Source: a phage
Reading direction: 5' to 3' (one strand)
DNA: 64,000 nucleotides
Sequence record: PZ452609.1
Part shown: positions 1 through 64,000 of the stretch, piece after piece
How the letters are laid out: every line of letters starts with the position of its first letter
How positions within the stretch are numbered: the first letter of the stretch is position 1
Notes under the pieces: model-generated
Told to the model about the DNA's origin: nothing
Seen by the model: only the letters and a program-made list of their open reading frames with translations
Databases searched by the model: none
Made by a program: the position numbers and the translations under genes

Positions 1-777
1 CTCAAAAGTAGGTGCATGGAACTCTTCATTGTTCATCAGTTCATAAACCTGTTTCATATGGTTCTGATAAATCTGAGTATCTCCAAAGACACCTATCAAG
101 TACCGTGGAGTGTATCCAGTCATCTTACAAAGAACTTCTAAGATGAAACCATAAGACGCAATATTAAACGGAAGTCCTAAAAAGGTGTCTACTGAACGTT
201 GATACCACTGTAAGTCAACTTCACCCTCATTAGTGATATAAATCTGAAACAGAACATGACAAGGTGCTAAAGCCATTGAGTTTGCTGCAATATCTGCTGC
301 ATTCCAAGCATTAACAAGCATGTAACGGTCTGTGATATCACCCTTCATCTTCGTTACTAAGGCCTCTAGCTGGTCTACAACACAACCATTATGACCTTCA
401 AAGTTTCTCCACTGAACCCCATAGATTCTCCCACCTGCATCTTCTAACCAATCTTGTTCAGAAGAATAATTAGAACTTAACCAGCGTTTAAAATCATCTG
501 ACCAGATAGTCCAGCGTTCCCCATCATTTTCACCCCAAGTGCGATAACGGAGTTCACCAAGTTTATTCTCACCGTTCAGGAACCATAGAGCTTCCCCAAT
601 AACTTGCCGTGTAAACACCTGTTTAGATGTTAAAAGCGGGAAACCAGTTCGCATATCAAAACGAAACTTAGGTGGAGCAAATGCAGAGATAACATCTCCA
701 GTTCGTGTAGTACGCAGTTCACCGACTGATAAAACATGGTTCAGGATATTTTTATAACTTGAATCTGCTTGTGACAT
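1..777 (-). CDS. td: thymidylate synthase; truncated at window edge (C-terminal part missing)
   Basis: Minus-strand ORF starts MSQADSSYKNIL..., contains the ..MALAPCHVLFQ.. active-site Cys motif; runs off position 1. Confidence 0.85.
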   Translation of the reverse strand, partial: MSQADSSYKNILNHVLSVGELRTTRTGDVISAFAPPKFRFDMRTGFPLLTSKQVFTRQVIGEALWFLNGENKLGELRYRTWGENDGERWTIWSDDFKRWLSSNYSSEQDWLEDAGGRIYGVQWRNFEGHNGCVVDQLEALVTKMKGDITDRYMLVNAWNAADIAANSMALAPCHVLFQIYITNEGEVDLQWYQRSVDTFLGLPFNIASYGFILEVLCKMTGYTPRYLIGVFGDTQIYQNHMKQVYELMNNEEFHAPTFE

Positions 778-778
778 A

Positions 779-1324
779 TCAAAAGTGTCCTTTTACTTGT
801 GGAACATAAATCTCAAAGGTTGCTTTACCATCATCTGAGGGTCTTGACTGCACCTTTGCAAACACACGGCTATCATACAGTTTATCGAAGAAGTTTTCAA
901 AAGGTAAATACACAGTGGCCTCTTCAGTAACTTTATGGAAAACTGTATGGAAAACTACACCAGCATACGGCAAAGCATCGACAAGAACACCTGCACCACC
1001 AATTACAAAGACATCTTCATCAATAGAGCTATCAAGATACTTCAAAAATGCTCCAAAGGATTCTTTACTAGCCTTAGCATACATTACATCATCTTTGTCA
1101 AAGTCTATACCCAAATATGGAACAGAGTTCGTTAAGACGAGGTTTGTACGTTCTGGTAATGGTTTACTACCCAGAGTCTTAAAAGTTTCATTACCCATGA
1201 CTACCAAGTTGCCTTTAGTGAGTCTCTTAAACTCTTGCATATCCTGTTTATGTCGAGGCCACGGCATACCAGTTGGAGTACCGAACTCCCCATGTTCACC
1301 ACTTGCAAAGATTAATTTAATCAT
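779..1324 (-). CDS. frd: dihydrofolate reductase
   Basis: 181 aa; MIKLIFA..GMPWPRHKQDMQEF..VVMGNETFKTL DHFR-like pattern; directly upstream of td. Confidence 0.8.
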   Translation of the reverse strand: MIKLIFASGEHGEFGTPTGMPWPRHKQDMQEFKRLTKGNLVVMGNETFKTLGSKPLPERTNLVLTNSVPYLGIDFDKDDVMYAKASKESFGAFLKYLDSSIDEDVFVIGGAGVLVDALPYAGVVFHTVFHKVTEEATVYLPFENFFDKLYDSRVFAKVQSRPSDDGKATFEIYVPQVKGHF

Positions 1325-1581
1325 TTTGTAAATCCTTTCTTAATGAACCAGTTGATAACATTCTTCACAGCTTTATTGCTATGGTATATTAAGTGTGGTG
1401 TAGGTTGGTATGAACCATAAGCCCAGAAAGCAATGATTTCATTACACTCTGTACACCTTGTACTCTCTTCAGCGATATGACCGTTGACTATTTCACTTAC
1501 CTCGCCTTGCAAGTCTGTACACCCACAATGTGGACATCGGATAGGTGTTCCATCAGACTCATAGCAGTGTTCAATTTTCAT
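1321..1581 (-). CDS. small Cys-rich zinc-ribbon protein
   Basis: 86 aa, CPHCGC..CTEC motifs. Confidence 0.45.
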   Translation of the reverse strand: MKIEHCYESDGTPIRCPHCGCTDLQGEVSEIVNGHIAEESTRCTECNEIIAFWAYGSYQPTPHLIYHSNKAVKNVINWFIKKGFTK

Positions 1582-2097
1582 CTATTTAACCTCAAAAACT
1601 GGTTCAAGAACCAATATAAAGTCTACACAGTCATCTTCTTCATCCAGAATACCATCAAAGTTCTTAGGAACGAAGTCGAAGAGGCTCATCACAAAACAGT
1701 CAGAAGTAACCTTTATAGTTCCTCCCATGTTCTCTACAGTTAACACTGTACGACTTTCTTTTACCTCCCTCAGAAGATTACTCACAAAGTCATCTAAGAA
1801 GTACTTCATCAGTGACTTGAAACCTTTAGGGTAATCTGTACCAGAGTATGTTTCAATCTGAGGGACAAGCTTAACATTTATGCTAGTCTTTGTTAAGAAT
1901 GCACTAGAGAACATACTGTCAGGTAGTTTACAAACAATCTTTCCAGTACCTTCATGTTCAATCTCAACAAAACCAGCTTCATCGCCACATGTAACTATTT
2001 TAAAAGATGCTTCATTCTCATACTGTGAAGCCATAAACTTTTTAAGCATTTCTTTAAGGAAATCTGCATGAGCATCTTGTAAGTAGATATCAATCAT
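1582..2097 (-). CDS. hypothetical protein
   Basis: 171-aa ORF tightly packed with neighbours. Confidence 0.45.
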   Translation of the reverse strand: MIDIYLQDAHADFLKEMLKKFMASQYENEASFKIVTCGDEAGFVEIEHEGTGKIVCKLPDSMFSSAFLTKTSINVKLVPQIETYSGTDYPKGFKSLMKYFLDDFVSNLLREVKESRTVLTVENMGGTIKVTSDCFVMSLFDFVPKNFDGILDEEDDCVDFILVLEPVFEVK

Positions 2098-2110
2098 AGT
2101 TAATCACCTA

Positions 2111-2470
2111 TTAAGGGAACAAACACTTAATGTCATCGTTTTTGAAAACGAAACTTGTGTAGTTGTGACCGTCAACATCCAGCCAAACAGCCTGAACATC
2201 TACACCATCAAGATTTTGGTAAAGCTCTTTGATGAAGTGGTCTTTTACAATCTGACTGCTAGTTGTTTCCAGCTTAATGTTCGAGATTGCTGAACCTACA
2301 GCCATGTAGCCCATGACACGTTTCTTCTCAGTGTGCTTAATCTTACCATCTTTGTAAGCCATAATGAGATTGGAAAGAATTTTTACACCGTAGTACTTTT
2401 CAAGGTGAGTAGGTGCACCATAAAAGCCTAATGCGAAGTTTTCAGAGTGGATAATGTTTTCACGTTTCAT
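2111..2470 (-). CDS. hypothetical protein
   Basis: 119-aa ORF. Confidence 0.4.
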   Translation of the reverse strand: MKRENIIHSENFALGFYGAPTHLEKYYGVKILSNLIMAYKDGKIKHTEKKRVMGYMAVGSAISNIKLETTSSQIVKDHFIKELYQNLDGVDVQAVWLDVDGHNYTSFVFKNDDIKCLFP

Positions 2471-2471
2471 A

Positions 2472-2801
2472 TTAATCTGCCAACCTTAAATTGAAATTAA
2501 CACCAAATTTTTCACACACTTCCAACATATACTCAAGAGAGACATTCCCAGTGAGGTGGATTATGTTGGATACACGAGCTTGAGAGATACCACAAATTTT
2601 AGCGACTTGTTCTTGAGAAAGACCTCTGGATTTAATCTCTCTCTTAAAACGATGTGCAACGAAGTCTCTCATTTCGTCTACATCCATTGGACAAATATAA
2701 CTCTCCATTTCAGCCTCTCTATCAGCCTCCCAATCATCTTGTGGAGCATAAGGGTCAAAAACCTCATTCATCTTTCTTCTTCCGTTTACGTGAAGTATCA
2801 A
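2472..2801 (-). CDS. helix-turn-helix DNA-binding protein
   Basis: LSQEQVAKICGISQARVSNI resembles an XRE-type HTH; start may be an internal Met. Confidence 0.45.
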   Translation of the reverse strand: MILHVNGRRKMNEVFDPYAPQDDWEADREAEMESYICPMDVDEMRDFVAHRFKREIKSRGLSQEQVAKICGISQARVSNIIHLTGNVSLEYMLEVCEKFGVNFNLRLAD

Positions 2802-2976
2802 TTAATGAGTCTATGTTTGTAGCTCTGACCTTTTCACGTTCATCATTAAGATAATCATCAAGAGCCTTTTCAATCTGTGAATCATCTTGACAGATGACTG
2901 TAAAGACTGTAAAGCCGTCTGTATCGTCAATTATCTTACCATAACCGCTTCTGGGATGTAACTTTTTAAGAGCCAT
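2764..2976 (-). CDS. hypothetical small protein
   Basis: 70-aa ORF overlapping the 5' end of the HTH ORF. Confidence 0.3.
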   Translation of the reverse strand: MALKKLHPRSGYGKIIDDTDGFTVFTVICQDDSQIEKALDDYLNDEREKVRATNIDSLIDTSRKRKKKDE

Positions 2977-2977
2977 A

Positions 2978-3361
2978 TCAAATACCTGTGCAGCTTCTGT
3001 TTTCTAAGAAATACTCAACACCATACATAGCTTTTTGCATCAAATCTTCTTTAAACTGGATACGGTGGTTGAGCATCGCCTGTACATCAATATCATCATG
3101 GTGCTTCTCTTTAATATTTGCAGATTGCAGGAAATACTCTGCAAGAACGCGATATTGATAGTCAGTCACCTTATCAGTCATCTCTGTCAAAGACTCTTCA
3201 GAAATTGGTTTTAGTAGCTCACCATTAGCTAGAGCAACACCTTTTACAATCTGACAAGTATCCTCTGGGACACCTGATAAGTTCACATTTGGCAGTTCTG
3301 TTGCATTGACTGGTAAATTCATTGCCATAACCATTGCAGCAGCTAATAAAATCTTTTTCAT
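2978..3361 (-). CDS. secreted/periplasmic protein
   Basis: N-terminal signal-peptide-like MKKILLAAAMVMAMNLPVNA. Confidence 0.45.
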   Translation of the reverse strand: MKKILLAAAMVMAMNLPVNATELPNVNLSGVPEDTCQIVKGVALANGELLKPISEESLTEMTDKVTDYQYRVLAEYFLQSANIKEKHHDDIDVQAMLNHRIQFKEDLMQKAMYGVEYFLENRSCTGI

Positions 3362-3469
3362 AATGACCTCAAAGTTATATTAAATTTTGTATTACATTGA
3401 GTATAAAAATAAGCTATAACACCTGACTTGTCAACAGATTTTATAGCTTATTTGGCAGATTTTTTATAA

Positions 3470-3720
3470 GGCTACTGCCATCCTTCCATACCAAACCCGA
3501 CCTTACCTCACCTTATCTTACCTTACCCCACCCTACCAGACCTCATTAAAAGACCCTCTTCAAAGACCTTTTAAAAAGGTAAGTCTCATTTTAATGTAGC
3601 TGAGACTAACTACCCATACTGTACCGCACCTGACCCGACCTGACCAGACCTAACATTACCGTGCCACACCGTACCGAACAGAACACTGCCATACCTCACA
3701 TCACTTAAAAACCCTCTTAG
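3470..3720. repeat. strand-biased C/A-rich degenerate repeat tract (ccttacc/cctgacc/ccgtacc units)
   Basis: Noncoding region between the ligase stop and the upstream minus-strand gene; almost no G on the plus strand. Confidence 0.55.
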
Positions 3721-3952
3721 AAGACTCTTAAGTGATGCTGGTGAGTACCCGTTGGTTTATGCTGCTCAGTATACTCACCAAATTTTCTATGTCAACAACT
3801 TTTTATATAAAAGTCCTGATAGCTATATGTGTTACAAAACAGAATATTGTGAACAAAACACCCATTGCAAAAGATGTGTCCAAAAGCTTACTTGCAATGT
3901 ATGACAATACAAAGACAACCAGTATAAACAGAATGACTGTACTGAACATAGT

Positions 3953-5053
3953 TTACTCATAATCCCTAATAACTAGCCCTACAGGAAACTGTAAAGAACC
4001 CTTACGAGTCATCTTCTGGAACTGAACCGTTAAAGGTTTCCCGATAAACTCATCAGGATGCTCAGCAAGGTACTGTTTCTTCTCATGAGTAGTCTTCCAT
4101 GAGACATCTACAAAGACGTTAGGAAGAGTCTCTACAACGAACTTACCATGACCACGTTTATCAGTCTTTACACCAGTCACTTTAAACTCTTCAGTGTGCA
4201 TCTTCTTGTGCTTAATCAAGAAGTATGAACGGTGACAACACTCATAGAAGGAGTCTTCAGAGATTGAACGGTACATTGCACCTTCAAACTTAACTTCAAC
4301 CCACTTATCATGAGCTTCATCAAATTCTTCCCAAGAGTTTACACGACGAGACTTAACAGGGACAACTTTACAGCCATCTCCCAAGTCATTCAATGGTGAA
4401 GTCTCAATAATATCCCTACGTTCAGGCCACGTCTTAGTGCTATCACAGATGTCATACCAGTAAAACTTAAGAAGATGTCTGTCTGGGTTGTCTTCATTTT
4501 TAATCATGGAGACAATATCTTCTAAGTCCCACCCATGAGCATAAACCTCCCCGTCAAACTCATCAACGTCTGCATGGAGTCTTAACATAGTCATAATGTC
4601 AGGTGTTAGCTCAGTAGGTATTTTATAAACAGTATTCTCACGAGAATAAGCCGTGAAACTAACTGAATCATCACCTCTTGAAATTCTACAACGGACACCA
4701 TCAAGTTTTGGTTGAGCATCAGCAGGGAACTTCAGATACTTTGCATGGCTAACCTTTGCAGCATCATGAGCAAGCTGTACACCTACCTTCTCAGTATTCT
4801 GTGCAGACTCTTTTGTGTAAGCGTAACCTTTACGGTCTACTTGTTTCTTATACTTAGCAGAAACTTCAAAGAGAGCTTGCTGTTCAGCGTTACGCTCATT
4901 CTTTTTACCGATGTTCTTAGGCTCTGCTGTGTACTCTTCAAACATCATCTTGCCATTTTCTTTACCATAGGTTGTGATAACTTTGTCACCTACAGCAACA
5001 CATGACCAGACGTTGAAGGAACCATCTTTATTTTGTTTGTACAGAATTGTCAT
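3953..5053 (-). CDS. ATP-dependent DNA ligase
   Basis: KLDGVR adenylation motif; start moved to MTILYKQ with GAGG RBS upstream. Confidence 0.8.
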   Translation of the reverse strand: MTILYKQNKDGSFNVWSCVAVGDKVITTYGKENGKMMFEEYTAEPKNIGKKNERNAEQQALFEVSAKYKKQVDRKGYAYTKESAQNTEKVGVQLAHDAAKVSHAKYLKFPADAQPKLDGVRCRISRGDDSVSFTAYSRENTVYKIPTELTPDIMTMLRLHADVDEFDGEVYAHGWDLEDIVSMIKNEDNPDRHLLKFYWYDICDSTKTWPERRDIIETSPLNDLGDGCKVVPVKSRRVNSWEEFDEAHDKWVEVKFEGAMYRSISEDSFYECCHRSYFLIKHKKMHTEEFKVTGVKTDKRGHGKFVVETLPNVFVDVSWKTTHEKKQYLAEHPDEFIGKPLTVQFQKMTRKGSLQFPVGLVIRDYE

Positions 5054-5258
5054 TTTTAACCTCTGAGTGATACCAAGTGTCACAAGCATTACATGCGTAA
5101 AGCTCTAAGTCATTTTTATCTGGTTTATGGAAACAGTTTGACCCACAACGACACCGGAATAACTTACCATCAACACGAAGAATGAATGTTTCAAGCTCAC
5201 CCTCTTCTGTAAGGACGGCGTTATTATATTTGTTATCTTTATCCATTTGTACTCTCAC
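5028..5258 (-). CDS. small zinc-ribbon protein
   Basis: 76 aa, CRCGSNC..CNACD. Confidence 0.35.
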   Translation of the reverse strand: MRVQMDKDNKYNNAVLTEEGELETFILRVDGKLFRCRCGSNCFHKPDKNDLELYACNACDTWYHSEVKNDNSVQTK

Positions 5259-5402
5259 CTGTGTCAGATTTCATATAAGACCTGTCGCTAAACCTTTTAA
5301 TGAAATGTACAACGCATTTCGGTGTATCTTTTGCATCTTTGATGTGCAACCTTTCGAAACTGCGCACTGTGAAGGTTGCATCTGTCATTGTTTGCTTAGG
5401 TT

Positions 5403-5609
5403 TCATTTTCTCTTACCACCAATCTCTACGTCGATAACTTGAACATCACCAGCAACATCAAACTTATGAATGATGCTCTCAACAGTATAAGTCCAACCAT
5501 CAATGCGAACCAACTCACCTTCTCGTGGGACGATTGGATTACGTTGAGCTATGGTTGTAGTGGAGTGAACAACATCATAACGATAGGTATAGTTTACTAA
5601 TACTTCCAT
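5403..5609 (-). CDS. hypothetical protein
   Basis: Start moved to MEVLVNYT, which has a GAGG RBS. Confidence 0.35.
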   Translation of the reverse strand: MEVLVNYTYRYDVVHSTTTIAQRNPIVPREGELVRIDGWTYTVESIIHKFDVAGDVQVIDVEIGGKRK

Positions 5610-5619
5610 CGTGAAAACC

Positions 5620-5877
5620 TCACTCAATAACCGTAGTATGTGATTGACCATTTTTGCCATAGCTATAAGATGTTGTTGTTTGAGAGTTTGGGCATCTGAC
5701 AACAACAATATCTCTGCTTATAGCATCACCATTGAGTTTGTAGATTTTGCAGTCTTGCATCTCTGGAGGGAGGCTGTAAGAAGCATCTTTGTTTTCATAA
5801 GATGGGTTGCAGCCAGCCAGAAAAATTACTCCAAGTGCAACCATTGCTTTCACACAACTCTTAACCTTATTGTTCAC
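5620..5877 (-). CDS. putative lipoprotein
   Basis: Lipobox-like ..FLAGC.. after a hydrophobic N-terminus; GTG start with GAGAGG RBS. Confidence 0.45.
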   Translation of the reverse strand: MNNKVKSCVKAMVALGVIFLAGCNPSYENKDASYSLPPEMQDCKIYKLNGDAISRDIVVVRCPNSQTTTSYSYGKNGQSHTTVIE

Positions 5878-6009
5878 GATAGTCTACCTCTCTGTATGTT
5901 TTTAAATAGTGAGTGATGAGTTCTGGTAAGTCACTACGTTTAACGTTTGAACGAAGAAGTGTCCAGTCAAAACCTTTACCAACCCTTCCCCAGAGACTGT
6001 ACATTTTCT

Positions 6010-6243
6010 TCATAGCAACTCCAGAATATCAATACGTTCGCCTTTGAGTACTCCAGTACGGTCTTTTGCAATCTTACCGTCAACGATAAGGATGTGTGTA
6101 GACCTTAAAGCGTCGTTGTTAAAGGTTTTTACGAACTTGCTAGGCATGACTACAATGGACATCTCCTGAATTAACTCTGGAGTGTAGCAGTTATCATGAA
6201 GTTGCTGAATAACGTCTGCAAGTGTCATTTTTGATGTCTCCAA
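6010..6243 (-). CDS. hypothetical protein
   Basis: 77-aa ORF. Confidence 0.35.
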   Translation of the reverse strand: METSKMTLADVIQQLHDNCYTPELIQEMSIVVMPSKFVKTFNNDALRSTHILIVDGKIAKDRTGVLKGERIDILELL

Positions 6244-6434
6244 TATTCAATATCTACAAGTTCTTGTGCAATGCTTTTAAGGTTACTTTTAAGGAAAACT
6301 TTCTCACCACCAGACAGGGAAGTGTTATCAATGAGTCTACTCATTCTCTCAAACAACTTCTGCTTACGGTTCTTGATAGTTTCCTTTGAAGCACCTTTCA
6401 TCATCGCTGCGTGGGTTCTTCCACGATGGCTCAT
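6225..6434 (-). CDS. hypothetical protein
   Basis: 69-aa ORF. Confidence 0.3.
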   Translation of the reverse strand: MSHRGRTHAAMMKGASKETIKNRKQKLFERMSRLIDNTSLSGGEKVFLKSNLKSIAQELVDIEYWRHQK

Positions 6435-6495
6435 AAGCCCTCCTATATAAGATATAGTATAAGGTACTCTTCCATGAGAACCTTGTCAATACTAA

Positions 6496-9195
6496 TTAGT
6501 GAACCTCAAGCCAGCTTTTACCAACCTTACCAGTACCTGTAACAAGTGTTTCTTTCTTAAGACCTAAGTTTTTAGAAGCTTGTCCATAATACCAGTCAGT
6601 AACTGCTTTCACTTCTGCCGTCATACTTTCTGGACATTCCCAACTTGTTTCATCGTGATATGCGCAGAGCAAACGAGCACCAATAGCTGGTTGACGACCA
6701 TTCAATTTCATCAAACCTTCGTCAATCATACGACGACAAGCAAGGTTGATTGCCTCATTTTGAATCTGAGCCTCTGAACCCATCAAAAGGTAGTTCAACA
6801 GTTTGTGTGGAGATTTACACCACAACCAAGCTCCAGCAACCTTTACGAAGCCCCCTTTAGAGATTGCAGCGGTCTTACCAAACACCTCTTCAAGTGCCTT
6901 CTTAGTTGCTTTGTAGTCAGCTTCCAAGTTATCTAATAGTTTCTTAATCTTTGGCAAACGCACAAAGTAAGTCTGTTTAGTTAATGCACCTTCCTGAGTA
7001 GTGGCTGCCTTAATAGTTTTAGCAAACTTTTCATCACCTGCACCGAACAGTAGTGCATAGATACCATTCTTAGCTTTCTTACGACCTTTGCTAATCTCAT
7101 GAAGAAGATTCTCATCCTGAGTAGCTCGACAAGTCAAGATATCCTGCTCATCATTCAAGCTAAAGTAAATACTGTTCAGTGTATGTGCATCAGTCCCTGA
7201 ATAGACAACGTACAGGTCATTCTCAGAGTCATAGCGAAGGTACTTATCAATTTCTGGGTTTAGGTACTCATCAAAATGTTTGCAGTAATAGCGTCCATCT
7301 TCTTGACGAATAAACTCAATCTCTTCTTTACCTTGCGTTACCGCTTTGGTGAAGTCTTTGTCACCCATAAAGTTACAAAGGAGAACTAGCTGGGCTGAGT
7401 TCATGTCTACAGAGACAACATTAGTACCTTCTTCACAAATCCACACTGCCCTCATTGGTTCCCCATAGACAGCCGCACCAGACGGTACGTTTACAATACC
7501 ATATTGTGTCATACGTCCAGTTGAAGTACCAAATACCATTGCACCAGCACTAAGGCGACCATCTGGACGAATCTGGTTCAGCCAACCTTTCTCGTCATCC
7601 TTTGAGTTCTCAATAGTTCTGCGTCTGTGCATCAAAGTGTAGTACTTAGCAATCTTCTGTCCAAGCTCACCTTCAATCGTATCATAAGATGATTCAGTAA
7701 GTTTTGGTGAAGTACGGATTAAGCAAGGCTCAAGCAAATCTGTGTATTTCTTCACAGACCAGTTATGCTCAATGTACTGTACACCTTCATGCTCAACATA
7801 GCTCAAACCACACCGCTCAACCATTTCCTGCCACTTAGGATGCTTTGTAATCATCTTTTTATTGTCTTTGAAACGACAAACTTTGACAGGGCGACCATCT
7901 GAGTCTTTCTTGTAGTTCCAGTCATCTGGAATCCAACCAACTGATTTCAAGTAGTCTTTAACAACTGCTACCTGAGTCATACGAGAAACTTCAAACTCAA
8001 TTGGTGTATATGGTGCATCAATCAAACCTGTGTAGCGACTCGACTCAAGCTCAAAGTGGTTAACAACGTGGCTATTATAGTACTTCACAGTTTTGACTGT
8101 TTTTACTGGCTTCCAGTCTTTGCATTTCTTACCAATCTTTGCGTTCAACTCATTGCAAATTGCACGAGCATCCTTCATTGCTACAAAGCCTTCCTTGTAC
8201 TCTTCACCAGTTACAGAGTTGGTTGGTGTATAGCAATTTCTCTTTTCAATGTTAAAAATCTTTGTAGTTGGCTTACCAAATGGCTTGATTTCGTATGTCT
8301 GCATCTCACCGTTACGTACCTGTTGACGATACTTTGTTTTAGGGTACTTGGTAATTCTCTTCAGTCCATCTGCATGACCGAATGTTTCAACATACTCATT
8401 CCAAGCTTTTGCAAACTCTTCTCCAGTGACTTTACCTTTGGTCTTAATAGTTGGAGGTAGATGTGGTTCAACCTCTGAAGCAAGTTCATTAGTCAATTTG
8501 TCAAGCTCCTTTACATGGAACTCCATAAGCTCTTTATCAGCTTTCCAACCATTGATAGCCTGTTGGCTCATCCAGAAAGATGTCTCTTTAGCTCGCATGT
8601 AAGTTTCATAAGTGTCTATACCACACTTCTTAAGCTTGAGATACTCGTTATCAAGTGCCCGTTTAGTTTTGGCGTTAATACGGATATCTTCTACAACACG
8701 AGTGAAGATTTCTGCATTCCACACACCCCAATGCTCAATCTCTGGTTTACGAACACCAACACGAGCACCCCATGCAGCCAAACCATGAGCACCTTTATAA
8801 CCCTTTGGAGTTGGTCTATCCATCCACTGAACACGAGACTGGATAAGAGAGTCCTGAAAGAAATTACTCCACGGCTTACATTTTGGATTATCAAAGTTCC
8901 ATAAATCCGGTGCAATGTGATTGAAAACCCACCAGTCATAACCGAGACCATTATGGATACAAAGTCGTTTTGCCTTCAACGCAAACTCAATACCTTCACG
9001 TAATCCACCCTTGATGTACTTAGTGTACTTGTGACCGAGAATAGGCTCATCAGTAAAGACCCATACTGGTGGTTCTTCGTCGTCAGATTTGTAGTCTGCA
9101 AAAGCCATTACGTGAACTTTAGTGAACTCAAGGAGTAAACCATCAGTTTCTGTATCACCAACCAAATGTAAGTTTTTAAAATCTACGTTTTCCAT
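6496..9195 (-). CDS. DNA polymerase, family A (T7/PolI-like) with 3'-5' exonuclease domain
   Basis: Exo motifs GDTETDGL and HNGLGYDW; polymerase motifs K..KNGIYALLFGAG and YHDE; start placed at MENVDFKN with GAGGGA RBS. Confidence 0.85.
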   Translation of the reverse strand: MENVDFKNLHLVGDTETDGLLLEFTKVHVMAFADYKSDDEEPPVWVFTDEPILGHKYTKYIKGGLREGIEFALKAKRLCIHNGLGYDWWVFNHIAPDLWNFDNPKCKPWSNFFQDSLIQSRVQWMDRPTPKGYKGAHGLAAWGARVGVRKPEIEHWGVWNAEIFTRVVEDIRINAKTKRALDNEYLKLKKCGIDTYETYMRAKETSFWMSQQAINGWKADKELMEFHVKELDKLTNELASEVEPHLPPTIKTKGKVTGEEFAKAWNEYVETFGHADGLKRITKYPKTKYRQQVRNGEMQTYEIKPFGKPTTKIFNIEKRNCYTPTNSVTGEEYKEGFVAMKDARAICNELNAKIGKKCKDWKPVKTVKTVKYYNSHVVNHFELESSRYTGLIDAPYTPIEFEVSRMTQVAVVKDYLKSVGWIPDDWNYKKDSDGRPVKVCRFKDNKKMITKHPKWQEMVERCGLSYVEHEGVQYIEHNWSVKKYTDLLEPCLIRTSPKLTESSYDTIEGELGQKIAKYYTLMHRRRTIENSKDDEKGWLNQIRPDGRLSAGAMVFGTSTGRMTQYGIVNVPSGAAVYGEPMRAVWICEEGTNVVSVDMNSAQLVLLCNFMGDKDFTKAVTQGKEEIEFIRQEDGRYYCKHFDEYLNPEIDKYLRYDSENDLYVVYSGTDAHTLNSIYFSLNDEQDILTCRATQDENLLHEISKGRKKAKNGIYALLFGAGDEKFAKTIKAATTQEGALTKQTYFVRLPKIKKLLDNLEADYKATKKALEEVFGKTAAISKGGFVKVAGAWLWCKSPHKLLNYLLMGSEAQIQNEAINLACRRMIDEGLMKLNGRQPAIGARLLCAYHDETSWECPESMTAEVKAVTDWYYGQASKNLGLKKETLVTGTGKVGKSWLEVH

Positions 9196-9254
9196 TTTTA
9201 CTCCCTCTAAAATCATTAACCCCATACATTACTGCAAAAAATTATAAAAAGCAA

Positions 9255-9278
9255 GTTGACAATGTACTTGACAAGGTG
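9255..9278 (+). promoter_or_regulatory. conserved double TTGACA element (copy 1)
   Basis: gttgacaatgtacttgacaaggtg in the divergent region between the polymerase start and the plus-strand block. Confidence 0.5.
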
Positions 9279-9452
9279 TTAATCTTTGCGAAGTGGGTTT
9301 TTACTTAAAAGGTTACTTAACAGTTTAACTATACAGATACTTTAAAACTCTTAAAAGATTATTTAATAGCTTTTAAAAAGCTTTAAAGTATAACGTATAG
9401 AATACGTTAAGATAAAAGATTAAAACTTAATAGTTACTTAAAAGAGGCTTAC

Positions 9453-9875
9453 ATGCAGAAAATGTTTGTTCACCCAGACATAGCTGACTTTGTTAGAGCT
9501 TTGCAGAAGTTGGAAGAACTTGACATTGCTGCTCAACGGGAATATGCTCACCATCACAGGAGAATGGTTGATATACAACATGAAATAGAGTTATCAGAAG
9601 ACTATGAAGATGACTTAAAATGCTCTGTGTTCGAGCATATGAAAGACGTTGCTATAGCTAGACGTAAAGCTAAAGATACAGTTGCTTTACTAGATTCTCT
9701 TAAAAAGAGGTTGCAAAGTGGTACAGACCTGTGTAATCTAGCATCACTGATTAACGATGTTGAAACTTCTTGGGACAGGCATTACTATCCACGTTCTGAA
9801 AAGACACTTGACTTTTCTTCATCTGAAAACTTAAAATGCTCTAGAAAGAAACTTAACCAACTGAGAGAGAAATAA
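9453..9875 (+). CDS. hypothetical protein
   Basis: 140-aa ORF downstream of promoter-like element. Confidence 0.45.
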   Translation: MQKMFVHPDIADFVRALQKLEELDIAAQREYAHHHRRMVDIQHEIELSEDYEDDLKCSVFEHMKDVAIARRKAKDTVALLDSLKKRLQSGTDLCNLASLINDVETSWDRHYYPRSEKTLDFSSSENLKCSRKKLNQLREK

Positions 9876-9876
9876 T

Positions 9877-10677
9877 ATGAATACTACTGTAGACCAAATG
9901 CTTAAAGAAAAAGGTATTGATGAAGCATTTTTAATCAATGCTGTAGAAAGCATGGCTATGATTCTTCGTGGAAATAACTATACAGAACAGTTTATGCCAA
10001 AAAGCTATAACTTGCCTGAAGATAAAACTGATAACGGTGCTTTTGCAGAGCAGGTTAATATGATGTTGTCAGATACTACACTTGCCCTTGCATCTATTGC
10101 AGTCGGTGTTGATGCGCTTGCAGAGTTCATTTTTTATGAAATGCAAAAGAATGACTATATCAGGATGTCAGATGAAGAAAAGGAACTATTGCTGACTAAG
10201 GATACTGATTTCCTTATTGACACACTAATCTCATCAACAAGTGCTGTTATGGCAGTTCTTGAGAAGCGCATGGAAGAGAAACTTTCACGATATGAAAAAC
10301 TTGATTGGGGCGTAGAAGAGTTAAGCCCACGAATCAAAGAAATTATCCAGCAAACTAAAGAGTCTTTGGAAGAAGCTGTTGAAAATGACTCTGTAGCTAA
10401 TATAGAACCTCTTCAGGTGAAAGTTGCACTGATGATTCCAGCTATCTCTACGATGATGAATATCGTTGCACTAATCCAACTTTCACAGATGATGGGTGTA
10501 AGTATTGAGTTCATTGAAGAGATGACTGGTGGCGTTAGTATGCAAGCAATCAATGATGTTTTGGTGAACATCGGTGCTTCAATCATTGAAGAGAAACTAC
10601 GCATTAACTTCGGTGATGATTTTGTGAAGCAAATCTCAGCTATGGCTGAAAAAGAGTCTGCTGAGCAACTGCACTAA
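9877..10677 (+). CDS. hypothetical protein
   Basis: 266-aa ORF. Confidence 0.45.
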   Translation: MNTTVDQMLKEKGIDEAFLINAVESMAMILRGNNYTEQFMPKSYNLPEDKTDNGAFAEQVNMMLSDTTLALASIAVGVDALAEFIFYEMQKNDYIRMSDEEKELLLTKDTDFLIDTLISSTSAVMAVLEKRMEEKLSRYEKLDWGVEELSPRIKEIIQQTKESLEEAVENDSVANIEPLQVKVALMIPAISTMMNIVALIQLSQMMGVSIEFIEEMTGGVSMQAINDVLVNIGASIIEEKLRINFGDDFVKQISAMAEKESAEQLH

Positions 10678-10738
10678 GTCTTTATAAATCTTACAAGCCT
10701 CCTTAGTTGGGGGCTTTTTAGTAATTAAGGGAGATAAA

Positions 10739-11482
10739 ATGAGTAATATTATCGCATTTACTGGAAAGGCACGTTCTGGAAAAGACACCTCATGTTCTAT
10801 TGTGAAGAACATCTTAGAGGATGAGTACGGCTACAATGTTGCTGTAATGGCCTTTGCAGACAACCTTAAACTGTCTGCATCAAAGATATTTGACCTGACT
10901 TGGAATGACCTGTATGGTGAAACTAAAGAGACTCCACAAGTATTTGACTTATCATATCCTGAACTGATGTTTAAAGTTACGGAAGCTATGGAGTTCACCT
11001 TCAGAGATGAACGTTACCATATGGACTTCAAGCTTATGTCAGAGTTAACCGGACGATTAATCATGGAGCTTAAGAAGGTTGCTAAACCTACCCTATTAAC
11101 ACGTCTGGGATTTAGTAAAAAGTATAAATTCTCATCAAGACAAATTCAACAGATTTGGGGTACTGAAGTTGTCCGTAAAGTAATGGGCGACAAGTTCTGG
11201 TCTAAAGACCTTGAAAAAAGAATGGTTAGATTCCATGAAATGTGCTCACTTAGAAATCAATATGGTTTTGTCTTAATCAGTGATTTAAGATTTGACTCTG
11301 AAGCTGAATGGCTGAGTAGATTTGCACACCAAACTATTGAAGTAAAAAGAGACAATGTGGACAAGGTTTCATCACATGTTTCAGAAAATGGGATTTCTAC
11401 AAAATATGAGCGTGACATTATTCATAATAATGGTACTCTTGCAGACCTTGAGAACAAGCTAAGAGCCATCATTAAAGTTTAA
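10739..11482 (+). CDS. deoxynucleoside monophosphate kinase-like P-loop protein
   Basis: N-terminal FTGKARSGKDT resembles the T4 gp1 dNMP kinase P-loop GVKRSGKDT. Confidence 0.55.
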   Translation: MSNIIAFTGKARSGKDTSCSIVKNILEDEYGYNVAVMAFADNLKLSASKIFDLTWNDLYGETKETPQVFDLSYPELMFKVTEAMEFTFRDERYHMDFKLMSELTGRLIMELKKVAKPTLLTRLGFSKKYKFSSRQIQQIWGTEVVRKVMGDKFWSKDLEKRMVRFHEMCSLRNQYGFVLISDLRFDSEAEWLSRFAHQTIEVKRDNVDKVSSHVSENGISTKYERDIIHNNGTLADLENKLRAIIKV

Positions 11483-11490
11483 AAGAGATA

Positions 11491-11691
11491 ATGAAGATGA
11501 GAGTAAAAGACAATTTTAAAGTTATTGACCACCGTTTAGTGGAACTCTCATCTCTTTCCAATGAGGTAATGATTGAACGTCTTAAGAGAGTTGAATCACG
11601 AAGGAAAGAGATTGCAGATGAAATTCATGAACTGGACAAGATTGAAAATGGATTGAAGGCAGAACTACAACGAAGAGGTGCTAATGTCTAA
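11491..11691 (+). CDS. hypothetical small protein
   Basis: 66-aa ORF. Confidence 0.35.
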   Translation: MKMRVKDNFKVIDHRLVELSSLSNEVMIERLKRVESRRKEIADEIHELDKIENGLKAELQRRGANV

Positions 11692-13669
11692 AGGTCGTAA
11701 ATTGAAAGAGGCTGGTCAGTTTGTTGGTCATTGCGCATGTCCACGTTGTGGTTCATCAGATGCTGGTTCAATCTATCATCATGACGATGATTCTTATTCA
11801 ATGACTTGCTTTAGTTGTAACAAAGGTTTCCCAGAGTGGGATTTTGATAAAGGACAAATCGTGAGCACTTATTCTACTGGTTCAGACAATAAAAACCGTA
11901 CTTTCCGTGGAATGGATTTAGACGATGTAAAAGAAAACCTAGAAGCAATGGACTTGAAAGATAGGAAGATTCCTGCAAAAGTCCTTGAACGCTTAGGTAT
12001 CAAGGTTGACATTGACAGTGACGGTGAAATTGATGCGCACTTCTATCCAACTTACAAACGTAATGAAGATGGTAAGCTAGAACATGTTGGCTACCGTGTT
12101 CGTCACCGTTACCCAGAAGACCATCCAAAAGAGCACCTACGTGGTAAGCTAAAAGACTTTTCAGGTGGTGTTGGAGACATTAAAGGTGAACTGGCAATGT
12201 TCGGTTCATGGATTGCTCCAGAAGGTGGTAACCGTCTATTCATCTGGGAAGGTGAGATGGAATGTGCGACAGCAATCTATATGACCTCTCTTGCGATTAA
12301 AGACAAGTCTCGTCGTAAGAATTACTGTCATGTATCTGTTCCGTCAGGTGCAAACATTAAGTCTATCAAAGATAACTATCAGTACATCACATCATTTGAT
12401 GAAATTTACTTGTGCTTTGATAACGATGAAGCAGGTGCTAAAGCTACCAAAGAGGCTGCTGGTATCTTACCTATTGAGAAGGTTCGTTTATTCCAGTATC
12501 CAGAGGGTGTAAAAGACCTTAACGAATGGTGGACAAAGTTCTATAAAGAGAAAGACACAGTTCTGGAAGGATTTAAGCAGCGTATCTACAACGCACCTCG
12601 TTACTGTCCTGCTGGTATCAAGAACTTTGCAGATGGTTTTGAGGCAATGAAGAATCGTGGTCAGATTCCATTGATTCCTTTCCCAGAATCTTTCGGGGAT
12701 TTGAACAGACTGACTTACGGTGGTTATGGTTTGGGTGAGATTACAACTATTGCAGCACCATCTTCAGTAGGTAAGTCAGCTTACACTCGTGAGATGATTT
12801 ATTCAGCTTGGAAAGAAACTGATTACAATATCGGTGTAATTCCGGTTGAAGATACCTATGAAGAGTTGATGGAGATGCTCTGTGCAATCCACCTGAGCAA
12901 GCAGATTTCTGAGATTCCTTATGACGAACGTGATTGGGATGAATTGAAGGAGGCACACGCAGAACTGTCTAAAGGTCGTCGTATCCACATCGTTGACCAT
13001 CAAGGGGCAATTGACCAAGATAACTTGCTGGAATTTGTTGATTATCTGGTTAACAGTTTAGACTGCAAGATTATTATTCTTGACCCTATTACGTTGGCTC
13101 TGTCACGTTCAGATACGGATGAAGAGGAAGTTTTATCTGAGCTATTGCGTCGTTGCAAACGCTACCAGTATGCACAAGTGAACGTCTGTCACGTTCGTAA
13201 GAGTGCAGGTGGTCAGAAGGCTAACTCTGAAGGTGGGGATATCTCTGAAGAGGATATTAAAGGCTCTGGTGCGTATTTCCAGATTTCTATGAACAACATT
13301 CTGTTAATGCGTAACAAGGTTGACCCAGACCCTGTTAAGAAAAACTTGACAAAAATCAAGCTAACTAAATGTCGTCGTCATGGTAAGTCAACGGGTATTG
13401 CTGGTCATACTTGGTACAATCCAGATACAGGACGCCTCATCAAAGCATCTGGTTGCGGAGTTGACATTGATGGTGCAGCAGAAAATATTCGCCAACAGTT
13501 TGGTATTGGTGAAGCTGAAGACCATTATGATGACTCTTTGCCTCATTATGAGGATGAAGTGTTTGACCGTGAGACTGGTGAAGTCTATACTGAAGAGCAG
13601 CGTCAAAGCTCAACGATTCCACCTGTATTAAGTGAGGATGCAGATGACTGCCCATTCGAAACTGAGTGA
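11684..13669 (+). CDS. DNA primase-helicase (T7 gp4-like)
   Basis: N-terminal Cys4 zinc ribbon (CACPRCG..CFSCNKG), central primase-like region, Walker A AAPSSVGKSA; ATG start with GAGGTG RBS. Confidence 0.8.
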   Translation: MSKGRKLKEAGQFVGHCACPRCGSSDAGSIYHHDDDSYSMTCFSCNKGFPEWDFDKGQIVSTYSTGSDNKNRTFRGMDLDDVKENLEAMDLKDRKIPAKVLERLGIKVDIDSDGEIDAHFYPTYKRNEDGKLEHVGYRVRHRYPEDHPKEHLRGKLKDFSGGVGDIKGELAMFGSWIAPEGGNRLFIWEGEMECATAIYMTSLAIKDKSRRKNYCHVSVPSGANIKSIKDNYQYITSFDEIYLCFDNDEAGAKATKEAAGILPIEKVRLFQYPEGVKDLNEWWTKFYKEKDTVLEGFKQRIYNAPRYCPAGIKNFADGFEAMKNRGQIPLIPFPESFGDLNRLTYGGYGLGEITTIAAPSSVGKSAYTREMIYSAWKETDYNIGVIPVEDTYEELMEMLCAIHLSKQISEIPYDERDWDELKEAHAELSKGRRIHIVDHQGAIDQDNLLEFVDYLVNSLDCKIIILDPITLALSRSDTDEEEVLSELLRRCKRYQYAQVNVCHVRKSAGGQKANSEGGDISEEDIKGSGAYFQISMNNILLMRNKVDPDPVKKNLTKIKLTKCRRHGKSTGIAGHTWYNPDTGRLIKASGCGVDIDGAAENIRQQFGIGEAEDHYDDSLPHYEDEVFDRETGEVYTEEQRQSSTIPPVLSEDADDCPFETE

Positions 13670-14078
13670 TAGTTATAAAAGAGAGGGGTTCACACCCTTC
13701 TTTGAAGAAAAAAGTTTAAATAAATTTCAGGAAGAGTGTTTGACAAAGGTTGATAGGTTCTATAGAATGCTCTACATGAAATGTGATGGAGGTGTTGAGG
13801 TAGAAGAAAAGTTCCACCACAGTATTATCACAGTCACTATTACTATACCTCAGCATAATATTGGTTGGCTGTTTATAATGAAAGAAAATGTGTTTGAATA
13901 TCAAGTATATCGGAGAATATCATGAAACACTCTAAAGCATTTGAAAAAGTTTTTGGGGATTCCTTAAAAGCCACTGCTGGAAAACCAGCAAAGTACTATG
14001 AAGAGAAGCGTGTAAGAACTGGAAAAACTGCACGTAAAGCAGCTTCTAAAGATAAGCACAACTTCCAGTAATTAATCT

Positions 14079-14107
14079 TTGACAATAGAGTATCAACAAA
14101 TTAGAAT
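14079..14107 (+). promoter_or_regulatory. sigma70-like promoter upstream of the SSB-like gene
   Basis: TTGACA, 17-bp spacer, TAGAAT. Confidence 0.45.
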
Positions 14108-14143
14108 TGGTACTCTTCATAAATTGAGATAGAGGTTTAAATA

Positions 14144-15001
14144 ATGTCTAAAGTTGTTAAAATGAAAGCTCCGGTAGAGAAGTACAACGGTACTGAACGT
14201 CAAACTCTGCGTTACCTGCTGAAAGATGTATGGTTTTATTACCTGAATACTTCACCACGTCCGGGAAAAGGTAAGTCTATTGATAAGAAATTCCCAGGCA
14301 AAGACTGTAACTACAGCGTTTCAATTCTGGCAGAAGATGGTAACAAGCTGTTTAAAGAGTTTACTAAGTCTAAGAAAAACCCAGAAGGTTGGGATAAAGT
14401 TACTACTGAAGCAGTTGATGCAGATGACTTCGAAGAGAAGTTTGGTTGCAAACCACCATTTGAAGCAGACACTTACTACATCTTGAAAGTAAGTCGTGCA
14501 GCAGCTTATAAAGATGGTGCTGTATGGACAGCTAAACAGTCATTCCCTGTAATGCTGATTGAAGAAGTAAATGGTAAGCGTGTAGCTGTTAAGCAGCCGA
14601 TGAAGAAAATCAAAGCTCAAGCATCTGACAAACATGAAGATGATAAGAACTATGATGTAATTCATCCAGATATTGCAGTTGGTAACGGTTCTTTTGGTAG
14701 CGTGATTCTTTCTACTCACTTCTACACTTTTGAGAACAATGTTCTGACAAAACCTATTCAGGAACAGTTTATCATTGATACTCTTGTACCTTACACTGGT
14801 GGTAACGGTGCTAACGGTGAACCTGAACTGGATGAAGACGAACTGGCTATGCTTGGTCTTGATGGTGTCGAAGATAACGGTGAAATCACTGAAGAAGACG
14901 CAACAGACCATAAATCTTCGAATGATTCTGATGATGGCGATGACGAAGATTTGCCAGACCCAGATGACGAAGAAGATGAAGACTTCGATACAGAAGACTA
15001 A
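14144..15001 (+). CDS. single-stranded DNA-binding protein-like
   Basis: 285 aa with strongly acidic C-terminal tail (..DDGDDEDLPDPDDEEDEDFDTED) as in phage SSBs. Confidence 0.45.
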   Translation: MSKVVKMKAPVEKYNGTERQTLRYLLKDVWFYYLNTSPRPGKGKSIDKKFPGKDCNYSVSILAEDGNKLFKEFTKSKKNPEGWDKVTTEAVDADDFEEKFGCKPPFEADTYYILKVSRAAAYKDGAVWTAKQSFPVMLIEEVNGKRVAVKQPMKKIKAQASDKHEDDKNYDVIHPDIAVGNGSFGSVILSTHFYTFENNVLTKPIQEQFIIDTLVPYTGGNGANGEPELDEDELAMLGLDGVEDNGEITEEDATDHKSSNDSDDGDDEDLPDPDDEEDEDFDTED

Positions 15002-15063
15002 TCTCTAAAAGTTACTTTAAAGCCCTGTACTTAGTATGGGGCTTTTTCATATGGAGAGCCATA

Positions 15064-16104
15064 ATGGAGAAGTACACATTAACAAAGCTTCCCGATTCAG
15101 TTACACATGTCTTTATTGACTCTGACAGTATTGCCTATAAAGGTGCTTGTGTAGTTGAGAAAGCAAAGTATAAATACGTTAATAAACTCACAGCAGAAGA
15201 GTCTGAACCATTTGATAATGCGAAAGATGCTGCAAGATGGTTAGCAGACCAGAGAATCCTTGTGGAAGAGCTTGGCCTGACATTTGAGGAAGATGAATGG
15301 GAAAGACAAACTTGGAAAGAAGCTAAGAGTGAAAAAGAAGCTATCATGGCTACTCAACAGGTGCTTCAGGAATGGCTTAAGATTGTTGGTAAAGAAAGAA
15401 CTTGGGTAGGTTATTTAACAGAGAAGGGTGTGCATAAACATAAAGACATTAAAGGTCTTGAGCACCAATATCAAGGTAATCGTAAAGATGCTGTCACACC
15501 AACACACTTAGTCGCTTGTCGTGAATACCTTTTATCCAGACCAGAGTTCAAGCTCTTAAAGGGGGGCTTCGAAGCCGATTCAATCGTAATTGCTAAAGCT
15601 GAAAAGATGGGTAAGAAGGCTGCTCTTATGAGTATTGACAAAGACCTTCGACAAGCTGAAGGAACTTATTGTATTGATATGACTTATGAAAAATCACCAC
15701 TAATCTTTATTGCTGATAATAATGTTGGTGATATCTGGGATTGTCCTATCAAATCAAAACCAAAAGCTGCAAAAACAGTTGGTGTAGGTTTTAAATTCTT
15801 GTGCTATCAGGCTGTTGCTGGAGATAATGCAGACAACTACTTCGGACTTAAAGGTGCTGGTAAAGTGGCTGTGATGAATGCTTTAGATGGTAAAGAGACC
15901 TACAAAGAGTGTCTTGATGCTATCTATGAACTCTATGCTAAAAAAGACTCTTACACCTATGTATCATGGGATGGACAGACAGTTACAAAGACACCGTTAG
16001 AGCTAATGGAACAGCATTTCTGGATAGCTTATCAAGAAAGAAATCCAAAAGATAATTTCTCTTTTAAGAAATATAATTGGGAGCCGTGTATGAATGAAGA
16101 TTAA
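15064..16104 (+). CDS. 5'-3' exonuclease / flap endonuclease
   Basis: N-terminal VFIDSDSIAY and H3TH-like GLKGAGKVAV motifs. Confidence 0.5.
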   Translation: MEKYTLTKLPDSVTHVFIDSDSIAYKGACVVEKAKYKYVNKLTAEESEPFDNAKDAARWLADQRILVEELGLTFEEDEWERQTWKEAKSEKEAIMATQQVLQEWLKIVGKERTWVGYLTEKGVHKHKDIKGLEHQYQGNRKDAVTPTHLVACREYLLSRPEFKLLKGGFEADSIVIAKAEKMGKKAALMSIDKDLRQAEGTYCIDMTYEKSPLIFIADNNVGDIWDCPIKSKPKAAKTVGVGFKFLCYQAVAGDNADNYFGLKGAGKVAVMNALDGKETYKECLDAIYELYAKKDSYTYVSWDGQTVTKTPLELMEQHFWIAYQERNPKDNFSFKKYNWEPCMNED

Positions 16105-16591
16105 AGGATTTGGCAATTGCCCCACCTATGGTCATTGGGTGTCTTTATGTGGGGAAGTTGACCCCACTAAACATTTTGGTTTTGTCTATTTAGTACACTG
16201 TAAGAAAACCGGACAATATTATATCGGAAAGAAACAGCTTAATAGTGTGACTAAAAGAAAAGTTGCTGGCAAGACTCGGAAGAAGGTAGTCACTAAGGAG
16301 AGTGATTGGATGACTTATGAAACTTCTTCTGAGTATATTAAAAAAGATATTGAGAGCTTTGGAAAAGAATTTTTTGACTTTTACATTATTCAGACCTACT
16401 ACACAAAAGGTGGCCTAGTCTATGGTGAAGCAAATCTTCAACATAAATTCGATGTAATGACAAAAAGGATTGACTCTAAGCTCAGACTCTTCTACAATGC
16501 CAATATTGCAGCAATTAAGTTTATTACTAAAGAAACTTATGAAGATGCTGAAAAAAGAATCCATAAGGTAATGAAAGCAAACTGTGCTTGA
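16094..16591 (+). CDS. putative GIY-YIG endonuclease
   Basis: GFVYLV..GQYYIGKK matches GIY-(10 aa)-YIG spacing. Confidence 0.4.
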   Translation: MKIKGFGNCPTYGHWVSLCGEVDPTKHFGFVYLVHCKKTGQYYIGKKQLNSVTKRKVAGKTRKKVVTKESDWMTYETSSEYIKKDIESFGKEFFDFYIIQTYYTKGGLVYGEANLQHKFDVMTKRIDSKLRLFYNANIAAIKFITKETYEDAEKRIHKVMKANCA

Positions 16592-16597
16592 TAACTA

Positions 16598-16861
16598 TTG
16601 AGAGAGAATAAAATGTTTAATAAAAGCAAAGCTGTGAGTCATGTAGCAAAAGTTGACAGTAAGATTGAAGAACTTGAGCGCATTCTTGCAAATGCTAGAG
16701 AGTCGATAATTAAAGAAGTTGAAGCTGTTGAATCTCAAATGCAGCACCTAATGCTTAAACGCCAAGAGCTACGTGAACATCTGGAATATATTGAAACACG
16801 AGAGCTAAAGGTTAACAGATATTTTAAGGAGTCCAAATGTTTAACTCAAGAGAATCAGTAA
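16598..16861 (+). CDS. hypothetical coiled-coil protein
   Basis: 87-aa ORF. Confidence 0.3.
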   Translation: MRENKMFNKSKAVSHVAKVDSKIEELERILANARESIIKEVEAVESQMQHLMLKRQELREHLEYIETRELKVNRYFKESKCLTQENQ

Positions 16862-17592
16862 AAAACTGGAATCTTCGTTGCGGAAAAACTCAAAAACAAC
16901 CATACAGTAATGAGTATTGGGAGTCTTTGAAATCTCAATCTCTGTGTATGCTTGAAGAAGCAAAAGAGCTTGTAAAAGCGATTGAAGAGAAAGACCCCAT
17001 TGAGACACTGGATGCTCAGGCAGATTTGCAATATGTTCTTGACGGTTTGATTTACCTGTCACAACATGACCATAACGGTGCTATGAAAGCTGTTTGCCAT
17101 AATAATGACCTGAAATACACAGACGATTATGAAGAAGCTTTAAAACGTCTTGCAGATATTGAGAAGCGTACTGGTCAAGATTGTATTGTCAGAATGTCAG
17201 TAGTTGATGGTAAAGAGTGGTACGCAATTGTTCGTGTAGCCGATGGGAAGATTATGAAGCAATCGAATCTCCCAAAAGTACAGCTTGGTGAATACATTGT
17301 AGAACTTGAAAGCCAAGAACTTTTTGTGGTAGTATCTGAGACATGCGTTATCTGCAAAGGTATTGTAGGTAGCTTAAAGGATTTGGGTGTAGATGGTTTT
17401 GTAGAAGTTAATCCAATTACCTCTAAAGCAGATAAAGATTTCTGTAAAGAGAACGGACTATGGATTGCAGATATTGTCTACTATGATGGTGAGCAGTTCC
17501 ATGTAACCTCATACCCGAAACTGAATTATGATGCTAATAACCTGAAGTGCTGGTTAAAAGGGGTTGGTTATAATGGATTCACAGAACATTAA
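16837..17592 (+). CDS. hypothetical protein
   Basis: 251-aa ORF. Confidence 0.45.
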   Translation: MFNSRESVKNWNLRCGKTQKQPYSNEYWESLKSQSLCMLEEAKELVKAIEEKDPIETLDAQADLQYVLDGLIYLSQHDHNGAMKAVCHNNDLKYTDDYEEALKRLADIEKRTGQDCIVRMSVVDGKEWYAIVRVADGKIMKQSNLPKVQLGEYIVELESQELFVVVSETCVICKGIVGSLKDLGVDGFVEVNPITSKADKDFCKENGLWIADIVYYDGEQFHVTSYPKLNYDANNLKCWLKGVGYNGFTEH

Positions 17593-17896
17593 TAAAGAAG
17601 GTGTGGCTCAGAAGAGCCACTTCTCAAACTACAATATTTCTATGACGGTGTTTATGAATGACCCGTTACTAGAAAAATATGGTGAGACTCCAGATACACT
17701 TCTGGACAATGAACAAGTTTTAAAAGCAGTCCTGTACAAATACGGGATTGATATTGAGAAAGAATATTCTTTTGAAATCTGCCAACACAGGAATACTTTT
17801 GGTAAAGTTGTAATGGCTCCACTATTCATGGGTGTAGAAAGAACTGACTATGGTTGGTTATATCTAAAAAGAAACTTGGAGAAATACCGTGTCTAA
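17564..17896 (+). CDS. hypothetical protein
   Basis: 110-aa ORF. Confidence 0.35.
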   Translation: MVIMDSQNINKEGVAQKSHFSNYNISMTVFMNDPLLEKYGETPDTLLDNEQVLKAVLYKYGIDIEKEYSFEICQHRNTFGKVVMAPLFMGVERTDYGWLYLKRNLEKYRV

Positions 17897-18224
17897 AGCA
17901 AAAAAGCTATCTTATGATGACATTATCTCAGGTGCTAAATTAGGTGTTGATAGTATCGGACAAGATGTTAAGCACGGTGACACAGTTATGTACTGTGACG
18001 ACCGAAGAGGCAGAAGCGCAATCTTGTTTGGAAGAATTGTTTGCAAAATGCGAGGCAATTACGTTGTTGCAGACATGGATGTGAATGTCACACAAAAACT
18101 TGAAACAATTATGGATGATAGTACACCATCATGGTTCCTGAATTGTATGCACACCTCTTCAGTCACAAAGGTAAGTGATAAGTTTTACGATATGTGGCAG
18201 AATGAGCAAATTTTCAAGATTTAA
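17889..18224 (+). CDS. hypothetical protein
   Basis: 111-aa ORF. Confidence 0.35.
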   Translation: MSKAKKLSYDDIISGAKLGVDSIGQDVKHGDTVMYCDDRRGRSAILFGRIVCKMRGNYVVADMDVNVTQKLETIMDDSTPSWFLNCMHTSSVTKVSDKFYDMWQNEQIFKI

Positions 18225-18228
18225 ACTA

Positions 18229-18253
18229 GGGAGCCTCTTCGGAGGCTCTTTTC
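18229..18253 (+). terminator. rho-independent terminator (UUCG-type loop)
   Basis: gggagcctc-ttcg-gaggctc then ttttc. Confidence 0.55.
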
Positions 18254-18270
18254 ATCTGTAGGATTTAAAA

Positions 18271-20505
18271 ATGATTAAGACAATTAAAAAATCAAACGGC
18301 ACAGTAGTAAGCTTTGACCCAGAAAGACTGAATAAGTGGGCATCATGGGCAGACAAGCGTGGAATTATCTGGTCAGAAGTCACTATGGAAGCTATGAAAC
18401 GTGTCTATGAAGGTTGCACCACAAAAGAGATGCACCAAGCCATGATTGATGTTTGTGTTGATAAACAAACTCAAGAGTACTCAGATATGGCTGGACGGCT
18501 ACTTCTGGGTATTATCTACAAAGAAGCCTTTGGAGGCTTTACTAAGGTTCCTACGCTGATTACCTTCGTTAAAAATATGGAGAGAGCAGGACTTTGGGAG
18601 AAGATGGATTATTCACAGGAAGAGCTTGAATATCTGCAAGGTTACATCGTACACTCAAAAGATATCTCTTACGGCTATGCAGTATTGAAACAGTTCAGAG
18701 ACAAGTATGGTATCCGTGATATTAAAACTGGAAGACTTTTTGAGTCACCACAATTTATGTTTATGGGCATGGCTATGAAAGCCTTTGAGAAGCAACCAAA
18801 GCACCGTAGACTACAAGATGTTATCAAGCTGTACACTTACCTATCTGACCTGAAGATTAACGCTCCTACGCCTTATTTAAACGGTTTAAGAGCAACTAAA
18901 TCAGGCTATGCGTCATGCTGTTTGATTAAGGCAAATGATACTGCTGAATCACTTGGTATTGCTGCAAAGGTTGCTTATGATATGACTACAAAGCAAGCTG
19001 GTATTGGTATGCTGATGGAGACTCGCACTATTGGTGATGGTATCCGTCAAAATACGATTGAGCACATGGGTAAGCTACCTTATTACAAGCTTGTACGTTC
19101 ATCTGTAGAGGCAAACAAACAGAAGAGTCGTGGTGGTTCAGCTAATAACTTCTACACTGCTCTAGACCCGCAGATTGAAGATTTACTGCGTTTGAAGCAC
19201 CCTACAACGGTTCCTTCTAAACGTATTAATGAGATGGACTACTCATTCGGTACAAACGATTATTTCTGGCAGTGTGTTCAGTATGATACAGATTGGTTGC
19301 TATTCTCTTACAAAGATGCACCAAAACTCTATGACATGTTCTACACAGCATCTGCTGATGAGTTTGCTATGGCAGTTGGTCATGCAGTACATTCAGGTGT
19401 TAAACACAGACGAGTCAAGGCTCGTGAAATTGCTAAGCTGTTTATTCAACAGCGTTATGCTACAGGTCGTGTGTATCCATTCTTCACTAACAATGCAAAC
19501 ACACATACACCATTTAAAGAACCATTGAAGATGTCAAATCTTTGTATGGAAATTGTATTGCCAGTGTATGGTTTTGAGAAAGAGACAGACCTTTACAGAG
19601 ACGATGCTGTGAAAGAGGATGGTGAGGTAGCTCTTTGCTTCCTAGCTAGTTTGGTTGCAGGGAGAATTTCAGAAGATGAATACGCTGACGTTGCTTATTA
19701 TGCTCTTGCAATGGTTGACTCCGTTATTGACCTTATGGATTATCCGTATCCGTCGATGCGTAACCATGTTCAGAAGCGTCGTTCTGTTGGGATTGGCCTT
19801 ACAAATGTGGCTCATTACCTTGCGAAGAACTACGTGAACTATTCTTCAAGAGCAGGTAAGACGAAGCTTCATGAGCTTGCTGAAATGCACTCTTACTACT
19901 TACACGAAGCTTCTTTGAGACTTGCTAAAGAACGTGGTGTACCTGAGTATATGAAGTTCACTAAGTATCCTGAAGGGTGGGTTCCTCCAAAGACAGCTAA
20001 CAAGAAGATTGATGAAAAGCATGATGCGAAACTACGATATGATTGGGATGACTTAGCACAACGTATCAAAGAGAATGGTGGAATCCGAAACTCTGTATTA
20101 GAAGCTTACATGCCTAATGAGAGTTCTTCACTAGCAACTAATACGACAAATGGCTTGTACCCAATTCGTGACTTTATTTTAACTAAAAAGTCTGCAACTG
20201 GTAACGTACTGTTTATTGTTCCAGATTATGAAGAGTTGAAGTATGTCTATGAAATTGCTTGGGATATTGACACCTTTGATATGATTGATTGTTATGCAAT
20301 TGTTCAAAAGTTCACTGGTCAAGCTATCTCTTCAGACTTCTATGTTGACTATGCAAAGTCTAAGAAGGTATCATTGGCTCAAGCTCTGAAGTACATGATT
20401 TATGCCAACTCGGTAGGTATGAAAACCATGTACTACCTTAACAGTCGCATTGGTGTAGGTAAATCTGCACTGCAAGATGCTTATTGCGAGGGCTGCGGTG
20501 TTTAG
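18271..20505 (+). CDS. nrdA: ribonucleoside-diphosphate reductase alpha subunit (class Ia)
   Basis: 744 aa; N-terminal ATP-cone-like region; followed by nrdB and a redoxin. Confidence 0.85.
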   Translation: MIKTIKKSNGTVVSFDPERLNKWASWADKRGIIWSEVTMEAMKRVYEGCTTKEMHQAMIDVCVDKQTQEYSDMAGRLLLGIIYKEAFGGFTKVPTLITFVKNMERAGLWEKMDYSQEELEYLQGYIVHSKDISYGYAVLKQFRDKYGIRDIKTGRLFESPQFMFMGMAMKAFEKQPKHRRLQDVIKLYTYLSDLKINAPTPYLNGLRATKSGYASCCLIKANDTAESLGIAAKVAYDMTTKQAGIGMLMETRTIGDGIRQNTIEHMGKLPYYKLVRSSVEANKQKSRGGSANNFYTALDPQIEDLLRLKHPTTVPSKRINEMDYSFGTNDYFWQCVQYDTDWLLFSYKDAPKLYDMFYTASADEFAMAVGHAVHSGVKHRRVKAREIAKLFIQQRYATGRVYPFFTNNANTHTPFKEPLKMSNLCMEIVLPVYGFEKETDLYRDDAVKEDGEVALCFLASLVAGRISEDEYADVAYYALAMVDSVIDLMDYPYPSMRNHVQKRRSVGIGLTNVAHYLAKNYVNYSSRAGKTKLHELAEMHSYYLHEASLRLAKERGVPEYMKFTKYPEGWVPPKTANKKIDEKHDAKLRYDWDDLAQRIKENGGIRNSVLEAYMPNESSSLATNTTNGLYPIRDFILTKKSATGNVLFIVPDYEELKYVYEIAWDIDTFDMIDCYAIVQKFTGQAISSDFYVDYAKSKKVSLAQALKYMIYANSVGMKTMYYLNSRIGVGKSALQDAYCEGCGV

Positions 20506-20560
20506 TTTTAACAACTATGAGGGTCGTAAAAGACCCTCTAAAAATAACTTTGGAGAGAGT

Positions 20561-20818
20561 ATGAAGGACTTAATAGCAAATCATGAGTGGCCAATTTATC
20601 TGCTCTACAAACCTCGGAAAACGTTGTACTATGTAAGTAGCACAGATATGATGATAAAACAAAATGATGACTCATGGGTTGATGGTGTGTCATACATCTC
20701 TACAGCAGATGGTAAAATCTATGCAAGACCATATGAAATGTTCAATGAAGAAAATTGGGAAGTTCTAGACCGAAAACAAGCCTTAGAAATGATAAAGAAA
20801 GGAGAAATCACACTATGA
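20561..20818 (+). CDS. hypothetical protein
   Basis: Start moved to MKDLIANHEW with GGAGAG RBS. Confidence 0.35.
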   Translation: MKDLIANHEWPIYLLYKPRKTLYYVSSTDMMIKQNDDSWVDGVSYISTADGKIYARPYEMFNEENWEVLDRKQALEMIKKGEITL

Positions 20819-21888
20819 TTAACCAACACCCAATCTTTTTAGGTGGTGAGAGAAAGACATTTGACTCACTTAATAAGCACTACCCAAAAATCTTTGAGCT
20901 ATATAAACAACAAAAAGCGCAAGACTGGTCAGAAGATGAGTTTCCTTTTGAACAATCACGTCTTGATTTTGAGAGTGTGCCAGCATCAATGTCAGGTGTA
21001 ATGCTTGAGATTCTTAAGTGGCAGTGGGAAGCAGATACCCAAGTTGCTAAGAGCTTGGCATTCGCCTTTGCACCATTCATCTCTGATGACATCTATGCAA
21101 CTGCAATTATGAAGCAGTCTGAGATTGAAAACCTACATGCTCTTACTTACTCAGAGATTGTAAGGCAATGTATTAAAAACCCTGAAACAATCTTAGATGA
21201 GATTAACCAGAATGTTGCTGTACAAGACCGATTAAAAACTGTGAATCGTGTTCTTGAAGAATTACTGGATGAAGGTATAAACTATCGCCTGAGTTATGTC
21301 CGTGATTCACTTCTTGACAAAGACCCTTTACACTTCCATAAAGTGATTCTGAAAGGGCTGTTTGCAGTGACTGCACTTGAAGGTATATCTTTTATGGCAT
21401 CCTTTGCATGTACTTTTGCACTTGATGCTCAAGATAAATTTCAGGGTATTGCTCAAGCTGTCCAGAAAATTATGCTTGACGAAATCCTTCACACTAAAAT
21501 TGATATTGAAGTTTTAAAAGAAACTTTAAGAGATGATGAGTGGCAGAAAGCTTTTCAACAAATTCTTCCAGAGATTAAAGTAATCTTAGATGAAGTAGTT
21601 GAAAGTGAAGAGAAATGGTCGTATTATATCTTCTCTGAAGGACGTGCTGTAGTTGGGTTAAATACAAAACTTCTTCATGAGTGGGTTTACTATAATGCTG
21701 CCCCACTGTATGATATGTTTGGTATTCCCAGAGATTTTGTAGCTCCTAAAGAACCACCTTTGAAGTATATGATTAAGAAGATGGAAATTGATAAAGAGCA
21801 GAATGCTAATCAGGAGCAACAGAACGGTGCGTACCTGTTGAATACTGTTGTAGATGATTTGAATAGTGGATTTTTAGAGGTTCCTTAA
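20815..21888 (+). CDS. nrdB: ribonucleoside-diphosphate reductase beta subunit
   Basis: Ferritin-like ORF downstream of nrdA; start at MINQHPIF with AAAGGAG RBS. Confidence 0.8.
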   Translation: MINQHPIFLGGERKTFDSLNKHYPKIFELYKQQKAQDWSEDEFPFEQSRLDFESVPASMSGVMLEILKWQWEADTQVAKSLAFAFAPFISDDIYATAIMKQSEIENLHALTYSEIVRQCIKNPETILDEINQNVAVQDRLKTVNRVLEELLDEGINYRLSYVRDSLLDKDPLHFHKVILKGLFAVTALEGISFMASFACTFALDAQDKFQGIAQAVQKIMLDEILHTKIDIEVLKETLRDDEWQKAFQQILPEIKVILDEVVESEEKWSYYIFSEGRAVVGLNTKLLHEWVYYNAAPLYDMFGIPRDFVAPKEPPLKYMIKKMEIDKEQNANQEQQNGAYLLNTVVDDLNSGFLEVP

Positions 21889-22130
21889 TGACTTATGTGA
21901 TTTACTCCAAAACTGGATGCCCTCAGTGTGAGACTGCAAAGAATTTTGCAAAAACTCGTGGTATTGACCATGTTGTGAGAATGTTAGGGCAGGATTATGA
22001 ACTGTCAGACCTGATGGATATTGCACAGATGCCAGTTCGTCAGATGCCATTCATCATGAAAACTGATGGACAAAACCTAAAGCCTGTTGGGACGCTACAG
22101 AATTTTATGGCAGAGGTGAATAATGCTTAA
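21888..22130 (+). CDS. glutaredoxin/NrdH-like redoxin
   Basis: 80 aa with CPQC active-site motif near N-terminus, adjacent to RNR genes. Confidence 0.65.
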   Translation: MTYVIYSKTGCPQCETAKNFAKTRGIDHVVRMLGQDYELSDLMDIAQMPVRQMPFIMKTDGQNLKPVGTLQNFMAEVNNA

Positions 22131-22329
22131 ACGCATTTGGGAAGGTTTGGTTGTTGATGCACCAGCTATTGTGATTGGTATGCTGATTGTTAACCTATTT
22201 ACTGATTTTGAACAAGGTTCATTGTTTGGGGCCATGTTACTATGGGTTATCTTTGAAATATTAGAGATACAGTTAGGCATCACTGAAAAACTTAGAAAAC
22301 TCGTTTCTAAGTTTTCTAAAAAGATTTAA
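22123..22329 (+). CDS. small hydrophobic protein
   Basis: 68-aa hydrophobic ORF. Confidence 0.3.
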   Translation: MLKRIWEGLVVDAPAIVIGMLIVNLFTDFEQGSLFGAMLLWVIFEILEIQLGITEKLRKLVSKFSKKI

Positions 22330-22333
22330 AATG

Positions 22334-22359
22334 AAAGGGTCTCTTCGGAGACCTTTTTA
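22334..22359 (+). terminator. rho-independent terminator (UUCG-type loop)
   Basis: aagggtctc-ttcg-gagacc then ttttt. Confidence 0.6.
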
Positions 22360-22377
22360 GCATGTAAAGGGGCAATA

Positions 22378-24522
22378 ATGAACAAAGTACAGATTATTAA
22401 AAAGAACGGCTCACTTGAAGAACCCGATATCAAAAAAGTTTTAGCAGCAGTAGCTAAGTCAGCTAACAGGGTTGGATATAAAGAACTTCCACCAGATGTT
22501 ACCCAAGCTCTTGAGTCAGCATTTATGAGGATTTTGGTAAAGTCCACTAAGCAGAATAATTTGCTTATCTCGGTAAATGATATTCACAGTATTGTTGAAG
22601 GTGCTTTGGCAGAGGTCAATCACGAGATTTATGAGTCTTACTCAACATACAGAAATTACCGTAAAGAGGTTGCTCAAAATTGGGACGAACTCTACCAGAA
22701 GACTAAAGATACACTCTTCTTAGGTGACCGTGAAAATGCTAACTTTGACAGCAGTTTAATTTCTACGAAAGGTTCAATTATCCGTGGTTACCTGACTAAA
22801 GAAATCTTTAAACAGTATCATCTAACACCAGAGGAACTTGAAGCCATTGAGAAAGGCTTTATCTATATCCACGATTTGAGAGACCTGATTTTTGGTGGTA
22901 TTAACTGTTGCCTGTTTGACATTGGTAAAGTACTAAAAGGTGGCTTTGAAATGTCCGGCATTGAGTACTGTGAACCTAAATCTGTACTGTCAGCGTTGCA
23001 GGTTATTGGTGACGTAGTACTTTCAGCAACTGCACAGCAATTTGGTGGTTTTACTTTAGCAGAGATTGATAAGGTACTTGTACCGTATGCTAAGAAGTCT
23101 CTACGCTATCATGCTGAGAAAGCATCATCTTATGGTATTCCTAAAGAGCATTACCACAATTATGTAATGGAGCAGTTACAAATTGAACTGACTCAAGGTT
23201 TTCAGTCACTTGAGATGAAACTAAATACCGTACCTTGTAGCCGTGGTGATTTTGCATTCACAACTTTAACATTTGGTTTACTTGACTCAGATATGTCTAA
23301 TGAGGATAATCGACTACAATACATGATTGCAAGTACTCTCCTAGATGTTCGTATGAATGGACAAGGCAAGAGTAAAAAACCTGTTGTATTCCCTAAACTG
23401 GTTTATATTTATGACCAGAAGAGACATGATGAGAATATCTGTCAAGGTCACCTGTACAGTAAAGCTATTGAGTGTTGCTCTAAAGCAATGTACCCAGATT
23501 TCTTAAGTGTGTCTGGTCATGGTGCTGTAGCAGAGGCTTTTGAGCGTTCTGGTAAGGTAATTTCACCGATGGGTTGCAGAGCCTTCTTATCTCCATATTT
23601 TAATGAGGATGGGGAAGAGTTTTACGTTGGTCGTGCTAACATTGGTGCTGTATCTTTGAACTTGCCAATGATTTACCAGTACTCTAAAGAGAATGGTTTA
23701 GATTTCTGGAAAGAGCTTGATAAGTACCTAGAGATGATTCGCAACTTCCACAAGAAACGCTACGAAATGATTGCTAATATGCCAGCAAGTTCTAACCCTC
23801 TTGCGTTCACACAAGGTGGTCTGTACAAAGGAACTAAGAAACCTACTGACAAGGTTGGTTGGGATATTGTGAAGTCCTTCACAGCTTCTTTTGGTGTTAC
23901 TGCGCTTGATGAGTTGTCTGTTCTTGCTGAAGGTAAACGACTTCATGAAGTTGGAAGCTATAGTTTTGCATATGATGTTCTGGCATACATTAACATGAAA
24001 ACCGAAGAGTTTAAAAATGAAGATGGCTTCTTATATGCCGTCTATGGTACTCCAGCAGAATCACTATGTGGGACTCAGCTAAAACAGTTCAGAGATATGT
24101 TTGGGGTTATCAAAGGTGTTTCCGATAAGGAATACTTTACAAACAGTTTCCATATGAATGTTGCAGCAGACATCTCACCATTTGAGAAGCAGGACTTAGA
24201 AGAGCCATTCTTCCATATCTGTAGAGGCGGTAGAATCCAGTATGTAAGAGTAGCTAACCCAGAAAACTTATCAGCACTTAAGAGCTGTATTACAAGAGGG
24301 ATGTTGAAAGGTTTCTATCAGGGACTTAACTTTGACTTAGCAATCTGTGAACATTGTGGTAACAGGCCAAAGGCTGATGTTGAAGAATGTGAAGTTTGTC
24401 ACTCACATGATATCTCTGTGATTAACAGGGTGTGTGGGTATCTTGGATGGACTAAGATTAAAGGTGAATCCCGAATGAACGATGCAAAAATCGCTGAGAT
24501 TCGTGACAGAGTTTCTATGTAA
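22378..24522 (+). CDS. nrdD: anaerobic ribonucleoside-triphosphate reductase
   Basis: 714 aa; C-terminal Cys cluster and glycyl-radical motif RVCGYLG. Confidence 0.85.
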   Translation: MNKVQIIKKNGSLEEPDIKKVLAAVAKSANRVGYKELPPDVTQALESAFMRILVKSTKQNNLLISVNDIHSIVEGALAEVNHEIYESYSTYRNYRKEVAQNWDELYQKTKDTLFLGDRENANFDSSLISTKGSIIRGYLTKEIFKQYHLTPEELEAIEKGFIYIHDLRDLIFGGINCCLFDIGKVLKGGFEMSGIEYCEPKSVLSALQVIGDVVLSATAQQFGGFTLAEIDKVLVPYAKKSLRYHAEKASSYGIPKEHYHNYVMEQLQIELTQGFQSLEMKLNTVPCSRGDFAFTTLTFGLLDSDMSNEDNRLQYMIASTLLDVRMNGQGKSKKPVVFPKLVYIYDQKRHDENICQGHLYSKAIECCSKAMYPDFLSVSGHGAVAEAFERSGKVISPMGCRAFLSPYFNEDGEEFYVGRANIGAVSLNLPMIYQYSKENGLDFWKELDKYLEMIRNFHKKRYEMIANMPASSNPLAFTQGGLYKGTKKPTDKVGWDIVKSFTASFGVTALDELSVLAEGKRLHEVGSYSFAYDVLAYINMKTEEFKNEDGFLYAVYGTPAESLCGTQLKQFRDMFGVIKGVSDKEYFTNSFHMNVAADISPFEKQDLEEPFFHICRGGRIQYVRVANPENLSALKSCITRGMLKGFYQGLNFDLAICEHCGNRPKADVEECEVCHSHDISVINRVCGYLGWTKIKGESRMNDAKIAEIRDRVSM

Positions 24523-24676
24523 AACTTGACATGGTGGTGTGAGTCTTGATAGGCTTACATCACCTTTTTTATTGGATGTTAGATATGGCAGAGAGTATTA
24601 TTGGGTTGTTCATAGGTTCTGTCTTACTAGGGTTCTTTTTAGGACTCTCTTATTGTGAATTAAGAGGCAAGTTAAA

Positions 24677-24877
24677 ATGTTTAAAATATCAAAAGCGTTG
24701 ATATACATTCTCCACATTCTAATCTTCTTCTTTGGGGTTAGTGTTATGGTATGGGGTTTTTCAGACCCACAATGGAGTTTCGCATATCAGGGTCAGATGG
24801 ATTTATGGTCATGCTTCAAACCATTTTTAGGGTTAGTCATAGCATTCAGTGCATTGCCAACTAAGGTGAAATTATGA
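24677..24877 (+). CDS. small membrane protein
   Basis: 66-aa hydrophobic ORF. Confidence 0.3.
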   Translation: MFKISKALIYILHILIFFFGVSVMVWGFSDPQWSFAYQGQMDLWSCFKPFLGLVIAFSALPTKVKL

Positions 24878-25269
24878 TTAAGTTGAACAAAAAACAGTTA
24901 GAGTGGATTAAAGATTATGCCTCAGAGTGTGGCTCTTGCGAAAAGAATCACGTAAGATATTCAACATTCCATACGACCTTCACATTGTACATCAGCGACA
25001 ACGTTCTAAGTGATTCCGTAGAAGATGGCGTAGCGTTACCTAATGAATTGCTTGACAAATTAGCTGTAGTCTCTGGAACTTGGTCTGAAGAAGACGGTCA
25101 TGAATTATCTAACGATGTTGTCTTCTACACTCTTGAAAACATTATGAATCCAGAGTACATTATACTAATGACTTGTGCACAAGATTGTGTGCCATTACAA
25201 AACTTCATTAAAGAACACTGCGAAGAATTTATTACTAAACAGGTTCCTTGTCAGGTGGTGTTTGAATGA
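24874..25269 (+). CDS. hypothetical protein
   Basis: 131-aa ORF. Confidence 0.4.
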   Translation: MIKLNKKQLEWIKDYASECGSCEKNHVRYSTFHTTFTLYISDNVLSDSVEDGVALPNELLDKLAVVSGTWSEEDGHELSNDVVFYTLENIMNPEYIILMTCAQDCVPLQNFIKEHCEEFITKQVPCQVVFE

Positions 25270-25565
25270 GTAAAACAATTCGAAGAAAAGGTTTAAAGAA
25301 CGTTCATGGACTCTATGAGTGGAGAAATGAGGTACGTAACAGAGAAAATGCTTCAGATGTCTACTTCCATTCTGATATGATGTCCAGAAAAGGTGGCTCT
25401 TACGACTTCACAAGCCAGCCTTGTAGAGAGATTAAGAAGGCCACTAAACGTCTTACAAGAACACAAATAAGGCAGCTTTCTAAGACATCCTTCTTAGATG
25501 AAGATTTTGATATTGATAGCAAGTCTCCAAAGAAAGCCGCTAAGAACACTTATATGTATTGGTGA
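25266..25565 (+). CDS. hypothetical protein
   Basis: 99-aa ORF. Confidence 0.35.
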   Translation: MSKTIRRKGLKNVHGLYEWRNEVRNRENASDVYFHSDMMSRKGGSYDFTSQPCREIKKATKRLTRTQIRQLSKTSFLDEDFDIDSKSPKKAAKNTYMYW

Positions 25566-25574
25566 GGTAACTAG

Positions 25575-26060
25575 ATGAATTACATGGAGATTCGACCATT
25601 TGACACAGCTAATGGTGAAGGGGTTCGTGTAAGCCTCTTCGTAGCTGGTTGTAAGCATCACTGTGAAGGTTGCTTTAATAAGGAATCTTGGAAGTTTAAT
25701 GCTGGTAAAGAGTTCACTTATGCAAACCTTTATGGCATCATTAAGTTAATGGATGATAATGCCATCAGTGGGCTGTCAATACTTGGTGGAGAACCTCTAG
25801 ATGATAGAAATATTCAAGAGGTTACCAACATATGCAAACGTATTAAAACCGTTTACCCAGAAAAATCTATCTGGCTCTGGACAGGTTTTCAGTTACATGA
25901 AAAAATTCACCTTGATGTGATGAAATATGTTGACGTGGTGATTGATGGTAAGTATGATTCATCTAAACCAACAGTTAAACCGTATCGTGGTTCAGATAAC
26001 CAAAACCTCTGGAGAAAAGAGTACGGATGGCAAGGTGATTGTCAGTGGAGAGCAGAGTAA
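25575..26060 (+). CDS. nrdG: anaerobic RNR activating protein (radical SAM)
   Basis: N-terminal CKHHCEGC (CxxxCxxC) radical-SAM cluster motif. Confidence 0.8.
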   Translation: MNYMEIRPFDTANGEGVRVSLFVAGCKHHCEGCFNKESWKFNAGKEFTYANLYGIIKLMDDNAISGLSILGGEPLDDRNIQEVTNICKRIKTVYPEKSIWLWTGFQLHEKIHLDVMKYVDVVIDGKYDSSKPTVKPYRGSDNQNLWRKEYGWQGDCQWRAE

Positions 26061-26184
26061 ATCTCGTTATAAAGTAGGTTATCGGTAAAAGCCACTTTAC
26101 AATGTTCTACAGAACAAACTTAACCGTTGGTATCACTGAAGAAGAACTTAAAACATTTTGTGAAAAGATTGAGAGAGATATGAA

Positions 26185-26448
26185 ATGGGACTCTGGAATA
26201 GTTTTAAATCAAAAGTGAAAGCAGCACTAGCTTCATTAGGTATGCTCACTGGTGTTGATGTGACTCATCTTATGCAGAACTTCAAGATGGATGAGAAACT
26301 GGCTAATGAGATTATGAAAAGCATCTATGTAGGCCGTGGCAAAGGTGGTAAGAAGCAAGCCCATCGTCCGACTGGTGCAGCAGCAATTAAACGCGCAGCT
26401 AAGAAAGCTCGTAACCGTAACCGTAAACGTAATAAGAAGGCTAAATAA
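26185..26448 (+). CDS. small basic protein
   Basis: Lys/Arg-rich C-terminus (KRAAKKARNRNRKRNKKAK). Confidence 0.35.
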   Translation: MGLWNSFKSKVKAALASLGMLTGVDVTHLMQNFKMDEKLANEIMKSIYVGRGKGGKKQAHRPTGAAAIKRAAKKARNRNRKRNKKAK

Positions 26449-26450
26449 TC

Positions 26451-26771
26451 ATGAGCAAAGTTTATAACACTCGTAAATTACAGATTTTCTTACTGTGCCA
26501 GTTTATGGCTAGAGAACATAACTCCTACTATTGTGGTACAGGATTCATTAGTGATAATGATGGCTCATATCTCCCATTCAAAGAGGCTGTAAAACTCTTC
26601 AATGAAGAGAAAAGCTCTGAGAAAGATATTGAAAAGGTTAAATTAACCTATAGTAAGAAAGATAAGAAGATTATCTGCCTAGATAACTTTGTGAAAGTTA
26701 CCAAAGAAACTAAAGAGTTAATGGAAGAAAGTGAAATTCCATTCACAAGAATCTTGAAAGTAGCTCAGTAA
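26451..26771 (+). CDS. hypothetical protein
   Basis: 106-aa ORF. Confidence 0.35.
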   Translation: MSKVYNTRKLQIFLLCQFMAREHNSYYCGTGFISDNDGSYLPFKEAVKLFNEEKSSEKDIEKVKLTYSKKDKKIICLDNFVKVTKETKELMEESEIPFTRILKVAQ

Positions 26772-26822
26772 ACAGATACTATAAGGGGACTGTAAAGGTT
26801 CCCTTTTTATTTTGGAGGTAAA

Positions 26823-27338
26823 ATGTATCTGTCAAACCTGAAACGTTCGGTTGCAATGTCAGTTCTAAGACTCAGCTTTGATGAGCGTCAAGAGTTTATA
26901 GACTCCCACAAATATGACCCTTCAAATTCTAATCACATGGTTCTTTGGAATCGTGGTAACTTACGTGAAAGAGCACTTGTCCGTTATTACCCACACTACA
27001 CAATAGATAACCTGTATGAATGGTGTGTTGTGAAGAACACCATTGCAACACTGAACAATCTTTGCAGGTATACGGGTAAGCAAATATTTACATTAGGTCA
27101 TCACAAACCTGTTACAAAAGGTGGTGAACATCACTGTGCAAACTGGTTTATCCAAACTAAAGCTGATAACCAGAAGCAAGGAGATAGCCTCCTAAGTATC
27201 CCTAAGATGACCTATGAAGAGCAAGAGAAATATATCAAAAATAATATGCCAGATGTGCTTGACAACAACTATACAGATTTGGCAATATCTCTCCTGTTGA
27301 AGTTCGAGACAGTTTATAGGGCAACTTATAATGACTAA
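26823..27338 (+). CDS. putative HNH endonuclease
   Basis: GHHKPVTKGGEHHCANW..N HNH-like motif. Confidence 0.4.
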   Translation: MYLSNLKRSVAMSVLRLSFDERQEFIDSHKYDPSNSNHMVLWNRGNLRERALVRYYPHYTIDNLYEWCVVKNTIATLNNLCRYTGKQIFTLGHHKPVTKGGEHHCANWFIQTKADNQKQGDSLLSIPKMTYEEQEKYIKNNMPDVLDNNYTDLAISLLLKFETVYRATYND

Positions 27339-27609
27339 AGAAAAGTGGGAGATTTTACCATTAGTCAGTGAAGGAGGTAATGGTTGTGAAATGTACATGA
27401 TACGTGGTCATGTTCCAGAGCCAATTGCACTTGAGATGGTAAACAACTTTACAGATGGTTCTTACAAAGACTTAGGCGAACCAACTGTCAAGCAACAATG
27501 GGTTAAACCTGTACCAGACAGCACAGGTAACTGTAGTGTACTTTATCACGTTGTAGACCCTGCAAAATGCAAATCTGCAATGGCAGTAACAAACGTAACT
27601 TTTGATTGA
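27331..27609 (+). CDS. hypothetical protein
   Basis: 92-aa ORF. Confidence 0.35.
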   Translation: MTKEKWEILPLVSEGGNGCEMYMIRGHVPEPIALEMVNNFTDGSYKDLGEPTVKQQWVKPVPDSTGNCSVLYHVVDPAKCKSAMAVTNVTFD

Positions 27610-27620
27610 GAGAGAAAACT

Positions 27621-28502
27621 ATGAAAACATCTATCCGTGTTACAGTTCATTCACCAACTAAAGGGACTCATGAAGAAGAGTTTAACATCGTCCAATTCCC
27701 TTCTGGTGAGATTGGTGGACACTTTTCGCCAGAGTTTGTTGATTTTACTGCTTATGCAGCATCATCCATCAACAATGTGATTATGATTGTAAAAGGTTAT
27801 GACAAGGACACATTGTTTGCTGTGGCACTTGCTAAAGAAGCAATTGATGATTTAATTCCTCATGATTATGCTTTAAAGACTGTCATCTTTTACTACTTAC
27901 CAAATGCACGATATGACCGTCACATGTTTAAAGGTGACGCAGCAGCTTTAAAGGTTTTTGCTAAACAGATTAATGCAATGGGATTTGGCGCAGTCTGTGC
28001 AGTTGACCCTCACAGCTATGTACCAGATAACCTGTTTAACTGCTTCCAGAGTATTCCTCAAAAGGAGATTGCAGTCCACTATGCAAATGACCCACTGGTT
28101 GATTACTTAGTAGCCCCAGATGCAGGTGCTGCTAAGAAGGTTGCAGAGACCGCTAAAGAGGTGGATAAACCATATATCACAATGTCTAAGGTGCGTAACC
28201 TTAAGACTGGTGAAATTACTGGTATGCGAATCCTTGATGATGTTGATTTGACAGATAAAACCGTCATGATTCTGGATGATATCTGTGATGGTGGTCGAAC
28301 CTTCATAGAAGCAGCTAAGCATCTCCGTGAAGCAGGTACAAAACGTGTGGAACTCTATGTAACACATGGTATCTTCTCTAAAGATGTTGAAAACCTTCTT
28401 GACAATGGTATTGACCATATCTACACTACAAACTCTTTAGGGGAAGCTAAAGACCGTGGCTTAACACATTATGGTCAAGTTACTGTAGCAAACCTTGATT
28501 GA
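27621..28502 (+). CDS. ribose-phosphate pyrophosphokinase (Prs)-like enzyme; candidate ADP-ribose pyrophosphokinase
   Basis: PRPP-binding-loop-like ILDDICDGGRT; ATG start with GAGAGAG RBS; immediately upstream of the Nampt-like gene. Confidence 0.7.
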   Translation: MKTSIRVTVHSPTKGTHEEEFNIVQFPSGEIGGHFSPEFVDFTAYAASSINNVIMIVKGYDKDTLFAVALAKEAIDDLIPHDYALKTVIFYYLPNARYDRHMFKGDAAALKVFAKQINAMGFGAVCAVDPHSYVPDNLFNCFQSIPQKEIAVHYANDPLVDYLVAPDAGAAKKVAETAKEVDKPYITMSKVRNLKTGEITGMRILDDVDLTDKTVMILDDICDGGRTFIEAAKHLREAGTKRVELYVTHGIFSKDVENLLDNGIDHIYTTNSLGEAKDRGLTHYGQVTVANLD

Positions 28503-28511
28503 AACTTTATA

Positions 28512-28532
28512 GGGGCTTAAAAGCCCCATTTT
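28512..28532 (+). terminator. rho-independent terminator
   Basis: ggggcttaaaagcccc then atttt. Confidence 0.5.
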
Positions 28533-28547
28533 GAGAGAGATTAAAAG

Positions 28548-30329
28548 ATGACTAAATCACTTTATGCAGTACCAGCAGGTTTAAATGCAGATGCTTACAA
28601 ATCTGGTCATGTTTACCAGTATCCTAGTGCAACAGAATACTTGATGTTCAACCTGACACCACGTAGTGATAAATGGTTTAACAGCCCTTTAGCAATTGAC
28701 GGTGTAGTGGCTTTTGGTATTCAACGTTTTGTTAAAGATTACTTGATAGACCACTGGAATGCCACTTTCTTTGAACGTGATAAAAAAGAAGCCATTGATG
28801 AAATCTTAGAAGTCATGAATGGTGTTCTGGGTAAAGATGCTATCGGTCGAGAGCATTGGGAAGCACTTCACGACTTAGGTTATCTACCAGTTGAAGTATA
28901 CGCTGTAGAAGAAGGCACAGTTGTTCCAATGCGTGTCCCGATGATTGTCTTTCAGAACACTGTTTCAGGTTTTCATTGGGTAGCAGGTTATCTGGAAGAT
29001 GCTTTCTCTGCTGAAATTTGGAAGGCTTGCACCATTGCAACTATTGCATTGCATTACAAACGCATCTGTAAGAAGTGGGCTGACCTTACTTGTGACAATG
29101 ACTTACATTTACCTTATCAGTGCCATGATTTTGCTATGCGTGGTATGTCCGGCTTTACTGATGACGCATTTAACGCTGTAGGTCACTTAACCAGCTTTAA
29201 AGGGACTGATAGCTTCCCTGCTGTATACACGGCTAAACGAATCTATGGACAGTCCTACCCAATCTCTGATATTGGTAGCTCTGTACCAGCCACTGAGCAC
29301 TCTGTAATGTGTGCAAACATTGCTTGGGAAGGTGGTAATGAGTTGATTGAAGAAGAAAGACGCTTTAAAGGTGAGTTACAAACCTTCCGTCGTTTCTTAA
29401 CAGAAACTTACCCAACAGGTATTGCAAGTATTGTTTCAGATACTTATAACTTCTGGAGAACTGTGTCAGAAATCTTACCAGCACTTCGTAAAGAAATTAT
29501 GGAACGTGATGGCAAACTGGTAATTCGCCCTGACTCTGGAGACCCTGTACATATTGTCACAGGTTATAAAGCAATCCACTTAGAATGTGCTAAGAAGGCT
29601 TATTACGAGCACCTAAGCAAGCTGGAAGTCAGTGACACAATGTTGAATGCTGTTCTTAACATGAAGCTTGAAAACATCAACTATGGTATTGCTGGATGGC
29701 TACTGTCAGAAGGCTACGAAATGGTTGTTGACAGAGAAGACTTTGAAGTTGCTGATACAGTGATGTTGAAGAACGCTTATATGGTTGGTTCTGCAAACGT
29801 TGTAACACGCCCTGTAGCAGAGATTGATGGAGCTATTAAGACCTTGTATAACATCTTTGGAGGAACTATCAACTCTAAAGGTTTTAAGGTACTGGATGAG
29901 CACATTGGACTTATCTATGGCGACTCTATCACGTTGGAACGTGCAAACGAAATCCTGAAGCGTCTGTATGAAATGGGGTTTGCAAGCTCTAACGTGGTGT
30001 TTGGTGTAGGCTCTTACACTTACCAGTACATGACTCGTGACACCTTTGCATTTGCTGTCAAAGCAACTCTTGCAAGCATTGGTGGCAAAGAGATTATGCT
30101 TGCAAAAGACCCTAAAACAGATAGTGGTGTTAAGAAATCTGCCTTTGGTGGTGTAGCACCTATGTGGGATGGTGAGAATTTGAAAGCTGTAGATGGCTAT
30201 GGATTCCAGAGCTTTGCAGATGCACTTGAACATCCAGCTTGTGCTTTACGTTTAGTCTTTAGCGACTCTGAGCAGTACGGTTACACAACTCTTGGTGATA
30301 TTCGAAATAATATTGACAAGCAGCTTTAA
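28548..30329 (+). CDS. nicotinamide phosphoribosyltransferase (Nampt/NadV) family enzyme
   Basis: N-terminal NADAYKSGHVYQYP matches the Nampt DSYKxxHxxQYP signature; 593 aa. Confidence 0.8.
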   Translation: MTKSLYAVPAGLNADAYKSGHVYQYPSATEYLMFNLTPRSDKWFNSPLAIDGVVAFGIQRFVKDYLIDHWNATFFERDKKEAIDEILEVMNGVLGKDAIGREHWEALHDLGYLPVEVYAVEEGTVVPMRVPMIVFQNTVSGFHWVAGYLEDAFSAEIWKACTIATIALHYKRICKKWADLTCDNDLHLPYQCHDFAMRGMSGFTDDAFNAVGHLTSFKGTDSFPAVYTAKRIYGQSYPISDIGSSVPATEHSVMCANIAWEGGNELIEEERRFKGELQTFRRFLTETYPTGIASIVSDTYNFWRTVSEILPALRKEIMERDGKLVIRPDSGDPVHIVTGYKAIHLECAKKAYYEHLSKLEVSDTMLNAVLNMKLENINYGIAGWLLSEGYEMVVDREDFEVADTVMLKNAYMVGSANVVTRPVAEIDGAIKTLYNIFGGTINSKGFKVLDEHIGLIYGDSITLERANEILKRLYEMGFASSNVVFGVGSYTYQYMTRDTFAFAVKATLASIGGKEIMLAKDPKTDSGVKKSAFGGVAPMWDGENLKAVDGYGFQSFADALEHPACALRLVFSDSEQYGYTTLGDIRNNIDKQL

Positions 30330-30344
30330 AAGTATATGATAAGA

Positions 30345-30365
30345 GGCTCCTACGGGAGCCTTTTT
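30345..30365 (+). terminator. rho-independent terminator
   Basis: ggctcc-tacg-ggagcc then ttttt. Confidence 0.6.
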
Positions 30366-30382
30366 AATTTCTGGAGAATGCT

Positions 30383-30727
30383 ATGGACAACCTTTCCATA
30401 TGGTTTAACAATAAACCTGTACAACCGAAATACTTACAAGTTGCCTATACAGACATCCTTAAAGTTCTCGGTAAAGAAAAGTTTGAAAAGTTTTGTGAAG
30501 GTATCTACAATCACCACTGCCAATTTGCTACAAAAGAAGGTATGTTTGTCATAGAACAGTTCTTTGGCAGAGACCCAGATGACTACGAAGAGATTAGCTT
30601 TGTAATGAAATACATGATAGAGTATATTGAAAATCGTGGATTCGAAGTTAATCCTGAATTTTATGAACATGAGGGTGTACCTTTAGCAAAAGGTTTCGAT
30701 GGCATACTCATTAACTGGACTTGGTGA
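30383..30727 (+). CDS. hypothetical protein
   Basis: 114-aa ORF. Confidence 0.4.
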   Translation: MDNLSIWFNNKPVQPKYLQVAYTDILKVLGKEKFEKFCEGIYNHHCQFATKEGMFVIEQFFGRDPDDYEEISFVMKYMIEYIENRGFEVNPEFYEHEGVPLAKGFDGILINWTW

Positions 30728-31068
30728 AAACTATGAAAATCAAAGAGATGAACATCAACATTATCTTAGAAGAACGTTGGGAGAACATTAAGAAACCTGA
30801 AGATGGTAAAAAGTTCCTTAACAAAATTTTAGTAGCAGCTAAAGAAGAACTGACTGGCAAGATTGCAGCAGCAATCACAATAAAAGTTTGTGTAAAAGGT
30901 CTTCCAGACCATCACCAATTTGCACTTGACGAGTTTAAAAAAAGCTTCTACAATCCAAACAAACAGATGCTTGAAAGTAACTTTGCAGTATCTACAAGTA
31001 TCGTCCATGACAGAAGCTTTATCCTTTACAAAAACATGAGGGGTGAGTCATGCAAGCATATTGGGTAG
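30721..31068 (+). CDS. hypothetical protein
   Basis: 115-aa ORF. Confidence 0.4.
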   Translation: MVKTMKIKEMNINIILEERWENIKKPEDGKKFLNKILVAAKEELTGKIAAAITIKVCVKGLPDHHQFALDEFKKSFYNPNKQMLESNFAVSTSIVHDRSFILYKNMRGESCKHIG

Positions 31069-31226
31069 AAATTTTACTGTCACTTGGTAGTGTAGCAGTC
31101 CTTGTTTATCTTCTTTGTAAGTACTTTGCAGAACACAAGAAGTGTGACTACTGTAACGGAGAAGGGTATACAAGAGCAGGTTGTTGCCCTATGTGTGGTG
31201 GTTCTGGTAAAATGTTTAATAAGTAA
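31050..31226 (+). CDS. small membrane-anchored zinc-ribbon protein
   Basis: 58-aa ORF not in the track (MQAYWVEILLSLGSVAVLVYLL..CDYCNG..CPMCGG) with GAGGGGTG RBS. Confidence 0.4.
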   Translation: MQAYWVEILLSLGSVAVLVYLLCKYFAEHKKCDYCNGEGYTRAGCCPMCGGSGKMFNK

Positions 31227-31254
31227 TTTAACAGTAAACTAAGAGGAAAGTATT

Positions 31255-33621
31255 ATGCGCATGGTAAATGACCACGCAGAAGTGATTAAGAGTTCAACTT
31301 CTTTAGAGACGTCTCAAGCACAGATTACAATGACACCTGAGATGTTCAGCCTTTTGAGTTCTGGTGTATATACCTTTAAAGAAAGGGCAGTGATTCGTGA
31401 ACTGTCATGTAACGCAGTAGATGCTCAGAAAGAAGCTGGAAAAGAGAACATTCCGTTCCATGTGCATTTACCTACTCGTTTTGAGCCTTACTTTGAAGTT
31501 CGTGATTTTGGAACTGGATTGACTCATGATAAAGTTATGAGTTTGTACCTAAACTACGGGGCTTCTACGAAGAATGACTCTAATGACTACATTGGTGCAA
31601 TGGGTATCGGCTCAAAATCCCCATTTGCAATTGCTCAGTCATTCACAGTATCTAGCTATGTTGATGGTGTTGTTAATAAGTACTCTGTTTATCTTGAGAA
31701 TGGTATCCCTCAAGTAACTAAGCTGACCACTAACCCAACAAAAGAACCTAATGGTTTAGCTGTACGTGTGGCAGTTGCTGACCACCGTATCTCAAAGTTC
31801 TTTGAAGAAGCTGGAAATGTGTACTCATACTTCACTGTAAAACCAGAAAGTAATATTGAGTACGACGATGTATTAGCAGATATGAACGTCATTGCCCGTG
31901 AAGAAGGTGTTTATGATGCCATGATTCATAAGCAAAGCTGGCGTTCTAGTGGTAACAGGACAGAGTTTAATGTGGTGATGGGTAATATTGCCTATCCAGT
32001 GAACATGGAAGCATTACTTGGTGATGATTTCTTCAAAGTCTTGCCAGAGTTTTTCCGTAGGAGCGTAGACCTTGTAAACATCTACATGCCTATTGGTTCA
32101 GTTGCTATAGCAGCTTCTCGTGAAGCATTGCAGATGAATGATACGACAAAAAATGTTATCATCGAGGCTACCAAAAAGATAACTGAAGCAATTACAAAGG
32201 ATGTTATCAAGAAAGTTAATAGCCAACCTACACTCATGGATGCTGCACAGGCTTATGCAGAGCTACGTTTGAACTCACGAGAGATGTTTAATGCTGTGTG
32301 TCCAAAGCTAGAGTGGGGAGGCATTAAGCTTGATTCTCTGGAAGAAGAATTGTTAAACATTCGTCGTGGAATTATCTACGCAGAAGACGGCTCAGTCATT
32401 TATGAACGTGACGGTAAAGGCAATATTAAGGTTGATAGGAACGGGAACAATATCCCTAAAGTAGATTATCTTTATGACCCAGTTGCTTATGTCAAGTTCA
32501 ACTCTTTAGAGAGTAAGATTCGTGCAACAGCACTTTCCTACACTCAAGAGGCAAGCATGTTCAATATCTTTGGTGCAATGCGTAAAAGCCAAATTGAACA
32601 GTTTTTGTTCGTGATTAATGACCGTCGCAATAAAAACGGTACTGAGAAGACTGTAGGACGCAATCAAATTTTGCGTGGTGCATGTCGAGACTACGCCAGT
32701 GAGTCAAATCTGTTTCACAGATACAATGGTATTGTCTTTGTATTCTCGACTGAAAAAGAGTTAGATGATTTAATCAATCTACACAAACTTGATAAAAGCT
32801 TGTTAAAGATTGTGAAGATGTCTGATAAGGAACACCACTATCAGCGTAAAGAAGCTGTAAGGGGTGTTGTAAAACTCTGGAAAGCTGTTCCAGCAGAAAC
32901 TAAAGCTTCATACAAAGAGGTGTCAGAAGACTTAGACACAATTGAAGAGCCTCAGCTTTATATTAAGGCAGTAGGTGACACAGTTGATGGTAGATGTTTT
33001 TGCTCATCTCCAGAGGATGTAGCTAAGTCAGTTGCTAATGTTACAGGCAAGACAGTCTATGTTTTCCGAAAAGCAAATTGGAAAAAGATACCAGAAGACT
33101 GGATTGAAGTAGATGAGAAGCTCTTGAACGACAGCTTAACTGATGTTCATTGGATTAACCATAACAGGTATATGACACGCATCTACATGGATGGTGTCCT
33201 CGACCTTACAAGCAGTTGGATTATTGCCAGAAACTTTACGTTCAATAACAGGAAGATTTCTCGCGGGTATTGTTATTCAAGGGATACTATTAAGACAATC
33301 TTCTTAGAAGGGAATGAAGATGCTGTTGAGGCAATGTTCGGTAAGATTCAGTATGTGGCTGCACCGTTTGCATACACTTACACTATCAGTGTTCTTCAGG
33401 ATTTGAAGTCATGCCTTGATAATGACACAAAACTGTACAAAAAGATTAAAAAAGCAGGTGACCGCATGGTTATCAAGCTGACAAACTATCTTTCAAAAAG
33501 AAAACAAGAAAACTTCTTGCTTTCACACTTAGATTGGAATAAAGTATCACCTATCGAAGTGAGTAAGTTTTTAGGCTTTAATGTGAAATGTGTTCCAGAA
33601 GGTACAACAATTTACGATTAA
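31255..33621 (+). CDS. rIIA: rIIA-like protein (ATPase-fold)
   Basis: AVIRELSCNAVDAQ, RDFGTGL and NDYIGAMGIGSKSPF match T4 rIIA N-terminal motifs. Confidence 0.8.
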   Translation: MRMVNDHAEVIKSSTSLETSQAQITMTPEMFSLLSSGVYTFKERAVIRELSCNAVDAQKEAGKENIPFHVHLPTRFEPYFEVRDFGTGLTHDKVMSLYLNYGASTKNDSNDYIGAMGIGSKSPFAIAQSFTVSSYVDGVVNKYSVYLENGIPQVTKLTTNPTKEPNGLAVRVAVADHRISKFFEEAGNVYSYFTVKPESNIEYDDVLADMNVIAREEGVYDAMIHKQSWRSSGNRTEFNVVMGNIAYPVNMEALLGDDFFKVLPEFFRRSVDLVNIYMPIGSVAIAASREALQMNDTTKNVIIEATKKITEAITKDVIKKVNSQPTLMDAAQAYAELRLNSREMFNAVCPKLEWGGIKLDSLEEELLNIRRGIIYAEDGSVIYERDGKGNIKVDRNGNNIPKVDYLYDPVAYVKFNSLESKIRATALSYTQEASMFNIFGAMRKSQIEQFLFVINDRRNKNGTEKTVGRNQILRGACRDYASESNLFHRYNGIVFVFSTEKELDDLINLHKLDKSLLKIVKMSDKEHHYQRKEAVRGVVKLWKAVPAETKASYKEVSEDLDTIEEPQLYIKAVGDTVDGRCFCSSPEDVAKSVANVTGKTVYVFRKANWKKIPEDWIEVDEKLLNDSLTDVHWINHNRYMTRIYMDGVLDLTSSWIIARNFTFNNRKISRGYCYSRDTIKTIFLEGNEDAVEAMFGKIQYVAAPFAYTYTISVLQDLKSCLDNDTKLYKKIKKAGDRMVIKLTNYLSKRKQENFLLSHLDWNKVSPIEVSKFLGFNVKCVPEGTTIYD

Positions 33622-33700
33622 AGTGTTTGACAAGGGGCTTTGAAGCCCCTTAGAATAGCCTCACAAATTGATTGATTAACTAACAAGAGAGAGTAATAAG

Positions 33701-34810
33701 ATGACTACTAAAACTAAAGCACAGATTGACGCAGAAATTTACAAACTGGTTAAAGAAGGTAAGCTGACTAAAACAGCTATTGCACAGAAGTTCAATACTT
33801 CAACCCGTTCAGTTGGTCGTGCTGTAGAGCGTCATGAAGCAACCTTAAAAGGCAAGAAGAAGGCAACTTCTACACCAGCTACGAAGACTTTGAAACAATT
33901 TGCTAAGACTTTTAAAAAGAAAGCTGGCAAACCAGTTGAAAAGGTCGTTAAAGACACTGTACAGAAAGCTCCAGTAAATAAACTGCACGAAGCTATGCAG
34001 AAAGATGACAAGATTGAGTACATGATTACTGGTGATTCTGTAATTATGACTTATGGTTCAGAATCTGAAATTGTTGAGTCTACTCATCCGAACTATCAAG
34101 AGATTGTAGTTCATGTTGTGAAAGGTCAGTTCAAGAAAGCATTTGAACTGATGAACATTCGTAAGTCTATCGAAAACTTCACTCAGGGTGCTATCACAAT
34201 CAAAGGCGACAAGCTATTCTACGGTGCTGTTGAGATGCGTTCTACTCTGGTTGACCGTATTCTTCACATGATGAAAACTGGCGATAAAGGTTTTGAACGA
34301 CTTGTAATGTTCTTCGAAAAACTGATGGAAAACCCATCTAAAGATTCTGTAGAACAACTTTGGGGATTTGTATCTCACCTTGATGTTGAAATTGATGAAG
34401 AAGGCTACATCATTGGTTGGAAGAAAGTCTCTACTCGTGAAGGCAAGCTGGTTGACTCTCACACCTACAAAGTGCCTAATGATTTGGGTAACATTGTAGA
34501 AATGCCACGTTGGATGGTTGATAATAACCGTAACGTAACTTGCTCTCAAGGTCTTCATGTTGGTGCTTGGGATTATGTTCGTTGCTTCTCAGGTGATACA
34601 ATCCTGAAGGTTCGCGTACATCCACGAGATGTTGTATCTGTTCCAACTGATTACAATGATATGAAGATGCGTTCCTCTCGTTATGAAGTTGCAGCAATCG
34701 TTGATAATCAACGTAAAGTGCTGGAAGCATGGGACGGTAAGACTGAAGCTTTGCATGTCATCGTTGGCACTGCTGGTGAACTCATCTCTCAACGTAAACG
34801 TGAAATCTAA
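33701..34810 (+). CDS. rIIB: rIIB-like protein
   Basis: LFYGAVEMRSTLVDRIL, IVEMPRWMVD and VHPRDVVSVPTDYNDMKMRSSRYEV match T4 rIIB. Confidence 0.8.
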   Translation: MTTKTKAQIDAEIYKLVKEGKLTKTAIAQKFNTSTRSVGRAVERHEATLKGKKKATSTPATKTLKQFAKTFKKKAGKPVEKVVKDTVQKAPVNKLHEAMQKDDKIEYMITGDSVIMTYGSESEIVESTHPNYQEIVVHVVKGQFKKAFELMNIRKSIENFTQGAITIKGDKLFYGAVEMRSTLVDRILHMMKTGDKGFERLVMFFEKLMENPSKDSVEQLWGFVSHLDVEIDEEGYIIGWKKVSTREGKLVDSHTYKVPNDLGNIVEMPRWMVDNNRNVTCSQGLHVGAWDYVRCFSGDTILKVRVHPRDVVSVPTDYNDMKMRSSRYEVAAIVDNQRKVLEAWDGKTEALHVIVGTAGELISQRKREI

Positions 34811-34826
34811 TAAGTAATTTCTTAAA

Positions 34827-34849
34827 AGGCTGCTTCGGCGGCCTTTTTT
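34827..34849 (+). terminator. rho-independent terminator (UUCG-type loop)
   Basis: aggctgc-ttcg-gcggcct then tttttt, after rIIB. Confidence 0.6.
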
Positions 34850-34910
34850 ATTTGTATTTTGTGCAGAGTGCTGTATAATTGATGTCACGATAAACTAAAC
34901 AGGAGAACCA

Positions 34911-35459
34911 ATGAAGAAATTGATTCTAGGTTTGTGCTTAATGTTTACAGCACACTTATCTTATGCAGTTGACTGCCCAGAACTATCAATTAGCCAAAAA
35001 GTGAACATGTTAAAAGCTTACCAGTATGGTGAGAATAACATGGGTAAAGGTTGGGGTATCACTCTAGCAGCTATAGCCTTACAAGAGTCAGAGTTAGGTC
35101 TGAAGGTAGAAAATAAAAAGACCCATGACTATGGTATCTTCCAGAATCACTTGAAGACTGTTGTAAAGCGTAACAAAATTAGTCCTAATGTTGCTAAAAA
35201 GAAACTCTTAAAAGATTTTGACTATGCCGCAAAAGAAACACATAAAGAGCTTGAGTTTTGGACGAAGGTGCATGGTCACCCAAAGTCAAAGAAGACTTTA
35301 CAAAAAGTTTTAGCATCATATAATGCTGGGTATTCGTACAGAATCCCTAAAGCTAAGAAATATTCTCAAGATGTCTATAACAACATGAAAGTTATTGCTC
35401 AATGTGAATTTGCAACAAACATTTCTAAGGTAAACCATGAAAAAATTAAAAAAGTCTGA
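34911..35459 (+). CDS. secreted protein
   Basis: Signal-peptide-like MKKLILGLCLMFTAHLSYA. Confidence 0.45.
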   Translation: MKKLILGLCLMFTAHLSYAVDCPELSISQKVNMLKAYQYGENNMGKGWGITLAAIALQESELGLKVENKKTHDYGIFQNHLKTVVKRNKISPNVAKKKLLKDFDYAAKETHKELEFWTKVHGHPKSKKTLQKVLASYNAGYSYRIPKAKKYSQDVYNNMKVIAQCEFATNISKVNHEKIKKV

Positions 35460-36132
35460 TGAAGTCCTGTGCCACGCTTATGACTTACATCCTCATGAGT
35501 TAGGTCTTGATTCCTGTGTATGGACTCCAGAACAGTGTAGGGATTTTGAAGACACTGCAAGAGAAGTTGTATGTTCACTGGAAGAGTTCCACACATCAGA
35601 ACCAATTGTGAACGTTGTGGACAAAGAGACTGGACAAACTATAGGTGTAAGGCGCGATAGTTTAGTCATAGTCAATAAAGACCTTGTAGAAAAAGGTAAC
35701 CTCATCTTAGCAGATATTGATGGTGTTCTTACAAATTTTAATCACGAAGATTGCTCAACGGAATTGACTGATGGTTCATTCTCACAGTACACTAATCTTC
35801 TTGATTCTGTAAGAGCAAAGCCAACATATGTTTTCAACATTATTGATGCAATTGCAAATCATGCAGCAGTTGGACTCTTGACAGCAAGAGGTGAATCTCA
35901 GAGAATACCTACTGAGATGTTTTTAAGGCACAATATAGAGCATGATTACTTGCTTTTTATGCGTGGTTTTGGAACTAACTCTATAAGTGCAGAAAGTTTG
36001 AAAGTGAGGATGATTCAGTCTTGCATTCTTCCTTACTTTAATATAGTATGCTTTATAGAAGATACAGAGAATAATGTTCAGAAGGTAAACAGAATCCTTC
36101 CACACATTAAAACTATGTTAGTTAAACATTGA
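35437..36132 (+). CDS. hypothetical protein
   Basis: 231-aa ORF. Confidence 0.4.
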   Translation: MKKLKKSDEVLCHAYDLHPHELGLDSCVWTPEQCRDFEDTAREVVCSLEEFHTSEPIVNVVDKETGQTIGVRRDSLVIVNKDLVEKGNLILADIDGVLTNFNHEDCSTELTDGSFSQYTNLLDSVRAKPTYVFNIIDAIANHAAVGLLTARGESQRIPTEMFLRHNIEHDYLLFMRGFGTNSISAESLKVRMIQSCILPYFNIVCFIEDTENNVQKVNRILPHIKTMLVKH

Positions 36133-36143
36133 GAGAAGAACTT

Positions 36144-36608
36144 ATGAACAATATTATTACGGTAGCACTGGACGATACGGCAAACAAATCTGAAGTAGTT
36201 CGTAAAATGATTCAAGGTAACTTTGAAGGTAAAATTTTCCGTGCTGTTAATGTAAAAGCTGATGGTAGCATTCGTGAATATCGTGCATTGTTGAACGTTA
36301 AGAAGCACGTAAAAGGTGTTGGTTCAACGACTGCACACAAAGAAAACCTGATGACTATCTATGATATGGGTAAGGCTTCAGAGTTAGGTGCTGAAGGTAT
36401 CGTTAAAGAAGGTGCTCCGTATCGCTCTTTCAATCTGGAAACTACTCTTATGCTTTCCTTTACAAGTGGTTCCAAAACAATCACTTATCTCTTTACTGAT
36501 GCTGCAACGGTATCTGCTATTAAGGATAGCACTGTCAAAGCTGGCGTAGTTGCTGCTGCAAAAGCTTCTTCGATGGCTGCAAATATCCTTGCTAAAGTCC
36601 TCGGTTAA
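36144..36608 (+). CDS. hypothetical protein
   Basis: Start moved to MNNIITV with GAGAGAAG RBS; followed by terminator. Confidence 0.45.
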   Translation: MNNIITVALDDTANKSEVVRKMIQGNFEGKIFRAVNVKADGSIREYRALLNVKKHVKGVGSTTAHKENLMTIYDMGKASELGAEGIVKEGAPYRSFNLETTLMLSFTSGSKTITYLFTDAATVSAIKDSTVKAGVVAAAKASSMAANILAKVLG

Positions 36609-36620
36609 GGTTAAGATACA

Positions 36621-36641
36621 GGCTCCTTCGGGAGCCTTTTT
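36621..36641 (+). terminator. rho-independent terminator (UUCG-type loop)
   Basis: ggctcc-ttcg-ggagcc then ttttt. Confidence 0.6.
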
Positions 36642-36660
36642 CATTTCAGGAGATTGTTAA

Positions 36661-37008
36661 ATGACATTTAAAGAGTTCTGTCAAGCTACTTTCATAATTG
36701 TTTTCTTAGTTGGGGCAGGTGTCTGGGGAGGATACTCTTACAGAGACTACCAAGTTGCTGAAACTGAGCTAAACAACCAGAAGCTAATAAGTGTTGCTAA
36801 AGATGCTTATCAGGAAGGATTAGCTACACTGAGCACCAATTACAAAAATGATTTGAAAGACGTGCTTGCTAAGAATAAGCACACAAAAGAGGTACTGACA
36901 TATGAAAAGACTAAGCCAGAGTTTTATAATGTTTGTGTTACTGATAACTATGTCAGGGTGTTCAACGAACAAAGTGAGCAATACATTCAAAAACTCCCAA
37001 GTAAGTGA
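36661..37008 (+). CDS. membrane protein; possible i-spanin
   Basis: N-terminal TM segment FIIVFLVGAGVWGG, then coiled-coil-like region; 3' end overlaps the next ORF. Confidence 0.35.
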   Translation: MTFKEFCQATFIIVFLVGAGVWGGYSYRDYQVAETELNNQKLISVAKDAYQEGLATLSTNYKNDLKDVLAKNKHTKEVLTYEKTKPEFYNVCVTDNYVRVFNEQSEQYIQKLPSK

Positions 37009-37168
37009 AAGTGATAAGTACACTCAGGAAGATGTAAGATATGCTGTCAAAGGTAACACTGGTGCAGACTTATCAGAAGCCCTTGAGTTTTATCGTGACG
37101 GGTACTATCAGTGTACTATGAAAGCTAACAACTTGATTGATATGATTTTATTAGGGAATAAGCAGTAA
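36902..37168 (+). CDS. lipoprotein; possible o-spanin
   Basis: Signal + lipobox FVLLITMSGC; out-of-frame overlap with upstream membrane protein. Confidence 0.35.
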   Translation: MKRLSQSFIMFVLLITMSGCSTNKVSNTFKNSQVSESDKYTQEDVRYAVKGNTGADLSEALEFYRDGYYQCTMKANNLIDMILLGNKQ

Positions 37169-37440
37169 TGACACAAAGTAATGATGAAACTTTCTACACA
37201 GAAGGTTACTTACTTCTACCGAGACCGAAAGATACTTACATGAGGATTGATTTCTTACCTACGATTATGGATAATGTAATGTGTCACATCTTTATGCAAG
37301 GTATCACAGCACAGCTTAAGCATGTTGGTAAAGAGTGCAAAATAAAGGTTGACACTCATCCAGAAATCAAAGAGAATCACTACACATGGTTCCTACCAGA
37401 CTCTAAAGAAATCTTAGCAGTTCTTAAAACGAGGAAATGA
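37168..37440 (+). CDS. hypothetical protein
   Basis: 90-aa ORF. Confidence 0.35.
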   Translation: MTQSNDETFYTEGYLLLPRPKDTYMRIDFLPTIMDNVMCHIFMQGITAQLKHVGKECKIKVDTHPEIKENHYTWFLPDSKEILAVLKTRK

Positions 37441-37751
37441 TTATGCAATTCCAGCCAACAAATCGTGGATTTTCTTATGCAGAATTTAAAGATGCTAAAG
37501 GGGAAATTTGTACTTTACAAGAGAGTTCATCATACGAACCATGTATCTGGTTAGGTGCTAAAGAGGTCTCTGTTCAGTACCTAGATAATGGCTGGAAAAC
37601 ACTTGATATCCCAGCATTAGTTGGTAAAGATTTTATAGGTAATCAAAGAATGAAGCTCAATCAAGAACAGGTAAAAGAGTTGTTGCCGTACCTTCAATAC
37701 TTTGCTGAAAATGGTGAATTACCAACAGAGGAACTTACAAATGCAGATTAA
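37437..37751 (+). CDS. hypothetical protein
   Basis: 104-aa ORF. Confidence 0.35.
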   Translation: MIMQFQPTNRGFSYAEFKDAKGEICTLQESSSYEPCIWLGAKEVSVQYLDNGWKTLDIPALVGKDFIGNQRMKLNQEQVKELLPYLQYFAENGELPTEELTNAD

Positions 37752-38067
37752 TGGAAGAGACTTTGTAGCCGTTTACTACGAGAAAGGTAAAGAAGTTGGC
37801 GTAGCGCAAGTATCTTATGGCAATGGTGGGTGGCTATATGGAACAATCGCAGTAGTTGGAACGAGAAGTGATACAAAAACTTTTAAAGATTGTGTTGACC
37901 TTCTTGAAGAATCCATTCAGAATCATTGGTGTCTGATATGGATGACTGACAACGAAGTGATAGAACGCTTCAAAAAGATTGATATCAACATTGATAGTAT
38001 TGAGCATGTTGATTTATATGAGCTAACTGAGAAGGTAAACTATGAGAGTAATTCTAGCCAGAGATAA
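37741..38067 (+). CDS. hypothetical protein
   Basis: Start moved to MQINGRDF with GAGGA RBS. Confidence 0.35.
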   Translation: MQINGRDFVAVYYEKGKEVGVAQVSYGNGGWLYGTIAVVGTRSDTKTFKDCVDLLEESIQNHWCLIWMTDNEVIERFKKIDINIDSIEHVDLYELTEKVNYESNSSQR

Positions 38068-38269
38068 AAAGACACGGAAACTCATCCGGTCAGCAGTATT
38101 CATTGGAAGAAATGAAGTCATCCCGTTTACAGCAAACGATGTGATAGCCTACAGGAAAAACTTAGTGTTTAGTGATTGCTTGCGTGGCTTCATCTCCCAA
38201 CCGTTGGAAGATTTTAAAAGCCGTTGTGGTAAAGGTATCATCATTCAAGAGGCAATTATCAATGGCTGA
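38042..38269 (+). CDS. hypothetical protein
   Basis: 75-aa ORF. Confidence 0.3.
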   Translation: MRVILARDKKTRKLIRSAVFIGRNEVIPFTANDVIAYRKNLVFSDCLRGFISQPLEDFKSRCGKGIIIQEAIING

Positions 38270-38462
38270 CTTCTGCAAAGACTGTTCTATCGAAATGTTC
38301 GGACGTGATACAGGTGACTTAAAAGGTCTTATCACTGAAGATGACTTTAAAGCTGGTTATGCAATGCCAGTAATCTGTGAAGGTTGTGGGTGCATCTGGG
38401 TAGACCACGAAGGACAACGTGTAAAACCTTCAGAAGACAAAGAATCTTGGGAGAGATGTTAA
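38263..38462 (+). CDS. small zinc-ribbon protein
   Basis: Start at MADFCKDCS; CKDCS..CEGCGC. Confidence 0.3.
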
Positions 38463-39248
38463 ATGGGTATTGTAAAAATAATTAATGGTGATATCTTTGC
38501 CGCATTTGATAAAGGTAAGTTTGACATCATCGGTCACGGTTGCAACTGTATGAATTTAATGGGTGCAGGTATCGCTGACAAGATTTCTAAACTTTACCCA
38601 AAAGCATATGAGACCGATACAGAAGTTTATCTGTATGCAGGTGGTATAGGACACAAACCCTGTGAAAATTTACTGGGTAATTTCTCTGTAGCACGTTTAA
38701 AACAAGGTCGTATAGCTAACCTTTACACTCAGCTTAAGACTGGTAAAGATGCCCGATACAGTGCTTTAGAGTCATCTTTGAAACAGCTTAACAGATACTG
38801 TGAAGTTAATCAGTTGAAGAAGGTTGGTTTACCTATGATTGGTGCAGGTATCGGTGGACTTGACCCTCAAGCCGTCACAGTTATCATTAATCAGGTGATG
38901 AAGAGTGTAGATGTTTATCTGTATGTCTACGAAGGAGAGATGTACCACAAGTTACGCTCAGGTTGGAATAACTACTGTGAACCAGAATACTTTGCAGGTG
39001 TAGTAACGTTCAAAGATGATACAGTTACCCTCTTCAGACGAAGAAAAGGTAAGATACATCAAAGTAACCCTCCGGTTGAGAAGATGTCTCTAAGTAACGC
39101 TCTAGTTACCCACCTGTCGAAGAGCAATCACAGGATAGCCGTAACATTTGGCAGTGATGCAGATACATATATTTATGCAAGAACTGATGAGGATATCGAG
39201 ACGGTCTTCTCTTCACCAGAAGTTACCTTCTTAGACGCAAAGAACTAA
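38463..39248 (+). CDS. macro-domain protein (ADP-ribose binding/processing)
   Basis: GHGCNCMNLMGAGIA and a second GAGIGG glycine-rich motif typical of macro domains. Confidence 0.7.
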   Translation: MGIVKIINGDIFAAFDKGKFDIIGHGCNCMNLMGAGIADKISKLYPKAYETDTEVYLYAGGIGHKPCENLLGNFSVARLKQGRIANLYTQLKTGKDARYSALESSLKQLNRYCEVNQLKKVGLPMIGAGIGGLDPQAVTVIINQVMKSVDVYLYVYEGEMYHKLRSGWNNYCEPEYFAGVVTFKDDTVTLFRRRKGKIHQSNPPVEKMSLSNALVTHLSKSNHRIAVTFGSDADTYIYARTDEDIETVFSSPEVTFLDAKN

Positions 39249-39317
39249 GAAACTCTGTATAATATTCACAATAGACTAAGCCTTCTTTATCTGGTAAATT
39301 TTTCAGGTAAGGAGGGC

Positions 39318-39501
39318 TTTTTCATTTCAGGATTGTGCAGGTAGAGTTCTGTAGAGAAATCTGTAGAGAGAATTTTGAACTCCAAAGAGAAAATTCATTT
39401 TCAAACTGTGCAGGTAATCTCCAAAGAGCTTTTTCATTTTCAAAACGTGCAGACCCCGCTCAGGTCGGGCAAGAAAAATCATTTTAGAATCGTGCAGGTA
39501 G
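39318..39501. repeat. four direct repeats of about 22 bp (tcatttYcaNaaYYgtgcagg), iteron-like
   Basis: Copies near 39318, 39391, 39428 and 39474, followed by a polypyrimidine tract 39524-39553. Confidence 0.6.
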
Positions 39502-39676
39502 GTTTTTATAGAGAGCCAGACCAACCCCTCTCCCCCTCTTACTCCACCTCTCCCCAAAAGTCAAGAGAAAAATTTGTAGCGGGTTGAAAAATAATTCTTG
39601 ATTTGTGTTCTGTTTTGTGGTAGTCGTGCGCGCCCGTTCATTTCCCAACCTTACAAAAAATATTTAATAAAAACCG

Positions 39677-39705
39677 TTGACACGCCAAACAAGTTTACGT
39701 ACTAT
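39677..39705 (+). promoter_or_regulatory. sigma70-like promoter heading the small-ORF array
   Basis: TTGACA, 17-bp spacer, TACTAT. Confidence 0.5.
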
Positions 39706-39754
39706 TTGCATCAGACGGGCAAGCAAGCCCACTTCCTAAACTGGAGAATCGAAA

Positions 39755-39961
39755 ATGCTTTATAGTCGTGAATTGATGGTTACAACTAACGTTAACACAA
39801 AGGTAAAACGTTTTTACATGCAAGTATGTGGCGCATGGTCTAGAATATCAGAGGCTGACTATTGCAACTATGTAGAAACAGCTATAAACTCTAATTGCTA
39901 CCTTACAAGAAATACAAGAAAGTACATAAGACAGACAGCAGTTTATTACTACGATGCCTAA
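39755..39961 (+). CDS. small hypothetical protein (array member 1)
   Basis: Preceded by conserved leader ..ctaaactggagaatcgaaa-ATG. Confidence 0.5.
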   Translation: MLYSRELMVTTNVNTKVKRFYMQVCGAWSRISEADYCNYVETAINSNCYLTRNTRKYIRQTAVYYYDA

Positions 39962-40052
39962 TAAAGTACTTTACAAGGGGCTTAAAAGCTGATATCTTAA
40001 GCCCCAGATAAAGAGCTTTACCAAATCAACCCTTAAACTAGGAGATTCAAAA
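39962..40052 (+). promoter_or_regulatory. intergenic cassette type A (conserved-stem hairpin + conserved leader/RBS)
   Basis: taaagtactttacaaggggcttaa..ttaagccccagataaagagctttacc..ctaaactaggagattcaaaa. Confidence 0.6.
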
Positions 40053-40433
40053 ATGGCATATCGTGCACCTAAATTCATCAACAAAGACAACTTTCGCAAC
40101 GCACTGGAGAAGTCACTTGATGAGAATTTTAAAGGTAACGTTATTGTTGTTCACTCGTTTAATTTTAAGTATGATATCAATGGGAATAAAATTAACCATT
40201 ACACGGCGACAATGCTAGATGGTACTCTTTCAAGTGAAAAAGCCATTTTACATGCACTTGCTGGACGTGGTAAAAACCTGATAAGATGCGATAAGAGACG
40301 TTATCAGGGTGGCGCATATGGTTACGATGATGCTGTTTATCATCTTGAAAATATGGGCTATCAAGTAGAAAAAGCTGGAGTGTCTCAAATAATCGGTAGT
40401 GATGGTTATGTAACAATCTTCAAAATTAACTGA
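40053..40433 (+). CDS. small hypothetical protein (array member 2)
   Basis: Conserved leader with GGAG RBS. Confidence 0.5.
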   Translation: MAYRAPKFINKDNFRNALEKSLDENFKGNVIVVHSFNFKYDINGNKINHYTATMLDGTLSSEKAILHALAGRGKNLIRCDKRRYQGGAYGYDDAVYHLENMGYQVEKAGVSQIIGSDGYVTIFKIN

Positions 40434-40521
40434 TAAAGTACTTTACAAGGGGCTTATAGTTCGATAAAGTAAGCCCCAGATAAAGAGCTTTACCACTAAA
40501 TCCTAAATTGGAGATTCAAAA
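40434..40521 (+). promoter_or_regulatory. intergenic cassette type A
   Basis: Same stem as other type A copies, different loop sequence. Confidence 0.6.
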
Positions 40522-40812
40522 ATGGCTACTATCAAAAACGTTGTAATTCCTGTAAAAACTCGTGATGACGCTCGCATCATGGCGAAAAAGTTAGGCGGGA
40601 AAGTGGTTGACAACGGAAAACAATCTGCTGTAAGATGGGGTGTGAAGGCTGATAAACAGTTGAAGTTAAAAAATTCACCAATAAATCTTTTTACATGTGT
40701 AAACACTATCGGAAAGACAAATGTATACACGAAAAAGGCATATATTAGACGCGTAGCCTTAACATCTCCAATTCGTACAATGAGAGGTTATGCAAAGCTG
40801 AAAATTAACTGA
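40522..40812 (+). CDS. small hypothetical protein (array member 3)
   Basis: Conserved leader with GGAG RBS. Confidence 0.5.
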   Translation: MATIKNVVIPVKTRDDARIMAKKLGGKVVDNGKQSAVRWGVKADKQLKLKNSPINLFTCVNTIGKTNVYTKKAYIRRVALTSPIRTMRGYAKLKIN

Positions 40813-40900
40813 TAAAGTACTTTACAAGGGGCTTAAAAGTTGGTATCTTAAGCCCCAGATAAAGAGCTTTACCACTCAATCCTAAACTGGAGATTCAAAA
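40813..40900 (+). promoter_or_regulatory. intergenic cassette type A
   Basis: Same stem, different loop. Confidence 0.6.
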
Positions 40901-41197
40901 ATGAAATTATCAAATAAAGTTCGTGAAAATCTAAGCAAATTACTCAACAAAATTGATTTCATTGAAACATCAAGAAATAGCCATGATGTTATGGAATGGT
41001 TACACGGCAAAATAAAAGGTCGTCGTGTAGTGATTTGCTTATGGAATAGTTGCAGGGAGTATAAAAAACCTGTATTGCAAGTTAATATCTATGATGATAC
41101 TCTTAAAAGTCCTGTCAAATCTAAAAGCGATTTACTAGATTCTTATGAGATAACTGTAAATGGCAAAGTATCACGTAAAGAGGAAGCACCATGTTAA
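40901..41197 (+). CDS. small hypothetical protein (array member 4)
   Basis: Conserved leader with GGAG RBS. Confidence 0.5.
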   Translation: MKLSNKVRENLSKLLNKIDFIETSRNSHDVMEWLHGKIKGRRVVICLWNSCREYKKPVLQVNIYDDTLKSPVKSKSDLLDSYEITVNGKVSRKEEAPC

Positions 41198-41523
41198 TGA
41201 CTGGTATCACTGCAATCATTGCCATTTTCGCGCTCTATAAGGCATATAAAGCCTATAATCTAGCAAATAAGGCAATCACACAACAGGTTAGCAATAGCCT
41301 TGTAATGAGCTTTCTAGAGCGGTTGAGCGATGAACAATTAAAGCGGTTAGAAATGAGCTTCAGATTCAGGGCGAGAACTTATCAAATCAGCGACATTTTC
41401 AAAGATGATTTTCAATTAGTCGATGATTATAATTCTCTGATAAATGCTTTAAATATTAGTGACTTAAAAGACTATCATACTGTAATTGTTCAAGAGTTGA
41501 GCAAACGAAAACAAAACTGTTGA
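41191..41523 (+). CDS. small hypothetical protein (array member 5)
   Basis: Overlapping start with upstream ORF; N-terminal hydrophobic segment. Confidence 0.4.
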   Translation: MLMTGITAIIAIFALYKAYKAYNLANKAITQQVSNSLVMSFLERLSDEQLKRLEMSFRFRARTYQISDIFKDDFQLVDDYNSLINALNISDLKDYHTVIVQELSKRKQNC

Positions 41524-41612
41524 CACTGATTTTTAGATAGATTAAATTACACATCAACGGGGAGGCAATAAACACCCCACTAAATAAAGTCCTTAAACTA
41601 GGAGATTCTAAA
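41524..41612 (+). promoter_or_regulatory. intergenic cassette type B (TTGACA promoter-like box + GGGGAGG hairpin + conserved leader)
   Basis: ttgacactgatttttagatagattaaattacacatcaacggggagg..cccc..taaagtccttaaactaggagattc. Confidence 0.6.
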
Positions 41613-41885
41613 ATGTATACTACTAACAACGGTCGCACTTTAAATGTCACTCTACGTCACTATGTAGACGGTGTGATGCACTTTGAGGATTTACAGGCTG
41701 AGCAACATATCTTAGATTGGCAAGTCGCAGGACTCCAAAAAACTGCTACCGGATACGGCAAAAAGATTCCAACTAGCTGGAAAGTATACTATGAAGGACG
41801 TTTGCGCAGAATTTATCAGGATGTATGTAGCAATAGCACATCAAGTTACATCATAGTAAAAGGTAAAAAACTGCATTTAGTATAA
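41613..41885 (+). CDS. small hypothetical protein (array member 6)
   Basis: Conserved leader with GGAG RBS. Confidence 0.5.
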   Translation: MYTTNNGRTLNVTLRHYVDGVMHFEDLQAEQHILDWQVAGLQKTATGYGKKIPTSWKVYYEGRLRRIYQDVCSNSTSSYIIVKGKKLHLV

Positions 41886-41970
41886 AGTACTTTACAGGGG
41901 GCTTATTAGTCTGTACAGTAAGCCCCAGATAAAGAGCTTTACCACTCAATCCTAAATTGGAGATTCTAAA
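41886..41970 (+). promoter_or_regulatory. intergenic cassette type A
   Basis: Same stem, different loop. Confidence 0.6.
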
Positions 41971-42375
41971 ATGGCTATTAATAATCGTGAGTTGTCAATC
42001 TTAAAAGCACGTTTAACCGTTAATCGAATCAATGTTATTACATCATCAGCACCGGATGAAACATTGCACAACATTATCGGAAAGATTCAAAGCGTTATCT
42101 TAGACGTTGAAAACGTAAAAAACTCATTGGCTGACGTTGCAGCAGGTATCACGCTAGACGGTGCACAATATGAAATGGTCGACATGTTAGGCAAATCTAA
42201 GGTAATGAATAAAGAGTTAGACTTGAAAATGTTTAGATTTGCCGTGAAAGTGTGGCTATCTGTTGAGTATGATGCTAATTTTGCAATCGCTGATTTCTTT
42301 GCCACTTGGTTACAACGTAATTTGGCAAATCATGACTTTCGTGACATCTGCGACGCAATTTATGCAGAACTCTAA
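41971..42375 (+). CDS. small hypothetical protein (array member 7)
   Basis: Conserved leader with GGAG RBS. Confidence 0.5.
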   Translation: MAINNRELSILKARLTVNRINVITSSAPDETLHNIIGKIQSVILDVENVKNSLADVAAGITLDGAQYEMVDMLGKSKVMNKELDLKMFRFAVKVWLSVEYDANFAIADFFATWLQRNLANHDFRDICDAIYAEL

Positions 42376-42476
42376 AAATTTTATTGACACTGATTTTTAG
42401 ATAGATTAAATTACACATCAACGGGGAGGGAATGACCTTCCCCACTAAGTAAAGTCCTTAAACTAGGAGATTCAAA
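42376..42476 (+). promoter_or_regulatory. intergenic cassette type B
   Basis: Near-identical to the 41524 copy including the TTGACA box. Confidence 0.6.
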
Positions 42477-42674
42477 ATGGCTATTATCAACGGTTTAACC
42501 ATTGAAACCACGCACATCAAAGACATTAAAGTTGGTGATGTAGTTCTTTCCCACGGCGTAGAAAAAACAGTCACTGCAAAGGATATCAAAGATGATTCTT
42601 TCATGGGTAGAACTCTCTTCGGTGATTCTTATTGCTTAGGTTATCTTGCAGTTTTAAAAGTTGTCAAAAATTAA
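42477..42674 (+). CDS. small hypothetical protein (array member 8)
   Basis: Conserved leader with GGAG RBS. Confidence 0.45.
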   Translation: MAIINGLTIETTHIKDIKVGDVVLSHGVEKTVTAKDIKDDSFMGRTLFGDSYCLGYLAVLKVVKN

Positions 42675-42767
42675 CTGATAAAGTACTTTACAAGGGGCTT
42701 ATAGTTCGATAAAGTAAGCCCCAGATAAAGAGCTTTACCACTAAATCCTTAAACTAGGAGATTCAAA
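42675..42767 (+). promoter_or_regulatory. intergenic cassette type A
   Basis: Same stem, different loop. Confidence 0.6.
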
Positions 42768-43310
42768 ATGAAATGCTTTCACGGTACTACTCAAGAAAAC
42801 TTTATCAACCTGATTAATAACGGTGATAAACCATCAGGTGTATGGAATTGTTCGGATATGGACGGCAATTTTTACGTGTACCCAGAAAATAAACTCTATG
42901 GTGATGATGAGGAAGAGATAGCATCGGAAGGTATCCAGCAAGCTCTAGGAAATGCCACTATCACGGCAGCTTTTCAGATGAAAACTCAAAATATTGTTAT
43001 CTTAGAACTTGACATTCCAGAGGATGAGCTAAATGATGATTATTCTTGTGATAACATGTCAAATATAGCAAGCTTTACAGAGTACTTTGATGTAAATTGG
43101 ATTAAAAAGGTCTATACAACAGAGTTCAACGCTATGTATTCACCTTTTTGTCTCCCTTCACTGGATAACCCAAATTTAAATTATCTTGATGAAACATTGG
43201 AGCTACTTGCTAAAAGTATCCAACAATCCGACAGTATTCAGGTTTTTTGTGACATCATGGATACACTGACAGAAAACATTGTAGAGAGTGATTTAAAGGT
43301 CTTTTTCTAA
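42768..43310 (+). CDS. hypothetical protein (array member 9)
   Basis: Conserved leader with GGAG RBS. Confidence 0.5.
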   Translation: MKCFHGTTQENFINLINNGDKPSGVWNCSDMDGNFYVYPENKLYGDDEEEIASEGIQQALGNATITAAFQMKTQNIVILELDIPEDELNDDYSCDNMSNIASFTEYFDVNWIKKVYTTEFNAMYSPFCLPSLDNPNLNYLDETLELLAKSIQQSDSIQVFCDIMDTLTENIVESDLKVFF

Positions 43311-43376
43311 AAACCTATACATTCACCTTATAAACACTGATTAACCCCTTACAGGGGCTTTTAGAGGGCTTAAATC

Positions 43377-43610
43377 ATGCTTACAACCATTTATCTCATC
43401 CTTTCCATTTGTAACGGCCATTCATGTGACTTTAAAGGGCTTGAAGAGTTTACAGGAAGTAAAGAAAATGCTATTCAAGTTTGCCAGATAGCAAGACAAG
43501 ACTACCCCGCCAGTGATGATATACAATGTTACTTTAAGACAGAAGATGACGAAGGAATCTATTTCGACAGTGTCGATGGTCAATATGAAATTATCATTGA
43601 AAAAGACTAG
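43377..43610 (+). CDS. small hypothetical protein (array member 10)
   Basis: 77-aa ORF after a hairpin+T-run. Confidence 0.4.
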   Translation: MLTTIYLILSICNGHSCDFKGLEEFTGSKENAIQVCQIARQDYPASDDIQCYFKTEDDEGIYFDSVDGQYEIIIEKD

Positions 43611-43703
43611 ACAAGCCTGATAAAAGTCTGTAAATTATCAATCAACGGGGAGGGAATGACCTTCCCCACTAAGTAAAGTCCTTAAACTAGGAGATTCCAA
43701 AAA
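43611..43703 (+). promoter_or_regulatory. intergenic cassette type B
   Basis: caacggggagggaatgaccttccccactaagtaaagtccttaaactaggagattc. Confidence 0.6.
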
Positions 43704-43952
43704 ATGTATACTAAAACTCAACTAAAAAACATGGTTAGCAATGGCTTAATGGATGAAGTCTATAAAGAGTGTAGACGCTACGGGGAAATTAAGGATAAGA
43801 CTAGTTATGAGTATACCCACACAATAGACTTTAAAACCAATGAGAAGAGGACTGACCTTGTTACTGTAGTAGTGATTGAGTATAAACGAATTATTTGGAC
43901 CTTTGAGCTAGTAAAAGGTGAGTGCACAGAGATAGAATATAAAGACGCTTAA
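43704..43952 (+). CDS. small hypothetical protein (array member 11)
   Basis: Conserved leader with GGAG RBS. Confidence 0.5.
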   Translation: MYTKTQLKNMVSNGLMDEVYKECRRYGEIKDKTSYEYTHTIDFKTNEKRTDLVTVVVIEYKRIIWTFELVKGECTEIEYKDA

Positions 43953-44037
43953 AGTACTTTACATGGGGCTTATTAGTCTGTATAGTAAGCCCCAGATAAA
44001 GAGCTTTACCACTCAATCCTAAACTGGAGATTCTAAA
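43953..44037 (+). promoter_or_regulatory. intergenic cassette type A
   Basis: Same stem, different loop. Confidence 0.6.
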
Positions 44038-44379
44038 ATGGCTTATGTAACCGTAATTACCGATAAAGCTGGCTCATCTTGGTCAACTCAAGTAAGTGAT
44101 AAGATGTCACCTATGCAGTGCCTAAAATACTTTGAACAGTGGAACAAAGGCGAGGGTGTAAGCCCCTTTCAAGTGATGCAAATCATCCATACAGATAACG
44201 AAGGGAATAAAACGACCTTGAACAGTGAATACTACGCAAGCCGTTTTGAAACGAGAAGTAAAACAATGAAGCTTTTACGTGAATCCGGTTATGCACATAT
44301 TGCCGCTTTAATCTGGGATGACCTGCTAAAAAGTCAGCGTATCAGCTATGTAAAGCCTGAAAAAATCTTCATAAGTTAA
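44038..44379 (+). CDS. small hypothetical protein (array member 12)
   Basis: Conserved leader with GGAG RBS. Confidence 0.5.
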   Translation: MAYVTVITDKAGSSWSTQVSDKMSPMQCLKYFEQWNKGEGVSPFQVMQIIHTDNEGNKTTLNSEYYASRFETRSKTMKLLRESGYAHIAALIWDDLLKSQRISYVKPEKIFIS

Positions 44380-44519
44380 TCAATAACTTACAAAAAACTT
44401 TTAAAAAAGTGTTGACAATACCCATTGACATTGGTAACTTTGTTCGAGGGGGTTATCTAAAAGGGATTCACTTAATAGATTCTTTATAGATAAACTTAAA
44501 AAATTGCTTGCAAAGGCAA

Positions 44520-44600
44520 ATCAAAACAAGTATAGTACTAAACAACGGGGAGGGAATGACCTTCCCCACTAAGTAAAGTCCTTAAACTAGGAGATTCAAA
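44520..44600 (+). promoter_or_regulatory. intergenic cassette type B
   Basis: Same core; preceded by a double-TTGACA region at about 44410-44440. Confidence 0.55.
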
Positions 44601-45131
44601 ATGAACAAGTTTCAAGCTATCAACTACATTCGCTCATCTAACGTTATGACTAAACCCGTTAAAGATACCTTCGAATTTCGTTGCAACGGTGTACACTTTG
44701 CAACTATCACTAAATCAGAAAACGGGGCTTATTATATACATCGTCGTAATGTTTCTACTGTTGTAGTATCTCACTTTATGCAAGCTGTAGCAGAACTGTT
44801 ACCGCTATTCTTAGGTATTTACTTAGATGAGTGTAAAAACGTTCGCAACCACGTTAAAGACCTTTTAAATGGTTATAAAATGGCTTATGAACGTTCTATC
44901 AAGAATCTTAACAAGTTCTATAAAGCCCCTGAAAACACCGTATCAATAGCTTATGATGTAAGCGGTGAAATGGTCAACCTCTCCAATGTAGAACAAATTG
45001 GCCTTTATGATTTACGTCCTAGCGGTTATTCTAAGACTCTCGGTGAAGGCTTATCCTTCAATATCAAGAACTTAGAAAAAACTTTAAAAGATATTGAAAA
45101 AGATATTGACGAGACAATCAAAAGTCTGTAA
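44601..45131 (+). CDS. hypothetical protein (array member 13)
   Basis: Conserved leader with GGAG RBS. Confidence 0.5.
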   Translation: MNKFQAINYIRSSNVMTKPVKDTFEFRCNGVHFATITKSENGAYYIHRRNVSTVVVSHFMQAVAELLPLFLGIYLDECKNVRNHVKDLLNGYKMAYERSIKNLNKFYKAPENTVSIAYDVSGEMVNLSNVEQIGLYDLRPSGYSKTLGEGLSFNIKNLEKTLKDIEKDIDETIKSL

Positions 45132-45198
45132 ATTGTCAATCAACGGGGAGGGATTAACCTTCCCACTAAGTAAAGTCCTTAAACTAGGAGATTCAAAA
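45132..45198 (+). promoter_or_regulatory. intergenic cassette type B
   Basis: Same core hairpin and leader. Confidence 0.6.
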
Positions 45199-45462
45199 AT
45201 GGAACACGTAGAATTAACCACACTATTGCAGATTGCAACTGACAAAGAAGACGTAGCGTTGTTTCACCGTATCGAAAGTGATTTGTTCAATGGTGAAATC
45301 ATTAAAGAATCTTACGAAGTTGTCGGATTCAAAGATGGTAAAGCATTTGGCTTTTTTGACCTCGACAAAAGCAAAGCGGTTACAATGTACGATGTTCTAT
45401 CTTGTGAAATTCTGACAAAATACAACGAAAAAAGGCTTGCAACCTACGCCAATATGCAGTAA
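45199..45462 (+). CDS. small hypothetical protein (array member 14)
   Basis: Start moved to MEHVELTT directly after the conserved leader; the track ORF begins upstream inside the cassette. Confidence 0.45.
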   Translation: MEHVELTTLLQIATDKEDVALFHRIESDLFNGEIIKESYEVVGFKDGKAFGFFDLDKSKAVTMYDVLSCEILTKYNEKRLATYANMQ

Positions 45463-45530
45463 ATTACTAAACAACGGGGAGGGAATGACCTTCCCCACTA
45501 AATAAAGTCCTAAACTGGAGATTCTAAATT
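45463..45530 (+). promoter_or_regulatory. intergenic cassette type B
   Basis: Same core hairpin and leader. Confidence 0.6.
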
Positions 45531-45779
45531 ATGTCAACTATCCGCGTAACTGTTAATGCTTATGGCTGCCACCAACTTGATGCAAAATTCGATATCGGTG
45601 GAACAGATAACACCTTTGACCTTATCAAAATGCTGATTCAGCAGGTGATACCAGATTATAACCCTACTGATGACTTCTGGAAAGATGCCGTAAAAGAAGC
45701 CATAAACGAGGAATCTCACTACCATTATTGGGGTGACTTGATTGTCTCTCTGTACTACAGCAAACAAGGTTACAACTAA
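45531..45779 (+). CDS. small hypothetical protein (array member 15)
   Basis: Conserved leader with GGAG RBS; followed by terminator hairpins. Confidence 0.5.
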   Translation: MSTIRVTVNAYGCHQLDAKFDIGGTDNTFDLIKMLIQQVIPDYNPTDDFWKDAVKEAINEESHYHYWGDLIVSLYYSKQGYN

Positions 45780-46478
45780 TCGACGCAGCGGGGCTAAATA
45801 GCCCCAGATACCTGAAAAGCTCCTTCTCATAGGGGCTTTTTTACGTCTATAAAGAGACTCTATACAATCCCTTTCCTTTCCTTCCTAGAATCTATCCCGT
45901 ACCTTAAAAGCAATAACTCTATAGCTTACTCTATAACCCCTTATCAAATCAACTTAAATATAAGCCCATAACCCGAAAGGGAAGGGCAACCATTTAAACG
46001 CTCTATAAAGCCCTATAACAGCCTTATCAACCTAACTTAAGCAATCATATTAACCCACTCTAAAAAGCCCTTTATAGAGCTTTCTAGAGCCTTAAAAGAA
46101 TCTTATAAGGGTGTGAGCTTTATCATCTCGTTAGCTATCTTGTGAACTACTAAAAAGGGCTTGTTAGTGTCTTAAAAGTATGTTATAGGGGCTATAAAGT
46201 TACTTTGAAGTAGCTTAAAAGTTACGTAAATGCTAGCCCCCTTAACATTTTCTTAACAATTTCTTAACAATCCCTACATAGTTATGCTTTTAAGGCACTT
46301 GTTAGCAACTTGTTAGCCCCTTGTTAAATCTCTGTTAAGACCACGTAAAAGCCTTGTAAGAACCTTTGACATAGCCTTAAAAGCTCCTGTAAAGCCCTAT
46401 AAAGAGCTATCCATACAGTTGAGGGGTAGATACTAGGAAGAGGCTTAAAAGAGCTTACAAGGAGCTATAGAGAGCTTT

Positions 46479-46599
46479 TAAAAGGTATGTTTAGAGAATC
46501 ACTAAGAGAGAAAGGGAACGATAAGAAAAGAGATAGTGACCATGTTAATAGCTTGTTAAAAAGATTAAACACTTGTTAGGAACTTGTTAATTATCTTAA
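46479..46599. repeat. direct repeat copy 1 flanking the N gap
   Basis: About 120 bp identical to 46700-46818. Confidence 0.8.
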
Positions 46600-46699
46600 N
46601 NNNNNNNNNNNNNNNNNNNNNNNNNNNNNNNNNNNNNNNNNNNNNNNNNNNNNNNNNNNNNNNNNNNNNNNNNNNNNNNNNNNNNNNNNNNNNNNNNNN
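46600..46699. other. assembly gap (100 N)
   Basis: Run of exactly 100 n. Confidence 0.95.
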
Positions 46700-46818
46700 T
46701 AAAAGGTATGTTTAGAGAATCACTAAGAGAGAAAGGGAACGATAAGAAAAGAGATAGTGACCATGTTAATAGCTTGTTAAAAAGATTAAACACTTGTTAG
46801 GAACTTGTTAATTATCTT
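46700..46818. repeat. direct repeat copy 2 flanking the N gap
   Basis: Identical to 46479-46599. Confidence 0.8.
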
Positions 46819-47652
46819 AACAAAATAACTCTTTAAAATTAACTTGTTAGCTCTTGTTAGTTATCTGTTAAGATTCTGTAAAGCCCTACCAAAGCTTGTT
46901 AGAAAACTGTTAAGTTCTTGTTAGTTCTGTTAAGAAACTGTTAAGACCTTTGAAGAGATGTTAAGAGCTTGAGAGAGTTGTTAAGATGTTGTTAAGGATA
47001 TTTTAAAATTTTGCAAAGTACTTGTAAGGGAGCTGTTAAGGGCTACCAAGCAGATATACATCTTCTACAGATATTTTTGAGTTCCTTCAAAGACCCTAAA
47101 AAATGACTTGACAGTCTTATTTTATAAAAATTTTAAAATTCTGAATAATTACTTATACAGTCTTTTAAAAATACAGGTAGAAACAGGCTTATAAGATACC
47201 TTGTTAGTACCGTGTTAGACCTTGTGAGATAAGGTCTGTAAAGATATTCCTGTTAAGTTTGTTAAAACAGTCTATATAGAGGCTTAGTAGTGCCTAGTGA
47301 ACACCTATAGAGAGTATCATAGCTGACATAGAGATTAAGGGGTGTATAGAGGCTTCTAAGAGCGTATAGAGAGATGGTTAAGGTGATTGTATAGGTTGTT
47401 AAGAAGGCTTGTTAGAAGAGTGTTTAGAGGGCTATTTAGAAGGGTTATACAGAGGGGCTATTAAGACCACTAGATAGTTACTAAGACACTATATAGTACT
47501 ATATAACTATATATAGAGAGTAAGATTAAGAAGGTTGTTAAGAAGGATAGATATTTTATTCACATATGATGGTGACCCAGAGGTTGGAACAACCGATAAA
47601 ATTTTTATAAAAATTAAAAAAAGCCCCCAATTAAGGAGGCTCTTAAGATATT

Positions 47653-48276
47653 TTAAATCAGTGTTTCCAGAACTGTTTTTAGTGATGACTTGGTTGTCTG
47701 ATAAAAATGAGTAAAGCCGTTGTTATTATCGAATACCTGCATCATGATATCATCTCCCTTGATTGGGTACACTCGGATATCATAGTGAAAACCATTAAAG
47801 ACACAAGAGCCATTACAGAATGCACTAAAGTCATCCACTGAGATATACTCTTCATGTCCTGTGATTTTTATACAGATACCTTTACTCGGTCTCTTAGGAT
47901 TAATATCTTCCATCACAGACATATTCTGTCCACCAAGAGATACCATAGTGACCACTTTACGGTTCTTCTGTCTAAAGTACATCTTAACTTTCTGCAAAGT
48001 GTCTTCATAGAATGGATAAGACCTATCTACAAAGATTCCTTCAAGTGGCTCTTTACCATTTTCAACTTCTCGGTTATGCCGTACTGCAAAGATAATTTGT
48101 TCGAACCAGTCAAGATTTTCTTCGGAGAGTGCTTCCCGAACATCCTTCCAGTCAAGGACTAGATAGTTACCTTCAACATCTTTTAAGTTATCTTTTTCCA
48201 TATCTATCACACCATTATCGTAAAACTTGATATTCTGGTACTGCGAATTTATTACTATTGTTCTTGATGAGGTCAT
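47653..48276 (-). CDS. hypothetical protein
   Basis: 207-aa ORF. Confidence 0.45.
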   Translation of the reverse strand: MTSSRTIVINSQYQNIKFYDNGVIDMEKDNLKDVEGNYLVLDWKDVREALSEENLDWFEQIIFAVRHNREVENGKEPLEGIFVDRSYPFYEDTLQKVKMYFRQKNRKVVTMVSLGGQNMSVMEDINPKRPSKGICIKITGHEEYISVDDFSAFCNGSCVFNGFHYDIRVYPIKGDDIMMQVFDNNNGFTHFYQTTKSSLKTVLETLI

Positions 48277-48679
48277 CCTCTGAAACTAAAAATGTAATAC
48301 CACATAAGTGTCTGTAACGACTATCATACTCGAATATCTTAAACAGATATTTACCATCATGATAAACCTGTTGCACTTCACCTTCTGCAACAATCTCGCC
48401 TGTAATAAAATTTTTTAGTTTATACACATTACCGACCTTAGGTACTGTTTTCATCTCAGGCTCTTTTAGTGCTACACCTATTTTTACATCACCGAGTAAA
48501 TGAGAACTCTCAAAAGCTACGTGTTTCATATAGGCTTCTGAGCATTCCCAAATAAAACAATGTACAAGAACCTTAGCAGCATGTCTTGAGCAGTTCAACT
48601 TATCACAAATTTCTGTGTACATCTCATCTTTAGTAGAATTATCAAGCATTGCTCTTTGCACTACTTCTTTAATTTTCAT
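48215..48679 (-). CDS. hypothetical protein
   Basis: 154-aa ORF; 3' end overlaps downstream ORF. Confidence 0.4.
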   Translation of the reverse strand: MKIKEVVQRAMLDNSTKDEMYTEICDKLNCSRHAAKVLVHCFIWECSEAYMKHVAFESSHLLGDVKIGVALKEPEMKTVPKVGNVYKLKNFITGEIVAEGEVQQVYHDGKYLFKIFEYDSRYRHLCGITFLVSEDDLIKNNSNKFAVPEYQVLR

Positions 48680-49091
48680 AAGCTCTCCGAATAATCCTAT
48701 TAAGCATCTCTAAAGTCAGCTTTCCAGATTCTAAATGCGGCATAACAAGCTTTAAAGCTTTTTCAACATCATGCACAATATCAATTATACCTTCTTCATA
48801 GGCTTCTACGAGGATATCTTTTACACCGATATAGCCTTCATTGATAATGATTTGCATATCAAAATCTTCTGATTGCTTGTTTAACTTACCTCTCCAATAC
48901 CCATCAGCATTAAAAGATATCACTTCACACTCTTTAAAATCCATATCATCTGCATGGAATGGAGTAATTATTGTGCATTGGATTGGGTACTCTACACCAG
49001 TGGTGTCAACATCAAAGACCTTCACAGAAGTAAGTGGTTTCTTTGTTTTAGAGCAGTAAACTGTCAATCTTTTACCAATAAGCTCTTTCAT
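48669..49091 (-). CDS. hypothetical protein
   Basis: 140-aa ORF. Confidence 0.45.
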   Translation of the reverse strand: MKELIGKRLTVYCSKTKKPLTSVKVFDVDTTGVEYPIQCTIITPFHADDMDFKECEVISFNADGYWRGKLNKQSEDFDMQIIINEGYIGVKDILVEAYEEGIIDIVHDVEKALKLVMPHLESGKLTLEMLNRIIRRAYEN

Positions 49092-49143
49092 TTCGCTACC
49101 TTCTAAGTTCTACAAAGGGGCTATCAAGTAACCCCTCAAGCTA

Positions 49144-49368
49144 CTACTCAGACTTTTCAGTCTTCTTATCGGATTTCTTACTAGTCTTCTTCTCAGCTTT
49201 CTGTTCAGGTTCCTTCTCAGAAGTTGCCTTGATAACCATATCAAGAAGCTCTGATAAGTCACTCTTCAGCAAAGTAACAGGTTGCTCGTTGTAGAAGTTT
49301 TTGTCAAGGTAAACTTTGAACTCTTCTATAGAAGGAAATCCAAAAATTGGTACAGGCGTCTTAATCAT
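49144..49368 (-). CDS. hypothetical protein
   Basis: 74 aa with Lys/Glu-rich C-terminus. Confidence 0.35.
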   Translation of the reverse strand: MIKTPVPIFGFPSIEEFKVYLDKNFYNEQPVTLLKSDLSELLDMVIKATSEKEPEQKAEKKTSKKSDKKTEKSE

Positions 49369-49444
49369 TACTTAGTCTCTCCATAGGCATCTTTTAAGAT
49401 TGCCTTGTTAATCATTTCAGCGATTGCAAAACGAACACATACAG

Positions 49445-49978
49445 CTATAATTGTAGGTTGCATTCTTTACTTACCTCTTCAAGTTTAACCTCGGAATCCT
49501 TAAGTCGTTTCTTATGAACTCTGAATCTTATTAGTGAGATGATAATACCAGCTAAAGGAACAGTATACAAGTACCAGATATCATGTAGCTTTGCAGTAAT
49601 CTGTGTAATTGTCAAATCTTGAGCTATGCAGCTAATTGCTGATACTGCCAGTAACATTGCTAAGAAGAAAGCCAGTATCATAACAATATTCAGACAACCT
49701 CTGGCATGGTATTCATGCTTAATGCACTTATTCTTTTCGTCAACAACCCTGTTGTAGTCGTTTGTAAAGTCTCTGTAGAAAGCTTTCAAGTATTCTTGAG
49801 TGTAGCCTTCAAAGCAACCTGTACCATACCAATAATCACCACCAAAATGTGCTATGATACCGGTATCTCCATTTGGTTTGGTTACTCTTAAAGAGACATG
49901 ATGACCAGTCTTCTGGTAATCTATCTTATATCTTTCTTCGTAAATCATTTTCCAACCCCTCTCAATCTCTTGTTCCAT
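49445..49978 (-). CDS. membrane protein
   Basis: Internal hydrophobic segments (NIVMILAFFLAMLLAVSAISCIA). Confidence 0.45.
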   Translation of the reverse strand: MEQEIERGWKMIYEERYKIDYQKTGHHVSLRVTKPNGDTGIIAHFGGDYWYGTGCFEGYTQEYLKAFYRDFTNDYNRVVDEKNKCIKHEYHARGCLNIVMILAFFLAMLLAVSAISCIAQDLTITQITAKLHDIWYLYTVPLAGIIISLIRFRVHKKRLKDSEVKLEEVSKECNLQL

Positions 49979-50163
49979 TCAAGGTCAACAAATCTTTGCA
50001 GAACTTTTCCTCTAGGTGTTACACCTTTTAAATCTGCATCGTAACAATGGTAAAAGTCACCTTCAGCGTGTTTACCATAGCATTTTCTGATATTCTGGCT
50101 TCTGCGATACTGTTCTAACAAGGACAGTTTGTAGTAATCTTCAACTGTAGTTAGTTTTTTCAT
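49945..50163 (-). CDS. hypothetical protein
   Basis: 72-aa ORF. Confidence 0.35.
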   Translation of the reverse strand: MKKLTTVEDYYKLSLLEQYRRSQNIRKCYGKHAEGDFYHCYDADLKGVTPRGKVLQRFVDLEWNKRLRGVGK

Positions 50164-50705
50164 TCTTTCACCATAGCGTTTCTGAACTGGCGTTGTGTTT
50201 CTCTTGTAATTTCGTTTGGGGTAAACCCTGCTTTTAGCATATCTCTGAAAAGAACTTCTAAGTGGTCCCTCTCAATGATGTAAATAGCATTCTGAATAGC
50301 TGTTTTACGCTCCTTCAGGTCGCTGCTAATCTCTTCGCACTTGCTTGTAAGTTCTGTGTCAACTTTCTTATAGACTGGCATAACATGTGCATAACAGCCT
50401 TTATTGGTCTCCATGAAGAATTTAAAAGATTCCTCAGAGTCCTTTAAAGCAATCCCTATAAAGTTTTTGTAAGCACCTGTGAAAGATAAGGACTCAATCT
50501 CAGCAGTCGAGTATACAGTTCCAGCACACAGTCTTGCAGAAGTACTAAATGTGTGGTTTGGTGTTGTGTCAAAGTCTAAGTTCTTCAGTGGTTGAAAATA
50601 AACTGTTCCATTGTGTGAGATGTGTGTTACAACAGCCTCAACACTCTTTGAAGGATTCTGTTTAACATACAAAATAATTTTATCGTGTTCTTTCACTTTA
50701 GCCAT
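50160..50705 (-). CDS. hypothetical protein
   Basis: 181-aa ORF. Confidence 0.45.
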   Translation of the reverse strand: MAKVKEHDKIILYVKQNPSKSVEAVVTHISHNGTVYFQPLKNLDFDTTPNHTFSTSARLCAGTVYSTAEIESLSFTGAYKNFIGIALKDSEESFKFFMETNKGCYAHVMPVYKKVDTELTSKCEEISSDLKERKTAIQNAIYIIERDHLEVLFRDMLKAGFTPNEITRETQRQFRNAMVKE

Positions 50706-50777
50706 ATCTATTCTCCAGAAACTAAAAAGGGAACTACCTCTCGATAGCTCCCATCATAATCAATATTGTATACTCGG

Positions 50778-51359
50778 TCAAGAGTATTTTTTAGGCAGTA
50801 ATGCACTGCGCTTGTTACTCTCTTCACTCAACAGTGCGATAAATTCATCACCTTTACCCTTCCACGGACTAAATGTAGGGATGTGTTCTCTGATAGCATC
50901 AATCACTGTTTTCAGGGCGTTATTTTTTAACCACCAATCAGACACTGCCGAAGCTACAATATAATAAGCACCATCATCTGTGAAGATTGGCTCAGAGATA
51001 CATGGTGAAATCATAGTGGTAATGATAGAGCCATTATTCATGTAGTATGTTCTTTTTTCAACCTTATCAAGAAGCTTATGTAGGTCTGCAAAGAGACTCA
51101 CAACCTCTTTATGGTCAATATCTTTTTCAAGATTTGCTCTGTATTTCAGTAGTGCAGCATCAACCTCTTTATCATTGAATTTGAAGTATTGTACTTCTTC
51201 ATTCACGCATACACTGATGTTGTTAGTGTTTATCGTCAATTTGCACAGTTTGACTGGAGAATTGATGTTAGTCTGAAAAAGTGCTACACAGCCTTCTACA
51301 TTTCCGAAATGTTTTACTAATGTAACTTCTGGTTGGATATGCTCATGTTCTTCTGACAT
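50778..51359 (-). CDS. hypothetical protein
   Basis: 193-aa ORF. Confidence 0.45.
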   Translation of the reverse strand: MSEEHEHIQPEVTLVKHFGNVEGCVALFQTNINSPVKLCKLTINTNNISVCVNEEVQYFKFNDKEVDAALLKYRANLEKDIDHKEVVSLFADLHKLLDKVEKRTYYMNNGSIITTMISPCISEPIFTDDGAYYIVASAVSDWWLKNNALKTVIDAIREHIPTFSPWKGKGDEFIALLSEESNKRSALLPKKYS

Positions 51360-51703
51360 TACAGTTTCCTCATTAAATACTTTTTAAGTTGTGTGTTAGG
51401 TTTCTCAAAAACTTCTATAGAAGATATCTTAACAGATTCACCACGCATACCAGTATGTTTGAATATGTAGTACTCTAACATCCCTATATACTTTGCTGGT
51501 AAGTCATGCTTGACATACACCGTCACAGAATCTTCAAACTCAACAACCTTTGTACCATCTTTGTAGTTAAACTCTTTAGGATGGTTGTAGTTGTCTATGT
51601 CATACATTAAAAAGAGTCTTTTACGTTGTAAGTCAAGCTTATTTGTTAAAGACTCTTTGATATCTGAGAAGTTTTTGTAAACTGTGACATGGAGCTTACT
51701 CAT
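51359..51703 (-). CDS. hypothetical protein
   Basis: 114-aa ORF. Confidence 0.4.
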   Translation of the reverse strand: MSKLHVTVYKNFSDIKESLTNKLDLQRKRLFLMYDIDNYNHPKEFNYKDGTKVVEFEDSVTVYVKHDLPAKYIGMLEYYIFKHTGMRGESVKISSIEVFEKPNTQLKKYLMRKL

Positions 51704-51989
51704 CGTTAAACTCTCTGACGAAGAAATAGTTGACTTTGTTATTACCTACCATAAGGTCAAAGCAGGTATTTTCAAAAGGCTTGTTGTAGGCATCGTATGA
51801 AACATATGGGTCAGCTACTTGCTTAGTGCTTAACTTCTTACTTGATGGATTTAAGAGGCCACCATACAGCTTCTTGATAGCCTCTTCTACAACAGACCAG
51901 ATAATTTCGTCAGTAATTTCTTCGTACAGGTCAAGTTCACGCTCTAGTGAGAAGTCACAAATAGGGAAAACAACCTGTACTTTACTCAT
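51696..51989 (-). CDS. hypothetical protein
   Basis: 97-aa ORF. Confidence 0.4.
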   Translation of the reverse strand: MSKVQVVFPICDFSLERELDLYEEITDEIIWSVVEEAIKKLYGGLLNPSSKKLSTKQVADPYVSYDAYNKPFENTCFDLMVGNNKVNYFFVREFNDE

Positions 51990-52378
51990 TAACGAATAAC
52001 CTGTGAGACTTGAATTGCTTCAGTTACAGACAAATCACCAACTTTCTCTTCTTTGATAAAAGTGAATGTGAGTTCAACAGGCTCTTGCTCTTCTTGCTCA
52101 ACTGGAATGCCATTAAGCTCATCGCGGATTGATTGAGTTGTCCAGTCTTCTCCACCATCTGGATAATGGATGGCGTAAAGAGGAAACTCCATGTCATACC
52201 AGCCAAATACAGGGCAACCATCTGCATCATCTCGCATTCTGCGAAGGGTGCTACCTGAGCCTGTAAAGCGAAGACTAATATTTCCATTACACTCAAAAAT
52301 CACTGCGTCAGCAAGTCCAGCATCTTCTCGACCATCATGGCCAAAGGTGTCAACTTTTACTTGAATCTCTTTATTCAT
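51989..52378 (-). CDS. hypothetical protein
   Basis: 129-aa ORF. Confidence 0.4.
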   Translation of the reverse strand: MNKEIQVKVDTFGHDGREDAGLADAVIFECNGNISLRFTGSGSTLRRMRDDADGCPVFGWYDMEFPLYAIHYPDGGEDWTTQSIRDELNGIPVEQEEQEPVELTFTFIKEEKVGDLSVTEAIQVSQVIR

Positions 52379-52769
52379 AAAAACCTCTCTCTGCTTGTTC
52401 TATTTTTGCTCTTAAAGCTTCGCAATGTTGTAAATGATAGTTAGCTTCTTGTTCATGTGTTGCTAACTGCCTTTCCAGAACAGTTTTATAATAACTTGCG
52501 AGTTGCTCTTTTGTCAATGGGTGCTCTGAAATAATATCAAGTCCACTTTCACCAAGAGGGTTGAATTGTCCATGTTCGTTGACATTGTAAGTCTCAAACT
52601 TGAACAGGCCATTGTTCACAGACTCAATAGGTGACAGCTCAACAAGCTCTACAGTAAACCGTGTATATACCTTGTCACCTCTTGAAACCACATTGTTCCC
52701 GACAATGCGTACAAGCGAGCCATTACGAGTGTACTTAAAAGTTCCAAAGTCACTAGCCCAAAGTTTCAT
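52371..52769 (-). CDS. hypothetical protein
   Basis: 132-aa ORF. Confidence 0.4.
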   Translation of the reverse strand: MKLWASDFGTFKYTRNGSLVRIVGNNVVSRGDKVYTRFTVELVELSPIESVNNGLFKFETYNVNEHGQFNPLGESGLDIISEHPLTKEQLASYYKTVLERQLATHEQEANYHLQHCEALRAKIEQAERGFYE

Positions 52770-52783
52770 AGCTTTCTCCTTAG

Positions 52784-52810
52784 AAAATAAAAAAGGCTCC
52801 CGAAGGAGCC
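52784..52810 (-). terminator. rho-independent terminator on the minus strand downstream of lysozyme
   Basis: Minus-strand reading ggctcc-ttcg-ggagcc then tttttt. Confidence 0.55.
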
Positions 52811-52820
52811 TATGAAGATA

Positions 52821-53285
52821 TTACTTTGGGTATACACTGTCAAGATAAATGTCAGCTTCCATTCTACGTCTGTTTTTCAGACCGTTTGAAGTGACCTTCT
52901 TACCTTTGACTGTAACCTTGTTCCACCACTGCATAGCTTCTGCACAACCTACCTTATTACCAGCATTGTGGCGCTTGATAAATGTGGAATCCTGCATAGC
53001 TGTGATACCGATGTTGTATGTTTCACTTACAAGTGCATCGAACTCATTCTGAGTAGTTGGAACCTTGATAGCTTTGTTCACTGCTGCAACAAACTTCTCA
53101 ACATCCGCGAGAAGATACTGTTCAGCTTGTTCAGCAGTAATTTTCATACCCATCTTAACAGGTTTTCCGTCAATACGGATTGTCCCATACCCGATTGTTG
53201 GGATTCCGGCAGAATCTTCGTAAGCCTCTAACTCCAGACCTTCGAAGAACTTAATAGCATCTAAACCTTTTCTTGAGAGTTGCAT
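52821..53285 (-). CDS. endolysin, T4-type lysozyme (GH24)
   Basis: N-terminal FEGLELEAYEDSAGIPTIGYG..T contains the catalytic E-(8 aa)-D-(5 aa)-T spacing of GH24 lysozymes. Confidence 0.75.
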   Translation of the reverse strand: MQLSRKGLDAIKFFEGLELEAYEDSAGIPTIGYGTIRIDGKPVKMGMKITAEQAEQYLLADVEKFVAAVNKAIKVPTTQNEFDALVSETYNIGITAMQDSTFIKRHNAGNKVGCAEAMQWWNKVTVKGKKVTSNGLKNRRRMEADIYLDSVYPK

Positions 53286-54166
53286 TACGCCTCCCCTGCT
53301 GGGTTAACTGTAACTGTTGCTGCATTGGATGTTACAGAGCCACCTGCACCAGTAACTACACAGGTGTAGCTTCCTGCATCAGCAGCGGTCGCACCTTCTT
53401 TGGTGTAAGTTGCAGTAGTTGCATCAAGGATGTCTTCCTCACCTTTCTTCCACTGGTAACCTGTCGCACCTGTTGCCACAACATTCAGCGTTAAGGTCTC
53501 ACCTTCATTGATTTCTTGATTGGTTGGCTGTTGAGTGATTACCGGAAGTGCGTTAACAGTAACCGTTGCAGGGCTAGAAGTGACAGAACCACCTGCACCT
53601 GTTACAACGCAAGTGTATGAACCTGCATCAGAAGGTTCTACAGACTGTTTTGTGTAGGTTGCAGATGTGGCGCTAGTGATATCCTCACCATCCTTTTTCC
53701 ATTGATATCCAGTGGCATTAGTTGCAATAACGCTTAGGGTAAGTGTACCACCTTCATTTACTGTTTGATTGGTTGGTTGCTGAGTGATTGATGGTGGCTT
53801 GATAGCGTCCTTCAACTTAGCATTCAACATTGAGAATGGTTTAACTCTTGCCAGCCATTCACAATAAACTGTATCAACGTCTTTACCATTGATAATTGCA
53901 TATTGTAAGTCCATGAAGAAGTCAGAAGTTCTCATTTGAGCACCAACACTGTAAAGCAACTCATCACTAAATGGGACTTTATAGTCTGGTTTATAGTCAA
54001 ACTTCTCAACTTCTGCAATATCAGCTTCAGGCCAATACGAGCTATAGGTAAGTGGTAAAATAGCCTCTTGATATGTTCTAAAATCATACCTCTTACCAGC
54101 CTTTACGTTTGCAATGAAGCCCTTCACAAACTCTTTGAAGTCTGGGTAAGTCTTTGCTTTAATCAT
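53285..54166 (-). CDS. protein with two tandem Ig-like domains fused to a paralog-type N-terminal domain
   Basis: Two about 88-aa repeats (PxITQQPTNQ..NEG.TLTL.V.ATGATGYQWKK..GSYTCVVTGAGGSVTS); N-terminal 120 aa resemble the adjacent 123-aa ORF. Confidence 0.55.
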   Translation of the reverse strand: MIKAKTYPDFKEFVKGFIANVKAGKRYDFRTYQEAILPLTYSSYWPEADIAEVEKFDYKPDYKVPFSDELLYSVGAQMRTSDFFMDLQYAIINGKDVDTVYCEWLARVKPFSMLNAKLKDAIKPPSITQQPTNQTVNEGGTLTLSVIATNATGYQWKKDGEDITSATSATYTKQSVEPSDAGSYTCVVTGAGGSVTSSPATVTVNALPVITQQPTNQEINEGETLTLNVVATGATGYQWKKGEEDILDATTATYTKEGATAADAGSYTCVVTGAGGSVTSNAATVTVNPAGEA

Positions 54167-54534
54167 TTCTTTTCAGCCTCTAAATGTGCGTTTAGCCTAA
54201 AATAACCTTTGTGATTCGGAGATACATCACCAACAACAATACCTTTAACCTTATAACCTTTACCAATTATATACTGGATATCCATAAGGAATCTTCCAAG
54301 ACCAACAATATGGAACATTGGATATAATAGATTCTCAGAGTCTGGAATATTGATTTCGGGTTTGTAGGTGCATTGTTCGATTGTTGGTGTAATATCTTCT
54401 TCAGGCCATTTACTGAGTCTCCATGTCAAAGGTGTTGGGATAACATCATTAAGGTTGTACCTTTCACCATTTTGCACGGAATTGATATAGGATTGTAGGA
54501 AGCAATAAAAGTCTTTTGCACTCTTAGCTTTCAT
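54163..54534 (-). CDS. paralog of the N-terminal domain of the Ig-like protein
   Basis: MKAKSAKDF..NGERYNL..FLMDIQYII..LNAHLE parallels MIKAKTYPDF..AGKRYDF..FFMDLQYAI..LNAKLK. Confidence 0.5.
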   Translation of the reverse strand: MKAKSAKDFYCFLQSYINSVQNGERYNLNDVIPTPLTWRLSKWPEEDITPTIEQCTYKPEINIPDSENLLYPMFHIVGLGRFLMDIQYIIGKGYKVKGIVVGDVSPNHKGYFRLNAHLEAEKK

Positions 54535-54581
54535 TAAATATCCTTATAAATAGTTAAAGGGGCATCAGCCCCTATTCACAC

Positions 54582-55172
54582 TTAAGCTTTGGTCTTAAGT
54601 AGGTTCTTAAGTTTTTTAAGATTCATACTCTCATCAAACTTAAAACCAAATCCATTGACATAATCAATGAACTCGGATTTCTTACTAAGTGACAATGCGT
54701 AACTCATATCAAAGTTCTTACTTGTTTCTGCGTCTGGACTAGAGTTCACATCAAATGAAATTTCCGTAGGCTCTTGCTTACTTTTTCTCATATTATCAAC
54801 CAACAAACATGTATAGTTTGCTGGATAGAAATTTACACTACCATCAACGTAGCTGTACTTATTATTATGGATAAGGTTGGAAAAGACCTTAAGGAATGTT
54901 TCTGAGTCGTGGCAAACAAGTTTGAATTGGCTGCTCTCTCCAAGCGCAACTAATGAGTACGGACTTTCACTATCAAAGTCATAATTTGGATTCGATGCCG
55001 TTACTGTTACACGCATCAAGTTATTAGCAATAGTCTTCTGTTTAAAAGAATTTTGAACATAGTGAAGACCTCTATCACACTGATTGACTAGCTCTTTAAG
55101 TAGGTCATTTGCATATGGTGAATTAATTGATACAGAGCCATCACTATTGTAATTAAAACTTACTGTTAGCAT
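54582..55172 (-). CDS. hypothetical protein
   Basis: 196-aa ORF. Confidence 0.45.
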   Translation of the reverse strand: MLTVSFNYNSDGSVSINSPYANDLLKELVNQCDRGLHYVQNSFKQKTIANNLMRVTVTASNPNYDFDSESPYSLVALGESSQFKLVCHDSETFLKVFSNLIHNNKYSYVDGSVNFYPANYTCLLVDNMRKSKQEPTEISFDVNSSPDAETSKNFDMSYALSLSKKSEFIDYVNGFGFKFDESMNLKKLKNLLKTKA

Positions 55173-55399
55173 TTTTCAGTTCTCCTGCGATTTATAATTT
55201 TGCTGCAATAGAGAAACGAAGTAAACTCACTGGAAGAAACCATTAAGTGTTGTTCACTAGATTGAGCCATTGCCCTGAAATACATTCCAGTCAAAGCATC
55301 ATAGTGACTATTCTTTCCAATTGAGGTTATATAGCCATGACTCTTTGCAGTTTGATATAAATCTATAATATCTGCGATTTCTAATTGGGAACTACACAT
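55166..55399 (-). CDS. hypothetical protein
   Basis: 77-aa ORF. Confidence 0.35.
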   Translation of the reverse strand: MCSSQLEIADIIDLYQTAKSHGYITSIGKNSHYDALTGMYFRAMAQSSEQHLMVSSSEFTSFLYCSKIINRRRTEKC

Positions 55400-55563
55400 A
55401 GATAATCCTCTTGTCTTCTGTAATTTTGAAAGAACAGGTACAGACCAATTTCAGAGGATGAATAGTAGATTAACTCTACCCTTTTGGATTCCTTACAGTG
55501 ATTGGTATTCTTACCTTTCTTCGGTTTATTTGATTTTCTCATTAAGTCTCCTTTGTAGAACAA
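55381..55563 (-). CDS. small basic protein
   Basis: 60-aa ORF; first gene of the minus-strand block. Confidence 0.3.
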   Translation of the reverse strand: MFYKGDLMRKSNKPKKGKNTNHCKESKRVELIYYSSSEIGLYLFFQNYRRQEDYLCVVPN

Positions 55564-55640
55564 GGCAGACCTACAGCTTTAAGTAAGATGGTACAGTAAT
55601 CCATACAACAAGTCAAGAACTATTGCAAGTTAAAAAAGTT

Positions 55641-55664
55641 GTTGACAAAGTACTTGACAAGGTG
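55641..55664 (+). promoter_or_regulatory. conserved double TTGACA element (copy 2)
   Basis: gttgacaaagtacttgacaaggtg, 23 of 24 identical to copy 1, in the second divergent region. Confidence 0.5.
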
Positions 55665-55791
55665 TAGGCTTATAAATACTTAGAAGATAACTTAAAAGGT
55701 TCCTCTAAAAAGGCTATTTAAACAGATATCTTTCTGGATATCTATCTTTTATCTTAAAAGCCTTTTAAGAGGTCTTATAAGAGGCATACCA

Positions 55792-56163
55792 ATGAAAAAC
55801 AGAACAAACAAAGGCCAGTTTAAAAAAGGCCAGTCTGGAAACCCATCTGGAAGACCAAAAGGCTCTCGTAACAAAAGCTCACTTGTAAAAGCTCAACTGA
55901 CCATTGATAATTCTGCTGAGTTTGCTGCAAAGTTGTTTGAGGCGATTGTTACAAGGGACGCTGCTAAGCTTGCAGAGTTCGGGTTAAACACAGACGATGT
56001 AACCATCAAGAGCATGATTGAAGTCGGTAAAACTATCATGACCCACTCAGCAGGTGAGATGAAAGCAATTGCAGCAGACACTAAGAAGACTCCTGATAAC
56101 GGTGGTCAGTCTCAGACAGATAACAAACCAACGTTCTCTGCTGTTGCAACCCTTAAAAAATAA
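55792..56163 (+). CDS. hypothetical protein with basic GNPxGRPKG-type N-terminus
   Basis: KKGQSGNPSGRPKGSRNK motif. Confidence 0.45.
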   Translation: MKNRTNKGQFKKGQSGNPSGRPKGSRNKSSLVKAQLTIDNSAEFAAKLFEAIVTRDAAKLAEFGLNTDDVTIKSMIEVGKTIMTHSAGEMKAIAADTKKTPDNGGQSQTDNKPTFSAVATLKK

Positions 56164-56244
56164 TTTTAAAAGATGTTGACAGACTCTATAAAGTTGCTCT
56201 AAAGTCTGTCACATCAAACAACAAATGAGAGAAGAGAGTAAAAT

Positions 56245-57660
56245 ATGAGCGAGTTATTTAAACATGCGCACCTTCATGCAGGTCGAACTGAAAATGGTGC
56301 TGTAAACCATACTTCATCAATGTCTGCTCTTGTAGACTTTTACAAAGCTGCTGGTTCAAGCCGTAGCAATGTAGAAATCTTACCAGACCTGTTCTACAAA
56401 GCTTTGCGTGAGGATGTTGATGTTGCAGTTCGTATTTTACTGCATATGCGAGATGTACGAGAAGGTATGGGTGAGCGTAAAGCCTTCAGAGCTGTTTTAC
56501 TTCAAGCGATTGAAGACAAAGTTTTAGAGTCTACGCAGGTTCTTCGCATTATGGATAAGATTGCAGAACTTGGTCGTTTTGATGACTTCAAAATCTTCGT
56601 AGGTACTCGTTTCGAGACAGATGCCTTCAAACATTTAGAAGCAGCATTACTAGACCCTGCAACAGCAGGTTTGGCGGCTAAGTGGTTACCACGAGTCAAA
56701 CCACGTCATAAGCAGTTTGTAAAACGTTTCTGCAAGTTTGCCAACTTGAGTGAGAAAGAGTACCGCACACTGTTGTCTGCACTATCTGATACAGTTGAGC
56801 AAAAAATCTCTGCTAATGAGTTTGGTAAGATTGACTACAGTAAGATTCCTTCACTTGCTGCTGCACGTTACCAAAAACTGTTTAACCGTAAAGATGGAGA
56901 GCGTTACAAAGCTTACATCGAGTCCTTATCAAAAGGTGAGACTAAGATTAACGCTGGTGCTGTTTACCCATACGATGTGATTAAATCTGTCAAGTATGGT
57001 AATGCAGATGTTGCTAATGAGCAGTGGAAAGCACTACCAAACTGGATGGCAGAAGGTGAAAACATCTTGTGTATGTCTGATGTATCAAGTTCAATGTCTT
57101 GGGTGAATTTTGGCTCCATTACTGCTCTGGATATTGGTGTATCACTTGCCTTGTATGTAGCAGAACGCAATACAGGTTGCTTTAAGAATGAGTTGATGGT
57201 TTATTCAACAAACCCTCACTTCATCGAACTGAGTGGTGATTTACGAAACCGTCATCGTCAGGTGATGCGACACGTTGAATATGGCTCAACTAACTTACAA
57301 GCAGCTTTTGACCGCATTCTTGAAACAGGTAAAAGAAACAACTTGACTCAGAAAGATATGCCAAGTAAGCTTATCATCTTCTCCGATATGGAGTTTAATC
57401 AGGTTGATGGAGCTAACGGTCGTACAAACTTTGAAGCAATTCAGAGTAAGTACAAAAAAGCTGGATATGAGATGCCACAACTGGTATTCTGGTACTTAGC
57501 AAACCGTAATGGTACTTGCGAAGTATCTGTTAAGGATAACGGTGTAGCAATGGTATCAGGGTTCTCTCCAGCCACTTTAAAAGCTCTGCTTGGTGGTGAG
57601 AAGTTTGACCCAATCAGTGTAATGCTCAAAGCAGTAATGATTGACCGTTATATCTGGTAA
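56245..57660 (+). CDS. Ro60-like protein (TROVE-like N-terminal region + von Willebrand A domain)
   Basis: C-terminal MIDAS-like DVSSSM..STNLQ..FSDMEF (vWA); N-terminal NGAVNHTSSMSALVDFYKAAGSS follows the Ro60 TROVE pattern G.V...T....L..F...GS; immediately upstream of the tRNA cluster. Confidence 0.5.
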   Translation: MSELFKHAHLHAGRTENGAVNHTSSMSALVDFYKAAGSSRSNVEILPDLFYKALREDVDVAVRILLHMRDVREGMGERKAFRAVLLQAIEDKVLESTQVLRIMDKIAELGRFDDFKIFVGTRFETDAFKHLEAALLDPATAGLAAKWLPRVKPRHKQFVKRFCKFANLSEKEYRTLLSALSDTVEQKISANEFGKIDYSKIPSLAAARYQKLFNRKDGERYKAYIESLSKGETKINAGAVYPYDVIKSVKYGNADVANEQWKALPNWMAEGENILCMSDVSSSMSWVNFGSITALDIGVSLALYVAERNTGCFKNELMVYSTNPHFIELSGDLRNRHRQVMRHVEYGSTNLQAAFDRILETGKRNNLTQKDMPSKLIIFSDMEFNQVDGANGRTNFEAIQSKYKKAGYEMPQLVFWYLANRNGTCEVSVKDNGVAMVSGFSPATLKALLGGEKFDPISVMLKAVMIDRYIW

Positions 57661-57678
57661 AAAGTTTTAAAAAGGGTA

Positions 57679-57707
57679 TTGACAATGTGTTTAATACCCT
57701 TTAATAT
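57679..57707 (+). promoter_or_regulatory. sigma70-like promoter upstream of the tRNA cluster
   Basis: TTGACA, 17-bp spacer, TAATAT. Confidence 0.45.
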
Positions 57708-57825
57708 GTTCTACATAGAAACGAAATGAGAGCTTTTCTAAGATGCTGAAAAATATTTTAAAAAAGTTCTTGACAACCACTAAAAAATAATGTTAAAGTG
57801 GTTACATAAAGTTTGAAAAGTTTAT

Positions 57826-57905
57826 CTCCGTTTAGCTCAGTCTGGTTTAGCAGCACTTGCTTTGGGAGCAAGGGGTCGAGGGTTCAAATCCTTCAACGGA
57901 GACCA
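57826..57905 (+). tRNA. tRNA-Pro (anticodon TGG)
   Basis: Hand-folded cloverleaf, anticodon loop ttTGGga, T-loop ggttcaaatcc, 3' CCA encoded. Confidence 0.7.
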
Positions 57906-57912
57906 AATTAAT

Positions 57913-57990
57913 GTTCCAGTAGACAAAATGGTAAAGTCACCACTCTTTCAAAGTGGATATTTGAGGGTTCAAATCCCTTCTGGAACGCCA
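57913..57990 (+). tRNA. tRNA-Glu (anticodon TTC)
   Basis: Anticodon loop ctTTCaa; acceptor gttccag/ctggaac. Confidence 0.7.
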
Positions 57991-58080
57991 GTTTTGACAG
58001 AAGACCAATTACAGCAAACTTAATCTACTCATCTGAAAGTTAATCGGACAAAGAAGATATTTGGTCTGGTCATTAAGAAT

Positions 58081-58157
58081 TGCGGGTATAGAGAAAGGGC
58101 GTCTCACATGTCTCATTAGCATGGTATCGGCAGGTTCGACTCCTGCACCCGCCTCCA
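58081..58157 (+). tRNA. tRNA-Met (anticodon CAT); possible 1:72 mismatch (initiator-like) or register ambiguity
   Basis: Anticodon loop ctCATta; T-arm gcagg-ttcgact-cctgc. Confidence 0.6.
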
Positions 58158-58241
58158 AATTTACAGAAGACCGTTTACAGCAATATTTATTAAATTTTTA
58201 GCGGAAAAAATTGAAATATACGGTCTGGTAATACTAAACAT

Positions 58242-58318
58242 GGTTAGGAAGCACATAAGGTATGTGCGGTCGCCTGTTAAGCGAATGGCACAGGGTTCGA
58301 ATCCCTGACTAACCGCCA
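58242..58318 (+). tRNA. tRNA-Asn (anticodon GTT)
   Basis: Anticodon loop ctGTTaa. Confidence 0.65.
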
Positions 58319-58387
58319 AATTTAGGAGAGAAGCGATTGCTCACCGATTTGTAAGGTACAAGTCCTTAGCCTGAATAGAAATTAAAT

Positions 58388-58475
58388 GTGTCGTTATCCC
58401 GTAGATGGTAGCGGTGGGGACTGTAAATCCCTTGTCATTGAGACTCGGTAGGTTCGACTCCTACACGGCACACCA
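58388..58475 (+). tRNA. tRNA-Tyr (anticodon GTA), long variable arm
   Basis: Anticodon loop ctGTAaa; about 14-nt variable arm. Confidence 0.7.
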
Positions 58476-58480
58476 ATAAA

Positions 58481-58558
58481 GGTTATGTAGTTTAATTTGG
58501 TTAAAATACTCCCCTGTCACGGGAGATGATGAGGGTTCAAATCCCTTCGTAACCGCCA
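58481..58558 (+). tRNA. tRNA-Asp (anticodon GTC)
   Basis: Anticodon loop ctGTCac. Confidence 0.65.
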
Positions 58559-58705
58559 ATTTTGAGAGGGCTATTTAGCCCCTCCCTTAAAGGGTTCTTA
58601 CGAGTATTCTTTAAAGGAGCAGAAGACCAAATACAGCAAGTTATTTAAAATTTCAAGCCAATTTAATTTTGAAAAATTTAAAACTTGGTCTGGCTCAACA
58701 AATTT

Positions 58706-58838
58706 ACAGAAGACCGTTTACAGCAAAACTTAAACAATCTATTTCTCCGGTAAAGAAAAGGCGAAGGTTCGATTCCTTCACTCGGCAGATGTCGAGTTGG
58801 TGTAATGGTAGCACTTAAGATGATAAACAACGGTCTGG
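58706..58838 (+). ncRNA. permuted tRNA-like element, candidate Y RNA-like (YrlA-type) RNA
   Basis: Order is anticodon-like stem-loop, T-arm gaagg-ttcgatt-ccttc, acceptor 3' strand actcggc, short loop, acceptor 5' strand gtcgagt, D-arm tggtgtaatggtagcac; enclosed by an 8-bp helix agaccgtt/aacggtct. Confidence 0.45.
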
Positions 58839-58840
58839 TA

Positions 58841-58982
58841 ATTATCTTTGTAGATAAGTTATTAAGCTTACCTGTGAGTATGCGACCACAAAGGGTGAAA
58901 GGGTAAATTCTAGATTTAAACCCAAAAAGGCACATCGCTACAGACCTTAAGCAAGTCTGGGTAGCTTATCTACAAAGATAAT
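58841..58982. repeat. 19-bp perfect inverted repeat enclosing about 100 nt
   Basis: attatctttgtagataag at 58841 and cttatctacaaagataat at 58963. Confidence 0.7.
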
Positions 58983-58987
58983 TTAAT

Positions 58988-59063
58988 GGAAGTGTAGCAG
59001 AATGGTGATGCGGCAGACTTTTAATCTGACAGGCGATGGGTTCGAATCCCTCCACTTCTACCA
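58988..59063 (+). tRNA. tRNA-Lys (anticodon TTT)
   Basis: Anticodon loop ctTTTaa. Confidence 0.65.
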
Positions 59064-59141
59064 AATTCACCCTTAACTAAGAAACACCTGCGCGGCTGGA
59101 AACACCCACTCAACAGTTTCTCTAACTAGGGTACTTATTCT

Positions 59142-59218
59142 GGTTCAGTCGCAGATAAGGTAATGCAAGGGTCTCATAAGCCCTATGAATGTGGGTTCGA
59201 TTCCCATCTGAACCTCCA
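59142..59218 (+). tRNA. tRNA with CAT anticodon (Met or lysidine-type Ile2)
   Basis: Anticodon loop ctCATaa. Confidence 0.65.
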
Positions 59219-59219
59219 A

Positions 59220-59295
59220 GCTGGTATAGTTAAGAAGGTTATAACACTCCCCTGATAAGGGAACATCGGTGGTTCGATTCCACCTACCAGTACCA
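59220..59295 (+). tRNA. tRNA-Ile (anticodon GAT)
   Basis: Anticodon loop ctGATaa. Confidence 0.65.
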
Positions 59296-59310
59296 ATTTC
59301 AATAAAGTTG

Positions 59311-59339
59311 TTGACATTGAGATGTGACTACTTTATAGT
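59311..59339 (+). promoter_or_regulatory. strong sigma70-like promoter inside the tRNA cluster
   Basis: TTGACA, 17-bp spacer, TATAGT. Confidence 0.55.
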
Positions 59340-59570
59340 AACCTTAGTTTTCGTTGCGTAGCGTCTATTTTGCAAATTTAAAATAAATGCAAACGACAAT
59401 GTTTTTCTGGCAGTAGCTTGATAGGCTAAACACCAGTGAGGTCTTCCAATCCCTCATCAAAGAATTTGGCGTACTAGCCCACGGTATGATTAATAAGGTG
59501 GGCAACATTCTAAAGGGTATCCCTTATGGGGCTTGGCTTAAATGCAATGAGTACCCTTTAAAATGTTAAT

Positions 59571-59647
59571 GCACCCTTAGTTCAATTGGATAGAGCAACG
59601 GTCTTCTAAATCGTTAGTTACAGGTTCGAATCCTGTAGGGTGTGCCA
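59571..59647 (+). tRNA. tRNA-Arg (anticodon TCT)
   Basis: Anticodon loop ctTCTaa. Confidence 0.7.
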
Positions 59648-59795
59648 ATTAGTTAGCAGATTACTTAGACGACCTAAGCGGGTCTTCCTGTAGGGAGGTG
59701 GTCTGTATCTCATGTTTTCCAGAACATGTAAATAATCTGAGAAGGGGCTTTACAGTGTTGAGATAATACGGTAAGCTTCGAATTATAGTTTTAAT

Positions 59796-59866
59796 AGGGG
59801 TGAGCTATGGCAGCAATAGAGTCTCCAAAATTCTTGATTAGAGTTCGAATCTCTACACCCCTGCCA
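59796..59866 (+). tRNA. tRNA-Trp (anticodon CCA) with shortened D-arm
   Basis: Anticodon loop ctCCAaa; T-arm tagag-ttcgaat-ctcta; only about 71 nt. Confidence 0.5.
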
Positions 59867-59880
59867 GAAAAGGTGCTTGT

Positions 59881-60285
59881 ATGAAACTTTGTAGAAAATG
59901 TTCTCAAGAGAAGCCTTTAAGTTGCTTTCATAAAAGAGGGAATGGCTATCAGTCTGCTTGCAAAGATTGTAAAGCTAAGTACTCAGCAAAGAGATACAAA
60001 GAAGACCCTACTTATAAAGCAAAAAGGAAAGTTAGAGCAAAATATGACAAAAAGAGAAACAGAGAGTTCCTTAGTAGATATAAAAAGTTTTGCAAATGCA
60101 GAATATGTGGTGAATCCGAGCCAGTAGCTTTAGATTTTCATCACTTAGACCCTAAAGAGAAAGATTTTGCTCCAAGCAATCTTAAGACTTACTCTAGGGG
60201 AACTATTAAGCGTGAAGTTCGTAAGTGTGTTGTGCTTTGCTCAAACTGTCATAGGAAAGTTCATGCAGGACTGTTAAGTATTTAG
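59881..60285 (+). CDS. HNH endonuclease embedded in the tRNA cluster
   Basis: Cys-rich N-terminus plus FHHLDPKEKDF..CSNCHRKVH HNH motif. Confidence 0.7.
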   Translation: MKLCRKCSQEKPLSCFHKRGNGYQSACKDCKAKYSAKRYKEDPTYKAKRKVRAKYDKKRNREFLSRYKKFCKCRICGESEPVALDFHHLDPKEKDFAPSNLKTYSRGTIKREVRKCVVLCSNCHRKVHAGLLSI

Positions 60286-60298
60286 CAGTCTTATTAGG

Positions 60299-60388
60299 GG
60301 TAGGTAGCGGCTAATGGTAGCCAAACTGTCTTGAAAACAGTTGCCACTGTAGAGATACGGTGAGGGTTCGACTCCTTTACTTACCGCC
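60299..60388 (+). tRNA. tRNA-Ser (anticodon TGA), long variable arm
   Basis: Anticodon loop ctTGAaa; variable stem-loop gccactgtagagatacggt. Confidence 0.7.
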
Positions 60389-60642
60389 TAATAAGATTTA
60401 AAGCCAAGCTTCATTCGGATGTTGCTTTGGTATACCGCGTGTATTGTTGTACACACTGATAAAACACCTAGTAGGTGTCACGGAGAAGAGATAATATCAA
60501 GCTCTCCAAAGGTTCTAGTCACCGGATTAAACAAGACTATGCAAAGGCCTTTTTAGGTCTTTTAGAGGGCTTCTAAGGTCATTACAGCTTGTTGTGGAAC
60601 CTTGTTGCTTAGGTTCTTAGAAGTTCTCTAAAAAGGTTTAAT

Positions 60643-60721
60643 GGGAGATTGACGGCAACTTGGTAGACCTATCTCGCTTAGAACGAGATGCTTGAGGGTT
60701 CGAATCCCTTGTCTCCTACCA
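60643..60721 (+). tRNA. tRNA with TAG anticodon (Leu-type) but short variable arm
   Basis: Anticodon loop ctTAGaa; T-arm gaggg-ttcgaat-ccctt; irregular D-arm. Confidence 0.5.
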
Positions 60722-60728
60722 AATTAAT

Positions 60729-60804
60729 GCAGGTGTAGCAAAATGGTTATGCGGCTGACTCTTAATCAGTAAGACGATGGGTTCAATTCCCTCCACCTGT
60801 ACCA
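60729..60804 (+). tRNA. tRNA-Lys (anticodon CTT)
   Basis: Anticodon loop ctCTTaa. Confidence 0.65.
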
Positions 60805-60810
60805 AACAAT

Positions 60811-60886
60811 GGGGTCATAGTTTATATGGTTAAAATTCGAGTTTTGCAAACTTGGGAACTGAGTTCAATTCTCAGTGACTCCACCA
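60811..60886 (+). tRNA. tRNA-Ala (anticodon TGC)
   Basis: Anticodon loop ttTGCaa; G3:U70 wobble pair in acceptor stem. Confidence 0.75.
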
Positions 60887-60892
60887 ATTAGT

Positions 60893-60967
60893 GCATCCAT
60901 AGTTTAAACGGGAAAATTACAGTCTTCCAAACTGAGGTTGAGGGTTCGATTCCCTCTGGATGCTCCA
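60893..60967 (+). tRNA. tRNA-Gly (anticodon TCC)
   Basis: Anticodon loop ctTCCaa; discriminator U. Confidence 0.65.
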
Positions 60968-60974
60968 AATTAAT

Positions 60975-61050
60975 GCTCCTATCGTATAATTGGTTATTAC
61001 GGTTGCCTTGTAAGCAACTTATCAGGGTTCGAGTCCTTGTGGGAGCACCA
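60975..61050 (+). tRNA. tRNA-Thr (anticodon TGT)
   Basis: Anticodon loop ctTGTaa with perfect 5-bp anticodon stem. Confidence 0.7.
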
Positions 61051-61146
61051 ATTCAGAGGTCAAGTGAAAGACCGCTTTGAGTCAACTGAAGACCGTAACA
61101 AATTCCACGAAGTTGAGTTAGCGGCACAACTTCAGACCTCTTTCAT

Positions 61147-61221
61147 ACTCGCTTAGTTTATATGGTAAAACATCACCCTTACAAGATGAAGAAAAAGGTT
61201 CAAGTCCTTTAGTGAGTACCA
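61147..61221 (+). tRNA. tRNA-Val (anticodon TAC)
   Basis: Anticodon loop ctTACaa. Confidence 0.6.
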
Positions 61222-61222
61222 T

Positions 61223-61300
61223 GTTCCAGTATCCCAATTGGCAGAGGATGCAAGCTCAAACCTTGTATTAGTGACGGTTCGAATCCGTCTTGGAACACCA
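61223..61300 (+). tRNA. tRNA with CAA anticodon (Leu-type) but short variable arm
   Basis: Anticodon loop ctCAAac; T-arm gacgg-ttcgaat-ccgtc. Confidence 0.5.
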
Positions 61301-61305
61301 ATTTT

Positions 61306-61381
61306 GCAGGATTAGTTCAAATGGAAAGAGCAACAGTCTACGAAGCTGTTAATAGGGGTTCGAATCCCTTATCCTGCGCCA
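61306..61381 (+). tRNA. tRNA-Arg (anticodon ACG)
   Basis: Anticodon loop ctACGaa. Confidence 0.7.
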
Positions 61382-61398
61382 GATAAAAAGGTGATACT

Positions 61399-61641
61399 AT
61401 GCAAACATTAACAGTAGTTGAACATGAAAACTGTGAGAGTATTGAGTTTGTCAGGGTCATTGGTGTTGAACACCACATTTTCTTAAAAGTGGGATACTTA
61501 TGTGACCCCGCTAGAGTAGAAAGCTTTATACGTGATTGTTTTGGTGGTAGACATCTGAAGAGTGTTATTTTTGAGACAGTTTTACCAGAAGGTTTAGAAA
61601 CGAATAATAACATTTACCTCCTTACGAGGATTAGACAATGA
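61399..61641 (+). CDS. hypothetical protein (inside tRNA cluster)
   Basis: 80-aa ORF with AAGGTGA RBS. Confidence 0.45.
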   Translation: MQTLTVVEHENCESIEFVRVIGVEHHIFLKVGYLCDPARVESFIRDCFGGRHLKSVIFETVLPEGLETNNNIYLLTRIRQ

Positions 61642-62195
61642 GATACTTAAAGTATGCTTCATGGATTTTCTTAGCTTTGTTAGAGCCATTTGCAGCAATC
61701 TTAGCAGTTATCTTAGCACCTTTTGTAGTTCCATTCTACAGTGAGAAGAAAGGACACTTACCTTTCGGGTTCAGATGGATGGAGACTTATGACAACCCAA
61801 TTGATGGTGATGCAGGTCATATCAAACGATGGGCTAAGATTAGAAAGATTGGTAAGCTTGGTGTCTACATGCAGAGAGTTGGATGGCTCTGGAGAAACAA
61901 AGCTTATAACTTCTCTTACCATGTATTAGGAAGAGATGTAAAAGATGTTACTAAGTGGAAAGGTAATATCAACGTAAGTTCTAACCCTGAAGATAATCAG
62001 ACTGGTTATCTCCTAATGTGGAACAGTAATGCTTGGGGATTATTCGCTTTTGTGCCGTCAATCAAAATCTTTGGTAAACAATTTTACTGGAGAATTTATG
62101 TTGGGTGGAAACTTAAAAGTGTTGTCCCAGAAGAAAGAGCATTTTCAAGGGAAAGAGTTATGTTGGCATTCTTTATTCATCCACTAAGAAAGTAA
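61638..62195 (+). CDS. membrane protein (inside tRNA cluster)
   Basis: 185 aa with N-terminal TM segment. Confidence 0.45.
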   Translation: MRYLKYASWIFLALLEPFAAILAVILAPFVVPFYSEKKGHLPFGFRWMETYDNPIDGDAGHIKRWAKIRKIGKLGVYMQRVGWLWRNKAYNFSYHVLGRDVKDVTKWKGNINVSSNPEDNQTGYLLMWNSNAWGLFAFVPSIKIFGKQFYWRIYVGWKLKSVVPEERAFSRERVMLAFFIHPLRK

Positions 62196-62203
62196 AGATT
62201 TAA

Positions 62204-62279
62204 AGGGGATTAGTTTACAAGGTTAAAACCTCGGTCTTTGAAATCGAAGAAGTTGGTTCAATTCCAACATCCCCCGCCA
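62204..62279 (+). tRNA. tRNA-Gln (anticodon TTG)
   Basis: Anticodon loop ctTTGaa. Confidence 0.6.
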
Positions 62280-62281
62280 AT

Positions 62282-62360
62282 GCTCCATTACTCCAATTGG
62301 CAGAGAGGCCAGACTTAAAATCTGTGTTATGTATCGGTTCGAATCCGATATGGAGTACCA
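62282..62360 (+). tRNA. tRNA with TAA anticodon (Leu-type) but short variable arm
   Basis: Anticodon loop ctTAAaa; T-arm atcgg-ttcgaat-ccgat. Confidence 0.5.
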
Positions 62361-62365
62361 AATTT

Positions 62366-62441
62366 AGCGGTATAGCATAACTGGCAATGCAGCAGTCTCT
62401 GAAGCTGTCCTATTAAGGTTCAAATCCTTATGCCGCTGCCA
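62366..62441 (+). tRNA. tRNA-Gln (anticodon CTG)
   Basis: Anticodon loop ctCTGaa. Confidence 0.55.
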
Positions 62442-62472
62442 CTTCTAAGGATTCTTACGAGAGTCCTTAAAT

Positions 62473-62548
62473 GTGGCCTTATCATAAATGGTAATGACCC
62501 ATGCTGTGAACATGGTCTATACGGGTTCAAATCCCGTAGGTCACCCCA
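62473..62548 (+). tRNA. tRNA-His (anticodon GTG)
   Basis: Anticodon loop ctGTGaa with perfect anticodon stem. Confidence 0.7.
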
Positions 62549-62553
62549 ATTTA

Positions 62554-62630
62554 TAGTCCAAGTAGCTTATATGGTTAAAGCGCGTGTCTGAAAAACATGA
62601 GAAGAGGGTTCAAATCCCACTGGACTACCA
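62554..62630 (+). tRNA. tRNA-Phe (anticodon GAA), irregular acceptor register
   Basis: Anticodon loop ctGAAaa; D-stem gctt/aagc. Confidence 0.55.
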
Positions 62631-62646
62631 ATTTCAAAGGTGCTTA

Positions 62647-63381
62647 ATGAAAGAGATGACAGAACAAGGTAAGGAGATTTTCAATCTCTTAAAAACCGGT
62701 AAAGGGTTTTCTAACCCCCTTATTACTGGTGCAGCAGTTCTCGGTGGAACCGTAGCTGCCTCTACATCACTTGTAAGCTCTATTAGTTCTGTATCAGACC
62801 CTACAGTAAAGGATAAGATTGTTGCTGCTGGACTTACAACAGTTCTGCTTAACAGCTTTACCACGAGTCTGACAAGCACTACATCAACTACCAAAACACT
62901 AACAGATTACGGTCAAAAGTCCATTGATGAGTTTTCATCACGTATGCAGGTAGCAAAAGGTTACTCTAATGTTATGGGTGCAGCAGGTGAACAAGTTGGC
63001 TGTACACCATTTAGTGGTATTATGGGTGTTGCTACAGAGTATGGTCAAAAAGCTATTGATACGATTAACAGTGCACTAGATAGTGTTAATGGTGTGTTAA
63101 GTGACTTACAAGATGCTATTGACAAAGGTCTTGATACTATTTCTGATTTAGCTGAGCAAGCTGTTAGTAAGATTAATGAAGGTATTTCAAAAATTACAGC
63201 TTATGCAGATGAAGTTGTGCAGATGATTGAAGAAGAAGCTGCTCTTATTGCAGAGTACCTTAAAACGAATATCAATGGGTTCTTAGCAGGTATCTTACCA
63301 GACTGGTTTGATGATGCTTGTAAAACTGGTGTAATTGACACTATTGCAACACCAGAAATGAAGAACGCATTACAGAAATAA
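62647..63381 (+). CDS. hypothetical protein, Ser/Thr/Ala-rich
   Basis: Start moved to MKEMTEQ (AAAGGTG RBS) because the track start overlaps tRNA-Phe. Confidence 0.5.
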   Translation: MKEMTEQGKEIFNLLKTGKGFSNPLITGAAVLGGTVAASTSLVSSISSVSDPTVKDKIVAAGLTTVLLNSFTTSLTSTTSTTKTLTDYGQKSIDEFSSRMQVAKGYSNVMGAAGEQVGCTPFSGIMGVATEYGQKAIDTINSALDSVNGVLSDLQDAIDKGLDTISDLAEQAVSKINEGISKITAYADEVVQMIEEEAALIAEYLKTNINGFLAGILPDWFDDACKTGVIDTIATPEMKNALQK

Positions 63382-63383
63382 AT

Positions 63384-63476
63384 GGAAGATTAACCCTAAA
63401 AGGTAAGGGAGCAGTTTGCTAAACTGCCAGTAGCTGAGAAATCGGTGTACCAGTTCAAGTCTGGTATCTTCCTCCA
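63384..63476 (+). tRNA. tRNA-Ser (anticodon GCT), long variable arm
   Basis: Anticodon loop ttGCTaa; long variable stem-loop. Confidence 0.7.
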
Positions 63477-63480
63477 ATTT

Positions 63481-63556
63481 GAATCCGTGACAGAAACGGC
63501 TATGTGCCTGTCTGCAAAACAGGTTTATAAGGGTTCGAGTCCCTTCGGATTCTCCA
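63481..63556 (+). tRNA. tRNA-Cys (anticodon GCA)
   Basis: Anticodon loop ctGCAaa; discriminator U. Confidence 0.7.
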
Positions 63557-63593
63557 AGTTATTTTACTCTCTCTCAATTAAAATAATAATAAT

Positions 63594-63654
63594 GCCCTGC
63601 TATAAGTATTCTTCCTTTCGCTACCGAAGAGTATTTTTAGACAGGGCTTTTTTA
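63594..63654 (+). terminator. rho-independent terminator closing the tRNA cluster
   Basis: Long imperfect hairpin gccctg...cagggc followed by tttttt. Confidence 0.6.
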
Positions 63655-63778
63655 CAGAGTTATACTTTATAGGAAGACTTATACAGTATGTCTCTGACGT
63701 ACATTGTGGTTTCTCCTTGACGGTCTCTGTGCCGTCTTTTTTAAGGGGAAACATGGTTAACTATTTGGAGAAAACATA

Positions 63779-63979
63779 ATGAGCGAGACCGTTTATAAAG
63801 AACTTTATGAAGCTAATAAAAAGCTAGAATTTATGCAGAATACTATCATGGCAATTGCAGACAGATTGTCTGTAGCAACAGGTATTGATATTAAAGAAGC
63901 ATCTATGGATGCACTTCTTGATGCTGTTGATGCAAAGTTCGAAGTTAAGAAAGAAGAGACTGCTACAGACTCTGAATAA
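63779..63979 (+). CDS. hypothetical small protein
   Basis: 66-aa ORF. Confidence 0.4.
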   Translation: MSETVYKELYEANKKLEFMQNTIMAIADRLSVATGIDIKEASMDALLDAVDAKFEVKKEETATDSE

Positions 63980-64000
63980 TTCTATTTGCGGAGGTGCTTA

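What the first reader, a model, noticed from the sequence alone, without database searches (positions are those of the whole stretch)
9255..9278. Near-identical 24-bp double TTGACA element at both divergent intergenic regions
gttgacaaTgtacttgacaaggtg at 9255 and gttgacaaAgtacttgacaaggtg at 55641 both sit where a minus-strand block and a plus-strand block diverge. A related double-box occurs at about 44410. Two -35-like hexamers 12 bp apart suggest a specialised early promoter or a shared regulator-binding site.
Basis: seen in the sequence. Interest (0 to 1): 0.55.

Follow-up and report, generated by a model that had tools for sequence, protein, structure and literature searches.

The report
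Conserved double-TTGACA promoter core in phage
The repeated 24-base element is the core of a host-type promoter at the head of two large operons of a Felix O1-like phage; its second TTGACA lies inside the promoter spacer, is strictly conserved, recurs in unrelated phages, and has no known job.

Summary
The window is a Felixounavirus (Felix O1-like myovirus). The 24-mer occurs exactly twice, at 9255-9278 and 55641-55664, in the two divergent intergenic regions. A third double box lies at 44412-44430.

Comparative evidence supports a sigma70-type promoter firing rightward. The upstream TTGACA is the -35: it follows an A-tract and has a TAnnnT -10 hexamer 17-18 bp downstream. These key positions are invariant across four or more Ounavirinae lineages.

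The downstream TTGACA sits inside the spacer and has no -10 of its own, yet it is equally invariant while the bases around it drift. Its offset from the first box varies from 10 to 13 bp among orthologues and paralogues. Erwinia and Pectobacterium relatives have only the single box.

The same frame (A-tract, TTGACA, N4-6, TTGACA, TAnnnT) is over-represented in IMG/VR viral contigs. It gave at least 120 stretches at periods 11 and 12, against 18 for a composition-matched control hexamer. It also turns up in bacterial genomes (no control scan there).

This favours an RNA-polymerase-linked spacer element over a Felix-specific operator. No start sites have been mapped. The upstream box had already been predicted as a promoter in silico; the double architecture had not been described in what I could search.

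The parts
9246..9250 (+). A-tract (UP-element-like) immediately upstream of the IG1 -35
   Evidence: Sequence. The same AAAAAG..G context precedes many other predicted TTGACA promoters in the window.
9256..9261 (+). IG1 box 1: TTGACA, the inferred -35 hexamer of the rightward promoter
   Evidence: Invariant in Felixounavirus, Suspvirus, Mooglevirus and Hafnia phage; a single TTGACA sits at the same place in Erwinia phage. The PWM pairs it with TAATCT at N18 for 10.8 bits. GenBank MZ726792 annotates a predicted promoter here.
9262..9267 (+). IG1 inter-box spacer (ATGTAC), free to vary
   Evidence: Seen as ATGTAC, ATGCAC, ATACAC, ATGCGC, ATTCAC, AATCAC and AACCAC in relatives, while both hexamers stay fixed.
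9268..9273 (+). IG1 box 2: TTGACA inside the promoter spacer (about -24 to -19); conserved, role unknown
   Evidence: Invariant in all relatives that carry it. No -10-like hexamer 15-19 bp downstream. Absent from the Erwinia phage IG1.
9277..9285 (+). IG1 TGt + TAATCT: extended -10 and -10 hexamer (9280-9285); predicted start near 9292
   Evidence: TAATCT here, TAGTCT (with TGg) in Mooglevirus, TAATGT in Hafnia phage, TACATT in Erwinia phage: T, A and final T are kept.
9303..9312 (+). ACTTAAAAGG in the initially transcribed region (about +12), shared with IG2
   Evidence: Related CT(T/A)AA(A/T/C)AG is kept in Hafnia and Erwinia phages.
9226..9254 (-). Candidate leftward promoter for the DNA polymerase gene: TTGCTT (9254-9249), N17, TAATGT (9231-9226); weak
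   Evidence: PWM 6.3 bits. AAGCAA is invariant, and TAATGT becomes TAGGGT in Mooglevirus. Inference only.
55632..55637 (+). A-tract (UP-element-like) upstream of the IG2 -35
55642..55647 (+). IG2 box 1: TTGACA, the inferred -35 hexamer of the rightward promoter (the 'P41' site of the Felix O1 paper)
   Evidence: Invariant across genera. PWM 11.7 bits with TAGGCT at N17. P41 is listed in PMC3185647.
55654..55659 (+). IG2 box 2: TTGACA inside the spacer
   Evidence: Invariant, while the six bases before it vary: AAGTAC, AAGGAC, AATGAC, TTCCTC, AGCCTC, AGGGGA. In Hafnia phage IG2 the offset is 11 bp rather than 12.
55665..55670 (+). IG2 -10 hexamer TAGGCT; predicted start near 55677
   Evidence: TAGGCT, TAGCCT and TAGTGT in other genera; TACTCT in Hafnia phage.
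55690..55699 (+). ACTTAAAAGG at about +14
55588..55616 (-). Leftward promoter candidate: TTGACT (55616-55611), N17, TACCAT (55593-55588)
   Evidence: 12.0 bits; invariant in four genera.
44403..44440 (+). Third double-box promoter: A-tract, TTGACA (44412-44417), N7, TTGACA (44425-44430), TGg, TAACTT (44435-44440)
   Evidence: 12.7 bits. Orthologues in Felixounavirus, Suspvirus and Mooglevirus contigs keep both hexamers and the T, A and final T of the -10, while everything between them varies.
28399..28427 (+). Near-copy of the architecture: TTGACA-N6-TTGACC-N5-TACACT, inside the end of prs and upstream of the NAPRT gene
   Evidence: 13.3 bits. Conservation in other genera was not tested.

Best explanation
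The 24-mer is the -35 and spacer core of a sigma70-type promoter read by host RNA polymerase and firing rightward (window + strand). One copy heads the replication/nucleotide-metabolism unit (from 9453). The other heads the unit that starts with the DUF5681 gene at 55792 and runs into the tRNA, terminase and structural genes.

The upstream TTGACA is the -35. It is preceded by an UP-like A-tract and followed at 17-18 bp by a weak TAnnnT -10: TGtTAATCT at 9277-9285 and TAGGCT at 55665-55670. Predicted starts are near 9292 and 55677.

The downstream TTGACA lies inside the spacer, about one helical turn (10-13 bp) after the -35 and 4-7 bp before the -10. It has no -10 of its own. I take it to be a selected auxiliary promoter element, most likely a second docking register for sigma70 region 4 that alters polymerase capture or occupancy at these promoters. 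A third promoter at 44412 has the same design.

Shown here: the promoter frame, its conservation, and recurrence of the design elsewhere. Inferred: use by E-sigma70, the start sites, and above all the role of box 2.
For: Promoter frame in the window:
- A PWM scan puts box 1 with TAnnnT at or above the 99.99th percentile of the window in all three sites, at 10.8, 11.7 and 12.7 bits.
- The A-tract context AAAAAG(N)TG-TTGACA is shared with many single-box predicted promoters in the window.

Footprint across relatives:
- Both hexamers, and the T, A and final T of the -10, are invariant in Felixounavirus, Suspvirus and Mooglevirus.
- The inter-box bases, the bases between box 2 and the -10, and the inner -10 bases vary.
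- Hafnia phages keep the design with offsets of 10 bp (IG1) and 11 bp (IG2), while box 1 to -10 stays at 17.
- Erwinia phage IG1 keeps a single TTGACA-N18-TACATT.

Box 2 has no -10 partner, either here or in general: 0/75, 5/71 and 4/39 viral instances have one, against 2/13 in the control.

Recurrence outside this phage group:
- With ACAGTT in place of box 2 the scan gave 18 stretches in 12 clusters.
- Carriers include marine T4-like contigs with no protein similarity to this phage.
- The pattern also occurs in many bacterial genomes, although there was no control scan for that collection.
Against: - No transcription start has been mapped for any Felix O1-like phage in the literature I could search.
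- The -10 hexamers are weak (2.5-2.9 bits).
- My PWM was written from memory of published sigma70 frequencies.
- No known RNA polymerase contact reads bases at -24 to -19, so the proposed role of box 2 has no structural precedent.
- The IMG/VR counts at periods 11 and 12 are truncated, and many hits are orthologous loci. The cluster-level excess is only about 2-4 fold.
- An unproductive second -35 could equally lower promoter activity.
- Felix O1 RT-PCR places the flanking genes at 25 min, not at 5 min as a plain strong sigma70 promoter would predict.
Confidence: 0.6

Rival explanations
1. Box 2, or the pair of boxes, is an operator for a phage-encoded regulator that co-regulates the three promoters by sitting on the -35 and spacer. 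One candidate is the 99-aa HTH_3 protein at 2475-2771 (- strand).
For: Box 2 is invariant although the sigma70 model gives it no role. Only three promoters in the whole genome carry a perfect pair. An XRE-type HTH protein is encoded in the polymerase operon and is conserved in Felixounavirus, Suspvirus and Mooglevirus. The flanking genes share a 25-min expression peak in Felix O1.
Against: The offset between boxes is 10, 11, 12 or 13 bp in different orthologues and paralogues, which is hard to fit to a rigid tandem dimer. What is conserved is exactly the sigma70 -35 consensus. The same frame recurs in unrelated phages and in bacteria that lack these proteins. Hafnia phages have the double box but no tblastn-detectable homologue of the HTH protein. 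XRE proteins usually bind palindromes.
Confidence: 0.2
2. Two overlapping tandem promoters: each TTGACA is a -35 with its own -10, giving two starts about 12 nt apart.
For: There are two perfect -35 hexamers. In IG2, box 2 is followed at N15 by AATACT, scoring 7.0 bits.
Against: IG1, the 44412 promoter, the Hafnia orthologues and the unrelated carriers have no -10-like hexamer 15-19 bp after box 2. Across viral instances, the share with TAnnnT at N16-18 after box 2 is at background: 0/75, 5/71 and 4/39, against 2/13 in the control.
Confidence: 0.07
3. Box 2 is a relic of a 12-bp tandem duplication of the -35 module, with no function of its own.
For: In IG2, AAGTTGTTGACA and AAGTACTTGACA are 10/12 identical. 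Some bacterial instances are obvious fresh 12-bp duplications, for example AAGTCGTTGACA repeated twice.
Against: The hexamer is invariant over several genera and about 300 genomes, while adjacent spacer bases turn over. It is also over-represented relative to a composition-matched hexamer.
Confidence: 0.08
4. The element is a replication origin or iteron, or an RNA element such as a terminator or hairpin, rather than a promoter.
For: It lies in divergent intergenic regions where origins often sit. TTGACAA is a near-palindrome, so two copies could pair.
Against: There are only two repeats per site. The element folds no better than shuffles on either strand, with z from +0.1 to +1.9. No terminator-like site was found. 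The conserved frame is that of a promoter.
Confidence: 0.03

Closest known systems
Strong phage early promoters read by host E-sigma70 ('uber' UP/-35/TGn/-10 promoters of T4; T7 A1; lambda PL), as reviewed in PMC2988021
   Same: An A-rich upstream tract, a consensus -35, TGn in two of the three promoters, and a TAnnnT -10. The review notes that T4 early promoters carry extra conserved positions of unknown meaning.
   Different: A complete second TTGACA lies inside the spacer. The -10 hexamers are weak. In Felix O1 the flanking genes peak at 25 min rather than immediately.
Predicted promoter P41 of Felix O1 (Whichard et al. 2010, PMC3185647) and the predicted promoter annotated in GenBank MZ726792
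   Same: They use the same upstream TTGACA at the same two intergenic sites.
   Different: They pair it with other -10 choices (N15 TATAGG; N16 GTTAAT). Neither mentions the second hexamer. The paper states that no homologous promoter was found in the 96-97 intergenic region, which is IG1 here. All of these are in-silico predictions only.
PeSL (promoter-early stem-loop) cassettes of T4-type phages (PMC2839356, PMC4122927)
   Same: They are repeated, conserved sigma70-like promoter modules in phage genomes. The small-gene region of this window (39966-43954) carries six promoter repeats with a GGGGCTT/AAGCCCC stem around the -10, which fit this description.
   Different: The double-box element has no stem-loop. 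It sits at core operon heads, not in the hyperplastic small-gene region.
Protein-binding elements placed between -35 and -10: lambda operators in PR/PL, and the Q-binding element of lambda PR' with its extra -35-like TTGACT (cited from my own knowledge; I did not check this)
   Same: A conserved element lies inside the promoter spacer. Lambda PR' also uses a second -35-like hexamer bound by sigma region 4.
   Different: The element here is not a palindrome. In PR' the extra hexamer lies downstream of the -10. None of the 10 window proteins scanned against Pfam matched a Q, CI or Cro family, apart from one generic HTH_3 protein.
T4 MotA/AsiA-dependent middle promoters
   Same: A TAnnnT -10 plus an upstream box, and a middle-time expression peak for the flanking genes.
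   Different: The MotA box is TGCTT centred at -30 and replaces the -35, whereas here a consensus -35 is present. The Felix O1 paper reports no polymerase-modifying factors.

Membership tests
sigma70-type (-35/-10) bacterial promoter | -35 hexamer close to TTGACA | tested here: met
   Perfect TTGACA at 9256, 55642 and 44412.
sigma70-type (-35/-10) bacterial promoter | -10 hexamer with A at position 2 and T at position 6, 17 +/- 1 bp downstream | tested here: met
   TAATCT at N18 (with TGt), TAGGCT at N17, TAACTT at N17 (with TGg). T, A and the final T are kept in every orthologue examined. The tool's stricter consensus scan did not call them, because only 3-4 of 6 bases match in the -10.
sigma70-type (-35/-10) bacterial promoter | Oriented toward, and upstream of, a transcription unit | tested here: met
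   All three point into co-directional genes, at 9453, 55792 and 44601.
sigma70-type (-35/-10) bacterial promoter | Transcription start 6-8 nt after the -10; open complex with E-sigma70 | not testable with these tools
   No start-site data for Ounavirinae were found.
PeSL cassette (promoter-early stem-loop) | Stem-loop joined to the early promoter | tested here: not met
   The element does not fold better than shuffles on either strand.
Repressor operator (lambda-type) within a promoter | Dyad-symmetric or fixed-spacing site with a cognate DNA-binding protein | tested here: inconclusive
   The boxes are direct repeats, not a dyad, and the spacing varies from 10 to 13 bp. One HTH_3 protein exists, but its distribution does not match that of the double box. 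Binding is not testable here.
T4 MotA-dependent middle promoter | MotA box (TGCTT) centred at -30 in place of a -35 | tested here: not met
   A consensus -35 is present, and there is no TGCTT at -30 on the + strand.
Lambdoid Q-loading promoter | Q-family antiterminator gene plus a sigma-dependent pause element in the first 25 nt | not tested
   Only 10 window proteins were scanned against Pfam, and none matched a Q family. ACTTAAAAGG at +12/+14 is conserved, but it is not a clear -10-like pause element.

The most novel reading that the evidence does not exclude
A second TTGACA placed about one helical turn downstream of the -35, inside the spacer, is a previously unrecognised functional promoter element. 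It has been selected independently in Felix O1-like phages, marine T4-like phages and some bacteria. It would give sigma region 4 (or a factor that mimics it) a second docking register, and so tune polymerase capture, promoter occupancy or timing. Together with the conserved CTTAAAAG element at +12/+14, it could even mark loading sites for a processive (antitermination-type) modification of polymerase at the heads of the long, terminator-rich operons.
Probability: 0.25. Interest if true: 0.75.

Novelty: new variant of a known kind. Interest (0 to 1): 0.5.

Why it matters
How Felix O1-like phages time their transcription is an openly stated unknown. They are widely used for Salmonella and E. 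coli typing and biocontrol. They encode no RNA polymerase and no known polymerase-modifying factor, yet they show early, middle and late expression (PMC3185647).

The finding gives three precisely placed, deeply conserved promoter cores that share an unexplained element, so the question becomes directly testable with simple mutants.

More generally, the spacer of sigma70 promoters is treated as largely sequence-neutral. A full -35 hexamer that is conserved and over-represented there, at 10-12 bp from the real -35, would add a new element to promoter architecture. If it proves functional it would also be useful for promoter design.

Tried and rejected
- Box 2 as the true -35, with box 1 as an upstream element. 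The idea came from resemblance to the early-promoter repeats CTGATAAAGTAC-TTTACA-AGG. Rejected: there is no -10 at N15-19 after box 2 in IG1, the 44412 promoter, Hafnia phage or the unrelated carriers, whereas box 1 always has TAnnnT at N17/18.
- RNA hairpin or intrinsic terminator on either strand. Rejected.
- The minus-strand reading of the boxes (TTGTCA) as a shared -35 for leftward promoters. This gives a candidate only in IG2 (N18 AATAGT with TG, 8.5 bits), so it is not a common feature.
- By-eye comparison with the Pho box, FNR, and sigma54, sigma32 and sigmaE consensus sequences, from my own knowledge. None fits; these were not formal tests.
- Host origin. There is no similar sequence in 5,426 complete E. 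coli genomes at E <= 1.
- Phyletic profile of the HTH_3 protein against the double box. They do not coincide: Hafnia phages have the boxes but no detectable homologue.
- Literature searches for start-site or RNA-seq data on Felixounavirus, and for descriptions of in-spacer or tandem -35 elements. Nothing relevant was found.
- The first loose IMG/VR pattern, TTGACA-N6-TTGACAAGNTG. It was dominated by chance and coding hits, but it exposed the first unrelated carriers.
- The bacterial-genome scan could not be controlled, because only one scan is allowed, so it is descriptive only.
- Cross-genus conservation of the near-copies at 28399 and 13740 could not be assessed with the loci in hand.

Full report
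**What the window is.** An 8-kb stretch around the first copy matches 275 phage records, nearly all Felix O1-like myoviruses (Felixounavirus), at about 95% identity. The second intergenic region is 100% identical to E. coli O157 typing phage 1, KP869100. The ORF map and the annotation of relatives show the four transcription blocks described for Felix O1. In window coordinates they are:
- a leftward block ending with the DNA polymerase gene (start 9195);
- a long rightward block, 9453 to about 45800, covering replication, nucleotide and NAD metabolism and many small early genes;
- a leftward block, 47653-55543, that includes the lysozyme gene;
- a rightward block from 55792, covering a DUF5681 gene, a DUF2828/DUF7788 gene and tRNAs, and continuing beyond the window into terminase and structural genes.

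**The observation.** Nothing else in the window, or in the complete genome of typing phage 1, comes within three mismatches, against 0 expected. The element at 44412-44430 is a perfect TTGACA-N7-TTGACA. Three perfect pairs at 9-15 bp periods compare with 0.285 expected.

**Which hexamer is the -35.** Neither site passes the tool's strict consensus scan, because the -10 hexamers are weak. I scored all positions with a position-weight matrix written from my memory of published sigma70 frequencies. It pairs the upstream hexamer with a TAnnnT hexamer at 17-18 bp in all three sites:
- TTGACA-N18-TAATCT, preceded by TGt, 10.8 bits;
- TTGACA-N17-TAGGCT, 11.7 bits;
- TTGACA-N17-TAACTT, preceded by TGg, 12.7 bits.

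All three are at or above the 99.99th percentile of the window. The downstream hexamer has no comparable partner, apart from a weak AATACT at N15 in IG2. The upstream hexamer is preceded by AAAAAG(N)TG. The same A-rich context stands before many single-box predicted promoters in the window, for example at 3795 (- strand), 56176, 57679, 57770 and 59311.

**Comparative footprint.** Alignments of IG1 and IG2 with Suspvirus (SUSP2) and Mooglevirus (Moogle, Mordin, ESh22) show both hexamers invariant while the six bases between them change freely. Within Felixounavirus the intergenic regions are 97-100% identical, and one of the few clusters of variable positions is this inter-box spacer.

The -10 positions T, A and final T are kept, while the inner bases vary: TAATCT/TAGTCT in IG1 and TAGGCT/TAGCCT/TAGTGT in IG2. 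Orthologues of the 44412 promoter in three genera show the same pattern. Both hexamers are fixed; the inter-box heptamer and the four bases before the -10 vary; the -10 reads TAACTT, TAATGT, TAGATT or TACATT.

More distant relatives are the most informative:
- Hafnia phages keep the double box with an offset of 10 bp in IG1 (TTGACA-N4-TTGACA-N7-TAATGT) and 11 bp in IG2 (TTGACA-N5-TTGACA-N6-TACTCT). The box-1-to-(-10) distance stays at 17 while box 2 moves within the spacer.
- Erwinia phages have a single TTGACA-N18-TACATT in IG1 and two separate conventional promoters in IG2.
- Pectobacterium phage Wc4-1 has a single box.

The promoter is therefore ancestral in Ounavirinae. The in-spacer hexamer is a conserved addition in the lineages infecting Escherichia, Salmonella, Citrobacter, Shigella and Hafnia.

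**What box 2 is not.**
- It is not the -35 of a second promoter, for lack of a -10.
- It is not part of an RNA hairpin or terminator; folding on either strand is no better than shuffles.
- It is not copied from the host; nothing similar exists in 5,426 E. coli genomes.
- A rigid tandem-dimer operator is hard to fit to offsets of 10, 11, 12 and 13 bp.
- The only recognisable DNA-binding protein among the 10 window proteins scanned is an HTH_3 protein in the polymerase operon. It is found in Felixounavirus, Suspvirus and Mooglevirus, but tblastn does not detect it in the Hafnia phages that carry the double box.

**Recurrence outside this phage group.** A loose IMG/VR pattern search turned up contigs with no protein similarity to this phage that carry almost the same 35-44 nt. 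One example is AAAAAAAGTTG-TTGACA-AAGAGC-TTGACA-AGGTG-TACATT. Two of these contigs encode a gp55-type late sigma factor and resemble marine T4-like phages.

I then scanned IMG/VR for the full frame AAAA-N4-TTGACA-Nx-TTGACA-Ny-TAnnnT with a total spacer of 17. I clustered the hits by their flanks to discount orthologues.

| Second hexamer and period | Stretches | Flank clusters |
|---|---|---|
| TTGACA, period 10 | 58 | 32 |
| TTGACA, period 13 | 37 | 8 (nearly all orthologues of the 44412 promoter) |
| ACAGTT control, period 12 | 18 | 12 |

In these instances, too, box 2 lacks a -10 of its own. Examples include a conserved Streptococcus sanguinis locus, a family in gut Alphaproteobacteria, and many Clostridia. 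I had no control scan for that collection, so this result is descriptive only. Some bacterial cases are plain 12-bp tandem duplications. In IG2 the two 12-mers AAGTTGTTGACA and AAGTACTTGACA are 10/12 identical, which hints at how the design arises.

**Interpretation.** Three things are shown: a sigma70-type promoter frame built on the upstream hexamer, strong purifying selection on both hexamers, and recurrence of the design. Three things are inferred: use by E-sigma70, starts near 9292, 55677 and 44447, and the role of box 2.

I favour a polymerase-linked role for box 2, namely a second docking register for sigma region 4 roughly one helical turn downstream. My reasons are that what is conserved is exactly the -35 consensus, that its position is flexible within 10-13 bp, and that the design recurs in unrelated phages and in bacteria. 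I hold this part at about 0.3, and the promoter reading itself at about 0.8.

A phage-encoded repressor or timing factor remains the main rival. It would fit two facts better: only three promoters in the genome carry the pair, and in Felix O1 RT-PCR the flanking genes (ORFs 41, 42, 96-99) peak at 25 min, whereas the small early genes peak at 5 min.

**Relation to what is known.**
- The Felix O1 genome paper listed 'P41' (TTGACA-N15-TATAGG) at the IG2 site. It stated that no other homologous promoter was found in the two divergent regions and that temporal control is unknown.
- One GenBank record annotates a predicted promoter on box 1 of IG1.
- Neither source notes the second hexamer or the sharing between the two regions.
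- I found no description of in-spacer -35 repeats in the searchable library.
- The nearest described classes are the strong multi-element early promoters of T4 and PeSL cassettes. PeSL cassettes fit the neighbouring early-promoter repeats at 39966-43954, not this element.

I rate the finding as a new variant of a known kind.

**Limits.**
- No experimental start sites exist.
- The PWM comes from memory.
- The collection scans are truncated at 120 rows, and de-replication is only crude.
- The bacterial scan has no control.
- Conservation of the near-copies at 28399 and 13740 in other genera was not tested.

Noticed in passing
window 46600-46699 and flanks 46479-46599 / 46700-46820: A run of 100 N is flanked by a 121-bp direct repeat. 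It looks like an assembly join or terminal redundancy placed inside the gene-free stretch.
   Followed up: partly
window about 45850-47600: A 1.7-kb stretch between the convergent blocks has no ORF of 80 aa or more. It is packed with short repeats (CTTGTTA(R), CTGTTAAG, CTTAAAAG, CTATAAAG). It may hold the genome ends, a packaging or origin region, or a binding array.
   Followed up: no
window-wide; e.g. 9304, 9350, 9437, 28516, 55691, 55753, 45903-46451: CTTAAAAG occurs 33 times against 5.5 expected, mostly co-oriented with transcription. ACTTAAAAGG lies at +12/+14 of both predicted intergenic starts, and CTAAAAGG at about +10 of the 44412 promoter. Related motifs are kept in Hafnia and Erwinia phages. 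Function unknown.
   Followed up: partly
window 39966, 40438, 40817, 41887, 42683, 43954 (+): Six copies of an early-promoter repeat: GTAC-TTTACA-aGGGGCTT-N-TAnnnT-AAGCCCC-AGATAAAGAGCTTTACCAC. The -10 sits in the loop of a GGGGCTT/AAGCCCC inverted repeat. They match the 57-bp repeats of the Felix O1 paper and resemble the PeSL cassettes of T4-type phages.
   Followed up: partly
window 41520, 42384, 45106, 44508 (+): A second promoter-repeat family: TTGACA-N17-TAAATT followed by CAACGGGGAGG. It corresponds to the 39-bp repeats of the Felix O1 paper.
   Followed up: no
window 9392-9408; 55724-55743; 55753-55769: Conserved palindromes lie in the two long 5' leaders. AACGTAT-AGA-ATACGTT in IG1 changes to ATGTAT..ATACAT on both arms in Mooglevirus. 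AGATATC-TTTCTG-GATATCT and CTTAAAAG-C-CTTTTAAG in IG2 are invariant across genera. Both intergenic regions are more conserved than the flanking genes.
   Followed up: partly
window 28387-28427 (+): Three -35-like hexamers at a 12-bp period (TTGAAA, TTGACA, TTGACC), then TACACT. They lie inside the 3' end of prs, upstream of the nicotinate phosphoribosyltransferase gene.
   Followed up: no
L135 11966-12020; L086 2755-2812 and many IMG/VR loci (L188-L296): In marine T4-like contigs a highly conserved double-TTGACA promoter sits immediately upstream of the gp55 late-sigma gene and points away from it, antisense to the preceding DUF6561 gene.
   Followed up: partly
L541, L542, L545, L550, L554 and similar (gut Alphaproteobacteria MAGs); L536, L567, L586 (Streptococcus sanguinis): Bacterial loci carry conserved double or triple TTGACA(A) repeats at a period of 12-14 bp in a promoter frame. 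The S. sanguinis one is followed by a TTAACCAGTTAATAAACTGGTTAA palindrome.
   Followed up: no

Follow-up and report, generated by a model that had tools for sequence, protein, structure and literature searches.

NAD+ reconstitution pathways of phages

The recent discovery of NAD+ reconstitution pathway 1 (NARP1), by which phages remake NAD+ from what NADase defences leave behind, is an important one. Deletion of genes 79-80 in Bas63, a Felixounavirus, abolished counter-defence and so revealed the pathway, and ADPR-PP was detected by mass spectrometry only in wild-type Bas63 infections of SIR2-HerA cells (bioRxiv 10.1101/2024.02.11.579819). The in vitro biochemistry of NARP1 was established with the SPbetaL1 and ICP1 homologs, which are about 30-48% identical to the Felixounavirus proteins (bioRxiv 10.1101/2024.02.11.579819; PMC13586617). 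Restoration of NAD+ and escape from defence have been demonstrated for Bas63, Fado and the heterologous operons of SPbetaL1, ICP1 and Paenibacillus, and 97% of the proteins of the Adps clade have a Namat homolog in their immediate vicinity.

The adps-namat locus

The window, which is the whole 64,000-nt stretch of DNA analysed here, comes from a Felixounavirus, a Felix-O1-like coliphage, and over 4 kb its adps + namat module matches that of two other Felixounavirus members, E. coli O157 typing phages 1 and 15, with 100% identity. An earlier note on this DNA had described a Prs-like ORF directly upstream of a 593-aa Nampt-family ORF, and both are found where it placed them on the + strand (Table 1), adjacent, in the same orientation and separated by 45 bp. 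Its family assignments as Prs-like and Nampt-like are supported far beyond chance by Pfam, NCBIfam and PHROGs matches. This pair is the already-described NARP1 counter-defence pathway of phages, and the locus is not new, since the pathway first came to light in the Felix-O1-like lineage, in a phage to which the present one is almost identical. Osterman et al. already list both proteins in their identical form from typing phage 1 (KP869100): Adps as KP869100_00096 in Supplementary Table 1 ('Adps homologs'), where the entry for 'Namat within 10 genes' is 'Yes', and Namat as KP869100_00095 in Table S2 ('Adps-associated').

Table 1. Features of the NARP1 locus, its flanks and the unlinked Macro-domain gene (window coordinates).
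Feature	Position	Strand	Basis
Nearest upstream terminator-like hairpin	26783..26805	+	Scan match; fold -11.9 kcal/mol, z = -2.3
Two small ORFs between upstream hairpin and adps	26823..27609	+	ORF list, PHROG matches
adps, predicted ADP-ribose pyrophosphokinase (Prs-like, 293 aa), ADPR + ATP -> ADPR-PP	27621..28502	+	ORF, family matches, orthology
Adps acceptor-ribose Asp pair, remodelled PP loop and lid residue, DDICDGGRTF, aa 219-228	28275..28304	+	Motif search
GC hairpin in the 45-bp adps-namat spacer, GGGGCU-UAAA-AGCCCC then AUUUUG	28512..28527	+	Fold -12.6 kcal/mol, z = -3.07
namat, predicted nicotinamide ADP-ribose transferase (Nampt family, 593 aa), nicotinamide + ADPR-PP -> NAD+	28548..30329	+	ORF, family matches, orthology
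Namat selectivity-clamp loop (SCL), RSDKWF, aa 39-44	28662..28679	+	Identical to Bas63
Lineage-specific 77-aa Namat insertion, aa 351-427	29598..29828	+	HMMER alignment to 9w5w splits at query 350/428; MAFFT
Namat selectivity-clamp helix (SCH), GSYTYQYMTRD, aa 488-498, adenine-stacking signature for ADPR-PP	30009..30041	+	Motif match
Intrinsic terminator ending the module	30341..30364	+	10-bp stem, 5 GC pairs, T-rich tail TAATTT; -16.6 kcal/mol, z = -3.2
Macro-domain protein, 261 aa, candidate ADPR-1''-phosphate phosphatase (Adpp-like)	38463..39248	+	Pfam Macro, 1e-07

Adps

The adps gene starts with the ATG at 27621, preceded by GAGAGA, and its stop is at 28502. The encoded protein matches Pribosyltran and Pribosyl_synth in Pfam, phrog_619 in PHROGs (2.3e-96) and the NCBIfam model TIGR01251 (6.3e-35), a broad subfamily model whose cutoff of 113 bits is passed with 120.6 bits. 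None of the Prs-specific NCBIfam models, either equivalog or narrower subfamily, is passed, and the shortfall is wide, as it is for validated Adps proteins. The window Adps reaches 90 bits with NF002320 (cutoff 297), to be compared with 101 for Bas63, 80 for ICP1, 65 for PJN02 and 533 for E. coli Prs, while its score with NF002095 (103) is below the cutoff of 296. By these models the Prs-like protein scores with validated Adps and away from canonical Prs, in line with the earlier reading, and phmmer gives only 47.6 bits between it and E. coli Prs.

As aligned with ICP1 Adps, residues F26, R97, H131, D167, K190, D219 and D220 correspond to F18, R87, H121, D161, K185, D212 and D213. The catalytic beta-hairpin lysine, which is K185 in ICP1 and K162 in SPbetaL1 (PMC12774641, PMC13586617), is thus conserved as K190 within MSKVRNLKTGEI. 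The ADPR acceptor groove of ICP1 Adps is formed by F18, R87, F92, H121, D161, D212 and D213, where F92 contacts the adenine (PMC12774641, PMC13586617); six of these seven residues are kept in the window Adps, the exception being F92, which is M102 here and also methionine in Bas63. The DDICDGGRT loop claimed earlier is present, followed by phenylalanine (Table 1), and C222-T227 plus F228 align with C215-S220 plus F221 of ICP1. This remodelled PP loop with its aromatic lid is conserved among Adps homologs, and its role in binding the ATP donor is known from ICP1 Adps structures (PMC12774641, PMC13586617). In E. coli Prs these columns read DDMIDTGGTL, i.e. I-D-T-G-G-T with a leucine lid. The alignment also ends about 20 residues short of the E. 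coli Prs C-terminus, so that the alpha11-alpha12 region is absent, and this filament/regulatory module of Prs is lost in Adps (PMC12774641, PMC13586617).

The N-terminal domain is a divergent allele relative to Bas63 (59% amino acid identity over residues 1-90; 59-75% nucleotide identity over 27621-28070), and the first ~150 codons are of the TP1/wV8 allele type, not the FelixO1/Bas63 type. Orthology to Bas63 is therefore looser in this domain.

Namat

Namat begins with ADAYKSGHVYQYP. The N-terminal motif D-x-Y-K-x-x-H-x-x-Q-Y-P reported in the earlier note is found, except that the site given there as serine is alanine. The protein matches NAPRTase (7.5e-35) and NAMPT_N in Pfam, NF006629 in NCBIfam (1.5e-140, passed) and phrog_448 (1.7e-202), and its closest solved structures are 9w5w/9w5x (E about 6e-128), where the numbering of 9w5x agrees with the SPbetaL1 Namat numbering of PMC12774641. 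The Nampt-like core of SPbetaL1 Namat comprises D13, Y15, F189, R192, D215, the catalytic histidine, R306 and D308 (PMC12774641), and the catalytic residues are all present in the window protein as D15, Y17, F195, R198, D221, H251, R327 and D329.

Namat is separated from Nampt by the SCH motif GS-X-phi1-X-phi2-X-phi3-TRD, where X is aromatic (PMC12774641). The window protein contains this motif (Table 1), with methionine at phi3 as in Bas63, where asparagine or valine is usual; the same columns in Nampts read GGGLLQQLDRD (KVP40-like phage PVA8) and GGGLLQEVTRD (phT4A). In the SCL, adenine is stacked by arginine at position 3, or this position is lysine or tyrosine followed by the stacking residue, Bas63 being the example with lysine (PMC12774641). 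W43, which follows K42, is the predicted adenine-stacking residue of the window Namat. The 77-aa insertion is common to Bas63 and absent from SPbetaL1-type and ICP1 Namat, and no discussion of it was found in PMC12774641. In a phage-wide tblastn search with Namat, Namat-type matches share 34-47% identity and Nampt-type matches 27-30%.

Pathway assignment

By homology with the characterised enzymes, the enzyme activities and anti-defence phenotype of the module are very probably those of a Felixounavirus NARP1 operon. An NAD+-depleting defence (SIR2-HerA/Nezha, type I Thoeris, DSR or Kongming) would cleave NAD+ to ADP-ribose and nicotinamide, and Adps would move the beta-gamma pyrophosphate of ATP onto the 1'' hydroxyl of ADP-ribose, yielding ADPR-PP and AMP. 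By Nampt-type chemistry in Namat, nicotinamide would then displace pyrophosphate to give NAD+ directly, without an NMN intermediate, and the restored NAD+ pool would allow the phage to escape abortive infection.

The earlier note had preferred this Adps/Namat reading to Prs/NadV salvage, a preference borne out by orthology to Bas63 genes 79-80, the catalogue listing, the profile scores, the SCH motif and the lack of an NMNAT. In classical salvage, the Prs-like enzyme would make PRPP from ribose-5-phosphate, the Nampt-like enzyme would make NMN, and a host or phage NMNAT would complete NAD+, following NARP2/KVP40-type logic. This is very unlikely here, even though the GenBank labels ('ribose-phosphate pyrophosphokinase' and 'nicotinate/nicotinamide phosphoribosyltransferase') and the passing scores with TIGR01251 and NF006629 agree with it, and a minor classical activity is possible, as Namat keeps some PRPP-dependent NMN synthesis in vitro (PMC12774641). 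Against it stand the failure of the window Adps with all Prs-specific models and the ADPR-PP clamp motif of the window Namat, which is missing from Nampts. KVP40-type phages, moreover, carry Nampt and Nmnat without Adps, and the rescue by Bas63 NARP1 was tested in a pncC- and nadR-deficient host, with the conclusion that the products are not NMN (bioRxiv 10.1101/2024.02.11.579819).

The claim that no NMNAT lies nearby holds, and it does so for the entire window as well as for the remaining sequence of typing phage 1. Pfam identifies no NMNAT/nucleotidyltransferase domain (PF01467-type) among 30 ORFs, and phmmer with NadD/NadR against every six-frame ORF of the window and of the other typing phage 1 sequence gives a best E of about 0.9 (positive control Prs, 5.5e-14), a search which a very divergent NMNAT could escape, as many ORFs are without a Pfam match. 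Of the two findings that the earlier note held would speak against its reading, namely a Prs-like protein grouping with canonical Prs and a phage NMNAT elsewhere, neither was observed.

That the pair lifts NAD+ or PRPP supply for nucleotide metabolism in any infection, with counter-defence incidental, fits the setting in a nucleotide-metabolism block (nrdA, nrdB, nrdD and nrdG upstream; thyA, dfrA, a dNMP kinase and a MazG-like gene elsewhere) and is very unlikely, as ADPR-PP and ADPR-cP appear in Bas63 infection only with the defence system present, the deletion phenotype is that on the SIR2-HerA host (bioRxiv 10.1101/2024.02.11.579819), and NARP1 requires free ADP-ribose, of which there is little except when NAD+ is being broken down.

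Transcription unit

Terminators had been claimed on both sides of the NARP1 pair. A strong one follows namat (Table 1), while none lies directly upstream of adps, the nearest terminator-like hairpin being ~800 bp off. This upstream hairpin probably forms the 5' boundary of the adps-namat transcription unit. The two small ORFs behind it are probably co-transcribed with adps. ORF 26823-27338 (171 aa; phrog_3500) has weak HNH-like similarity, and ORF 27331-27609 (92 aa; phrog_4726) has its stop 11 nt ahead of the adps ATG. Neither has a match in Pfam, and they are conserved in Bas63 as bas63_0077 and bas63_0078, outside the gene pair 79-80 whose deletion in Bas63 delimits NARP1. The hairpin in the adps-namat spacer was not called by the terminator scan and is possibly a weak attenuator or RNA-stability element; in phage pinkbiff the adps-namat spacer holds an HNH homing-endonuclease gene.

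Unlinked Macro-domain protein

The only Macro ORF of the window (Table 1) lies outside the inter-terminator unit of adps-namat, which contains no Macro gene. Its product belongs to phrog_335 'phosphatase' (4e-113), the same PHROG as Achelous Adpp, with which it shares 29% identity (E = 1e-14). Among nine catalogued Adpps, it is 29-35% identical to eight and 23% identical to RYC Adpp. It is 38% identical to the T2 macro protein, and about as close to this protein as to Adpps; T2 appears in neither the Adps nor the Namat homolog search listing. The protein is 97% identical to bas63_0095 and has an extra ~105-aa C-terminal region relative to operon-embedded Adpps.

It is conceivable, and in our view rather doubtful, that Felixounaviruses run a split NARP1-AP, in which the Macro protein would supply Adps with ADP-ribose made from ADPR-1P, the product of aRES, phages with the two-gene operon would thus also resist RES-type NAD+ phosphorolysis, and the ~105-aa C-terminal region would be an extension specific to this lineage. 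If true, this would extend the pathway against aRES. The NARP1-AP catalogue is confined to genes close to adps and namat, and its Table S1 has no Felixounavirus entry (bioRxiv 10.64898/2026.01.28.702374), so such a split arrangement was apparently not captured.

Significance for annotation

The locus adds nothing new to NARP1, as it belongs to the discovery lineage and the identical copies of typing phage 1 are already catalogued. Its practical value lies in annotation, since the GenBank names are still 'ribose-phosphate pyrophosphokinase' and 'nicotinate phosphoribosyltransferase'. For relabelling, Adps can be recognised by the CDGGRT-Phe PP loop together with the lost C-terminal helices, and Namat by GS-Ar-x-Ar-x-Ar-x-TRD, with no NMNAT. 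Correct labels are useful when therapeutic or typing phages are picked for hosts with SIR2, TIR or DSR defences. The divergent N-terminal allele of Adps and the unlinked Adpp-like Macro protein are modest leads, not discoveries.

Comparison with known systems

The closest system is that of Bas63 (Escherichia phage JohannRWettstein, bas63_0079/0080; Osterman et al. 2024), which is of the same genus and has the pair at the same position between nrdG and rIIA/rIIB. Both genomes share the order NrdG, five small ORFs, adps, namat, three small ORFs, rIIA and rIIB, as well as the gene lengths (293 and 593 aa) and the length of the 45-bp spacer. The window Namat is identical to Bas63_0080 at 583 of 593 residues (98%) and the window Adps to Bas63_0079 at 227 of 293 (77%). 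The mapped catalytic and specificity residues are all identical, and the divergent N-terminal allele of adps is the sole difference of note.

The SPbetaL1 and ICP1 enzymes (PMC12774641, PMC13586617; PDB 9w5w/9w5x) are encoded in the same order, adps then namat, and share the catalytic lysine, Asp pair and PP-loop architecture of Adps and the catalytic core and SCH motif of Namat. The window Namat is about 46-48% identical to those of SPbetaL1/ICP1, and the window Adps about 36% identical to that of ICP1 (tblastn). Felixounavirus Namat differs by its 77-aa (aa 351-427) and ~17-aa (aa 258-274) insertions and by Lys-Trp in the clamp loop, where SPbetaL1/ICP1 Namat has arginine, while the window Adps has methionine for F92 of ICP1 and the PP loop CDGGRT instead of CDGAAS.

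Canonical E. coli Prs belongs to the same fold family and shares the acceptor-site Arg, His, Asp and Asp-Asp pair with the window Adps, in which, however, the PP loop is remodelled, phenylalanine replaces the leucine lid and the C-terminal regulatory/filament helices are missing. NARP2 (Nampt + Nmnat, Vibrio phage KVP40 type) likewise uses nicotinamide and a Nampt-family enzyme and counters NAD+ depletion, but it is without Adps, needs Nmnat and has GGGLLQ at the SCH of its Nampt, whereas the window has an adps gene, lacks Nmnat and encodes an enzyme with the Namat motif. NARP1-AP (Adps-Adpp-Namat, Vibrio phage Gary type; bioRxiv 10.64898/2026.01.28.702374) resembles the window in having Adps, Namat and a Poa1p-like Macro protein, the difference being that its Macro gene is inside the operon, while that of the window is located about 8 kb, or 16 genes, downstream.

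The adps and namat genes

The Prs-like gene adps and the Nampt-family gene namat of the window very probably form a functional NARP1, the pathway that rebuilds NAD+ from ADP-ribose and nicotinamide via ADPR-PP. Both ORFs are found on the + strand where the earlier note had placed them (see the table). A Shine-Dalgarno-like GAGAGA occupies positions 6-11 nt before the ATG of adps; a mechanical ORF list takes the in-frame TTG at 27606 as its start. Adps contains the Pfam domains Pribosyltran and Pribosyl_synth and the sequence DDICDGGRTF (aa 219-228), and matches TIGR01251 (NCBIfam, 6.3e-35) and phrog_619 (PHROGs, 'ribose-phosphate pyrophosphokinase', 2.3e-96). Namat, whose N-terminus reads ...ADAYKSGHVYQYP, contains NAPRTase and NAMPT_N (Pfam), and matches NF006629 (NCBIfam, 1.5e-140) and phrog_448 (PHROGs, 'nicotinamide phosphoribosyl transferase', 1.7e-202). 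Judged by these family searches, the folds of both proteins are beyond doubt.

Of the terminators claimed on both sides of the pair, only the downstream one lies next to it, where a strong intrinsic terminator follows namat. Two co-oriented ORFs lie between the nearest upstream terminator-like hairpin and adps, so the transcription unit probably comprises four genes rather than two. These ORFs, which encode a 171-aa protein (HHKPVTKGGEHHCANW) and a 92-aa protein, probably share a transcript with the NARP1 genes, and both are kept in Escherichia phage JohannRWettstein (Bas63; 0077 and 0078), the NARP1 discovery phage. The 45-bp spacer between adps and namat (28503-28547) contains a GC hairpin. 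In pinkbiff this spacer holds a 492-bp free-standing HNH homing-endonuclease gene (pinkbiff locus 1206-1697), and the module is ~470 bp longer in other Felixounaviruses, which probably also carry an HNH gene there. The spacer looks like a homing site between both NARP1 genes.

Features of the NARP1 locus and of other regions of the window
Feature	Position	Strand	Description
SegE-type GIY-YIG homing endonuclease gene	16094-16591	+	PF19835, 9e-28
MazG-like pyrophosphatase gene	16837-17592	+	phrog_2144; Pfam PRA-PH 1e-05
Nearest upstream terminator-like hairpin	26783-26805		
171-aa ORF	26823-27338	+	phrog_3500; weak HNH-endonuclease similarity (phrog_2214, 7.5e-06)
92-aa ORF	27331-27609	+	phrog_4726, without annotation
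adps	27621-28502	+	293-aa ORF, ATG at 27621
GC hairpin in adps-namat spacer	28512-28527		-12.6 kcal/mol, z = -3.1
namat	28548-30329	+	593-aa ORF
Namat insertion, ~17 aa	29319-29369	+	aa 258-274
Namat insertion, 77 aa	29598-29828	+	aa 351-427
Intrinsic terminator after namat	30341-30364		strong, -16.6 kcal/mol
Macro-domain protein gene	38463-39248	+	261 aa; Pfam Macro 1e-07; phrog_335 'phosphatase'
DUF2828/DUF7788 protein gene	56245-57660	+	471 aa; DUF2828 E = 4e-29, DUF7788 E = 2e-43

Adps

In the characterised Adps of phage ICP1, F18, R87, F92, H121, D161, D212 and D213 contact ADPR, Lys185 is the catalytic residue of the beta-hairpin, a remodelled PP loop (C215-S220) and a Phe lid bind the ATP donor, and the C-terminal alpha11-alpha12 helices of Prs are lost (PMC13586617). 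Since a PDB sequence search with the window Adps returned canonical Prs structures only (best 4twb, 1e-17) and no Adps chain, residues were mapped against the ICP1 sequence (GenBank), in an alignment of the Adps of the window, Bas63, ICP1 and Bacillus phage PJN02, and six more Adps of the table of Osterman et al., with E. coli Prs. The equivalents in the window Adps are F26, R97, H131, D167, K190, D219, D220, C222-D-G-G-R-T227 and F228, all of which are identical in Bas63, while ICP1 F92 is replaced by Met in both. The loop of E. coli Prs, in contrast, reads I-D-T-G-G-T and its lid residue is Leu, and the protein continues for ~20 more residues at the C-terminus. Membership of canonical Prs, which the earlier note regarded as evidence against its reading, is not borne out by profile comparison: on NF002320 (NCBIfam, cutoff 297 bits), the window protein scores 90 bits, like the Adps of Bas63 (101), ICP1 (80) and PJN02 (65), whereas E. 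coli Prs scores 533. In these sequence comparisons the window protein conforms to Adps rather than to canonical Prs.

Identity to Bas63 Adps is 59% over residues 1-90 and 74% over 91-180, and nucleotide identity is 59-75% over 27621-28070 and 89-98% between 28071 and the end of namat. Over its first ~150 codons, adps is an allele unlike that of Bas63, with a mosaic boundary inside the gene, and megablast matches to FelixO1-type phages begin at query base 291. Two alleles of the Adps N-terminal domain are found in Felixounavirus, one of the type of typing phage 1 (TP1), wV8 and KhF3, and the other of the FelixO1/Bas63 type; the mapped functional residues are identical between them.

Namat

NCBIfam was rejected as a means of separating Namat from Nampt, as Namats and Nampts of the NARP2 type (Nampt + Nmnat) both pass NF006629, and the published motifs of the clamp helix (SCH) and clamp loop (SCL) were therefore used to tell them apart. 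In the Namat of phage SPbetaL1, the catalytic core is common to Nampt, while ADPR-PP specificity is attributed to a 'selectivity clamp', comprising a helix with the motif GS-X-phi1-X-phi2-X-phi3-TRD (X represents an aromatic residue) and a variable loop that adds one stacking residue, either an Arg in third place or the residue that comes after a Lys/Tyr there; Bas63 exemplifies the Lys type (PMC12774641). The window Namat matches Bas63 exactly in both parts, with G488-S-Y-T-Y-Q-Y-M-T-R-D498 in the helix and R39-S-D-K42-W43 in the loop, and has the catalytic residues D15, Y17, F195, R198, D221, H251, R327 and D329. At the clamp helix, the Nampts of the KVP40-like phage PVA8 and of phT4A read GGGLLQQLDRD and GGGLLQEVTRD, respectively; these Nampts are only ~30% identical to the window Namat, whereas the true Namats of ICP1 and PJN02 share 46-48% identity with it. 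Phage-wide tblastn gives Namat-type matches of 34-47% identity (E <= 1e-65) and Nampt-type matches of 27-30% (E ~1e-23 to 1e-29).

Among solved structures, 9w5w and 9w5x match best (E ~6e-128), the numbering of the latter agreeing with that of SPbetaL1 Namat in PMC12774641. Two insertions of Felixounavirus Namat, of 77 and ~17 aa, are absent from the crystallised SPbetaL1 enzyme; the window shares both with Bas63, and they are insertions relative to ICP1 Namat too. They have no domain match and are not discussed in the Namat structure paper (PMC12774641), and match lengths in other phages suggest that the insertion site varies in length among Namats.

Search for an NMNAT

The earlier note had seen no NMNAT nearby and held that a phage NMNAT elsewhere would speak against its reading; Pfam and phmmer searches found none, either in the window or in the parts of TP1 (KP869100) outside it, where structural genes predominate, along with dfrA and thyA. 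A cytidylyltransferase/NMNAT-type domain (Pfam) is present in none of the 30 window ORFs of 92-471 aa without obvious function; many small ORFs have no Pfam match, and a very divergent NMNAT could escape. As no NMNAT adjoins the Nampt of PVA8 in its 9.4-kb locus, E. coli NadD and NadR served as queries and Pfam as the profile test. The 622 six-frame ORFs searched, each 50 aa or longer, came from the window and from TP1 outside it; against them, NadD and NadR (phmmer, filters off) give a best E of ~0.9, whereas E. coli Prs, the positive control, finds Adps at 5.5e-14.

Proposed pathway and alternatives

We infer the steps for the window proteins from their orthologues, for which others have demonstrated them. 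NADase defences would split NAD+ into ADP-ribose and nicotinamide. With help from K190 and the PP loop, Adps would move the beta-gamma pyrophosphate of ATP onto O1'' of the distal ribose in ADP-ribose; the products would be ADPR-PP and AMP. In the Nampt-type active site of Namat, nicotinamide would displace pyrophosphate and yield NAD+ directly, with the clamp residues Y490, Y494 and W43 holding the adenine.

A classical Prs and Nampt salvage finished by the host NMNAT is highly improbable, given the contrary residue and profile tests of Adps, the Namat clamp, the NMNAT searches and the result obtained for Bas63 in a host deleted for pncC and nadR (bioRxiv 10.1101/2024.02.11.579819); SPbetaL1 Namat keeps some PRPP-to-NMN activity in vitro (PMC12774641), so that such conversion may occur as a minor side activity. 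Even less credible is a general metabolic booster, which the nucleotide-metabolism genes in the neighbourhood might suggest, but the pathway intermediates appear only under an active defence system (bioRxiv 10.1101/2024.02.11.579819). The residual doubt about a functional NARP1 stems from the first ~150 adps codons, where the allele differs from that of Bas63, and from experimental support that comes from other phages.

An unlinked Macro-domain protein

The window also encodes a Macro-domain protein, 97% identical to bas63_0095, whose family phrog_335 includes the Macro protein between adps and namat of Vibrio phage Achelous. Poa1p-like Macro proteins encoded within such operons (Adpp) remove the phosphate from ADPR-1''-phosphate, the aRES product, an activity which lets the extended pathway NARP1-AP (Adps-Adpp-Namat) counter aRES (bioRxiv 10.64898/2026.01.28.702374). 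The window protein shares 29% identity (E = 1e-14) with Achelous Adpp and 29-35% with eight of the nine catalogued Adpps compared (RYC, 23%). It is about as near to the Adpps as these are to each other and keeps the family motifs; its Adpp-like part is the N-terminal 155 aa, and an extra C-terminal region of ~105 aa has no family match. A closer relationship to NARP1-associated Adpps than to a macro protein of a non-NARP1 phage was rejected: that of T2, which is absent from both the Adps and the Namat search results, is 38% identical to it, against 29-35% for most Adpps. From sequence alone, no specific link between the Macro protein and NARP1 is supported. The published Adpp table, which covers close NARP1 neighbours only, has no Felixounavirus entry (bioRxiv 10.64898/2026.01.28.702374). 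A split NARP1-AP in Felixounavirus, with the Macro protein unlinked from the operon, is a tentative and rather unlikely proposal, in which this protein might act in trans, turning ADPR-1''-P into ADPR for NARP1.

Relationship to other phages

The 4-kb module region is 100% identical to E. coli O157 typing phages 1 and 15 (KP869100 and KP869113; Felixounavirus), and 92-97% identical to ~200 other Felix-O1-like phages of Escherichia, Salmonella, Shigella and Citrobacter. In whole-window blastn, identity to KP869100 is 99.7% over 6431-46599 and 83-98% elsewhere, with indels (83-87% over ~3450-6230), other segments are nearest to typing phage 15 or 8, and no record of the phage collection matches the window end to end. 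This mosaic pattern rules out that the window is exactly KP869100; it is ordinary Felixounavirus mosaicism, and the phage is a close relative of the O157 typing phages.

Sequences of ~100 bp are repeated between small ORFs at 39.9-45.5 kb, with many off-diagonal matches of 88-100% among 39958-45529 in blastn of the window against TP1, and look like intergenic promoter or terminator cassettes of an early-gene region. Several mobile endonuclease genes are present, including a SegE-type gene with a MazG-like pyrophosphatase gene 245 bp downstream, and a DUF2828/DUF7788 gene lies just upstream of the tRNA gene cluster, a position taken from the TP1 annotation.

Comparison with known NARP1 systems

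Adps, Namat and NARP1 were named by Osterman et al., who found that Bas63 without genes 79-80 is ~20-fold more sensitive to SIR2-HerA and that ADPR-PP is seen only in wild-type Bas63 infections of defence-carrying cells (bioRxiv 10.1101/2024.02.11.579819). Bas63 is likewise a Felixounavirus, and both phages have the same gene order, namely NrdG, five small ORFs, adps, namat, three small ORFs, rIIA and rIIB, with an adps of 882 nt, a 45-bp spacer and a namat of 1782 nt. Their Namats are identical at 583/593 positions (98%) and their Adps at 227/293 (77%), both without gaps. This orthology and synteny, with the residue tests of Adps and Namat, support the claim that the Prs/Nampt pair is a phage NAD+ rebuilding pathway; with its upstream boundary corrected, the observation holds and the NARP1 interpretation is supported. 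The locus is of value for correcting its annotation in databases and offers two small leads, the N-terminal allele of Adps and a possible unlinked Adpp. The supplementary tables of Osterman et al. already hold the identical genes of TP1, where KP869100_00095 is 'Adps-associated' in the Namat table (bioRxiv 10.1101/2024.02.11.579819). As NARP1 was discovered in the Felixounavirus lineage and the published catalogue contains these genes as identical TP1 copies, the pathway is already known, and the pair has been correctly recognised again as a catalogued system.

Follow-up and report, generated by a model that had tools for sequence, protein, structure and literature searches.

A membrane-protein gene and a lipoprotein gene overlap out of frame

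We analysed a 64,000-nt stretch of phage DNA (sequence record PZ452609.1), referred to here as the window, and focused on two overlapping open reading frames (ORFs) on its plus strand. By megablast, the whole window is from a Felixounavirus (Felix O1-like myophage, Ounavirinae). Positions 34500–38500 are 100% identical, in reverse orientation, to Escherichia coli O157 typing phage 1 (KP869100 / NC_041979), and the remainder of the window shares 98–99.8% identity with typing phages 1 and 15. Positions 1–25000 share 98.0% identity with typing phage 1 and 99.1% with typing phage 15; the corresponding values for positions 39001–64000 are 99.2% and 99.8%. The genome is a mosaic relative of these two phages. 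At 46600–46699, in a region that carries no annotation in the typing phage 1 record, the sequence consists of 100 consecutive N (bases masked or unknown).

An earlier note, made by reading the window's sequence, had described the upstream ORF as a protein with an N-terminal transmembrane segment and the downstream one as a lipobox-bearing ORF overlapping it out of frame, the classic layout of overlapped spanins. The coordinates that it gave are exact for both ORFs (Table 1). We call their products the i-spanin and the o-spanin, after the assignment argued below.

The best Kyte–Doolittle window of the i-spanin (19 aa, score 1.75) has the sequence FCQATFIIVFLVGAGVWGG, and a scan of the whole protein with the same scale found no second hydrophobic segment. 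The predicted orientation is N-in/C-out. Charges flanking the segment are weak in this protein and clearly positive-inside in its homologue from phage Zyzzx, in which RRR precedes the segment. One cysteine lies inside the membrane segment and one (C92) in the predicted periplasmic domain.

The o-spanin N-terminus reads MKRLSQSFIMFVLLITMSG/CSTNK, with a positive n-region, a hydrophobic core and a PS51257-type lipobox ending at Cys20. The residue at position +2 is Ser, not Asp, so that the protein has no inner-membrane retention signal. After processing, the predicted mature protein would comprise 69 aa, with no proline and with a second invariant cysteine, Cys71. Among the 641 ORFs of the window (Met start, at least 40 aa, six frames), the o-spanin ORF alone carries a PS51257-like lipoprotein signal, and a relaxed scan of the window returned just one further plausible candidate, at 5620–5877 on the minus strand. 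The signal-peptide, lipobox and membrane-segment checks that the earlier note had proposed were all positive by the PS51257-type pattern and Kyte–Doolittle hydropathy.

Table 1. Features of the overlapping gene pair, its neighbourhood and the endolysin gene (window positions).
Feature	Coordinates	Strand	Description
rIIA	31255–33621	+	Upstream of the spanin pair
rIIB	33701–34810	+	Upstream of the spanin pair
182-aa secreted-type protein	34911–35459	+	N-terminus MKKLILGLCLMFTAHLSYA/VD, a Sec-type signal peptide; gene flanked by rIIB and polynucleotide kinase
Polynucleotide kinase	35437–36132	+	Upstream of the spanin pair
Terminator-like hairpin	36620–36637	+	AGGCTCC-TTCG-GGAGCCT, then TTTTTCATTT; lies past the stop of the upstream gene (36608) and ahead of the i-spanin ribosome-binding site
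i-spanin Shine–Dalgarno	36648–36652	+	AGGAG, 8 nt before the ATG; the SpaninDB string for Felix O1 p014, tttttcatttcAGGAGattgttaa, is identical
i-spanin gene (very probable assignment)	36661–37008	+	115 aa; membrane segment at about residues 6–24; about 88 aa predicted to be periplasmic, including the invariant Cys92
o-spanin Shine–Dalgarno	36889–36892	+	GAGG, within the i-spanin coding sequence, 9 nt upstream of ATG 36902; SpaninDB equivalent in Felix O1 p015, acaaaaGAGGTactaacat
o-spanin gene (very probable assignment)	36902–37168	+	88-aa precursor; signal peptide 1–19; lipobox TMSG/C, Cys20 codon at 36959–36961
Out-of-frame overlap	36902–37008	+	107 nt; i-spanin residues 81–115 and o-spanin residues 1–36 (signal peptide, lipobox)
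Endolysin	52821–53285	−	Soluble phage lysozyme, 154 aa; PF00959 (Phage_lysozyme), E = 4.5e-41; RefSeq 'endolysin RrrD'

The pair and its overlap are conserved across distant phages

Both ORFs are genuine genes, and both evolve under purifying selection. Compared with phage fjerdesal, the i-spanin gene has a dN/dS of 0.026, and the part of the o-spanin gene outside the overlap has a dS of 1.12, a dN of 0.124 and a dN/dS of 0.11. The other two frames of that part contain stops and give ratios above 1. This stretch coincides with a mosaic patch at 37000–37300, in which DNA identity to fjerdesal falls to 77–85% from 97–100% in the flanks; the patch takes in the o-spanin gene beyond the overlap and the beginning of the gene that follows, and its changes are mostly synonymous (dS 1.1, dN/dS 0.11). 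An o-spanin at least 99% identical occurs in only 3 phage records, and an i-spanin at least 95% identical in 212.

Word-indexed homologue searches returned close relatives only, and the distant homologues described here come from tblastn against phage genomes. Homologues with 27–45% identity are present in Hafnia phage Zyzzx (Ounavirinae), Erwinia phage phiEa21-4 (Kolesnikvirus), Kuravirus podophages (Bas89, and phiEco32 as catalogued in SpaninDB) and the Sashavirus siphophage Solent. In each distant pair, a protein with an N-terminal membrane segment is overlapped by a lipoprotein ORF (MKR/KL..., lipobox, C-S/T-T); the overlaps in Zyzzx, phiEa21-4, Bas89 and Solent measure 116–164 nt and are out of frame. 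The overlap is kept in phages that are only about 30% identical. All diverged pairs retain the membrane segment, the lipobox cysteine and one periplasmic cysteine per protein, and Cys-Ser/Thr-Thr is conserved in all five diverged o-spanin homologues.

Conservation is concentrated at a few positions. Across homologues 27–35% identical to it, the invariant residues of the i-spanin include E82, K83, F88, N90, C92, Y97 and N102, and its only invariant motif reads EK-TKP-F-N-C...Y..FN. All of these C-terminal residues are encoded by nucleotides that also encode the o-spanin signal peptide and lipobox. Invariant residues of the o-spanin include C20, T22, K39, G54, C71, N76 and L78, and its C-terminus forms a conserved, probably helical module, E-F/W-Y-R-D..Y..C...N-G-L-I-D.

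Many deposited gene models truncate the o-spanin

The RefSeq record of typing phage 1 names the i-spanin (gp086) 'Rz-like spanin' and the o-spanin (gp087) 'hypothetical protein'. In the deposited genomes of typing phage 1, fjerdesal and Pr103Blw, the o-spanin starts at the equivalent of ATG 36950 (Met17, 'MSGC...'), and many metagenomic gene calls likewise begin there, giving products of 72–73 aa. This start deletes the signal peptide. The evidence supports 36902 as the true start, because SpaninDB uses this codon, the GAGG ribosome-binding site precedes it, and distant homologues align from residue 1 of the resulting protein. The SpaninDB entry for Felix O1 p015 describes an 89-aa precursor with the 36902-equivalent start, a GAGG site, the signal sequence MKKLSQSFIMFVLLITMSG, a TMSG lipobox and a mature end beginning CST (PMC6139136).

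With gene callers often missing or truncating it, and with one published Felixounavirus reported to have an i-spanin alone, the second ORF might be taken for a chance open frame that is never expressed. We regard this as vanishingly improbable: it is effectively refuted by a dN/dS of 0.11 at a dS of 1.1 where the alternative frames carry stops, and the ORF moreover has its own ribosome-binding site and is conserved together with its lipobox in the distant phages above. The corrected start is a small new point that applies to this genome and many relatives; with the truncated start, pipelines label the o-spanin gene 'hypothetical' or report that a phage 'lacks' an o-spanin. Its importance is mostly one of annotation hygiene. 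Felix O1-like phages are, in addition, widely proposed for biocontrol of Salmonella and E. coli, for which a correct inventory of lysis genes is useful.

The two genes very probably encode a two-component spanin

We assessed the pair against the spanin class criteria of Summer 2007 and Kongari 2018. The two proteins combine a single N-terminal membrane segment, a lipoprotein signal, overlapping genes and a periplasmic cysteine in each partner, and they belong to catalogued spanin families: the JH2 i- and o-spanin families of SpaninDB and, for the i-spanin, PHROG phrog_1152 ('Rz-like spanin'; full-length match, E = 9.2e-42). We therefore consider it very likely that this Felix O1-like myophage (Felixounavirus) encodes its two-component spanin in these two ORFs.

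The spanin pair, its overlapped layout and the scattering of the lysis genes are already known from orthologues in SpaninDB and RefSeq and from published genome notes. SpaninDB (Kongari 2018, PMC6139136) lists Felix O1 (NC_005282) p014/p015 as an overlapped ('ovl') two-component spanin in families 'JH2', records the overlapped architecture in Felix O1, wV8, phiEa21-4 and phiEco32, and places JH2, Felix01, wV8, Moogle, Mushroom, UAB_Phi87, phiEco32 and others in the i-spanin family. Both genes are annotated as i- and o-spanin in sister genomes including fjerdesal, Moogle, Mordin, Sf13-19, VSe11 and JN01. The overlapped-spanin reading of the earlier note thus agrees with the sequence criteria, with RefSeq and sister annotations and with the SpaninDB entry. 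A search of the literature found no complementation, lipid-labelling or knockout study of the Felix O1-type spanin family; the functional assignment draws on gene and protein architecture, genomic association and analogy.

On one point the earlier note's expectation failed. It had treated the lack of a predicted periplasmic coiled coil as grounds for rejecting the spanin reading, and no coiled coil is predicted: SpaninDB gives the Felix O1 i-spanin 66% predicted helix and 0 Pepcoil coiled coils, and in a crude heptad-periodicity test 1,323 of 2,000 shuffles scored at least as high as the real sequence (67 of 2,000 for an Rz-like control). Formally, then, the note's own ground for refutation applies. 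It does not overturn the spanin assignment, because more than 120 catalogued i-spanins also have no coiled-coil prediction (PMC6139136), which makes the coiled coil a typical feature of i-spanins and not a defining one. AlphaFold2 modelled the i-spanin as helical (mean pLDDT 55, low confidence) and the o-spanin as a disordered linker that leads into a C-terminal helix (mean pLDDT 51.5, low confidence); both alignments were shallow, with 12–13 close relatives, and the pLDDT values are too low for the models to be used.

Neither protein matched a Pfam spanin family, including PF03245 (Phage_lysis) and PF06085, at E ≤ 1; an NCBIfam scan of both yielded no spanin family and only sub-threshold noise; and sequence and profile searches of the PDB found no solved-structure relative of either. 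The o-spanin matches phrog_4180 (E = 2.3e-47), a family labelled 'unknown function'. This label, the absence of Rz1-like proline-rich character from the mature protein, and a location in an early/middle-looking region beside rIIA/rIIB and the polynucleotide kinase gene, 15.65 kb from the endolysin, would also suit a lipoprotein of the superinfection-exclusion or receptor-masking type (T5 Llp, Cor), with an unrelated membrane protein upstream and an overlap that reflects gene packing. We judge this account to be highly improbable. The overlapped pair is co-inherited across unrelated phage groups with its cysteines co-conserved, the o-spanin also has a weak match to the spanin family phrog_456 ('Rz-like spanin', E = 1.3e-4), and the SpaninDB curators class the pair as spanins. 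In addition, a phage that infects a Gram-negative bacterium would be expected to require a spanin, and the window holds no other candidate.

Independent evidence comes from Solent, whose homologous pair lies directly after holin/antiholin, endolysin and holin/antiholin genes. The Solent arrangement is an independent lysis association for this spanin family, and the position of these homologues inside a lysis cassette speaks against the exclusion-lipoprotein account as well.

The spanin genes lie outside any late lysis cassette

The earlier note had placed the lysozyme gene about 16 kb from the pair on the opposite strand; the distance is 15.65 kb and the strands are indeed opposite. Its suggestion that the lysis genes are dispersed is also right and was already in print: in Felix O1-like phages the endolysin, i-spanin, o-spanin and putative holin genes are dispersed over the genome (PMC4319497), and such phages have been credited with a 'T4-like lysis system' (PMC4392139). 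A bona fide spanin pair next to the lysozyme would have competed with the one described here, and neither a second spanin pair nor a u-spanin was found near the lysozyme within the window.

The spanin pair sits among early/middle-type genes (rII, polynucleotide kinase, a macro-domain protein). A gene for a 159-aa hypothetical protein on the plus strand separates it from the kinase gene, and six small hypothetical genes and the macro-domain gene lie 3' of it. The hairpin upstream of the pair has a 7-bp stem with 5 G-C pairs, a TTCG loop and a T-run, and appears in the minimum-free-energy fold; in phiEa21-4 a terminator is annotated at the equivalent relative position. It ends about 23 nt ahead of the i-spanin start codon, which leaves no space for an intervening promoter. 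Similar hairpins occur at 34824–34847 and 39278–39319, and such hairpins flank the unit 36661–39248. With the upstream hairpin conserved, spanin dosage could be set by read-through.

No holin label was assigned by PHROGs or Pfam to any of the window's small membrane proteins. In Pr103Blw, a 'putative holin' gene adjoins the thymidylate synthase gene (thyA), and the window's left edge cuts thyA (1–777, minus strand), which puts the holin candidate just outside the window, about 37 kb from the spanins.

These surroundings bear on a further explanation, namely that the two proteins form an envelope-spanning complex whose primary role is another one, such as lysis timing or inhibition or rII-linked envelope sensing, while the outer membrane is disrupted by other means. 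The proximity to rIIA/rIIB (31255–34810) and to the secreted SLT-like protein, the terminator-like hairpin directly upstream and the missing coiled-coil prediction are all compatible with such a role. We nevertheless think it very unlikely. In T4, too, the spanin genes are unlinked from those for holin and endolysin and lie one gene from the polynucleotide kinase gene, so that the location of the pair is uninformative. The window yielded no candidate for an alternative disruptin or u-spanin, the Solent homologues again fall within a lysis cassette, and nothing positively supports another role.

The pair differs from the spanins of lambda and T4

The two-component spanin of the window is orthologous to Felix O1 p014/p015. 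The i-spanins are identical at 114 of 115 residues and the o-spanins at about 85%, and the two pairs share start codons, ribosome-binding sites, the TMSG/C lipobox, the 107-nt overlap and the cysteine pattern. The Felix O1 genes lie at 5330–5678 and 5571–5841, giving their 107-nt overlap, and the overlap in wV8 is also 107 nt (PMC6139136). The two differ in the mosaic patch at 37000–37300, where DNA identity is about 77%, against 97–100% in the flanks: relative to p015, the window's o-spanin has about 12 substitutions in its non-overlapping part and is one residue shorter at the C-terminus.

In T4, the spanin genes pseT.3 and pseT.2 are unlinked from t (holin) and e (endolysin), and both genomes encode rIIA/rIIB and a soluble lysozyme. 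The T4 o-spanin resembles that of the window in having no proline-rich region and in having predicted structure, and in both phages one small gene separates the spanin pair from the polynucleotide kinase gene. The gene order is permuted, however, reading alc-pseT.3(i)-pseT.2(o)-pseT.1-pseT in T4 and kinase-hypothetical-i-o in the window, and the T4 genes are classed as 'separated' whereas those of the window are 'overlapped'. The T4 i-spanin has no periplasmic cysteine and its o-spanin two, against one in each protein here, and PseT.3 has one predicted coiled-coil helix, against none in the window's i-spanin. Direct comparison with PseT.3, PseT.2 and PseT.1 gave no significant alignment, and the intervening genes likewise have no detectable similarity. 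Common descent with the T4 spanins as the source of the kinase-linked position is therefore unsupported at the sequence level.

Lambda Rz/Rz1 would share with the pair its functional class and, by analogy, its topology, a type II inner-membrane protein with an outer-membrane lipoprotein encoded in another frame; both systems also have periplasmic cysteines available for intermolecular disulfides. Here too the differences are extensive. Rz1 is fully embedded in Rz, whereas the window's genes overlap in part; Rz has two coiled-coil domains, and none is predicted in the window's i-spanin; prolines account for 10 of 40 residues in Rz1 and for none of 69 in the mature o-spanin; and Rz/Rz1 lie within a lysis cassette, unlike the window pair. 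BLASTP and phmmer alignments to Rz/Rz1 were insignificant (about 22 bits).

A model for the final step of lysis

By analogy with the lambda and T4 systems (PMC6139136), we infer the membrane topology of the two proteins, their assembly into a complex, its disulfides and its disruption of the outer membrane. The N-terminal segment would anchor the 115-aa protein in the inner membrane, with about 88 residues exposed to the periplasm. The 88-aa precursor would be exported, acquire a lipid at Cys20 and be cut by signal peptidase II; with Ser and not Asp at position +2, the lipoprotein would then go to the outer membrane and lodge in its inner leaflet. The periplasmic domains would then bind each other, probably near their C-termini, in a complex that threads the peptidoglycan meshwork and is probably stabilised by disulfides through C92 of the i-spanin and C71 of the o-spanin. 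Once holin and soluble lysozyme have destroyed the wall, the complexes would be free to disrupt the outer membrane as the final step of lysis, probably through fusion of the inner and outer membranes.

The missing coiled-coil prediction for the i-spanin, the lack of proline in the o-spanin, its C-terminal module and the i-spanin motif that shares its nucleotides with the o-spanin signal peptide invite the thought that the Felix O1/phiEco32/9NA-like spanin family breaks the outer membrane by a mechanism materially unlike lambda's coiled-coil zippering and proline-rich region. We hold this to be doubtful; if true, it would make the family a useful second model for the fusion or rupture of two membranes by small proteins of the periplasm.

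Two further putative secreted products are encoded in the window

The 182-aa secreted-type protein encoded between rIIB and the polynucleotide kinase gene has a sub-threshold SLT match (PF01464, E = 9e-4) and an 'ESELG' motif. It is named 'putative lysin' in some relatives and 'Vs.1' in phiEa21-4, and it has no relative in the PDB. It could be a second, secreted wall-active enzyme, encoded about 1.2 kb from the spanins.

The lipoprotein-like ORF at 5620–5877 (minus strand) has a GTG start and the N-terminus MNNKVKSCVKAMVALGVIFLAG/CNPSY, with a classic L-A-G-C lipobox. It sits among small genes near those for DNA ligase and DNA polymerase, has no adjacent membrane-protein partner, and shares just 89.5% identity with typing phage 1. 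Many Vibrio, Acinetobacter and jumbo phages encode a homologue of its product, which matches phrog_902 (unknown function) and may be an exclusion-type lipoprotein.
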